Shown here: positions 1 through 32,000 of the stretch, in pieces
How positions within the stretch are numbered: position 1 is the stretch's first letter
How the letters are laid out: each line of letters starts with the position of its first letter
Assembly: GCA_031316235.1 (NCBI GenBank)
Contig: JALDRA010000001.1
Span: forward strand, 780,001 to 812,000
DNA length: 32,000 nt
Source: Candidatus Scalindua sp.
GTDB taxonomy: Bacteria > Planctomycetota > Brocadiia > Brocadiales > Scalinduaceae
Direction: 5' to 3'
Position numbers and translations under genes: made by a program
The notes under the pieces: generated by a model
Seen by the model: the letters and a program-made list of their open reading frames with translations, nothing else
What the model was told of the DNA's origin: nothing
The model's database searches: none

Positions 1-1028
1 TGGTCTATCCCGAGCACTGACGTGTCTAATTTCTGAGGCAGGTCCGTCTTATTTACAACAACAATAACAGGAGTTTTACGAGGGTTTCTGCTTCCCTTAC
101 ACCCCCTTGATATTTCCATGACAAATTCAAACAATTCCCTATCTTTGTCCTCACCGGGAATTGAATTATCAATCACATACACTATCTTGTCTGCCCTCCT
201 TAATTGCTTCCTGGTAGCTGAAACACCAAGTTTTTCTACAGCATCCATTGTCTCTCTCATACCGGCAGTATCAACAATCGTAAAGGGGATGCCATAAACT
301 GAGACCAGAACATCAATCGCATCACGTGTCGTACCCGGTTCTTCGTGGACAATAGATCTCTCCTCCCTTAAAAGAGCATTAATGAGTGTCGATTTCCCCA
401 CATTTGGTCTTCCTGCAATTACCAGCCTTTGCGGTGAAGTAATTGCGCATCCAAAGGTAGCGGTTCCAATTATTTCACTCAAGCTTTTATGGATATGAGG
501 TAACTGTTGTTTGATATTTTCATATTCAGCATTTATGATAAGATCCTTAATAAAAGAAGATAACGCACCATTATATTGGTCAATGAGGACTTTGGCACTT
601 AACTTTGTCTTCGCCTGAGGTATTTCTCTGTACGCCTCTTTCTGAATAAGATCAATCTTCCCATTCATATAAGATCGTTCCGTAAGCTCTTCCCAATGTG
701 CTTCCCGGGCCCCTGCAGAGAGTATACATTCAAGTGTCTTTTTAACCGCCTGAATACCACCATGGCAGTTAACCTCAACTAAATCCTCACCCGTATAGCT
801 ATCCTCTTTTCGAAGTATATTAACGATCACTTCATCAACGGGTCTTTCATCCATGTAAATCTTTCCATAATGAAGACTCTTTGATTGGGCGGTTCTCAGG
901 TCTCCATTCCTCTTTCCTCTAAAAACGGCATTTACTATCTCCCGAGAACGGGGCCCTGATACCTGAACCACACCTATTCCCCCCTCCCCTATAGGTGTAA
1001 CAATAGATGCGATTGTTTCTCCATTCAT
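1..1028 (-). CDS. mnmE: tRNA modification GTPase MnmE/TrmE, N-terminal ~340 aa; the C-terminus lies beyond the left edge
   Basis: My own minus-strand translation from the ATG at 1028-1026 gives MNGETIASIVTPIGEGGIGVVQVSGP..., then the P-loop GRPNVGKSTLINAL, GTTRD and DTAGMRE, which is the MnmE GTPase motif order. It is missing from the ORF track because it runs off the window. Confidence 0.85.
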   Translation of the reverse strand, partial: MNGETIASIVTPIGEGGIGVVQVSGPRSREIVNAVFRGKRNGDLRTAQSKSLHYGKIYMDERPVDEVIVNILRKEDSYTGEDLVEVNCHGGIQAVKKTLECILSAGAREAHWEELTERSYMNGKIDLIQKEAYREIPQAKTKLSAKVLIDQYNGALSSFIKDLIINAEYENIKQQLPHIHKSLSEIIGTATFGCAITSPQRLVIAGRPNVGKSTLINALLREERSIVHEEPGTTRDAIDVLVSVYGIPFTIVDTAGMRETMDAVEKLGVSATRKQLRRADKIVYVIDNSIPGEDKDRELFEFVMEISRGCKGSRNPRKTPVIVVVNKTDLPQKLDTSVLGID

Positions 1029-1183
1029 TTATATACTACCGATCCGTAAAATATTTTTCTCAGCCCACCGCGCTCGACCGCATGGCAATGTTGATTCCTG
1101 AGGGCTCAGCCAAACCCTTAATCAGACAGGGAGTTTTAAAATAATCTGTTGGTAAAAAGTGATTTAAAACGTGAATTCCTCAT

Positions 1184-1225
1184 ATACTAAAACCGATTTG
1201 GTTTTAGATTTTTCTAAAAACCAAA
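1184..1225 (+). repeat. Hairpin repeat family B, copy 1 (ATACTAAAACCGATTTGGTTTT plus an inverted arm)
   Basis: The 22-mer at 1184-1205 is the exact reverse complement of 6223-6244. Locally, TTTGGTTTTAGA (1197-1208) pairs with TCTAAAAACCAAA (1213-1225), leaving a one-base bulge. Confidence 0.7.
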
Positions 1226-1743
1226 GCCTGATTAATGGCACGTTCGCTCCGTTTTTCCCCGGATTTTACCCGAATACCATTAGTTAAGATGAGTATACAG
1301 GGAGTAAGACACTATCAGAATCAGGCAAAATTGTCAAATCCCCCCCTTTTTTCCAAGCACAATTCAACGAACTTGATAGAGGGAAAAAAGGGATGGATGG
1401 TAAGCTATCATAATGCGTTTAACGTCTGCACGTAATACATACCGCAGATGTATTATACTGAGGAAAACTTATAGCAGGAAAAAAATGATAAAAGAGATGG
1501 TGTTCACTCATGGTACCCTAACAGCCCCAGGGTTAATTGACGCATCGTCATCGTTACAGTCAACATCTGAATTGTAACCGTCTCCATAATCAGAGACATC
1601 CCTTTAAATTCTCTTTGACAATTCCCGGGAACGTAGATATGGTATTGAACATCAAAAATCCATCAGGGAATCAGAAGGTTGAATCAGCAAAGCACCGTAA
1701 CAAACGATACGGTCCTGCGGACTGAAAGGGTCTCAACTCAATC

Positions 1744-2118
1744 ATGAAAAAGATCAGGATACTTGTGAATAATATCTCAGCTATTGCAGATCTTGGAGAA
1801 AGTAAGACCTCAGAGGCAATCTGGGATGAGCTGCCAATTGAGTGCAGGGTAAATACCTGGGGAGAGGAGATCTATTTTGAGATCCCCGTAACCTCTCAGT
1901 TAGACTCAACTGCCAAAGAAGTAGTTGAAAAAGGTGATCTGGGATACTGGCCGACAGGAAAGGCATTCTGTATATTCTTCGGACCGACTCCTGCCAGCCG
2001 GGGTGATGAGATACGTCCAGCAAGCGCCGTAAACATCGTGGGCAAGGTCTCGGGGAATACAGAAGTATTAAAGAGTGTACAAGACGGTGCTGCAATAAGA
2101 GTAGAAAGAATGGAATAA
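1744..2118 (+). CDS. Cyclophilin-like (TM1367-type) small protein
   Basis: 124-aa ORF. The pattern ...WGEEIYFEIP...GDLGYWPTGKAFCIFFGPTP... resembles the cyclophilin-like DUF family. This assignment is from memory of the family, not from a search. Confidence 0.55.
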   Translation: MKKIRILVNNISAIADLGESKTSEAIWDELPIECRVNTWGEEIYFEIPVTSQLDSTAKEVVEKGDLGYWPTGKAFCIFFGPTPASRGDEIRPASAVNIVGKVSGNTEVLKSVQDGAAIRVERME

Positions 2119-2278
2119 GGAATTAGCGGTTGGACCAGTGGGTCTCTGTTCAAGCACTATGCTATCTTAATAGCATGAATTTAAAGAATTTCTTGATTGT
2201 TGCCATTGCTAAAAATATGAATTGAATTCTGTTATACTCATTGAAAATCAGTGTAGTATTTTTTATGAAGGAAAAAAG

Positions 2279-4369
2279 ATGCCAAATCTTTTATTAGAGG
2301 TCGGAACAGAAGAGATTCCGGCTGGTTATATTGAGCCTGCCCTCAGGCAGATTGAAGAGCTGATTACCGTACAGATCAAGGAAAATCATCTGAGTTTTAA
2401 AGACTTGCACACAACAGGTACGCCGAGGCGTCTGATATTGTCCATAACCGGCTTACCGCAAACACAGGGAACTATAATTCAGGAAATCAAGGGACCTTCG
2501 GCAAAGGCTGCACTGGATAAAGATGGTCTACCCACAAAGGCTGCAATCGGTTTTGCACATTCACAGGGGATGGAAGCGAAGGATTTAAAAGTCAGGGATA
2601 CGGGCAAAGGAGAATATTGCTTTGCAATAAAGGAGATAGCAGGAAAAAAAGTTTTTGATCTCCTGCCTGATATATTGAGCACAGTGATAAAGTCCATAGT
2701 CTTCCCAAAGTCCATGAGATGGAAAGCGGGAAGATTTACCTTTGCACGTCCAATACGGACACTCCTTGCATTGTTTGACGGTGACATTATTCAATTAGAA
2801 TTAAATGGGATCAAGGCTGACCGTAAAACAAACGGACATCAATTCCTTTCCGACAAAATACTTGACATAGAAAAAGCCGATTACGATGCCTACAAAGAGC
2901 AGTTGAGAAGTAACCGCGTAATAATAGAGATCGATGAAAGACGTACAATCATAAGGGATTCGATAAATACGATCCTTTCCCGTTATGGGTCACACCTGGA
3001 TGATGAAGGACTGCTGAATGAGGTTGCAAACCTCGTAGAGTTTCCCTGTGCCGTAAAATGCAGCTTTGAGAAACAGTATTTAGAAATCCCGCCAGAAGTT
3101 GTAATAACTTCAATGAAAGAGCACCAGAGATATTTCCCCGTTACGGACCAGGACAACAGATTGTTACCCGAATTCATTGTTATTCTTGACAGAGAATGTG
3201 ACGGTAATGAGATACCCCGGAGGGGAAATGAGCGGGTATTAAAGGCCCGATTGGCTGATGCAAAATTTTTCTGGGATGAGGACAGAAAGGTACCATTAGA
3301 GAACCGGGTTGACGGCCTTGGCAGCCTCGTATTTCATGAAAACATTGGAAGCTATCTAGAGAGGGAGAAACGCATTGGCAAACTTGCACATTTCATTGCA
3401 ACGCTCCTTGCCTATCCACCCGATAAATTACAGCTCGTTGAGCGCGCTTCCCTTCTGTGCAAGGCAGATCTGTTGACTGAGATGGTGGGAGAATTCCCGA
3501 AACTTCAGGGTATTATGGGTCGTGAGTATGCCCTTGAAACAGGTGAGGACGCTGAAGTTGCCGAATCAATCGCTGAGCATTATTTACCCCGATACGCTAA
3601 AGACGTATTGCCGGAAACTGAAACGGGTATCGTCCTCAGCCTGGCTGACAAATTTGACGTAATTGCAGGCTGCTTTTCAACCGGATTGATCCCTACCGGT
3701 TCACAAGACCCTTACGCCCTCAGAAGACAGGCTCAGGGGATCATACGCATCTTGGAGGAAAAGGATCTCAATCTGGAATTATCAACCATCATAGAGAAGG
3801 CATTATCAAATCTGAAAGAAAAGAGCACGGGTAGTAATACCGGCACCGTCCATGAACAGATAAGAGAATTCTTTAAAGATAGACTCCGTCATAATTACCT
3901 GGAGAGAGGATATCGCTATGATATTATCGAATCGGTATTAACATCAGGCTACGATAACATTTCAGACTTTTCCTATAGATTGGAAATTGTAACAAAGATC
4001 TCTCAATCACCTATCTGGCATAGCCTGGTAACCGTTGTTGAGAGAACATACAATATCGGAAAGAGCTGCACCGCCCACGGTGAAATTGATGAAAAGTTGC
4101 TGAAAGAGGAGGAAGAGAAGAAGTTGTGGAATATCTATGAAAGCCAGAAAGATACGATACGTGAATATATCAAACCAAGAAAATATGAAGAGTTGTCTCT
4201 CTTATATAATGAGGTATTTGCGGAACCAATTCACAATTTCTTTGAAAATGTTTATGTGAACGTTGATGATGAAGCGTTAAAGCTCAACAGGTTACTCCTG
4301 ATGAAGAAGATCAATGACCTCTATGTATCCCGTATTGCCAACCTTGCCTTGATTGTCGAACATGAATAA
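2279..4369 (+). CDS. glyS: Glycine--tRNA ligase beta subunit
   Basis: MPNLLLEVGTEEIPAGY... is the canonical GlyS N-terminus, and the ~696 aa length fits. I moved the start to the ATG at 2279, which is preceded by GAAGGAAAAAAG; the track ORF begins at an upstream TTG at 2222. No glyQ gene lies next to it. Confidence 0.9.
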   Translation: MPNLLLEVGTEEIPAGYIEPALRQIEELITVQIKENHLSFKDLHTTGTPRRLILSITGLPQTQGTIIQEIKGPSAKAALDKDGLPTKAAIGFAHSQGMEAKDLKVRDTGKGEYCFAIKEIAGKKVFDLLPDILSTVIKSIVFPKSMRWKAGRFTFARPIRTLLALFDGDIIQLELNGIKADRKTNGHQFLSDKILDIEKADYDAYKEQLRSNRVIIEIDERRTIIRDSINTILSRYGSHLDDEGLLNEVANLVEFPCAVKCSFEKQYLEIPPEVVITSMKEHQRYFPVTDQDNRLLPEFIVILDRECDGNEIPRRGNERVLKARLADAKFFWDEDRKVPLENRVDGLGSLVFHENIGSYLEREKRIGKLAHFIATLLAYPPDKLQLVERASLLCKADLLTEMVGEFPKLQGIMGREYALETGEDAEVAESIAEHYLPRYAKDVLPETETGIVLSLADKFDVIAGCFSTGLIPTGSQDPYALRRQAQGIIRILEEKDLNLELSTIIEKALSNLKEKSTGSNTGTVHEQIREFFKDRLRHNYLERGYRYDIIESVLTSGYDNISDFSYRLEIVTKISQSPIWHSLVTVVERTYNIGKSCTAHGEIDEKLLKEEEEKKLWNIYESQKDTIREYIKPRKYEELSLLYNEVFAEPIHNFFENVYVNVDDEALKLNRLLLMKKINDLYVSRIANLALIVEHE

Positions 4370-5255
4370 CAGGGAGTTGACAGAATCATTTTTTCACTAT
4401 CTTACCGTTGAGTGCGGTCTTTCTGAGAACACCATCAAGGGATACAGGAGTGATCTGAGGAATTTCTCAAATTTCTTAAACAGTTCAGATATCCATCGGT
4501 TTCAGGATCTGCGCACAAGCATGGTAATATACTATATAGAAAAGGAAAAAGAGAGAGGCCTTTCGGAGAATTCAATCTCAAGAAGCCTTGTAACGGTTAA
4601 GATGCTTTATAAATACCTGGTAATGGAAGGGGTGCTTGATAAAAATCCCCTGTCTTCTGTCAGTGCTCCCAGGCTCAGGAAATATCTCCCTGAAGTCCTC
4701 AATTATCAGACAATCGGAAAAATGATGTCAGCACCGGATTGTAACAGTAAACTGGGAATACGGGATAAGGCAATACTTGAACTGATGTATGCTACCGGTG
4801 CGAGGGTTTCTGAGGTTGCGTCAATCAAGATGAGCTGGATAAGCCTGGATTACGGTTATGTAAAATGCCAGGGAAAGGGATCGAAACAACGTATTGTACC
4901 CCTTGGGCATGAGGCTATTCAATCGGTAAGAAGGTATTTACAAAATGTTCGCCCTGTGCTCGATCACGGCAGAGATGTTGATGTCCTGTTTCTCTCAAGA
5001 ACAGGAAAACAATTAAGGCGAGAAAACATATGGTGCCTGGTAAAAAAATATGCCGTGTACACGGGTATCAGGACACAGATATCCCCTCATACACTCAGAC
5101 ACTCATTTGCAACACATATGCTGGAAGGAGGTGCAGACTTGCGGTCAGTTCAAGAGATGCTCGGGCATGCCAGTATTTCCACAACCCAGATATATACACA
5201 CCTCAACAAGAAATACCTTAAATCCGTACACCAGAAATATCATCCGAGGGCGTGA
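4362..5255 (+). CDS. xerD: Tyrosine site-specific recombinase, XerC/XerD family
   Basis: The N-terminal SAM-like motif is FFHYLTVECGLSENTIKGYRSDL. The C-terminal catalytic region is HTLRHSFATHMLEGGADLRSVQEMLGHASISTTQIYTH. The ATG at 4362 overlaps the glyS stop (4367-4369). Choosing XerD over XerC is tentative. Confidence 0.8.
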   Translation: MNNRELTESFFHYLTVECGLSENTIKGYRSDLRNFSNFLNSSDIHRFQDLRTSMVIYYIEKEKERGLSENSISRSLVTVKMLYKYLVMEGVLDKNPLSSVSAPRLRKYLPEVLNYQTIGKMMSAPDCNSKLGIRDKAILELMYATGARVSEVASIKMSWISLDYGYVKCQGKGSKQRIVPLGHEAIQSVRRYLQNVRPVLDHGRDVDVLFLSRTGKQLRRENIWCLVKKYAVYTGIRTQISPHTLRHSFATHMLEGGADLRSVQEMLGHASISTTQIYTHLNKKYLKSVHQKYHPRA

Positions 5256-5490
5256 GATAAGGGTGTAAGCTTTCACAGACTCAGAGTTCACGTTTCACTG
5301 TAGCATTCCGGAATTCTGATTGCAGAAAAGAAGACAGAAATACGCAATCTCACGCGAAGCCGCAAAGAGCGTTGTATTCTCAATACCAAGAGAGTGGCCT
5401 GAATGGGGATTCTGAAGGGTAATTTGTGAAACAGAAAGACCAGAATTATGTTTCAGTCCTTTTCTGTAATTGAGAAAAAAACATGACAAT

Positions 5491-5838
5491 CTATCTCACA
5501 TAACAAGATCCGCAGCAGCTGAGAACCTTGTTTTCTATATGGCCCCAAAGAGATTCTCCAGACTCTCCCTGTTGAACAATATCATTAATATGTTCTGTCA
5601 AGGCTGAACTTCTCTCAACGGTAAATGTTCCTCGAAATGGTATCCTGTAGAGTTCTTCTTCATTAACATAGACTAAAAGTTTACCATTATCTACATAATT
5701 TGCATTACCCTGTCTGTCTTTTTCCAGGCAAAGATATGCAAGATTAACAATTTTATTCAGTCTGTCTTTGTATTGTATAATAGACAATCTAATATCTTTA
5801 TCATTCGTTACTACTCTTGTTTTTTCCATATTTTTCAT
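5491..5838 (-). CDS. Hypothetical protein, 115 aa, with a C-terminal CCGSC motif
   Basis: An ORF with plausible composition and no family I recognise. It ends ...VLSCCGSCYVR. Confidence 0.35.
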   Translation of the reverse strand: MKNMEKTRVVTNDKDIRLSIIQYKDRLNKIVNLAYLCLEKDRQGNANYVDNGKLLVYVNEEELYRIPFRGTFTVERSSALTEHINDIVQQGESGESLWGHIENKVLSCCGSCYVR

Positions 5839-6107
5839 GTTTTACAACAAATATAATGTGTCCCGGCAGAGCCAGATGAAAATGCTACAAATGCATCTGG
5901 AGATTGACACAAAGATAAAATTCCAGGCAGTGTCTTCCATAAACAGGAAGATAGATGCTGAATCGGTTCCAAGGAAACCTTCCGAAGTGTGAGATTGAAA
6001 AAGAAGCCTTTTGGAGTTGCGACCGAAGTTACTCTTGGGTTAAAGAGACAAACAGGCAGGCCTACACACAAATTAAAACCACTCAATTTACACCGTTCGT
6101 GTATATA

Positions 6108-6199
6108 TACTCATCTCATACTGGATTTCGGATAAAATCCGAGATAAAATGGAGCGAGTACAAGTCCTCGGCGCTTTTTGTCCGGGGATACCTTCACCA
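6108..6199 (+). repeat. Hairpin repeat family A, long copy
   Basis: TACTCATCTCATACTGGATTTCGGATAAAATCCGAGATAAAATGGAGCGAGTA...TACCTTCACCA matches 31461-31524, apart from a 28-bp internal segment found only here and a few substitutions. The core hairpin is TCGGAT-AAA-ATCCGA. Confidence 0.75.
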
Positions 6200-6200
6200 A

Positions 6201-6244
6201 GATTTGGTTTCCGGTAAAGCCGAAAACCAAATCGGTTTTAGTAT
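6201..6244 (-). repeat. Hairpin repeat family B, copy 2 (inverted relative to copy 1)
   Basis: 6223-6244 is the exact reverse complement of 1184-1205. The local hairpin is GATTTGGTTTCCGG/GCCGAAAACCAAATC. It directly abuts the family A copy. Confidence 0.7.
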
Positions 6245-6547
6245 AGCTTGCAACAGCTAAAGGAGAGATCCATAGCCTTCAGATTTGTAAAATTCCTTAT
6301 AACGAAATCGAGCGCCATGAATATGACGCTGATACCATGAGGAGATGGCTCAGGGGAGATTCTACTTTCACTGATGTCAGTATAAGCCGTATCTATTAAT
6401 TAGCAAGGAATAAAATAAATAAATTAATATTCATTACCCAATCAGTCTGAAATACCTGTAGAATTTTTAGAGAAAACTACCCTTCGCCAGGGAACCCATA
6501 CTATTGGGAAAACAGCGGATAGAGCCACCCCTGTTTAATTTGTGTCG

Positions 6548-6627
6548 TTCAGACCCAGCCTGGCCGAGCAGGAACACATATGAAATTTAACCCTTTTCTG
6601 ATCTGGCTCTGCCAGGCTGGGTCTGAA
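6548..6627. repeat. Perfect 17-bp inverted repeat spanning the pmm stop codon
   Basis: TTCAGACCCAGCCTGGC (6548-6564) is the exact reverse complement of GCCAGGCTGGGTCTGAA (6611-6627), with a 46-nt spacer between them. The right arm lies inside the last codons of the 6587.. CDS. Confidence 0.6.
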
Positions 6628-8206
6628 TAATATCGATGATCTGTTTCTGTCTTTTCTCCATGATGGCCTTTGTTTTTCCCTCCAGATTTAACCGAAGAAA
6701 TGGTTCGGTATTAGACTTTCTCACATTAAACCACCAATCCTTAAATTGCACCGTAACGCCATCCAGATAATCAATTTCCCCGTCCTTAAAATGTTCGGCA
6801 ATTTCATCTATTTTCTGGTCTTTCTCCTCTACTTTGAAATTTACTTCACCGGTTGCATAATATCTTTTTAGCGGGGCAATCAGATTAGACATGGGAACAT
6901 TTTTTTTACTGAGTATATTTAAAACTGTTATGAGGGCAATGATTCCAGAATCTGCAAAATAATTTTCTCTAAAGTAATAGTGACCTGATAATTCACCCCC
7001 GAAGAGAGCGTTTTTTTCTCTCATCGTAACTTTTATATGAGAGTGACCAACCCTTTCTCTGTAAGGAATTCCACCAGACTCCTTAATCTCCTCAGGCAAA
7101 ACCTTACTGGACCGTAAATCGTATACAATCGCAGCTCCCTTTTCCTTTTTCAGAAGTTCTCTTGCAATTACAGCCGTAATCAGGTCACAACCTATTACCT
7201 GTCCATTTTCATCAATAAAAACACACCGATCCGCATCACCATCAAATGCTACCCCCAAATGACTCTTCGTTTTTCGTACCTTTTTTTGTAAGTCTTGTAA
7301 ATTTTTTTTATTTAATGGGTCAGGTTCGTGATTGGGAAAATTACCATCAAGGTTGAAATACAGTGGTACAACTTTGCAGGGTAACCCTTCAAAGACAAGC
7401 GGAATCATCTTCCCCGCCATTCCGTTTCCGGCATCAACAACAATCTTTAAAGGCCTGATGTGGTCTGCAAAACGCAGAACGTGTTTCTTGTACTCATCAA
7501 GAACGTTTTTCTCAATTATTTTACCCGGAAGTCCTGTCGCAGGCAATCGGGTTTGACGGGAAAGTTCTGATATCTTTGACAGACCTGTATCAAAACTGAT
7601 AGGCATTGCTTTCTCATGGCAGATCTTAAACCCATTATACTTTGATGGATTGTGTGATGCCGTGACCGTAATACCCGCATCGTAATTAAAGTGTCCTACG
7701 GAAAAATAGGTGACGTCAGTTGAGACCTCCCCGATATCAATACAATTCATGCCTGCTTCCTGTATACCCTTCATTAATGATTTGGCCAACAAGTTTGAAG
7801 ATAATCTGCAATCCCTGCCAATGACGATATTTTCAACATCGGGTTTTATGCTTTTTAAAAACTGGACAGTTGCCATACCTATTTTTTCAGATGTGTGTTC
7901 ATTTATCTCTTCAGGGTATAAGCCCCGTATATCGTAACTTTTAAATATCCCCAGATCAATCTGCTGGTCTTGATTTGCAGTCAACTGTATAACGCTCCTT
8001 TCGTCATTTTTCATACTACTGTCTGTCATCTCCCCTATATCGCTCACTTCATAAACCTCATACATGTCAGAAGCGGATTCCGCTCTATATCGGCATACGG
8101 GGCACTTTGGATAATGTACTCTCTGACGTCCTTTACAGATAGATCTGCTGATATCATATCTTTCTCCGGGACATCTGCGCATTGTCTTTACTATTCTCTT
8201 CGGCAT
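6587..8206 (-). CDS. Phosphomannomutase/phosphoglucomutase with a ~95-aa Cys-rich N-terminal extension
   Basis: Alpha-D-phosphohexomutase signatures are present: FKSYDIRGLY, the active-site loop TASHNP, FDGDADR and GGELSGH. I placed the start at the ATG at 8206, preceded by GGGAGA. The 51 codons upstream of it in the track ORF look non-coding. Confidence 0.85.
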   Translation of the reverse strand: MPKRIVKTMRRCPGERYDISRSICKGRQRVHYPKCPVCRYRAESASDMYEVYEVSDIGEMTDSSMKNDERSVIQLTANQDQQIDLGIFKSYDIRGLYPEEINEHTSEKIGMATVQFLKSIKPDVENIVIGRDCRLSSNLLAKSLMKGIQEAGMNCIDIGEVSTDVTYFSVGHFNYDAGITVTASHNPSKYNGFKICHEKAMPISFDTGLSKISELSRQTRLPATGLPGKIIEKNVLDEYKKHVLRFADHIRPLKIVVDAGNGMAGKMIPLVFEGLPCKVVPLYFNLDGNFPNHEPDPLNKKNLQDLQKKVRKTKSHLGVAFDGDADRCVFIDENGQVIGCDLITAVIARELLKKEKGAAIVYDLRSSKVLPEEIKESGGIPYRERVGHSHIKVTMREKNALFGGELSGHYYFRENYFADSGIIALITVLNILSKKNVPMSNLIAPLKRYYATGEVNFKVEEKDQKIDEIAEHFKDGEIDYLDGVTVQFKDWWFNVRKSNTEPFLRLNLEGKTKAIMEKRQKQIIDIIQTQPGRARSEKG

Positions 8207-8399
8207 GGTATCTCCCAAAATCCACCATTTTCCAGGAATTAGCCTAATAGGTTGGTAGCAAGGGGCATTAAAGGTTGCACGTTTGCTGCTGATCTTGTTG
8301 AATTGAGTAGAATGCCGAAAAAAGAGAGATATCTCACCCTGTTTTTCCGTAACAATCATTACTGTTTATTGTTCCAATCCATGTAACCGATCTCAGCTT

Positions 8400-9109
8400 C
8401 CATTCATGGTAAAATAAGAGTCCAGCTTTGTAAAGTAAAATTAACAAAACAAGATTTATTAACGTTTACTATTGAAGGTTTTCCACATTAATTACCTTTC
8501 AATTTTGTCAATAAAACTCATCAGCAAAGTGAAATTGTATCTGTTTATTAAGCTATTCTTTATCACTTTTAATCCCGATAAACCAACTTTTTATTCCTTC
8601 AGAATTGTTCAGCTTTCTGCTTTACGCCACCCACGAATTACACATGTTATACACATATTGTACACAGTTGGAAAAAGAGGCTGATTTTAAGTAAAACCAC
8701 AAACTATTGCATAAGACAAATTTTTATAACTATTTGTAAATATTAGCTTTATACACAATTCCTGCCTGCACAAACTCTCCCTTACTGGAAATTTATTGTT
8801 TCAATTATTGATAATTCACTCCTGAAAGAAAGAGTAAAAAAATATTTTTCATGAAAGATTTTCTCCTGTAAAAAACTCAATCCTGTTGATGTAAAAAGTC
8901 TTATGATCTAAAAAATATAAATTAAAAAATTCCCAAAAAAAGTATTCCAATTTTTGCTTTGACACAAATCGATATTTTGCTAATATCCCACCTCATGAGT
9001 CGTGTCAATCAGAGGCGTTTAAACAAATAATTTCCAGCTAATCTAGGTTGTAAATCCTCATCCATTTTATCAGTTTTTGTACTTTTCTTTTTTTACTTTA
9101 CACATCCAC
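8400..9109. other. Candidate oriC / dnaA upstream region
   Basis: This is an AT-rich, ORF-poor tract immediately upstream of dnaA. It carries DnaA-box-like 9-mers (consensus TTATCCACA): TTTTCCACA at 8479-8487, TTATACACA at 8647-8655 and 8749-8757, TTGTACACA at 8658-8666, and ACATCCACA at 9102-9110. Confidence 0.5.
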
Positions 9110-10477
9110 ATGAACCAGTCCGTAATGGGCAATGCCCTAAACATCTGGGAAGAAGTTCTCAGCGAAATCGAAACCAGAATTGGCTTGCGTATGTACAATT
9201 TATGGTTCAAGAACGTTCGATTACTTTCCCTCAATGACAACACCGCTATCATCAGTGTTCCCAACCTTTTTATACAGAGAAAGATATGCAACAACTTTGA
9301 ACCTTTTATTCGAGAGTCTTTAAAAAATGTAGCCAAAGTCAATCCATCCATACAATTCCACATTGAAAACAGTGCTGTTCAAAAAGAAAACAACAATAAC
9401 CCGATTTCACAATCGAAGCCAGATAATACCTCAAACCAGGATGCGTTAATCCCCAATAATAAGCTATTAACTCTAGAGGATTTCATAGTCGGAGATTGTA
9501 ACAGGCTGGCATATGCTTCTGCCCTTGAAATTTCCAAACCTGGACCAGTAGCATTCAACACTCTTTTCGTTCACGGTGCCATCGGTGTTGGTAAAACTCA
9601 CCTCCTCCAGGGTATCTGGAACAGACTGAAGACAGAATCTGCAAACATCAATGTTGTCTATAAACCTGCAGAAAACTGGACAAACGAGTTTGTATATTCT
9701 TTGAGAGGGGGAGGTCTGGAATCTTTCAGAAAGAGGTATCGGGGTACTGACATCTTTCTTGTCGATGACGTTCACTTTTTATCGAATAAGAAAGGTGTTC
9801 AGGAGGAATTTCTGCATACCTTCAATACCCTGCATAGTCTATCAAAAAGAGTGGTATTTGCGAGCGATGCCCATCCCCGATTAATGGTCCAGCTCAAAGA
9901 GAGTCTGGCCAGCAGGTTCATGTCGGGCATGATTGCTAAAATTGAACAACCGGGATTTGATACCTCCCTGCAAATTTTACGTTCAAAGGCTGCAAAAATA
10001 CGAAAAAAGATCCCTGAGAATGTTCTTGAATTTATATCTGAGAAGTTCAATGAAAACATAAGGTCCATGGAGAGCGCCTTAACAACTGTATTAGCCTACG
10101 CAAACATAAATAAGAAAAAAATCGATTTACCATTAGCCTGTAGCACGTTAAGCGAACTCTATGTGAATGCTGAAAAGAATATAACATTACAGGATATAGA
10201 AAGAGTAATTATTAATTATTACAAAGTTTCCCGAACCGATATTCATTCGAAAAACAAATCTAAAAATATCGTTTTTGCCCGCCAGCTTTGCATGTATCTT
10301 GCAAAAACTCTTACCGATTCCTCATACCAGGAGATCGGGACGTACTTCGGCAACAAAAGGCATACCACCGCGATCTTTGCTATAAACAAGATAAAGAGTA
10401 AAATGAAAGAGGATAATGAATTCAGGTCTCAAGTTGAAAACCTGACAAGAAAAACAAACAGCACTATTTTCTCTTGA
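9110..10477 (+). CDS. dnaA: Chromosomal replication initiator protein DnaA
   Basis: It has the Walker A motif GAIGVGKTHLLQ, Walker B FLVDDVHFL, and C-terminal domain IV ...IVFARQLCMYLAKTLTDSSYQEIGTYFGNKRHTTAIFAINKI. The start was set at the ATG at 9110; the ATG at 9125 is also possible. Confidence 0.93.
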   Translation: MNQSVMGNALNIWEEVLSEIETRIGLRMYNLWFKNVRLLSLNDNTAIISVPNLFIQRKICNNFEPFIRESLKNVAKVNPSIQFHIENSAVQKENNNNPISQSKPDNTSNQDALIPNNKLLTLEDFIVGDCNRLAYASALEISKPGPVAFNTLFVHGAIGVGKTHLLQGIWNRLKTESANINVVYKPAENWTNEFVYSLRGGGLESFRKRYRGTDIFLVDDVHFLSNKKGVQEEFLHTFNTLHSLSKRVVFASDAHPRLMVQLKESLASRFMSGMIAKIEQPGFDTSLQILRSKAAKIRKKIPENVLEFISEKFNENIRSMESALTTVLAYANINKKKIDLPLACSTLSELYVNAEKNITLQDIERVIINYYKVSRTDIHSKNKSKNIVFARQLCMYLAKTLTDSSYQEIGTYFGNKRHTTAIFAINKIKSKMKEDNEFRSQVENLTRKTNSTIFS

Positions 10478-10543
10478 ATGTCCTGGATTTTTATGCTTAT
10501 TTAGAAGCAAGTATTTATCATCTTTTTTTATACAATCAATACT

Positions 10544-10903
10544 ATGTCAAATCTATCTAAAGAAGCAGAAAGACGCATAGATACAAGGCTGGAGCTTTCT
10601 TTACCAATAACATTGTTTGTTGAACCAATAATCGAGTCAATTTCAAAGGACGTCTGTGCAAATGGAGTCTCTTTTGAGGTGGATAAGGATTCCATGGAAT
10701 CGTTTTCTCTGGGAAGGACTATTTCGTTTGAAATTGTTGCAAATATTTCCACTTACCGGCTTCCAAACAAAACCGTTACGCTTTCAGGGACAGGAGTCAT
10801 AGTGAGGAATGCCACAGTCGATAATCACAAAAACAGAAAGATGAGATTTTTCGTAGCAGTTCAGTTCACAAAAAGCCTTAACGTCATGTCAGTAAGTTTG
10901 TAA
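10544..10903 (+). CDS. PilZ-domain protein
   Basis: It has an RxxxR-like motif (ERRIDTR) followed ~25 residues later by a D/NxSxxG-like motif (DVCANGVSF), within a small beta-rich 119-aa protein. Confidence 0.55.
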   Translation: MSNLSKEAERRIDTRLELSLPITLFVEPIIESISKDVCANGVSFEVDKDSMESFSLGRTISFEIVANISTYRLPNKTVTLSGTGVIVRNATVDNHKNRKMRFFVAVQFTKSLNVMSVSL

Positions 10904-11222
10904 AATGAGAGTGTATGGAACGCAGGAAAAACAGCCCGGTATTTTTTAGCGACAAGTTTCAGGCCAGGAACTGCCGATCAGATCAAACTGAACCGCAGGT
11001 GAAGCCTGAGCTGTACTGAGGTTTCAGCGGACGAAGATAGTCCCGATATGATATGCCCTTCCGGCTCATGCGCCTCTTCAACCCGTCTTAATTACCTGGC
11101 ATCAGGTTCACCGGCCTGGACGACACCATCCGTACTGATCCATCGTCCGTGCGGGCGGCACAACGGCAAACATTCTGTCGCGGCAGTGTGACGTGAACAA
11201 CAGGTTATCTTTTCCTGAACTC

Positions 11223-12953
11223 TTATTCATTTTCCAATGTGGACAAGTCCCCTGTAGGCAACCCAAGCTCTCTTGCTTTTAATATCCTTCTCATTATTTT
11301 GCCGCTTCTTGTCTTGGGGACACTTTCTACAAACTCGATCTCTCTTGGATATGCATGAGCTGCTAACCGATTCTTAACAAATCCCTTTATTTCATTTCTT
11401 AAACTGTCTGAGGGTTGATATCCCTGGTTAAGTACGACAAAAGCCTTAATTATTTCACCTCTTTCCGTATCAGGTTTCCCGATCACCCCTGCTTCAGCAA
11501 TTGCCTCATGCTCAACAAGCGCGCTTTCAATCTCAAAAGGTCCCACACGGTGGCCAGCAGTGTTTATAACGTCATCAGCTCTCCCTACAAACCAGAAATA
11601 ACCATCGTCATCCATATATGCGGTATCACCTGTTGCAAACCAATCTGATACACGGAAATATTCGTTGAATTTTTCCCTGTTCCCCCAAATTTCCCTCATC
11701 ATTGAAGGCCATCCCCGTTTCAGTGCCAAAAGACCATGCTTCCCCGGAGGCAACTCTGTCCCCTTCGCATCAATTATCCTGGCACAAATACCTGGAAACG
11801 GCTTTCCCATAGAACCAGGCTTTACAGGCAAACCTGGATAATTGGCTATCATGATAGATCCAGTTTCAGTCTGCCACCAGTTATCATGAATAGCTAACCC
11901 ATAAACCTCTATTCCCCACTTAATAACTTCCGGATTCAAAGGTTCTCCGACACTGCAAATATAGCGGAGGCTGCTTAAGTCATATTTCTTCAGAACTTCA
12001 GCACCGGCCTTCATAAGCATTCTTAATGCTGTCGGTGCAGTGTACCAAACTGTCACTTTCTCTTTTTCTATGATAGAGTACCATTTCTCAGCATCAAACC
12101 TTCCGTCATACACAACCTGTGTAACTCCATTAAGCCACGGTCCCCAAATACCATACACCGTTCCTGTCACCCAACCAGGGTCCGCCGTACACCAATAAAC
12201 ATCCTCTTTCCTTAAATCAAGCACCCACTTCGTTGTTATATAATGAGAAATCATATCATTATGGGCATGGGTTACCCCCTTTGGTTTCCCTGTAGTCCCG
12301 GAAGTATAGAGGATGTAGAGATAATCTTCTGGATCAACCCATCTCATCTTGTAAGATTCGGAAGCCTTGTTCATTTCCGATTCATAACTCAGTTCACCCT
12401 CTTCAAGGGTATAGCCTGAATTAACCAGTATAACGTGTTTCAGCATAGGCAGCTCGCTCTTGACCTCACTTACTCTCTCATTTAATTCGGGTGTGGTTAC
12501 AATGGCCTTTGCTTTACAATCCAAAAGCCGGTCTCTAACCGCTTCAGGACCAAAAGCTGAAAACAACGGACCTGCGATGGCTCCTACCTTTGCAAGAGAA
12601 ATGATACTAATGTAAAGCTCGGGAATTCTTGGTAAAAAGAGAAATACACGGTCTCCCTTTTTGATACCGATATTTTTCAACACGTTTGCAAATTTATCGG
12701 ATTGTCTCTTGATACTTTGAAACGTATACTCCTTACGTGATCCATTCTCGCCTTCCCACACCAAGGCAATCTTATTTTTTTCATTGGTAGAAACATGCTT
12801 ATCAATTGCCTCGTGTGCAATATTTACTTCATCATTCGAGAAACATTCAAAATGCTCTTTCACTTCTTTCCAATCAAAATTCTCGTATGTTTTTTCGTAA
12901 TTTATTAAGCCCTCTTTAACGGGAGTCTTATAAATGATCTCTTTATATTCCAT
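11223..12953 (-). CDS. acsA: Acetyl-CoA synthetase (AMP-forming), short AcsA type
   Basis: The AMP-binding signature YTSGTTGKPKGV is present, along with WCTADPGWVTGTVYG, GEPLNPEV and C-terminal PKTRSGKIMRR. From memory, it is collinear with Bacillus-type AcsA (~572 aa). A GAGGA RBS precedes the ATG at 12953. Confidence 0.9.
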   Translation of the reverse strand: MEYKEIIYKTPVKEGLINYEKTYENFDWKEVKEHFECFSNDEVNIAHEAIDKHVSTNEKNKIALVWEGENGSRKEYTFQSIKRQSDKFANVLKNIGIKKGDRVFLFLPRIPELYISIISLAKVGAIAGPLFSAFGPEAVRDRLLDCKAKAIVTTPELNERVSEVKSELPMLKHVILVNSGYTLEEGELSYESEMNKASESYKMRWVDPEDYLYILYTSGTTGKPKGVTHAHNDMISHYITTKWVLDLRKEDVYWCTADPGWVTGTVYGIWGPWLNGVTQVVYDGRFDAEKWYSIIEKEKVTVWYTAPTALRMLMKAGAEVLKKYDLSSLRYICSVGEPLNPEVIKWGIEVYGLAIHDNWWQTETGSIMIANYPGLPVKPGSMGKPFPGICARIIDAKGTELPPGKHGLLALKRGWPSMMREIWGNREKFNEYFRVSDWFATGDTAYMDDDGYFWFVGRADDVINTAGHRVGPFEIESALVEHEAIAEAGVIGKPDTERGEIIKAFVVLNQGYQPSDSLRNEIKGFVKNRLAAHAYPREIEFVESVPKTRSGKIMRRILKARELGLPTGDLSTLENE

Positions 12954-13356
12954 TGATTTATCCTCATTGGGAGAGTTAGCACTTCCTGCACAACTATTTC
13001 AAAATGGCTGCCTCGCCCCCCCCGACAGGATGAGTATTGTGCCGGCAGATGGCCTGCAGGCCCCTGAGTGGGCAAAGTCATCCGCACGGTTGATTGAGGC
13101 AATTTTGCGCATGTGCTAACGCATATAAAACATGGTTGTGAAATTTCTATATATTAAATTAAATTAACAACTCGAAATCGTCCATTTATAACAAAGCACA
13201 AAATCTATGTCAACAGCCAAGTATATTTTTCATGAATGAAAAAACAAAATTCAAAGAAACCATTGAGAAAACCGTTGTCTTGACAAAGTATTTACATTAC
13301 ACTACAAAAAGTTCCAGAAGAAATCGAAACATTCCACAGAACACAGAAACTTTAAT

Positions 13357-14418
13357 TTGATTAACGTACGCATGAATCCTCCTAACTTTGTCGAAGACGG
13401 CATATCATTTCCCCTCTCTTATCATATTTCAGTTGAGAAGGCAATCGGCATCACGACAACAATACCTATTGAGATCGTTTATGCCGCAGGGTATGTTCCC
13501 ATAGACTTAAACAATATCTTTATCTGTAACAATGACCCTGATGCACTCGTAGACTTTGCGGAGCTGAGGGGTTTGCCCAGGAATACCTGCGCATGGGTTA
13601 AGGGCCTCTACACCACAACGATAAAGACAGGAATAAAGAGAATCATCGGTGTTCTCCAGGGTGATTGCAGCAATAATCAGGCCTTAATAGAAATTCTGCA
13701 GGCAGAAGGTATTGAAACAATCCCCTTCTCATATCCTCACGACAGAGATAAGGATTTTCTCCATCATCAATTAGATTTACTGTCAAAGAGACTTGGAATC
13801 GACCTTGAAAGGGCTGAAAAGATGAAGCTCATACTCGATAAAGTGAGAAGAACTGTACACGATATCGACCGTCTGACATGGGAAGAGGATAGGGTTACGG
13901 GAGAAGAAAATCACATCTGGAATGTCACCACAAGCGATTTAATGGGCGATTACGTACTGTTTGATAAAAAGGCCCTGGCCTTTCGAGAAGAAGTCAGAAA
14001 TCGTCCTAAGCTCAATTATGATATAAGACTCGGATACATTGGAGTCCCTCCAATATGTTCTGATCTCTACTCATTTCTGGCAAATTTGAGGGTGCATGTT
14101 GTGTTCAATGAGGTCCAGAGGCAATTCAGTATGCCATACCACACCGATACAATAGCAGAGCAATATGTTCGCTATACCTATCCATTTGATATTTTCTCCC
14201 ATCTTAAAGATATAAAGAATGAAACAGGGCGGAGAAGGATTGACGGCATCATTCACTATGTCCAGAGTTTTTGCCACAGGCAAATTTACGACAGGCTCAT
14301 ACGCAGGCACATAGATATTCCTGTCCTGACGCTCGACTGCGACCGTCCTGGCAGATTAAGTGGTTCCATGAGGACAAGGATCGAGGCGTTTATTGAAATG
14401 CTTAAAAAGGTAAAATAG
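13357..14418 (+). CDS. 2-hydroxyacyl-CoA dehydratase / benzoyl-CoA reductase subunit family (HGD-D-like) protein
   Basis: The C-terminal pattern YVQSFCHRQIYD...IPVLTLDCDRPG...RIEAFIEML matches the HGD-D family layout. The start is uncertain (TTG at 13357 or ATG at 13372). No partner subunit or activase gene is adjacent. Confidence 0.55.
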   Translation: MINVRMNPPNFVEDGISFPLSYHISVEKAIGITTTIPIEIVYAAGYVPIDLNNIFICNNDPDALVDFAELRGLPRNTCAWVKGLYTTTIKTGIKRIIGVLQGDCSNNQALIEILQAEGIETIPFSYPHDRDKDFLHHQLDLLSKRLGIDLERAEKMKLILDKVRRTVHDIDRLTWEEDRVTGEENHIWNVTTSDLMGDYVLFDKKALAFREEVRNRPKLNYDIRLGYIGVPPICSDLYSFLANLRVHVVFNEVQRQFSMPYHTDTIAEQYVRYTYPFDIFSHLKDIKNETGRRRIDGIIHYVQSFCHRQIYDRLIRRHIDIPVLTLDCDRPGRLSGSMRTRIEAFIEMLKKVK

Positions 14419-14715
14419 AAACAACAGGAATCACTGCACTGCAATTTGCTTAAAAAATACCCGGCTATTACCGAAAATAACCATAGTATTAATACAACAG
14501 CAGATGGATATTTTCGGTCAACTACTACATAGTGAATACATGCTATTTGATTTTATAAAAAATAAAACTCGTCTCAATTCTCTGGTGCGATGGTGAAATT
14601 TTTTTCATGTTGACTATACCCTTGCGTTACAACACCTACCCGGATATTATTACCGAAGCTGACGGGTTTCTCTCTCTTACCCAAGACACACTCATTCATA
14701 GAAAGGACTGTTTCT

Positions 14716-15768
14716 TTGTTAATAGACTATAAAGGGGCTTGTCATATTCATACCGACTACTCGGATGGGAGAATTTCAATTCCTGACGTAGTTACCAGTG
14801 CACAGGATGCCGATCTCGATTTTATCATACTTTCAGACCACAATACCCTTCTGCCAAAGCAAGATGGCTGGGAAGGATGGCATGGCAACCTTTTAGTCAT
14901 TATCGGTGTGGAGGCATCTCCACGATATTCAGGTCATTTCCTGGCACTCAACACACAACCGCTAAACGGGAATAGAGATGCCGCTGATTTCAGCAGATAT
15001 GAATACATGTCATCAAGTGATTGTCTTGACGACGCCTTGGATTACGGTAGCACTGCATATATCGTACATCCGATGGGAATTAAAAAAAGGAACCTGATGA
15101 TAAATCTTGGGGCCTGGCATGATTGGGAACGCAATGGTTTTGCCGGAATTGAAATCTGGTCATATCTGATTGACTGGCTTGAAGACTTGACATTCTCAAA
15201 CTTTCGCCATTTTTGCAAAGAGCCGAACCTGCAGATTACAGGCCCCAATCCAGATTTGTTATCCCTCTGGGACCGTTTAGGACAGGAGCGTAAGGTCGTT
15301 GGTATCTCAGGACTTGATGCGCATATCAGGAAAATACCATTCGCGAGAAGGCCGCTCTTTACCTATGAAGAGCTCTTCCGGACAATCCGAACCCATGTAC
15401 TCATAGACGGGGAATTATTAAAATCCAATGAAGCCATTCACGCTGTTTGTAATGCACATAAGGAGGGGAGATGTTACATCTCTTTTGATCTGCTTGAAGA
15501 CGCTACAGGTTTCACCTTCAGAGCTGACACAGCCGGGAGAAGCTATCAGATGGGTGAGGAGTTCTTCTCTTCAGGAGAAGAGGTTCACTACGAGGCCACA
15601 ACACCCTACCCAGCGACCATAAAACTCCTTAAGGATGGCAAAATATATGCCGAAAGGGATAGTAGTTTTACTCTGGAATTTTCAAGCAGAGAAAAAGGTG
15701 TTTTCCGCATAGAAGCCTACAAAGACAGCAAACCATGGATATTTTCAAATCCAATATATGCCAGATAA
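14716..15768 (+). CDS. PHP-domain metal-dependent phosphoesterase
   Basis: The N-terminal CHIHTDYSDG...FIILSDHN is the PHP motif I/II pattern. The start is a TTG with GAAAGGA 8 nt upstream. Confidence 0.7.
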   Translation: MLIDYKGACHIHTDYSDGRISIPDVVTSAQDADLDFIILSDHNTLLPKQDGWEGWHGNLLVIIGVEASPRYSGHFLALNTQPLNGNRDAADFSRYEYMSSSDCLDDALDYGSTAYIVHPMGIKKRNLMINLGAWHDWERNGFAGIEIWSYLIDWLEDLTFSNFRHFCKEPNLQITGPNPDLLSLWDRLGQERKVVGISGLDAHIRKIPFARRPLFTYEELFRTIRTHVLIDGELLKSNEAIHAVCNAHKEGRCYISFDLLEDATGFTFRADTAGRSYQMGEEFFSSGEEVHYEATTPYPATIKLLKDGKIYAERDSSFTLEFSSREKGVFRIEAYKDSKPWIFSNPIYAR

Positions 15769-15814
15769 AAGGTTTCAGGAACTAATTGTCTGGCAAAAAT
15801 CACATGAATTAGTT

Positions 15815-16549
15815 TTATTTGTTTTTTACATAAATCAACTTAAATCGTCCCTTTGGATTTTCACGTTTTTCAATATCAAATTTTTTAGTTGATTTAATCA
15901 ACGGAGTCAGCTTTTGGAAGCCGTAGTTTCTGGAATCAAAATTGGGTTGCTTTTTCTGTAGAAGATTTCCAACGTCTCCAAGAAATGCCCAACCATCATC
16001 ATCTGCCAAATCAGAGATGGTAGTCGAAATCAGTTTAATCACTTTTGGAGTTATTTTATCGACATCGCTTTTTTGTGAGGCCTTGCTCTTGGGGAGTTCA
16101 GATTCACTTTCATCAGATTGGTTTTTAAGAATTTCAATATAAATGAATTTATCACAAGCAGCGATAAATGGTTCCGGTGTTTTTTTCTCCCCGATTCCAA
16201 ATACTTTCAATCCGGCCTCACGAAGCCTTGTTGCCAGACGTGTAAAATCACTGTCGCTGGATACCAGGCAAAAACCATTAACTTTTTCTGAATAGAGAAT
16301 ATCCATTGCATCAATAATCATTGCGGAATCTGTCGCATTTTTTCCTTTTGTATATCCATATTGTTGAATTGGAGTAATAGCATTTTCCAGAAGGAGATTC
16401 TTCCACTTTGATAGATTTGGTTTTGTCCAGTCTCCATAAATTCTCTTAATTGTAGGATTGCCATACTTGGCAATTTCTTCCATCATCTCTTTCACATAAG
16501 CAGAAGGTATATTATCACCATCTATTAATACTGCGAGTCTTAAATCCAT
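15815..16549 (-). CDS. NYN (LabA-like) nuclease-domain protein with a C-terminal OST-HTH/LOTUS-like domain
   Basis: The N-terminus is LAVLIDGDNIP...GDW...VSSDSDFTRLATRLREAGLKVFGIG (NYN/DUF88). The C-terminus is GWAFLGDVGNLL...FDSRNYGFQKLTPLI (OST-HTH-like). A strong AGGAGG RBS is present. Confidence 0.75.
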   Translation of the reverse strand: MDLRLAVLIDGDNIPSAYVKEMMEEIAKYGNPTIKRIYGDWTKPNLSKWKNLLLENAITPIQQYGYTKGKNATDSAMIIDAMDILYSEKVNGFCLVSSDSDFTRLATRLREAGLKVFGIGEKKTPEPFIAACDKFIYIEILKNQSDESESELPKSKASQKSDVDKITPKVIKLISTTISDLADDDGWAFLGDVGNLLQKKQPNFDSRNYGFQKLTPLIKSTKKFDIEKRENPKGRFKLIYVKNK

Positions 16550-16797
16550 ATAATTTACCTCCTATTTTGTTTTGTACAATAGATCCACAAAGTAATTGTA
16601 AAACGTTGAAAACAATTTTTATATATCAAGCACTGTGATAACAAATTCCGAATAAATCATGCACCCAATAGCAAATTTAGCTACTACACCGTGTTATAAA
16701 AGACAGGTGCAACCTTTAAATTACTTTTGCAATGTAATATACTCATTTCATAATTGACACGACAAGTTGAAAAACTTTATGTGTTTTTAGCACTGGT

Positions 16798-17397
16798 TTA
16801 TTGCAGCAAGTTTTTAATCCCGTCAAGCAGCATTTGAACTGAGATCATAATCAGTATCATCCCCATCAAACGCTCCATAGCCAGGAGTCCTCTTTGTCTT
16901 AATATTTTATACAGAATTGGCGCGAATAATAGTATAATTGCATTTGCTGTCCAGGCAATCAGCAAAGCCAACGACCATTCCATCATCCGTGTAGGATCGC
17001 TTCGTACCATTAAAATTAATGTGGCAAGTGTCGATGGTCCCGCGATAAGTGGAATTGCCAACGGGACAATAAACGGTTCCTCTTGCCCCCTGGCTCCCAT
17101 AATACCATTCTCTCGCGGAAAAATCATATGGATAGCAATAATGAATAAAACAATACCGCCGGCAATGCTGACCGATTCTTGTTGTAATTGTAAAAAATCT
17201 AAAAAAACTTGGCCAAAAAACAGAAAGAATATTAAGATAGCCAAAGCAATAAACACTTCCCTGATTATTATAACCCTACGACGTTTTTTGCTGTAATTTT
17301 TCAATAAAGTTAAAAAAAGTGGTAAGTTTCCTAATGGATCCATAACAAGAAACAAAACCATTGCCGACGAAAGAACTGTACTGCTTATTTCTATCAT
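16798..17397 (-). CDS. MarC/UPF0056 family integral membrane protein
   Basis: A 199-aa polytopic membrane protein with N-terminal VMDPLGNLPLFL, which is characteristic of the MarC family. Confidence 0.75.
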   Translation of the reverse strand: MIEISSTVLSSAMVLFLVMDPLGNLPLFLTLLKNYSKKRRRVIIIREVFIALAILIFFLFFGQVFLDFLQLQQESVSIAGGIVLFIIAIHMIFPRENGIMGARGQEEPFIVPLAIPLIAGPSTLATLILMVRSDPTRMMEWSLALLIAWTANAIILLFAPILYKILRQRGLLAMERLMGMILIMISVQMLLDGIKNLLQ

Positions 17398-17674
17398 TCT
17401 ATTACCTGTTTTAATATTACAATACCGCTCTAAAGATCAGAAAGGTGCTTGCAATTTTAATGCATCTTCCTGTAAACGAGCTCAATTACTGATAAAATTC
17501 AGTTGTGCGAAGCCGCCGGGTCTATGGGTATTCAACCTGCCCGACTACGCCGCCGTTCAGGCGGGTCAGCAGACTTCTTTTAATTTCTCTGTGGGGTCAT
17601 ATTACCCTGTCAACCACTCCATCATCACTTATTCTCTTCTTTTATTGTGACATACCCTCTGTGGGTGGGGTGTT

Positions 17675-18103
17675 TCACTTTATTTCATTAAGGTGATTAT
17701 CCATTTTATTTTCATTACCTGTTTGAGTGGCAGAATCGTGGATCCCGCTTTCCAGTACCCGTTTGCGCATATTGTAGCGGCCCTGTAATTCATCGATTAC
17801 GGTTCCTTCCCACAGTGGAGCGCCAAGCAAGTATGCCACACGCCCGATCATGTGAGCTCCCACCGGCGTCGTCAGAAAGATAAAGAAGATTACAAGGATG
17901 GTTTCGAAAATAACCCAGACCTCACCAAAATAGACGGCTACGGCGCACAGCATCAGAACCGAGCCAAAAGAAGCGGATTTAGTGGCCGTATGCATACGTG
18001 TAAACAGGTCTGGAAAGCGCACAATACCCAGAGCGGCTATAAACATAAATAGGGAGCCAGAGACCAACAGTATGGCGCAGATCCATTCCCGTATCATAAC
18101 CAT
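17675..18103 (-). CDS. mrpG: Na+/H+ antiporter Mrp/Mnh subunit G
   Basis: It is the last gene of a seven-gene co-directional operon. Its size, hydrophobicity and the motif RFPDLFTRMHTATK fit MnhG. It overlaps mrpF by 10 nt. Confidence 0.85.
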   Translation of the reverse strand: MVMIREWICAILLVSGSLFMFIAALGIVRFPDLFTRMHTATKSASFGSVLMLCAVAVYFGEVWVIFETILVIFFIFLTTPVGAHMIGRVAYLLGAPLWEGTVIDELQGRYNMRKRVLESGIHDSATQTGNENKMDNHLNEIK

Positions 18104-18378
18104 CTCCTTTCTAAATAACGCGCAAAGGCCACCGTGCCCAGAAATGCAATCATGGTCAGCACGACTGCCGTATTCAGAAAGACGGATTGTTTGGTAAGTA
18201 TTGTATATCCGGCAATCAAACCGACCGCCAACGAGACAATAAGGTCAAGGGCCACAATCCGGTCGGGCAGAACGGGACCGCGCGCCAGTCGAAAAAACGC
18301 CAGAAAAAGGGATATGATTAAGATAAAAAAAGCAAACAAGACCGCGCCCTTAATCAATGTAAGCTCTTGTAAGATCAT
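18094..18378 (-). CDS. mrpF: Mrp/Mnh subunit F
   Basis: A 94-aa three-helix membrane protein in the canonical position. It has a 4-nt overlap with mrpE. Confidence 0.8.
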   Translation of the reverse strand: MILQELTLIKGAVLFAFFILIISLFLAFFRLARGPVLPDRIVALDLIVSLAVGLIAGYTILTKQSVFLNTAVVLTMIAFLGTVAFARYLERRWL

Positions 18379-18725
18379 CCAAACACCCCCATTACCTTCT
18401 TTTCAAATCCCTCCTTGATCTCACGGCGAAGTCCCTCAAGATCATCGATGTACATGGCGTGGATATATAACACGCTCCCGTCAGTGGAGACGTCCAGACT
18501 CAGGGTGCCGGGCGTCATGGTGATAAGATTTGTCAAGGCTAAAATACCAAGGTCTGACTTGATATCCAGCGGGATGGCGATTATGCCTGGCTTCATGCGG
18601 TGGCGCGGCGTTAAAACATCGTGCGCTACCCGCAGGTTTGCCTGAAAGAGTTCTTTCAGGTAGAACAATGCGAACCAGACAATCATAAACAGTTTTATAA
18701 GGATCTTTCTAAAAATATTAATCAT
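18375..18725 (-). CDS. mrpE: Mrp/Mnh subunit E
   Basis: The position and the motif IAIPLD...[11 protein letters not shown] fit MnhE. At 116 aa it is short for the family, so the true start could differ. It has a 4-nt overlap with mrpD. Confidence 0.7.
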
Positions 18726-20233
18726 AATTTCCTCCCAAACACGGCATGAATATATTCAGACGGATCAAGCAACTGTTCGGCTGCGCGTGTGGCCAGGGTG
18801 AAGAACGGCTCTGCTGCCAAGCCCAACAGGACAGTTACAATGGCCAGTAATACAACGGGACTGAGAAAAAAGATTTGCGATTTTCTTGAAATTTGCGTCT
18901 GTTCGGAACCCATATATTCAGATTTAGTTGGCTCTGGTTTCCAAAAGGCTTCGCCCCAGATTTTTATCATAGAGAACAGGGTCAGGAGGCTGACGCCCAG
19001 AGCGGTGATCACTATGGCATATTGCTGCATTTCCAATCCAGCCTTTACCAGGGCAAGTTTGGCGAAAAAACCTGAAAGTGGCGGAATTCCAGCCAGGGAC
19101 ATTGCCGGTATCATAAACAATACGGCCAGGCCAGGCTTATTCCGGTAAAGCCCACCCAAATTCTTTAATTCATACGTTCTGTCAAGATGGTAAACCACAC
19201 CGCTTATCAGGAACAGATTTGTTTTCACTATGATATGGTGAATGATATAAAACACGGAACCGGCCAGAGCCAGCGGTGTGAACAAGGCCAGCCCCATGAT
19301 CATATATCCGATCTGGCTGATTATATGAAAGGACAAAATACGTCGAAACTCATTCTGCGCCATTGCCCCTAATACTCCTGTAACCATGGTTAATCCGGAA
19401 GCAATCAAAATCAATGTATGTGTGAAGCCCACGTCCTGTACAAAAAACAGGGTAAAGGAGCGGATCATGGCATAAACGCCCACCTTTGTCAGCAGACCAG
19501 CAAAGATAGCCGATACTGCCACCGGCGGTGTATGATACGAATCCGGCAGCCAGAAGAAAAGGGGAAAAATGGCCGCTTTTATCCCGAAAGCAATCAAGAA
19601 CAACATTGCCGAACTGTTAATCAGGTTGGACTGGGGTTCGAGGCTCAGTTTATAGGCCAGGTCGGCCATATTCAAGGTGCCGATTTTGCCGTACAATATT
19701 CCTATGCCCGCCAGAAACAGGGCCGAAGAAATCAGGTTCAGCGTAACGTACTTCAATGCGCCTTCAATCTGTGCCCTTTCGCCACCCAGGGCCATTAACA
19801 CGAACGAAGAAATCAGCAAGACTTCAAACCAGACGTAAAGGTTGAACAAGTCGCCGGTCAGGAATGCGCCGCACACACCCATTAACATAATGTGCAGGAG
19901 GGAGTAGTAGCCAAACTTCTCACGCTGCGCGTCCATACTTGCCAGGGAGTAAACGGCAACGGCAAATCCCATCAGCCCCGCCAGCGTAACCATGATAGCG
20001 CCAAAGAGATCGGCAACCAGCGTGATGCCGTAAGGCGCCGGCCAGTTGCCTATTTGCACAGCCTGGATGCCATCACCCTCTACCATTTTTAAAAGCGCCA
20101 GCGCTGCACCCAGTAAACCTGCTGCCCCTGCTACTCCCAGGATGCGCTGCGCCAATATCCAACGCCTGACAAACAGGGAGGCGATAGCGGTGGCAAAAGG
20201 AATTAGAATGGGCAAAACAATTAATAGCTTCAA
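18722..20233 (-). CDS. mrpD: Mrp/Mnh subunit D (NuoN/ND2-like proton-translocating subunit)
   Basis: A 503-aa polytopic protein with the NADH-quinone oxidoreductase chain-like pattern ([25 protein letters not shown]). Confidence 0.88.
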
Positions 20234-20577
20234 GTATCTATTCCTTTCATTTTATCCATGTCGTCCGTTCCGATTGTCTGGTAGGCACGATGAACCAGAA
20301 CAAGAATAAAGGCTAACACGCCAAAACCAATGACGATGGCTGTCAGAATTAGCGCTTGAGGCAACGGGTCTGCGTACGGCTGCGCCAGAGTTTCAGCTCC
20401 TTCTATAACCAGCGGCGGCCGGCCGCGAGTCAAACCACTTGCTGTAAAGATAAGCAAGTTGGTGGCGTTTAACAGCAATATAAACCCAATGACCAGTTTG
20501 ACAATGCTGCGCCGCAGCATCGAATAAAACCCTGCGGCATATAGGCCTCCGATCACAATAGCAAGAACCGTATCCAT
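20230..20577 (-). CDS. mrpC: Mrp/Mnh subunit C (NuoK-like)
   Basis: A 115-aa three-helix protein in the canonical order, with a 4-nt overlap with mrpD. Confidence 0.82.
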
Positions 20578-20586
20578 ATTTACTAT

Positions 20587-21000
20587 TTACTCCTCTGCCA
20601 GTGAAAAAACGATAGTTGTCGTAACCCCGATAACTACGAGATAAACGCCTGCGTCAAACACGAGAGGAGTGCCGATAGGTAATTTACCCAACCAGGGCAT
20701 GTTTAATACACTCCATTCACTCGACATAAATGGTTGATCATTAAAAAATGAGCGTATGCTGCTGCCGAATGCAACCAGAAGCCCAATGGCAATGAGTGTG
20801 TATGGTGCAATCAGTAATTTCCGGCTCGCTTCTGCCACTCCATGGGCGATGGCATAAAAAACAAACGCTCCGGCTGCGAGCAATCCTCCGATAAACCCTC
20901 CGCCCGGGGCATTATGCCCGCGTAGCAATATTATAACAGAAAATAATAAGAATATAGGCATCAGATAACGGGCAGCCGTGCGCAGAATTATTGAATCCAT
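20587..21000 (-). CDS. mrpB: Mrp/Mnh subunit B
   Basis: A 137-aa membrane protein containing RGHNAPGGGFIGGL, a typical MnhB motif. Its start directly abuts the mrpA stop. Confidence 0.82.
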   Translation of the reverse strand: MDSIILRTAARYLMPIFLLFSVIILLRGHNAPGGGFIGGLLAAGAFVFYAIAHGVAEASRKLLIAPYTLIAIGLLVAFGSSIRSFFNDQPFMSSEWSVLNMPWLGKLPIGTPLVFDAGVYLVVIGVTTTIVFSLAEE

Positions 21001-23307
21001 TTATACCCCCTTCGGCTTGAGTTTCAACTTAAGCAATGCGTAAACACCGATGCCGGCAACAGCAAGTACCGTAATTTCCCCCAGTGTATCAAGGGCGCGA
21101 AAATCTACCAGAATAACGTTGACGATATTACGCCCGTGGGCAAGCGGCACACTATTCTCTGCAAAATAACTGGAGATGGTTGGATGAAATTGAACGTTGG
21201 TTGCCTTTAACACCAAAGCGGTCATGGTTCCGCCGGCAAATAATGAGATCAATGCGTCGCGGATACGCACTGTTACACTGGATAATTTAGAAAAGTTTGG
21301 TAGATGATAAACCACCAGCACGAATAAGATAACGGTTAATGTTTCAATCAGAATCTGGGTATTGGCCAGGTCTGGCGCTCCATGAATAATATAAATCAAG
21401 GCCACACTGTATCCCACCACACCAAGTGCTGCAACCGCTGTCAATCTGGAGTTGGTTAGAATCGACAGCAATGCTCCCATCAAGATGAGAGCCGCCAGTC
21501 CTGCTTCATAAAACTGTATATTCGACAGGTTAACCGGCCCATGCAATCCTCCTAAACTAATCAGCGCGTACAATACCAGAGCCGTGGTAACGGTAAAAAT
21601 AATTAACAGATAATAACGCTGATATCCGCTCTGTATTATTCTGGTCTGCAGAGAGGCTATCGCCATCAACCCATCGAGTGACTGTTTATACAGGTGCGTA
21701 GGGCTAAGTACGACAACATTGCTCAATTGTGACAGGACTTTTATCAGCTTGCTTCTTACTGCAAATAATCCCAACCCGCCAGCAACGGTAATGGCACCTA
21801 TGGCAAGCACCGGATTCAGGCCATGCCACAAGGCCAGTTTTACGGGAACCGGATGTCCGATTATGGCCGATACGGCTGGAGCTATCAGGGAGGTGTCGAC
21901 CAGACCAGGCGCCACACCACAGGCCAATCCTGAACCAGCCAATAACACAGGCCCCAGCCACAAACTTGCCGTCGGCTCATCTGGTTTTTTGGGCAGGGTA
22001 TTTTTACGTCCGATGAACGGGAGAATACCTGCCATCCCGGCCGCCGCAAACAATAACATGCCCGTCAACATAGATACGCCAGTTAATAGATGAGCAGCCG
22101 ATTGGGCCGTTAATCCTGCTTCATAAAAAAGTTCTTTTCCAATAAAACCGAAGAAAGGCGGAAACCCGGACATCGACAGCGCAGCCAGTCCGGCAGCGAT
22201 TGCCGTAATCGGCATGACACGCCACAGGCCACCGAGCCGGTTCACATCGCGCATGCCGGTTTCATGATCAACAGCGCCTGCTACTAAAAACAGGGCAGCC
22301 TTGTACAAGACATGACCAACCAGGAAAACCATGGCTGCCTTAATCGCCAATTCCGTACCTAAACCCAGGAGCATGGTTAGAATACCCAGAACACTTACTG
22401 TGGAGTATGCCAGGATGAGTTTGAGGTCGGACTGCTGGATGGCCATATATGCGCCAACCACCATGGTCGTAGCGCCTGCGGTGGTGAGGGAATAGAGCCA
22501 GAGATCGGTGCCTCCCAGAACGGGGCTCAGGCGGGCCAGCAGGTAAATACCCGCCTTCACCATGGTTGCGGAATGCAGATAAGCGCTGACCGGAGTGGGC
22601 GCTTCCATTGCACTCGGCAACCAGAAATGAAAAGGAACCTGAGCAGATTTGGTAAAGGCGCCGGCCAGAACGAGGAGTAGAATTGGGACATAAAGCTGGT
22701 GATTTCGTATCGCATCGCCGCTGTTTAGCAAGTTGGAAAGCTCCAGGCAGTCGCCGGCCTGTCCCAACAAGATAAATCCCGCCAATAAGGCCAGTCCCCC
22801 AATACCGGTTACCAGCAGCGCCTGTAGCGCCGCTGCGCGTGATTCATGACGATCGTGTTCAAAACCGATCAGGAAATATGAGCTCAGGCTGGTTAGCTCC
22901 CAGAATACAAAAAGTGTAATCAGGTTATCTGCCAGAACAACCCCGAGCATCGAGGCCATGAACATCAAGATATAGAGGTAAAATCTGCCAAGGCAAGGAT
23001 GCCCGGACAAGTACCTGCCTGCGTATATCAGTATCAGAGCTCCGATACTGCTGATTAGCAAAGCAAAGAGCAGGCTCAAGCCATCTAAATAAAAGGAAAG
23101 ATTAATCCCTAAACTTGGTATCCATCGAAAGGATTCGGTCATGATCTCGCCTGAGCGTACTTGTGGAATAAGGCTTGAAAAGTAGGCCGCCAGACCCAGT
23201 GGCAGCATGGCAGCAATCCAACCGGTTGCTCCACGTCCGATCCGATACAAAACTGGAGCGAAAAGCGCCAGCACAAAAACAGACAAAATTGAAGTAATTA
23301 TCCCCAT
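21001..23307 (-). CDS. mrpA: Mrp/Mnh subunit A (NuoL/ND5-like, with a fused MrpB-like C-terminal domain)
   Basis: A ~770-aa polytopic protein with [26 protein letters not shown] prefer the in-frame ATG at 23307 ([10 protein letters not shown]...). The track ORF starts at a GTG at 23346. Confidence 0.88.
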
Positions 23308-23371
23308 AGTGTGATGATCAGATCCATTATAAGTCAATTCGCCCACTCTGGCGTTAAAATTTTTTGTGATG

Positions 23372-23461
23372 GATGATAGGATGATGAAAGGAATTTGCTT
23401 TTTTGAGATTCTGCGATTTTAGATAAAATGTTAATTAAACACAAGTGCTTTTTGGGTGTTA
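23372..23461. repeat. Cassette-junction direct repeat R1 (~90 bp, with an 11-bp internal insertion at 23380-23390)
   Basis: It aligns base-for-base with R2 and R4 from GATGATAGG through ...GGGTGTTA. The exceptions are an imperfect tandem duplication (GATGATGAAAG) and one T/C difference. Similarity decays after 23461. Confidence 0.9.
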
Positions 23462-23870
23462 TGTCCTGTATTGATCTACTTTGTTATAAAAGTGGATGAA
23501 AAAGAGAAAATATGGAGATTTGAATATAAGTAACGGTGTTTTTGTGATGACTTGTCAAAAAGTATACATACCTCTCCTGGGATTCCTGCATTATGGCAAA
23601 TTTTCAAGAGAGAAGGTATTACGGATTCTATATTGCTATCTGGTATCTCTACGATATAATCAACTTTTATGGTTGCCTGCATAAGAGTTCCTTTTTTTAA
23701 GTTTCTGGATACTCGTATCTTAAAGTGAACTCACCTGTTTTGTAACCTTTTATTCTTTGAGTCTCCCAATTGTTACGCTGTTAGAAAATTTATACTTGTA
23801 TTACGGATAAGAAGTTAAGAGAACAAATTAATATATAAACATAGATACTACATTTGAAGGAGTGATTTAT

Positions 23871-24587
23871 ATGTCAAATCAATTTAATAAAGACGAAAGA
23901 ATCGGTAAGATAGTTATAGATTTCCCTGAATCTGCTGAAATTTTCATGAAACATGAAATAGACTTTTGCTGTGGTGGAGACAGATCAGTAGAAGTAGCTA
24001 TAACAGAGGATAATCCTGAAGTGGAAGTAGATGCAGTATTAAGTGAAATAAATGAAGCTTATGACAACTTCTTAAGTGAAGACTATAAGCAATCTGACTG
24101 GGAAAGCAAGAGTATGACAGAATTACTTGAATTTGTAGAAAATACTCACCATGCTTTTATGAAAAAGACTTTACCAATAACAGAGGAACTTCTATTGAAA
24201 ATATTTAAAGTTCATTATTCAGATGACAAGGACCTTCTTACAGAAATGTATAAACTTTTCATGTTATTAAATTTAGATATAAATATACATTTAATAAAAG
24301 AAGAAGAAGAGTTCTTCCCAGCAATAAGAGAATATGAAAGGACTCAAGACAAAGATGAATTAAAAAAAGTTTTAAAAATGATTTCAGATGCAGAAGATGA
24401 ACACGATGCGGCGGGAGATATTCTTAAAAGCTTGAGAAAATTAACTAATAACTACACATTACCAGAATATGGATGTACTACTTTCAGAATAGTTTATGAT
24501 AAAATGCAAGAAATAGAATCAGACTTGTTTCAACACATTCATTTAGAAAATAATTTACTTTTCTATAAGTTAAAAACAGAACAATAA
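23871..24587 (+). CDS. scdA: Iron-sulfur cluster repair di-iron protein (RIC; ScdA/YtfE family)
   Basis: The N-terminal ScdA_N motif is IDFCCGG. Hemerythrin-like H/E motifs follow (HHAFMKK, EEEEFFP, EHDAAGD, HIHLENNLLF). AAGGAG lies 8 nt upstream of the ATG at 23871. A hand count of line 23881-23940 gives 18/60 G+C. Confidence 0.85.
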   Translation: MSNQFNKDERIGKIVIDFPESAEIFMKHEIDFCCGGDRSVEVAITEDNPEVEVDAVLSEINEAYDNFLSEDYKQSDWESKSMTELLEFVENTHHAFMKKTLPITEELLLKIFKVHYSDDKDLLTEMYKLFMLLNLDINIHLIKEEEEFFPAIREYERTQDKDELKKVLKMISDAEDEHDAAGDILKSLRKLTNNYTLPEYGCTTFRIVYDKMQEIESDLFQHIHLENNLLFYKLKTEQ

Positions 24588-24676
24588 TAAATTGTGAAGT
24601 GGGCCCCATTTCATATTTACACTATATGAGGCCATTTCCTGATTTGAAGGGGTTGTTGTGTTTCAGATTAGGGTTT

Positions 24677-25375
24677 TCAAGCCGGTACATCAATCATGAT
24701 GAATTCAGAAGAATCAGTCGCCACGATTTCAAGGGATAATTCATTTTTAATTCTGGCTTGATCACGCGTTTCGATTATAGCGTTGTTTACTTCTGCTTTG
24801 CCTTTAATCATGTAGATAAAGGGATTTCTGTTTTCATCGAATTCAAGGTCAAGCCGTTTTCCTTTTTCAAGGACTGCTCTGTAAATGGATGCTTCTGTGT
24901 TCAGAGAGACAATGCCTTCACCAGGTGTATCCGATGCTAAAAGTTTAATTTTGTTCTGCCATAAATCCGGTTTAAATCCTTTCTGAGCATAGGAAGGTTC
25001 AAGCCCCCTTTTATCTGGATTGATCCAGATCTGAAAAAAATAAACCGGTTTATCGCTCAGGTTTCGTTCCGAATGATAGAGTCCGGTTCCGGCTGTCATG
25101 CGCTGGACATCATTTTTCCTTATAGTGGTTGTATTACCCATGGTATCTTCATGAACCATTTCACCATCAAGGACAATGGATATAATCTCCATTTCCTCAT
25201 GGGGATGAGTATCAAATCCTTTTTGTGCTTTAACAATATCATCATTAAACACGCGCAGTCTTCCATGGGAAATGTTTTCAGGATCATGATAGTTGCTGAA
25301 CGAAAACAACCAATATGTTTGAAGCCAACCAAAGTCATTGAAGTGCCTATCATTTGATTTTACGATTTGTATCAT
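24677..25375 (-). CDS. Pirin-family cupin (YhhW/quercetinase-like)
   Basis: FDTHPHEEMEIISIVLDGEMVHED and MTAGTGLYHSE are the two pirin cupin metal-binding motifs. The 232 aa length fits. Confidence 0.85.
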   Translation of the reverse strand: MIQIVKSNDRHFNDFGWLQTYWLFSFSNYHDPENISHGRLRVFNDDIVKAQKGFDTHPHEEMEIISIVLDGEMVHEDTMGNTTTIRKNDVQRMTAGTGLYHSERNLSDKPVYFFQIWINPDKRGLEPSYAQKGFKPDLWQNKIKLLASDTPGEGIVSLNTEASIYRAVLEKGKRLDLEFDENRNPFIYMIKGKAEVNNAIIETRDQARIKNELSLEIVATDSSEFIMIDVPA

Positions 25376-25500
25376 GTCGATATTCCTTTCATTAATGTTT
25401 AAGATAAATCAACTGTTTTCAAGTCCGAGCTTTTTTAACAATTCGCCGAGCTGTGTTTGCTCGTCAGTATCCTGTACTGAAAAAAACAGAGTCTGCAATT

Positions 25501-25655
25501 GATGATAGGAATTTGCTTTTTTGAGATTCTGCGATTTTAGATAAAATGTTAATAAAACACAAGTGCTTTCTGGGTGTTACGCCCGGCAAAGGGAAGGCGA
25601 CCTTGATTGTTACCAAGGGCATAATGGGGGTCGATAACCGTCACGGCCAAACTCA
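25501..25655. repeat. Cassette-junction direct repeat R2 (long form, ~155 bp; right side cut by a group II intron)
   Basis: It matches R4 over its whole length, with about six differences and without the hairpin-element insertion. The match ends at ...AAACTCA, where intron domain VI-like sequence begins. Confidence 0.9.
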
Positions 25656-26262
25656 ATCTGGTAGGAAGCGGCCTAAAGGTCGCCCCCTCCCAACAGAACG
25701 GATCGTACCGGCCAGGTAAGCCGCTCCTCGATTAGTGACCAAAATAAAATTTGAGATTCCGCTCCGTGAAACTGTCTAATGAAATTAGACCCTTTTGTCT
25801 GAACCACTTCAAGCTTAGAACAAAACGGACTTGCGGTCTTGTTACAGATTGCCATTTTGACATCTTTACCCATGTCTTCTTGGCTTCCACCGCTTTGTAT
25901 CCCGCTCGGTACATCATCCTTTGGAATTTCCCGGGCTTCTTCCACTTCTTTAGCTGCATTGATCGTAGTCTACTCCTGGTAAACTCGTCTAATTGTCGAA
26001 ATATCTGCTTTAATTCCTGTACTCGAAAGTAGCCAACCCAGCCCTGCAAGTAGTCAGTTAATTCTTGAATAATCTGATGCATGGACAAGGGGTTGTTGCG
26101 CTTACTCATTTCCCGTACTTTATTCTTAAAGATATTTACTGCCTTTGTGCTAATTCGTATCTTACCCCTGAGTATCTGAAAACCCAAAAATGTAGCCCGT
26201 TTTGTCTCTATTACGTCACTTCTCTCTCTATTGACTCGTAGCTCTAACTCATCCTTTAACTC
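25656..26262 (-). mobile_element. Group II intron remnant: 3' ~600 nt (RT/maturase C-terminus plus domains V-VI), 5'-truncated
   Basis: The minus-strand ORF encodes the maturase/X-domain pattern (LTDYLQGWVGYFR...). Downstream, GAGCGGCTTACCTGGCCGGTACGATCCGTTC (25726-25696) folds as a domain V with the AGC triad, a 2-nt CG bulge and the closing GAGC../..GTTC helix. It is followed by a domain VI-like helix (GGAGGGGGCGACC/GGCCGCTTCC) and ...CTACCAGAT. Confidence 0.8.
25732..26262 (-). pseudogene. Group II intron reverse transcriptase/maturase, C-terminal fragment only
   Basis: The in-frame reading extends upstream of the track ORF (ELKDELELRVNRERSDVIETKRATFLGFQILRGKIRIS...), which is RT domain 7 followed by the X domain. 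It is cut off near 26262 by unrelated sequence, so RT domains 0-6 are absent. Confidence 0.8.
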
Positions 26263-26358
26263 ACGCTAGCATCAAAAGAAGCCGGTTTTATCACCGGTCA
26301 AACCATAATCATTGATGGGGGGCAGATTCTGCCCGAATCGCCTGAAGCGCTGCTCTAA
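26263..26358 (+). pseudogene. Short-chain dehydrogenase/reductase, C-terminal 31-aa fragment
   Basis: My own translation gives TLASKEAGFITGQTIIIDGGQILPESPEALL*, the typical SDR C-terminus (..ITGQ.I.VDGG..). No upstream part exists. The fragment is flanked by TCACGCT on both sides (26261-26267 and 26360-26366). Confidence 0.7.
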
Positions 26359-26575
26359 GTCACGCTCAGACCGCTACTCCCCGAAAAAGACACTTTATCC
26401 GCCAGGTTTGAGGATTCAATGCCCTTTAGAGGAGGTGGGGGTAAAAACTTGATCATCGAATTATAAGTATTTTTTACATTGGTTGTATTAAAAAGTATAC
26501 TTGGTAATTAAGAACCGCTACTATGGCTTATCAAGAAAGGATCTACTCAGGGGTTGACTAAGACTGAGAGAAACT

Positions 26576-27090
26576 ATGGTAGAAGTCGGATATTTAAGGG
26601 TTAGCCCTGTCGGTCAGGCTACATACCGGTAGCTTACCGATATTAACCAGGATAAAACATTTACTGACAAAATATCCGGAGCATCTTTCAATAGGCCTGA
26701 GATGCAAGCCTGTTTCGAATATCTGCGGGAAGGTGACAGGCTCCATGTCCATTCGATGGACCAGTTGGCCTGAAATCTTGCAGATCTCCAAAGGATAGTT
26801 GAGAATCTCAACGCCCAGGGCATTGTCGTGAAATTTCACAAAGAGGGTCTGGAGTTCATCGGGGAGGATTCCCCTATGGCCCGATTGCTCATGCAAATGA
26901 TGGGAGCCGTTGCCGAATTTGAACGATCCTTGATCCGTGAACGGCAGGCCGAAGGTATAAAAAAACTCGGGAGAGAGGCGTAATGTTCAGCATGAAATTT
27001 AAACTCAATGATTCTCAGAAACGGGAGATCATCGCCCTGGTGGATGCTGGTCAGACAAAAAAGGCTGTGGCTGTCATGTTTACGATCGTA
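26576..27090 (+). pseudogene. Serine recombinase (resolvase/invertase) pseudogene
   Basis: MVEVGYLRVSPVGQATYR*... continues in frame as ...LHVHSMDQLA*NLADLQRIVENLNAQGIVVKF...EFERSLIRERQAEGI. It has in-frame TAG (26630-26632) and TGA stops where family members have Q/R codons. A frameshift precedes the HTH part (KLNDSQKREIIALVDAGQTKK). Confidence 0.8.
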
Positions 27091-27138
27091 TGTTTAAGAA
27101 GAGCTTTTGCAGCGCTTTTGACGAATCAGATTTATTAG

Positions 27139-27199
27139 GCATTATTTGATACAATTAAGACAAATTCAACAGATTTATCATAATTGTATCAAATAATGC
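27139..27199. repeat. Perfect 19-bp inverted repeat with a 23-nt spacer
   Basis: GCATTATTTGATACAATTA (27139-27157) is the exact reverse complement of TAATTGTATCAAATAATGC (27181-27199). It sits between the resolvase remnant and the Y1-transposase remnant. Confidence 0.7.
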
Positions 27200-27260
27200 G
27201 ACAAACTGCAAACTCGCAGCAAGTAAAATCAATTACTTACAAGGAATGGACTCTTCTCTT

Positions 27261-27389
27261 TTAAGAAAAATGTGATCCAAGAAAATTGCCATGATCCTGA
27301 TCATCACTGAAAATATTGCGCCGCCCGGTTCTGTGGGCGATGATATGATGCAGAGCACCGGGAGCATCAATTCTGGATTGGCGTGGCAT
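27261..27389 (-). pseudogene. IS200-like/RayT-like Y1 (HUH) transposase, N-terminal 42-codon fragment
   Basis: My own translation gives MPRQSRIDAPGALHHIIAHRTGRRNIFSDDQDHGNFLGSHFS*. The pattern MPR..R...PG..HH...R...R..IF.DD.D...FL matches the N-terminus of REP-associated/IS200-like tyrosine transposases. It is prematurely terminated. Confidence 0.6.
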
Positions 27390-27499
27390 CGTGGCATAAA
27401 TGTTCATTATAAGGTCGATGATCGTCTGTAAAGTTTAAAGAATGAGAGCGTCCTTCATCTTCCCGGGCCGATGATTCCAAAGCCCATTTCGTATCCTGT

Positions 27500-28759
27500 T
27501 CACTTTGTCTTCCTAAAGAGATCGAGCGCAATCTCGTAGCACGGGTCGGGGCGTTTGAACAGGTATTTGCCATGGCGGATCGATGCCAGCACGTCGGCAC
27601 GCCGACGCACAGCCTCGAAGGGCGAATCAGCGTCCAGAACCAGGAAGTTGGCCGGCTTGTTCTCTTCGATGCCGTACTGATCTTCCACGTTCAAAGTCTT
27701 GGCGCCGTTGTAGGTGATCAGGTCCAAGCACTTGTCCAGTTCCTCCAACGACATGATCTGCGCCAGGTGAATGCCGTTGTCCAGAATGTTCATCAGGTTA
27801 CCGTTGCCGGCCGGATACCACGGGTCGTTAATAGAGTCCTGGCCAAAACAGATATTGATACCGCTTTCCCACAGCTCCTTCACCCGAGTCAGGCCACGGC
27901 GCTTGGGATAGGTGTCCTGCCGACCCTGCAGAAAGGCATTCTCGGTTGGCAGCGAGATAAAGTTCAGCCCCGACTGCTGGAACAGACTCATCATGCGGAA
28001 AGCGTAGGAATTGTCCGCCGATCCGAAAGAGCAGGTGTGGCTTGCGGCCGTGCGAGTGCCAATACCTTCGGTCATCACCAGGGCGTTGAGCAGTTCGACG
28101 AAGCGGCTCATCACGTCGTCGGTCTCGTCACAATGCACGTCGATTAGTTTGTCGTACTTGACGGCCAGCTCAACTGTGCGGTGGATGGACTTCTCGCCGA
28201 TTTCGCGGGCCCACTCGAAGTGCGGGATGGCGCCGACACAGTCCGCACCCATCTTCAGCGCTTCCTCAATCATTTCGTCGCCACCCTTGTAGGCGTACAT
28301 GCCCTCCTGCGGGAATGCAACGATCTGAATGGTGACGTTGCCCTTGAGCTGTTCCCGGACTTCCAGCATCGCCTTCAGTCCGGTCAGTTTGGGATCATCC
28401 ACATCGATGTGGGTGCGGATAAACTGGACACCTTTGGAAACCTCTTCCTGGATGCCCTTCAGCGCACGTTCCCTGGCGTCCTCGAGCGTCTGAGTTTTCT
28501 TGACGTCGTGCCAACGGGCGATCCCTTCGAACAGCGTGCCGCTCGTGTTCTTGGCGCCCTCGCTGCGGGCGGTGTAGACGTAATCCAGGTGCAGGTGGGG
28601 ATCCACGTAGGGCGGAACCACCAGACGGCCCCCCAGGTCGATTTCCTCGTCTGCCTTGGGTAAATTTTTGCCGATCTGTTTGATGACACCTTTATCGACC
28701 AGAATCTCGCTGACCTCATCGTGCTGTCGGTAGATTAGAGCATTGGTGAATTTTTTCAT
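27500..28759 (-). CDS. codA: Cytosine deaminase (amidohydrolase superfamily)
   Basis: From memory, it is collinear with E. coli CodA: PPYVDPHLHLD, GTLFEGI, IRTHIDV, IVAFPQEG, GAIPHFE, LIDVHCDETDD, TASHT, TYPKRRG and DPWYP. Hand counts give 41/60 G+C on line 28201-28260 and 33/60 on line 27721-27780. Confidence 0.88.
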   Translation of the reverse strand: MKKFTNALIYRQHDEVSEILVDKGVIKQIGKNLPKADEEIDLGGRLVVPPYVDPHLHLDYVYTARSEGAKNTSGTLFEGIARWHDVKKTQTLEDARERALKGIQEEVSKGVQFIRTHIDVDDPKLTGLKAMLEVREQLKGNVTIQIVAFPQEGMYAYKGGDEMIEEALKMGADCVGAIPHFEWAREIGEKSIHRTVELAVKYDKLIDVHCDETDDVMSRFVELLNALVMTEGIGTRTAASHTCSFGSADNSYAFRMMSLFQQSGLNFISLPTENAFLQGRQDTYPKRRGLTRVKELWESGINICFGQDSINDPWYPAGNGNLMNILDNGIHLAQIMSLEELDKCLDLITYNGAKTLNVEDQYGIEENKPANFLVLDADSPFEAVRRRADVLASIRHGKYLFKRPDPCYEIALDLFRKTK

Positions 28760-28801
28760 GGTTTTCCCCTTGTCGGAGCAAGGGCGTGTTCCTTCTGCAC
28801 C

Positions 28802-30184
28802 TTATGCCGGGTCATCAATTGAGGCCACGCGCACCACCTTTTTGTTTATGAATTCCTGGATCCCCATGCAGGAAAGATTGCGGCCATAACCGGAATCCAT
28901 GATGCCACCGAAGGGCAGTTCCGGCGCCGTCCAGGTGGGTTGATTGATGAAGACCATACCGGTGTTGAGGCGGCTGGCCAGACGTTGGCCGCGCGCAACA
29001 TCGCGGGTAAAGATCGATGCTCCCAAACCAAAATCCGAGTCATTGGCGAGCGCCACGGCTTCGTCCTCGTCCTTGATCCGGAACATCAGCGCAACGGGGC
29101 CGAAGAATTCCTCGCGGTAAGCGGGATTGCCTGGCTTGAGATTCATGAGAATCGTCGCCTCCATGAACGTGCCGGGCCGCTCGATCCGTTTGCCGCCCAG
29201 GACGACCTTGGCCCCACTTGCGACGGCTTGATCTACCTGCTTCAACAATTTAACCAGTGCCCCTTCCGAGGAGACCGGCCCGAGCGTTGTGGTTTCGTCC
29301 ATCGGGTCTCCGGGCGTGAGGGCCGAGAGCGCGGTCTTGAATTTTTCCAGAAACCGGTCGGCCAATTCCTCAACGACAATGAAACGTTTTGCAGCGATGC
29401 AGGACTGACCGACGAGCGTCATTTTGGCCCAGACCGCCCACTCCACGGTTTTGTCCAGATCGGCGTCTTCGAGCACGATAAAGGCGTCGTTCGCCGACAG
29501 TTCCATGGTGGATTTTTTGAGGTTTCTTCCGGCTTGCTCGGCCACGGCCTTGCCAGCTGCCAAACTGCCGGTCAACGCCACACCTTTGATGCGGGGATCC
29601 TCGATCACGCGACTCACCTGATCATGGGAAATGAAAAGGTTGGTGTAAACGCCCGCGGGCGCGCCTGCTTCGAGCCATAACTTTTCAAAGGCGAGGGCGC
29701 ACTGCGGCACGGATTTGGCATGCTTCACCACCACGACGTTGCCTGCCATCAGATTCGGCGCCGCAAAGCGTGCGAGTAAATGGTACGGAAGATTCCAGAC
29801 CTGAATACCGAGGAGCACACCGAGCGGGGCGTTCTCGATCCTGGCTTCACCCGAAAGTGGCTTAAGAGGTTCGGGGGCGAGGAAACTCTCGGCATTCTTG
29901 GCGTAGTAATCGATGACGCCCGCAGTCAACTCCACTTCGCCCTTCGCTTCGGCGATGAGCTTTCCCATCTCGAGAGTCACGAGGCGGGCGAGTTCGTCGA
30001 CCCGTTCACGCATGAGGGAAGCGGCTTTTGCCGCGATGGCTCCACGCTCGGCGAAGGTGGTGAGTCGCCATTTCTCAAAACAGTTTGCGGCGGTTTCGAT
30101 CGCCGTTTCGAGTTGCGCGTCGGTCAGTTGTTCAAACGCCTTCACGGTTTCTCCGTTGAAGGGATTCACAGTTTGGTAACTCAT
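28802..30184 (-). CDS. NAD(P)-dependent succinate-semialdehyde dehydrogenase, Sad/YneI-like aldehyde dehydrogenase
   Basis: A 460-aa ALDH with the catalytic Cys context VGQSCIAAKRF, EEFFGPV and PFGG. Several normally conserved motifs deviate: ELGG is ELSA, WNFP is WNLP and GRE is GRN. Activity is therefore not assured. Confidence 0.75.
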   Translation of the reverse strand: MSYQTVNPFNGETVKAFEQLTDAQLETAIETAANCFEKWRLTTFAERGAIAAKAASLMRERVDELARLVTLEMGKLIAEAKGEVELTAGVIDYYAKNAESFLAPEPLKPLSGEARIENAPLGVLLGIQVWNLPYHLLARFAAPNLMAGNVVVVKHAKSVPQCALAFEKLWLEAGAPAGVYTNLFISHDQVSRVIEDPRIKGVALTGSLAAGKAVAEQAGRNLKKSTMELSANDAFIVLEDADLDKTVEWAVWAKMTLVGQSCIAAKRFIVVEELADRFLEKFKTALSALTPGDPMDETTTLGPVSSEGALVKLLKQVDQAVASGAKVVLGGKRIERPGTFMEATILMNLKPGNPAYREEFFGPVALMFRIKDEDEAVALANDSDFGLGASIFTRDVARGQRLASRLNTGMVFINQPTWTAPELPFGGIMDSGYGRNLSCMGIQEFINKKVVRVASIDDPA

Positions 30185-30259
30185 AATTTTTTCCTTTCGG
30201 GTGGTTTAGCTCAGATGCGGCAATAGTTTCATAGTGATTTCAATTTCTTACTTGTGCCG

Positions 30260-30299
30260 GATGATAGGAATTTGCTTTTTTGAGATTCTGCGATTTTAG
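30260..30299. repeat. Cassette-junction direct repeat R3 (short form, the 40-bp core only)
   Basis: GATGATAGGAATTTGCTTTTTTGAGATTCTGCGATTTTAG is identical to the first 40 bp of R2 and R4. Unrelated sequence lies on both sides. Confidence 0.9.
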
Positions 30300-30327
30300 T
30301 GTTATCTCTCCTCTCTAGTGTTTCTCA

Positions 30328-31323
30328 TTAATTTCTCATTGCTCTTAACTGTGCTGATTGTCTTAGTTTATCTATATTATATTTTTTATATAATTCACTT
30401 GTACTGTAAGCATATTTAATAGTATGAACATTTGTTGAATTAGAGCTGTCTCTAATTATATTATCCCAGGATTTGTTTTCTCCTAAATCCATTGGAACAC
30501 CTTCATTATCTGCTGTTAAAAGATGTGTAATAATATAAGTTGTCATAATATCTAATATATATGAAAAGTTATTAAAATAATCTTCTAATACTAATAAAGC
30601 TTGGAGCCCTGTTATACAGTGGAGTACTAGTATACTGTCTGTCTCATCTAATATAGGCAGTAGTAATTCTAATAAATTAACCACCTTCTCCTCGTTGCTT
30701 CCATCAATTAACAATCCCATTTCCATATATTTGCTGTCATTGTAAAGAGCATGTAACTTTTTACCACGAGATGGGTTGGATTTTAATAATTCAATAATTT
30801 CTCCATTATTAAATACCTTTTCTATACTTTCCAAAAACCGGGAAGGATTTACCTTTTTGTTAAATACACTTCCCTCTCTATAAGCTGTTATATAATAAGC
30901 CAAAGCTCTGGCTACTTCCTCTTCTAGATCTTGATCTAATTTCATACCTTCAACTGCATAGGCTAATCTAATAGTAGTGTGAAATAATCCTGATGATATA
31001 CCAAGAGGATAACTGTTTAATACTTCTGCAATAACTTTTTCTACACCTTTTAATTGAATTTCTTTTTCTATAAGTAATAGACAAGCTTCATACAAATCTC
31101 TTTTCCCTACACATTCAGTTATAGTTTCTACTGGACTAAATTCAACTTTTATCTTGTCTATTCTTCCCGATTTTATATAGCTTTCAGAATATGATGCTAT
31201 TTTTTCTACATCATTTCCCATCATATATAATGCCAATTGACCCATAGGCAAATGATTTACTAGGTCACTTGCATATGGTGAAAAGGTCCTAGCATATTGA
31301 TTTACAACTTCTGAAATTTTCAT
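30328..31323 (-). CDS. DUF4243/questin-oxidase-like protein (tentative)
   Basis: A 331-aa ORF with a GGAGGGAG RBS upstream. The N-terminal pattern ...NHLPMGQLALY... and HTTIRLAYAVEG resemble the questin oxidase-like family as I recall it. It is extremely AT-rich: hand counts give 10/60 G+C on line 30541-30600 and 14/60 on line 31021-31080. Confidence 0.5.
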   Translation of the reverse strand: MKISEVVNQYARTFSPYASDLVNHLPMGQLALYMMGNDVEKIASYSESYIKSGRIDKIKVEFSPVETITECVGKRDLYEACLLLIEKEIQLKGVEKVIAEVLNSYPLGISSGLFHTTIRLAYAVEGMKLDQDLEEEVARALAYYITAYREGSVFNKKVNPSRFLESIEKVFNNGEIIELLKSNPSRGKKLHALYNDSKYMEMGLLIDGSNEEKVVNLLELLLPILDETDSILVLHCITGLQALLVLEDYFNNFSYILDIMTTYIITHLLTADNEGVPMDLGENKSWDNIIRDSSNSTNVHTIKYAYSTSELYKKYNIDKLRQSAQLRAMRN

Positions 31324-31381
31324 AAATACTCCCTCCGATTAGATGAGAGATGATAGGAATTTGCTTTTTTGAGATTCTGCG

Positions 31382-31410
31382 ATTTTAGATAAAATGTTAA
31401 TTAAACACAA
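31382..31410 (-). promoter_or_regulatory. Putative sigma70-type promoter inside the repeat (minus strand): TTGTGT-17 nt-TAAAAT
   Basis: On the minus strand the -35-like TTGTGT is at plus coordinates 31410-31405. A 17-nt spacer separates it from the -10-like TAAAAT at 31387-31382. The same elements occur in R1 and R2. R3 keeps only the -10 and the downstream 34 nt. This rests on a motif match only. Confidence 0.3.
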
Positions 31411-31460
31411 GTGCTTTCTGGGTGTTACGCCCGGCAAAGGGAAGGCGGCCTTGATTGTTA

Positions 31461-31524
31461 TACTCATCTCATAATGGTTTTCGGATAAAATCCGAGATAA
31501 AATTGAGCGGGTATACCTTCACCA
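31461..31524 (+). mobile_element. Hairpin repeat family A, short copy inserted into R4 (MITE/REP-like)
   Basis: It is present in R4 between ...CCTTGATTGTTA and CCAGGGC, which are contiguous in R2. It matches 6108-6199 except for the 28-bp internal block. Confidence 0.75.
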
Positions 31525-31563
31525 GGGCATAATGGAGATCGATAACCGTCACGGCGAAACTCA

Positions 31564-31799
31564 GTATTGATGGCTCGACGGGGTCAGCCAGTGGAAGAAC
31601 AGAGATAAACGCCTTTGATTGGCCCGTAGTGAAAACATTGACCTCATAGTAGCATAGTAGTCGGTACCCCCATGGAAGCACGGGACTTGGCACATGTAGT
31701 GCTTGCTGGGAACACACAGCAACGCAGGTTGTGCGCAAAGCCTGGATTCCGGTGTTGACGGTACCCGTTCGCACACAAATTTGCGGTGGCTGTACGGGA
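31564..31799 (-). ncRNA. Candidate structured non-coding RNA or structured rtcB 3' UTR (unclassified)
   Basis: There is no credible ORF here; the two track ORFs look like nonsense. Nested hairpins are dense on the minus strand: CCCGT..ACGGG enclosing CGCA..TGCG just after the rtcB stop; GCGCA-CAACC-TGCGT; AAGCAC..GTGCTT flanked by CCC..GGG; and TGGCT-GAC-GGG-GTC-AGCCA at 31571-31590. I recognise no known RNA family. Confidence 0.3.
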
Positions 31800-32000
31800 T
31801 TACCCCTTGATAACAGCCAGGGGCTGCAACTCTATTTGCACCTCAACCAGGTCGGTCTGATTTTGCATCACCTCATCGATATCTTTGTAGGATTCCGGTG
31901 CCTCATCCAGATCCGAGCGGCGGCGGATGCCGTGCAAAATTCCGCTTTCATCGAGGGATTTTACCACCTCCTTCAAGTCCAGCGTTTTGCGTGCCCGGGC
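31800..32000 (-). CDS. rtcB: RNA-splicing ligase RtcB, C-terminal 66 aa; the N-terminus lies beyond the right edge
   Basis: My own translation gives ...GILHGIRRRSDLDEAPESYKDIDEVMQNQTDLVEVQIELQPLAVIKG*. The ...EAP.AYKDID.VM...DLVEV...L.P...IKG C-terminus is characteristic of RtcB. Confidence 0.8.
   Translation of the reverse strand, partial: ARARKTLDLKEVVKSLDESGILHGIRRRSDLDEAPESYKDIDEVMQNQTDLVEVQIELQPLAVIKG

Follow-up and report, generated by a model that had tools for sequence, protein, structure and literature searches.

Direct repeats beside foreign genes of an anammox bacterium are probably end fragments of an IS91/ISCR-like rolling-circle transposon

Four direct repeat copies with one common, exact edge divide about 8 kb of the Candidatus Scalindua window (the whole 32-kb stretch of DNA analyzed here), and they are most likely (probability of roughly 0.78) terminal regions from the oriIS side of an IS91/ISCR-like rolling-circle (HUH Y2) transposon, all four having lost the transposase. 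The oriIS end follows the transposase gene and is the starting point of rolling-circle transposition. The end of the element is ...AAAAGCAAATTCCTAT on the minus strand; this same end, with an IS91-family transposase upstream of it, is present in many other bacteria, where the copies diverge right past it, and in the window the stubs lie just upstream of co-oriented genes. The array would belong to an already known type of gene-capture element, found here in an anammox bacterium, which is unusual as a host, and not to a new cassette system. A tblastn search of the 32-kb window detected no transposase homologue (best E 0.4), so family membership is assigned from the DNA end.

The 40-mer that begins at the shared edge occurs four times in the window, always on the plus strand (at 23383, with one mismatch, 25501, 30260 and 31349), against an expectation of zero in shuffled sequence. 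This search, together with comparison of the copies, upheld the central observation of the initial annotation, namely four direct repeats with a nucleotide-exact common edge and a variable opposite edge. Its starts for R2, R3 and R4 and its right ends for R2 (155 nt) and R3 (40 nt) also stand, but R1 starts at 23383. The position given earlier, 23372, is where an imperfect 11-nt tandem copy of the terminus begins (GATGATAGGAT; 23372-23382 beside 23383-23393), and R1 matches R2 and R4 for 80 nt before it continues as a variant end. The distances from the repeats to the start codons of the minus-strand genes hold for pirin (125 nt), the aldehyde dehydrogenase (75 nt) and the DUF4243/questin-oxidase-like gene (25 nt), and that to mrpA is 25 or 36 nt rather than the claimed 25-64 nt. 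The stubs, all without a transposase, range in size from 40 to at least 215 nt:

23372..23503, minus strand: R1 stub, without transposase, upstream of mrpA (from sequence comparison and a synteny break)
25501..25655, minus strand: R2 stub, 155 nt, upstream of pirin
30260..30299, minus strand: R3 stub, exactly 40 nt, upstream of the aldehyde dehydrogenase gene
31349..31563, minus strand: R4 stub, the longest, 215 nt including an insertion, upstream of the DUF4243 gene
31353..31368, minus strand: terminal motif AAAAGCAAATTCCTAT, the element end (from metagenome and plasmid copies and comparison with the ISCR1/ISCR27 oriIS)
25505-25520, 30264-30279 and 23387-23402 (the last with 1 mismatch), minus strand: AAAAGCAAATTCCTAT in the other stubs (from the sequence)
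31382..31410, minus strand: outward-facing promoter-like motif in R4, TTGTGT-17 nt-TAAAAT (read from the sequence)

R1 is 97% identical to R2 and R4 over the 80 matching nucleotides, to 23462, and the 30-40 nt beyond belong to a different variant of this type of end, for which metagenome loci L069 and L043 provide matches. On its distal side R2 is interrupted or ended by a group II intron fragment, whose 3′ end begins at that exact point, and the distal edge of R3 meets the end of the Firmicutes-like DUF4243 segment. R4 holds a 65-nt MITE-like insertion (31459-31523), and a second copy of this small element lies at 6106-6160. The 4 nt past AAAAGCAAATTCCTAT are CATC (31349-31352); in related elements these positions behave like flanking or target DNA. 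Neither the window nor the related loci have an inverted copy of the motif, all copies being direct.

The repeats are set among the following blocks, flanked by host genes:

17675..23346, minus strand: native mrpABCDEFG operon, 91-93% nucleotide identity to other Scalindua, G+C 0.49
23504..25500, mixed strands: cargo block 1 (scdA/pirin), 34% G+C
23476-23682, minus strand: 68-aa ORF of block 1
23862-24587, plus strand: ScdA-type di-iron protein gene of block 1
24677-25375, minus strand: pirin gene of block 1
25656..27499, mixed strands: debris of mobile elements and genes
25656 to ~26200, minus strand: group II intron 3′ fragment with domains V/VI and maturase domain
~26275-26375, plus strand: SDR C-terminal fragment
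~26575-27138, plus strand: serine-recombinase pseudogene (Pfam Resolvase, E 3e-28)
27139-27199: 27-nt hairpin
27261-27407, minus strand: putative IS200/RAYT-like transposase N-terminal fragment (by eye; no Pfam hit)
27500..30259, minus strand: cargo block 2, 57% G+C, proteobacteria-like
27500-28759, minus strand: cytosine deaminase-type amidohydrolase gene (codA), G+C 0.57
28802-30184, minus strand: NAD-dependent succinate-semialdehyde/aldehyde dehydrogenase gene, G+C 0.58
30300..31348, minus strand: cargo block 3, DUF4243/questin-oxidase-like gene (30328-31323), 30% G+C, Firmicutes-like origin
31564..31799, minus strand: unique spacer between the rtcB stop codon and R4, 236 nt, 53% G+C
31800..32000, minus strand: 3′ end of the host gene rtcB, truncated by the window edge

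The blocks beside the repeats are horizontally acquired DNA from different sources, as had been proposed. Their composition is distinct (G+C 0.30-0.58, GC3 0.19-0.75; window backbone G+C 0.40), and so are their matches: a Firmicutes-like contig of 31% G+C matches the DUF4243 block with 88% identity, precisely up to the R3 edge, where the homology stops, codA has 79% identity to an enterobacterial codA on a plasmid, and the aldehyde dehydrogenase gene is 73-74% identical to proteobacterial gabD. Synteny with Scalindua relatives (S. brodae and locus L009) breaks exactly at the R1 edge (23370-23375), and from 23372 on R1 stands in place of the upstream region of the mrp operon. The spacer resembles no Pfam or Rfam family and no transposase, and relatives do not conserve it downstream of rtcB. 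The array is not devoid of other mobile DNA, since it contains the intron fragment, the recombinase pseudogene, the putative IS200/RAYT-like fragment and the MITE-like insert.

Jumps from 30% to 57% G+C at repeats could conceivably mean that contigs of different organisms were joined at a short common repeat during assembly. Logan unitigs (k=31) of the same project do break within the 40-mer, so the short-read graph alone leaves the order unfixed. Such a chimera is nonetheless highly improbable: the window is part of a single contig (4,149,782 bp) that was deposited under the name Candidatus Scalindua sp. and whose annotation has the same gene order; the longest exact stretches common to the copies (~40-60 nt, and just 40 nt in R3) are below read size; the copies are told apart by diagnostic mismatches and insertions; and a finished plasmid, pIAE1 of Trichlorobacter lovleyi, has the same architecture with intact elements.

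On pIAE1, five identical copies of a 445-aa transposase (WP_224963446.1) occur in direct orientation, with cargo genes between the copies. Each transposase stop codon is followed after 216 nt by GAAAAAGCAAATTCCTAT, ending ...TTCCTAT, and the copies diverge immediately beyond it, next to flanks of TCCT or TGAC. Extra upstream DNA of variable extent is co-duplicated with them, and the plasmid also has a transposase-less stub with a 22-nt tandem mini-copy. The pIAE1 element shares with the window the 16-17-nt terminal motif AAAAGCAAATTCCTAT, identical in both, as well as direct copies with cargo between them, a stub lacking the transposase and a short tandem duplication of the terminus, as in R1 and R4. 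Unlike the terminal motif, the remainder of its 216-nt oriIS region is unrelated to the repeat, and its copies are intact, identical and, judging from these features, probably active, whereas the window has stubs alone.

The terminal 20-mer was matched exactly in 82 metagenome contigs of 31-67% G+C. The flanks in these contigs are unrelated (~60 different ones per side), and nothing outside the motif is conserved. An IS91-family transposase (Zn_Tnp_IS91 + Y2_Tnp) or its remnant lies upstream on the same strand in 19 of the 82 contigs, or 10 of 61 distinct contexts; the gap to the motif is 190-345 nt where the transposase C-terminus is kept, and internally truncated remnants at 3 loci end 67-87 nt from it. 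Loci with common transposase-side sequence lose homology 0-8 nt past the motif. Direct arrays of 2-3 copies occur in six other metagenome contexts. Most copies are orphans, with a transposase remnant in only about a quarter of the contexts that have enough upstream sequence, and the motif may have a further use. The repeat is essentially the end of a known kind of IS with ordinary transposase partners, given the Y2 transposases in metagenomes and on the Trichlorobacter plasmid, an outcome that the initial annotation had itself named as contradicting its proposal.

The absence of a transposase at most motif copies would also suit a portable promoter or 5′-leader module spread by homologous or illegitimate recombination, with the 20-mer as a transcription or translation signal and the IS91 neighbourhood secondary. 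Such putative mobile promoters, near-identical upstream regions before unrelated genes, have already been described, and some families are IS ends (Matus-Garcia, Nijveen and van Passel 2012; PMC3575422). All four window copies lie 25-125 nt upstream of co-oriented genes, and the TTGTGT-17-TAAAAT motif of R4 recurs in R2 (25534-25562) and R1 (23416-23444), while R3 retains the TAAAAT box alone (30293-30298); in a consensus promoter scan the motif scores under threshold. Conservation of the 40-mer exceeds that of neutral sites, being the same in the window and at locus L013, whereas 12% of third codon positions are different between the DUF4243 genes next to it. In metagenomes, co-oriented ORFs start within 130 nt past the motif in 16 of 51 contexts (5.0 expected), and at locus L045 a copy is followed after 38 nt by an SRP RNA gene. 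Still, a signal is unlikely to be kept at 17-20 of 20 nt across hosts of 31-67% G+C with no other promoter element conserved, and G+C-rich loci have no sigma-70-like motif upstream of the terminal motif. Moreover, the motif is the exact endpoint of multi-copy, transposase-bearing elements, and published oriIS ends have a matching core at a matching distance past the transposase stop. A promoter module as the whole explanation is therefore unlikely, and the two readings are compatible, the ISCR1 oriIS being both an end and a promoter.

A new integron-like, site-specific cassette system has also to be considered, in which a recombinase encoded outside the window would insert circular units of gene plus partial site at the fixed edge. 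Foreign units in a single orientation, the nucleotide-exact edge and the variable DNA bounded by the same edge in other genomes would all suit it, as would a Xer-type tyrosine recombinase gene (4353-5255) and the resolvase pseudogene within the array. However, the former is 18 kb off, beside glyS, and the latter is dead. The integron-like character that was first suggested finds no support in the window: no subterminal hairpin or attC-like fold is predicted in the stubs, the GTTRRRY core is absent at the repeat boundaries, no core is conserved past the edge and no integrase is adjacent. The DUF4243 gene at L013 has no partial site within the following 1.1 kb, and the edge already has an explanation as a known transposon end, which in other genomes is accompanied by a transposase of its own. 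A new system of this kind is very doubtful.

As an IS91/ISCR-like end, the repeat would derive from an element that transposes from a fixed oriIS end toward a leaky terIS end. A fixed start and a leaky finish would yield insertions with one constant and one variable end, carry adjacent DNA along and let copies pile up in direct orientation; the serial, end-specific insertion proposed initially describes the behaviour of this transposon family fairly well. Successive one-ended transpositions may have put together the array of foreign genes plus end stubs, with homologous recombination between copies contributing and deletions taking out the transposase genes. By analogy with the ISCR1 oriIS, the stubs were probably retained for an outward-facing putative promoter driving the foreign genes. 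CATC flanks this repeat at each of its five known junctions (the window's four and that of L013), which fits recombination copying as well as independent insertions. At L001 and L013 the repeat stays with the DUF4243 gene downstream of it and the DNA past that gene differs, a poor fit to a simple unit of cargo plus downstream stub. The order and mechanism of individual events are not reconstructable from one genome alone.

The initial annotation knew of no described system with such an architecture, yet the edge is an IS91/ISCR-like oriIS-type terminus, and the oriIS of ISCR1 and ISCR27 is related to it in sequence and position. The published ISCR27 oriIS is GCGGTTGAACTTCCTATACC, 236 bp past the transposase stop (PMC8894482), and the published ISCR1 right end is GTGGTTTATACTTCCTATACCC (PMC13023784); in ISCR1 of an E. 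coli plasmid, checked directly, TTCCTAT lies 222 nt past the stop. Both thus share with this end an oriIS core TTCCTAT some 220-240 nt past the transposase stop. ISCR elements (ISCR1, ISCR2/ISVsa3 and ISCR27, the IS91-like "common regions" of complex class 1 integrons) likewise have an exact boundary adjoining many different, often foreign, genes. The 232-bp oriIS region of ISCR1 adjoins 93 groups of different first downstream genes, and its outward promoters were found experimentally to increase downstream gene expression 13- to 15-fold (PMC6218425); the window stubs carry a promoter-like motif. Direct repeats with variable-length partial duplications are a further likeness, and ISCR structures are ascribed to one-ended rolling-circle transposition and homologous recombination. 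The differences are the terminus outside the core (AAAAGCAAATTCCTAT here versus ...TATACTTCCTATACCC), transposases of related full-length elements merely ~30% identical to those of ISCR1/ISCR2, an anammox planctomycete rather than clinical Proteobacteria as host, metabolic rather than resistance genes as cargo, and the lack of a transposase in all four window copies.

In the IS91 family, transposition runs from oriIS to terIS, is frequently one-ended and leaves the target unduplicated (PMC13181058). Like IS91, IS801 and IS1294, the related full-length elements are ~1.7 kb in size and have a Zn_Tnp_IS91 + Y2_Tnp transposase and an end that is never inverted; a fixed oriIS end, a variable terIS side and co-mobilised upstream DNA, seen directly in pIAE1, are also shared. 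Unlike in the family, the canonical CTTG/GTTC target tetranucleotide stands beside no copy (CATC here), and the stubs have no predicted subterminal palindrome. Integron cassette arrays resemble the window in their mixed-origin genes in one orientation, recurring separator sequence and adjacent promoter-bearing platform, but here IntI, attC fold and GTTRRRY core are lacking and each unit has its own copy of the promoter-like motif. Finally, mobile promoters resemble the window repeats as highly similar upstream regions before unrelated genes, but that category is descriptive and without a mechanism, whereas here the underlying mobile element is identified.

The 40-mer that defines the array occurs four times in direct orientation, at 23383 (R1, with one mismatch), 25501 (R2), 30260 (R3) and 31349 (R4), where none would be expected by chance. 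When the four copies were aligned on the minus strand, they were found to share one nucleotide-exact edge, ...GCAAATTCCTATCATC, and to be unrelated beyond it; the sequence past the edge reads TCTCAT, CGGCAC, AATTGC and ATCCTA, with no shared core. The alignment thus confirmed the single exact edge described in the initial annotation and, for the opposite (distal) edge, both its variability and the length of 40 nt given for R3. The length of about 90 nt given for R1, however, was reduced to the 80 nt that are common to R2 and R4, while R2 extends for 155 nt and R4 for at least 215 nt. R1 itself is present but starts at 23383 rather than 23372, the earlier start having been placed there because an 11-nt imperfect tandem copy of the terminus (23372–23382, the tandem spanning 23372–23393) precedes it. 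At the terminus of R4, within 31342–31352, there is a 7-nt imperfect copy, TCTCATC. As had been claimed, each copy, or stub, lies directly upstream of a minus-strand gene, at a distance of 25–125 nt: R1 precedes mrpA, R2 pirin, R3 an aldehyde dehydrogenase gene and R4 a DUF4243 gene. The end motif AAAAGCAAATTCCTAT is present in all four copies. R1, R2 and R4 also carry TTGTGT-17-TAAAAT facing the downstream gene, and R3 retains the TAAAAT box only.

Several other identities were considered for these repeats. Inverted copies of the terminal 20-mer or the 40-mer, allowing up to 3–4 mismatches, were absent from the window. Single-stranded DNA folds of R1, R2 and R3, computed for both strands, were no more stable than those of shuffles (z −0.07 to 0.83), and the sole stem in the repeats was a weak one of 5 bp (AACAC...GTGTT); the fold of the spacer between rtcB and R4 was not convincing (z −1.8). 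An ORF running through the repeat had no real homologues among 1.8 billion representatives, with one repeat-like match at 32% identity, and was treated as non-coding. Rfam returned nothing in the window at the gathering threshold and, at a relaxed threshold, a group II intron fragment only. No tRNA or tmRNA lies in the window, so that an RNA-gene integration target, of which the repeats would be the 3′ part, was dropped. Comparison by eye with consensus sequences, and the lack of inverted copies, led to the rejection of a sigma-54 or Bacteroidetes-type promoter, a Xer/dif-type site and a Tn3-type inverted repeat.

Searches of metagenomes were shortened to the terminal 20 nt, GATGATAGGAATTTGCTTTT, longer patterns having proved unproductive. 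This 20-mer was recovered from 82 metagenome contigs with G+C contents of 31–67%, in about 60 distinct contexts per side. Outside the motif there was no conservation except a weak C-run before it, and in pairs of loci that were alike over hundreds to thousands of nt distally, the similarity was gone 0–8 nt past the motif. Pfam scans identified Y2_Tnp and Zn_Tnp_IS91 in ORFs neighbouring the motif, and tblastn located an IS91-family transposase or its remnant upstream, on the same strand, at 19 loci (10 of 61 distinct contexts); transposase-bearing loci with the same end include L032, L037, L078 and L096. Where its C-terminus is retained, the transposase ends 190–345 nt before the motif, and three loci have internally truncated remnants ending 67–87 nt from it. 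The C-terminal half of one such transposase is about 30% identical to the IS91-like transposases of ISCR1 and ISVsa3 (ISCR2), which occur on thousands of plasmids, and its best plasmid match (47%) is a “transposase” found at 13 places on pIAE1 of Trichlorobacter lovleyi. In six metagenome contexts the motif is present in two to three direct copies per locus, with no inverted copy in any. Of 51 contexts, 16 have a co-oriented ORF that starts no more than 130 nt past the motif, a threefold excess over the 5.0 expected. In variant metagenome copies, TTCCTAT is followed by CAGC, CGTT, CACC or CAGT. Such stubs also land ahead of RNA genes: at one locus (L045, 1420–1577), a bacterial SRP RNA gene (Rfam, 70 bits) follows 38 nt past the end motif.

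Within 33 kb of plasmid pIAE1 (NZ_CP058410.1, 162–195 kb) lie at least five identical IS91-like elements, all in direct orientation and with assorted metabolic genes between them. In each of five copies, ...GAAAAAGCAAATTCCTAT sits 216 nt past the transposase stop, and the copies diverge directly after TTCCTAT, with the flanks TCCT (three) and TGAC (two). Four of the five share extra upstream genes, which would be a signature of one-ended transposition. The plasmid also has one stub without a transposase, which bears a 22-nt tandem mini-copy of the end. This 33-kb stretch appears to be a live counterpart of the Scalindua array. Chromosomal-type genes lie between its elements (gshB, tatA/C, ribBA, selA and cobO), and a hydrolase with a YoeB/antitoxin module is duplicated. 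Short tandem duplications or (TCATC)n-like repeats were seen beside the element end in R1 (11 nt), R4 (7 nt) and pIAE1 (the 22-nt mini-copy, 166994–167037), and in metagenome contigs L041 (14 nt more than L019), L036 (a 23-nt tandem), L045, L066 and L085. Repeated nicking or slippage at oriIS may have left them behind.

Published work with this family describes ends of the same kind. The oriIS of ISCR27 is GCGGTTGAACTTCCTATACC, 236 bp past the transposase stop (PMC8894482), and the right end of ISCR1 is GTGGTTTATACTTCCTATACCC (PMC13023784); in an E. coli plasmid that was checked directly, the TTCCTAT of ISCR1 lies 222 nt past the transposase stop. Members of the IS91 family transpose from oriIS to terIS without target duplications, and termination often fails, so that DNA beyond terIS is carried along (PMC13181058, PMC6218425). 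The oriIS region of ISCR1 forms an exact boundary beside 93 groups of different downstream genes, and its outward promoters raise downstream gene expression 13- to 15-fold (PMC6218425). Taken together, the transposase partner of the motif, the pIAE1 copies and the published ISCR ends argue that the shared edge of the window repeats is an oriIS-type terminus of an IS91/ISCR-like element. The true end of the element is then ...TTCCTAT, the last four bases of the repeat as first delimited (CATC; GATG on the plus strand) behaving as flank or target.

The blocks that the repeats separate are of unlike composition, as the initial annotation had noted, with G+C contents of 0.34, 0.57–0.58 and 0.30 against 0.40 in the backbone and GC3 values of 0.19–0.75. 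Their foreign origin was also upheld by identity, DUF4243 being Firmicutes-like and codA and the aldehyde dehydrogenase gene proteobacteria-like. The DUF4243 gene is 88% identical to a Firmicutes-like contig of 31% G+C (L012), in a homology that spans 31341 to 30300, beginning 7 nt from the R4 edge and ending exactly at the distal edge of R3; on the donor side, the start codon of the next gene follows the end of the homology. Homologues of the DUF4243 protein are mostly from Clostridia and Tissierellia. The aldehyde dehydrogenase is 73–74% identical to proteobacterial gabD, and for codA a plasmid-borne Citrobacter codA matches with 79% DNA identity. Given that identity, and a match to one E. 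coli plasmid that is only partial (71%), an engineered construct with codA as a counter-selection marker was rejected.

The backbone next to the array is that of Scalindua. MrpA has 93% identity to its counterpart in Candidatus Scalindua brodae. Compared with S. brodae (L007, L008) and a JGI Scalindua contig (L009), the mrp operon is homologous at the nucleotide level as far as 23370–23375, the edge of R1. Upstream of mrpA, all three have a different antiporter cluster and no repeat. On the other side, the DNA 3′ of rtcB is unconserved in the closest rtcB-bearing contigs. A search among relatives for the empty site that the initial annotation had proposed, with rtcB, repeat and mrpA contiguous, found none; other Scalindua have the antiporter cluster before mrpA and unrelated DNA after rtcB. 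Since both flanks differ in relatives, the entire 8.4 kb from rtcB to mrpA is specific to this lineage. Database matches to “RtcB” of 69 and 101 aa were rejected as a split gene, being gene calls truncated at or near contig ends.

Unrelated blocks joined at near-identical repeats could also arise as an assembly chimera, and Logan unitigs at k=31 do break inside the 40-mer. The same unitigs, from three runs of one project, nevertheless reproduce every block at 100% identity. Moreover, no exact stretch common to the copies is as long as a sequencing read, and diagnostic changes tell the copies apart. NCBI proteins of a Candidatus Scalindua sp. MAG also include identical pirin, cytosine deaminase, aldehyde dehydrogenase, DUF4243 and Mrp sequences, which come from a single 4,149,782-bp contig under consecutive accession numbers, in the order of the window. 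A chimera is therefore unlikely.

The 31-mer core of the repeat was found in two contigs of one organism, a GTDB genome contig binned as Desulfobulbus sp. (L001) and an ENA contig (L013). JGI metagenomes yielded no match to the 31-mer, nor did viral contigs to a 24-mer. BLAST of R4 and its spacer against plasmids and phages gave no match, the 40-mer gave chance-level matches only against plasmids, and a literature search with the motif string returned nothing relevant. L001 and L013 each have 59 nt of the repeat ahead of a DUF4243 gene that is 92% identical to that of the window, with the junction offset by 11 nt; the far side of the repeat is unlike the window, and past the gene neither contig resembles the window or the other contig. 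L001 and L013 come from different samples and are 99% identical. Their common sequence covers the stub, the gene and over 1.4 kb upstream and breaks off 10–25 nt past the DUF4243 stop, at points that differ from each other and from the window. Considering its 2.7x coverage and 44% G+C, L001 may have been wrongly binned. The 40-mer is identical between the window and L013, although the adjacent DUF4243 gene differs by 12% at third positions, which would indicate constraint or recent exchange. For the acquired gene itself (30328–31323), first- and second-position differences from L013 nearly equal those at third positions (36 versus 41), a pattern that suggests relaxed or diversifying selection after transfer.

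Debris of other mobile elements lies within the array, and one further recombinase lies outside it:

25656–26200, minus strand: probable 3′ fragment of a group II intron (domains V/VI and maturase X domain; RF00029, GIIM)
26275–26375, plus strand: C-terminal tail of an SDR gene
26575–27138, plus strand: serine-recombinase (resolvase) pseudogene (Pfam Resolvase, E 3e-28), with two in-frame stops and one frameshift
27261–27407, minus strand: fragment resembling the N-terminus of an IS200/RAYT transposase by eye, with no Pfam match
4353–5255, plus strand: Xer-type tyrosine recombinase gene, overlapping the end of glyS, 4 kb upstream of dnaA (9077–10477)

The SDR tail, the resolvase pseudogene and the IS200/RAYT-like fragment all lie between codA and R2. 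The intron matches RF00029 over the full model length and ends exactly at 25656, at 27 bits against a gathering score of 40, and an adjacent ORF has the GIIM maturase domain (E 7e-19). Since the RT domain and the 5′ part are absent, it appears to be a 5′-truncated remnant. Its 3′ end abuts the distal edge of R2 exactly, at a position where the sequence of R4 is unrelated; the intron would thus have inserted into the oriIS region of the element copy behind R2, 151 nt from the TTCCTAT end. R4, in turn, has a 65-nt MITE-like insertion (31459–31523) with a sibling at 6106–6160. As the intron is absent from R4 and the MITE from R2, neither copy can have descended directly from the other in its present form. 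The MITE-like repeats, one copy of which splits R4, have TATAC... ends and a central hairpin, TCGGATAAAATCCGA; the sibling contains a 28-nt extra insert and runs on to about 6200. A second family of small repeats forms a 53-nt inverted pair, with arms at 1183–1235 and 6193–6245, about 5 kb apart. The Xer-type gene, the only tyrosine recombinase gene in the window, is 18 kb from the array and probably a housekeeping XerC/D; no link between it and the array was found.

The array is most likely a fossil of gene capture of the ISCR type, in which successive units ending in oriIS were inserted or recombined. Later deletions would have removed the transposase genes and the larger part of the oriIS regions. 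From the promoter-like motif and the precedent of ISCR1, we infer a putative outward promoter in the stubs, and these would have been retained since they drive the foreign genes. The unit of capture can be drawn in two ways. Conservation of the junction between repeat and DUF4243 gene in L013 suggests a stub with its downstream gene, and rolling-circle mechanics, together with R3 abutting the end of the Firmicutes segment exactly, suggest a gene with its downstream stub. The identical CATC flanks could reflect either target preference or copying by recombination.

It is also conceivable, albeit rather improbable, that the stub-to-stub units are mobilised in trans, much like cassettes: an IS91-family transposase would nick one stub, terminate at the next and free circles of genes plus stub. 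Were this true, freed circles could re-insert at another stub or a short target, and repeated nicking and rejoining would have left the (TCATC)n repeats and the 11- and 22-nt mini-copies as traces. Anammox planctomycetes and other environmental bacteria would then own an integron-like rolling-circle platform for gene shuffling, with a promoter for each unit.

If the array is instead a fossil of serial capture, ISCR-type capture, known mainly from proteobacterial antibiotic-resistance plasmids, would also have been at work in the chromosome of an uncultured marine anammox bacterium, where metabolic genes derived from Firmicutes and Proteobacteria came to lie behind a transposon-borne putative promoter. 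The 16–17-nt motif is conserved across hosts of very different base composition, mostly without a transposase, and can serve to locate capture sites in metagenomes, and perhaps mobile promoters too. In annotation, sharp-edged intergenic arrays of near-identical repeats should be compared with IS91-family ends before a new recombination system is claimed.

The initial annotation had proposed just such a system, integron-like and undescribed. That proposal was abandoned in favour of the oriIS-type terminus, and integron cassettes were rejected: there is no IntI next to an attI, the only tyrosine recombinase being the Xer-like one beside glyS, and the repeats have no attC fold above shuffled controls and no GTTRRRY core at the boundaries. 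The likeness to IS91/ISCR elements lies in the end motif, in the divergence right past the end and in the core TTCCTAT common with ISCR1 and ISCR27. As in that family, there are no terminal inverted repeats, extra copies in metagenomes are always direct, and one end is constant and the other variable in the window, on pIAE1 and in metagenome pairs, a likeness of geometry only. IS91/ISCR elements have CTTG or GTTC as the target tetranucleotide at the oriIS end; that flank is absent here, the window having CATC in four of four copies and pIAE1 TCCT or TGAC. Nor is a subterminal hairpin predicted in the window stubs. CATC is already at the junction in the native mrpA upstream region of L009, so a different target preference is possible. 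Since tblastn and Pfam scans of ORFs found no homologue of a Zn_Tnp_IS91 plus Y2_Tnp transposase in the 32-kb window, its copies would be remnants rather than complete IS91/ISCR members. Among known systems, ISCR elements and the IS91 family come closest; the window copies appear to be remnants of that family with a distinct subfamily end, in an unusual host and with non-resistance cargo.

Follow-up and report, generated by a model that had tools for sequence, protein, structure and literature searches.

We describe a group II intron relic in a 32,000-nucleotide stretch of Candidatus Scalindua sp. DNA (the window), in which positions 25656-26262 of the minus strand hold the 3'-terminal ~29% of an intron, some 607 of ~2,100 nt, made up of an RT7/maturase ORF remnant, domain V and domain VI. 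The intron end reads ...CCAGAT|TGAGTTT, where the 3' exon is the second of four copies of an upstream repeat, R, starting with TGAGTTT at 25655 (R2, 25501-25655, minus strand). A reading made from the letters alone (the sequence-only reading) had proposed a 5'-truncated group II intron within R2, and the genuine nature of the fragment is confirmed by a Pfam GIIM match (E 1e-18), by Rfam RF00029 (27.1 bits) and by homology to a full-length relative (L002). That reading took the 5' two-thirds to be missing; the truncation stands, with its extent corrected to ~71%. We consider it likely that a class C (IIC) intron inserted just downstream of a hairpin in a long form of R and that a later deletion took its 5' ~71%. 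The left end of the relic, at ~26262, is a break inside the ORF that is joined to gene debris, and not an intron boundary. Judged from what is left, the relic is incapable of splicing or moving and is decaying.

The extent of the relic is read from the full-length relative, whose DNA homology by blastn covers 26255-25660 at 68% identity, together with the intron size of 2,040-2,174 nt in the full-length relatives. The relic is without D1-D3 and RT domains 0-6. A complete ribozyme (5' GUGYG, domains I-III) is absent from the window, in which no Rfam D1-D4 family, nor any other Rfam family, reaches its gathering threshold; the full-length relatives, compared over D1-D4, score 59-70 bits on RF02001. 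No second intron copy was found in the window. Furthermore, among 5.8 billion proteins, the window's own product aside, no RT exceeds 73% identity to the ORF remnant, and hence no live master copy is known.

The maturase ORF, correctly ended at 25732 by the sequence-only reading, remains open for 177 codons from 26262 to a TAA stop at 25732-25734 (minus strand). Its translation (25732-26262, minus strand) comprises RT domain 7, the X/maturase (thumb) domain and a C-terminal tail, which ends soon after the X domain and holds no endonuclease domain. The NCBIfam model TIGR04416 is matched over model positions 238-353 of 353 with 63 bits, below its cutoff of 300 because the ORF is a fragment. Against the PDB, the remnant is nearest to the GsI-IIC RT (1.6e-16) and the E.r. 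IIC RT (1.1e-11), followed by the IIB TeI4h (4e-4); the complete RT of a full-length relative gives the same order at its head, with GsI-IIC at 1.8e-86, E.r. IIC at 1.1e-72, LtrA at 1.9e-38 and TeI4h at 3.3e-23.

Six bases 3' of the ORF stop begins a 71-nt stretch that forms the last two domains of the intron. Domain V (25696-25726, minus strand) has an AGC triad, a 9-bp basal stem, an AC bulge, a 3-bp distal stem and a 5-nt loop, and domain VI (25660-25691, minus strand) has a bulged branch-point A at 25662, the intron 3' end being 25656. RF00029 matches 25656-25728 (minus strand) with an E value of 0.0056 in a relaxed scan, and its 27.1 bits lie under the gathering score of 40; this is no ground for doubt, because the same sequence, nearly base for base, terminates the full-length introns of metagenomic relatives. 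The covariance-model and folding check that had been suggested for these domains bears them out. In an alignment of 21 sequences, the window copy and 20 distinct relatives, the consensus fold has 25 pairs, eight of them with compensatory changes, and the bulged A of the expected domain VI helix lies 7 nt from the 3' end, as in group II introns. For domain V the position and the AGC triad given by the sequence-only reading hold, and its CG bulge is replaced by AC in the consensus fold. Two mismatches are private to the window copy: a C-U in domain V (pair 7-25 is CG in 17 sequences, UA in two, UG in one and CU in one) and an A-C in domain VI (pair 47-58, AC in this one sequence only).

The traits by which class C introns are recognised include a domain V distal stem 2 bp shorter than in IIA and IIB introns, CGC in place of AGC, an AGGAA bulge motif, IBS1 pairing of 3-4 bp, the absence of EBS2 and a stem-loop at the place of IBS2 (PMC1702495). 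The window copy and each of the 20 aligned relatives have a distal stem of 3 bp (ACC/GGU), and an AGGAAGC motif is found near position 126 in 71 of the 78 relatives. The triad of the window copy and the aligned relatives is AGC (GAGC) and not CGC, although the relatives were extracted with a pattern requiring GAGC, which CGC-type relatives would escape. Insertion downstream of stem-loops is, among group II introns, a specificity of class C alone (PMC4424553), and since the relatives insert after stem-loops this supports the class C reading. Taken with the RT, whose nearest solved structures are IIC, and with the short distal stem, these comparisons support assigning the relic to class C, as had been guessed, the RT having been placed by comparison with the solved GsI-IIC, E.r. 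IIC, LtrA and TeI4h structures.

The window copy having lost its 5' part, the target rule has to be read from the relatives. A scan of metagenome contigs with a 21-nt D1 motif common to three relatives gave 91 distinct 5' exons, and in 77 of them (~85%) a GC-rich hairpin, mostly of 7-11 bp, ends 6-9 nt upstream of the splice site. The segment from -34 to -5 has a median folding energy of -15.9 kcal/mol, against -2.5 for the window background. The 5' exon ends in T(-5) T(-4) N followed by A at -2 (93%) and C or T at -1 (97%), and the 3' exon opens with T in 25 of the 28 complete introns. Conservation in the exons is confined to about -5 to -1 and to +1, which fits short IBS1-EBS1 and IBS3-EBS3 pairings; EBS1 of the relatives was not located by covariation. 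From the survey a clean target rule emerges for a sediment-dwelling subgroup of IIC introns whose triad is AGC: a hairpin, a spacer of 6-9 nt and TTNAC|T.

The survey also shows where else these introns settle and what settles in them. Four of the 91 5' exons place the insertion directly after the domain VI hairpin of another copy; in these tandem insertions (L022, L036, L058 and L108) the 5' exon consists of the domain VI hairpin and 3' end (...CCTACCAGAT) of that other copy. A repeated intergenic element made of two hairpins (..AACCGCTTTGAGCGGTTCAC..AAGCCTCCGGCTNTGCCGGAGGT..) recurs across many metagenome contigs and is favoured by the intron's relatives as a target: many of them sit behind its second hairpin (5' exons of L026, L029, L030, L037, L044, L079, L091, L105, L112, L116 and L132). 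Other group II introns are nested within the RT ORF of relatives L003-L005 (at about 2300-2900, with RF02003 matches), and further relatives (L018/L019, L017) are interrupted, with a large serine-recombinase element inside the intron at two loci and a DDE transposase in another.

The question of what the intron entered at R2 turns on the fourth copy of the repeat, R4 (31349-31563, minus strand), the unoccupied paralogue. The sequence-only reading aligned R2 and R4 as far as 25655 and 31563, and the homology indeed stops exactly there, at the intron 3' end: beyond the boundary R2 goes on as ...CCTACCAGAT, the end of the intron, and R4 as ...CCATCAATAC. Upstream of T31563, R4 presents a putative unoccupied target (31564-31590, minus strand), proposed on folding energy, match to the relatives' profile and the joint frequency of these with a T at +1, which consists of a spacer TCAATAC (31564-31570) and, exactly where the earlier reading had placed it, a hairpin of 8 bp with one bulge (31571-31590; TGGCTGAC-CCC-GTC(G)AGCCA). 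The order of elements, hairpin, 7-nt spacer and AC|T (ATAC/T), is that of the relatives. The hairpin, at -8.7 kcal/mol, is in the top 3.4% of window positions, yet weaker than ~90% of real targets. The PWM match of positions -8 to -1 to the relatives' profile (1.78) is in the top 5% of window positions, and 20% of real sites are no better. Counting against a target, R4 has A,A at -5 and -4, and the relatives mostly carry T,T there.

Taken jointly, a hairpin, a -8 to -1 match and a T at +1 as good as or better than those of R4 occur at 26 of 63,916 window positions (0.04%), the R4 site among them; another is found directly behind domain VI of the relic itself. Since so few positions equal all three, the R4 boundary is target-like beyond chance, and from its sequence the R4 position equivalent to the intron 3' end looks like an unoccupied target, albeit a poor one by the standard of this intron group. 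The likeness of R2 and R4 might instead end at 25655 and 31563 for reasons that have nothing to do with the intron, the R4 flank never having been a target. The weakness of the hairpin speaks for such a coincidence, as do the facts that only two copies reach the boundary and that the region downstream of rtcB is not conserved in relatives, but the rarity of equally good positions in the window makes it very unlikely. The suggestion that the intron targeted the repeat holds in part: the R4 site is target-like, whereas repeated targeting finds no support in a single insertion without pattern. Just two copies, R2 and R4, reach the junction, and the R2 insertion has lost its 5' exon; for the former reason, an extension of the repeat past the junction in R2, hairpin included, is something that we infer and do not see.

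Other readings of the spacer between rtcB and R4 were tried and set aside. As a structured RNA it has a fold z of -0.39, a chance Rfam match only and no tRNAs, and as a gene it offers a junction-spanning 101-aa ORF of implausible sequence without Pfam match. The regions downstream of rtcB in relatives, examined for the R4 hairpin, are not conserved; RtcB 'proteins' of 69 and 101 aa in this comparison are partial gene calls at contig edges.

The repeat itself has an unusual construction. R1 (23383-23494, minus strand) lies upstream of the mrp operon, and R3, which consists of the 40-nt core only (30260-30299, minus strand), lies upstream of an aldehyde dehydrogenase gene; together with R2 and R4, the four copies sit upstream of unrelated genes or operons. 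Three copies have the same core, from which the fourth departs slightly (98% identity); all four share one end point (...CCTATCATC), while upstream they reach to different, nested extents. Between R2 and R4 the likeness covers 112 nt (98%) and then another 40 nt (93%), the two blocks being split in R4 by a 55-nt insert (31459-31513) that is absent from R2; this insert, probably a small MITE, has terminal inverted repeats TATAC...GTATA and a 93% twin ~25 kb off at 6106-6160. On the minus strand a pair of similar 8-mers, spaced 16 nt apart, lies in the core (GCAGAATC-N8-GCAAATTC) and might be a regulator-binding site common to the mrp, pirin, aldehyde dehydrogenase and questin-oxidase-like genes. 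A sigma-70 consensus scan of R lists no promoter; a putative -35 TTGTGT and -10 TAAAAT can be read there.

Outside the window, a scan of genome contigs with a 22-mer of the core found a Desulfobulbus MAG and one Flavobacterium match, the latter taken as chance. In the Desulfobulbus sp. MAG (JAVEYP010000229.1, our L013) the core and 19 further nt stand at 1148-1209, upstream of an orthologue of the gene at 30328-31323, across which MAG and window are 91.9% identical; the long form of R and the linkage to rtcB are absent. No copies of R were found in viral and plasmid sequences. By its distribution R behaves as a fixed-ended upstream module grafted before unrelated genes, and possibly it is a promoter-leader. 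That its copies, with a common 3' end, nested 5' ends and R2 running into the intron, should be 5'-truncated retro-copies of one RNA made of intron and 3' exon is unlikely.

The neighbourhood of the relic is rich in broken genes. As the sequence-only reading had it, the broken intron end adjoins a fragment of a short-chain dehydrogenase gene; this fragment is C-terminal and lies on the opposite strand (~30 codons; 26265-26358, plus strand; PF13561 positions 215-234 of 236, E 5e-4). On the other side, a marR gene is reduced to its last ~30 codons (25409-25500, minus strand), the cut falling precisely where R2 has its fixed end. In relatives whose pirin is 83-91% identical, the pirin gene stands in a marR-pirin-nitroreductase operon with marR intact, and the homology of the window to these marR-pirin loci covers 24655-25500 and stops exactly at the R2 end; all pirin orthologue loci examined are without R, and so supply no empty R2 site. 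Mobile-element debris lies between the relic and an amidohydrolase gene: a fragment of a resolvase (serine recombinase) gene occupies 26828-26983 (plus strand; PF00239, E 3.6e-9). A short ORF at 27261-27407 (minus strand), without Pfam match, resembles the N-terminus of an IS200/RAYT-type transposase.

These surroundings bear on how the intron lost its 5' part. Abortive reverse transcription with joining of the cDNA end occurs with non-LTR retroelements. The R2 copy could likewise have been truncated at birth, reverse transcription having aborted in the ORF and the cDNA end having been joined to nearby DNA, in which case no full-length intron ever stood at R2. That the break falls within the ORF, at a junction where no second element can be recognised, would suit this, as would the still open reading frame, which, being uninterrupted over its 177 remaining codons, suggests that the break is not very old. 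Birth truncation should, however, have left the 5' exon, hairpin and spacer, beside the truncated end, and what is found there is a truncated dehydrogenase fragment on the other strand; moreover, the other broken genes nearby indicate that deletions are common in this neighbourhood. We thus regard truncation at birth as unlikely, while the two routes are indistinguishable from this sequence alone.

In the preferred history, of insertion followed by deletion, an endonuclease-less class C intron would have reverse-spliced into a long R upstream element and been reverse-transcribed there. It would have entered 7 nt beyond a hairpin and co-oriented with the flanking genes, much as class C introns usually settle behind terminator-like stem-loops, and the paralogous unoccupied site would persist in R4 (31564|31563). 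A later illegitimate deletion or rearrangement would have removed the 5' ~71% of the intron (D1-D3 and RT0-6) along with the R2 hairpin and the upstream flank, and in the same event would have joined the remainder to the dehydrogenase gene fragment within the gene debris. What is left, the RT7-X ORF, domain V and domain VI, would since have decayed with neither splicing nor mobility. We infer the order, insertion and then deletion. The long form of R would once have borne the hairpin, its neighbourhood would have been reshuffled by illegitimate recombination, and the relic would be a scar of both.

The sequence-only reading went further, and saw in an intron at the junction repeat of a gene array a parallel to integron attC sites and to the formation of cassettes. 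This parallel finds no support. XerD is the sole tyrosine recombinase of the window: it scores 356.8 bits on its equivalog model (cutoff 329.6) and, far short of the cutoff of 265, 126.6 on the integron integrase model TIGR02249. R lies 5' of genes and is not an imperfect palindrome; an attC-like reading of R2 was rejected, for on neither strand does it fold beyond shuffled sequence (z about 0). IIC-attC introns insert into the bottom strand of attC, opposite to cassette transcription, at TTGT/T (PMC7923331), whereas the relic is, as had been noted, co-oriented with the genes, and its target-like site in R4 is ATAC/T. With XerD only, no attC fold, co-orientation, ATAC/T, a single insertion and a left break internal to the intron, the integron parallel is unsupported, and we find no evidence that the intron helped to build the array.

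A related proposal deserves to be weighed by itself. In the model of Leon and Roy, homologous recombination between two intron copies would have put a foreign flank on R2 and so built the array. The model is published for IIC-attC introns (PMC7923331), the homology of R2 and R4 begins exactly at the intron 3' boundary, and R is clearly grafted before unrelated genes, which speaks in its favour. However, the left junction lies within the intron, away from its 5' boundary, the window has no second intron copy and the protein collection no close RT, R1 and R3 carry no traces of an intron, there is neither an integron integrase nor an attC-like fold in R, and orientation and target consensus differ from those of IIC-attC introns; such shuffling is thus highly improbable here. 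We think it distinctly unlikely, too, that R is a self-spreading junction module, of hairpin and promoter-leader with one fixed end, moved with the help of hairpin-homing class C introns. If it were, the introns would give the R module portable homology or reverse-transcription intermediates, the replacement of marR by R upstream of pirin would be one such graft, and the whole would parallel intron-assisted cassette formation, with no integrase involved.

Among genomic fossils, truncated class C introns behind hairpins are a known and common kind, and the relic itself is ordinary; the R repeat beside it is the less ordinary feature. With its 40-nt core, its fixed end and its graft onto a truncated marR-pirin segment, R may repay more study. 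The relic resembles class C introns, such as B.h.I1 of Bacillus halodurans (PMC1702495, PMC4424553), in an RT/maturase without endonuclease whose nearest solved relatives are IIC RTs, in a domain V distal stem 2 bp short and in its orientation, which is that of the upstream gene; its relatives add the AGGAA motif (PMC1702495), insertion 6-9 nt after a hairpin, a short conserved 5'-exon end with a single conserved 3'-exon base, and tandem insertion of intron after intron. Unlike B.h.I1, it has AGC and not CGC as its triad and only the last ~29% of the intron is present, and unlike the terminators that class C introns target, the presumed R4 hairpin is weak and bulged with no T run after it.

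With IIC-attC introns the relic shares its class and a position between genes of an array whose junctions hold a repeated sequence, here with the intron also 5'-truncated. It differs from them in being co-oriented with the genes and in its ATAC/T site, and its setting differs in that R has no attC fold, lies 5' of genes and is accompanied by no integron integrase.

The repeat has a counterpart of its own. Matus-Garcia, Nijveen and van Passel reportedly described, in 2012, putative mobile promoters, which are identical upstream segments before unrelated genes. R departs from these in its sharply fixed end and nested upstream extents, and its own promoter activity is putative; like them, it has a core that is nearly invariant before four unrelated genes or operons, and upstream of pirin it has replaced the native marR.
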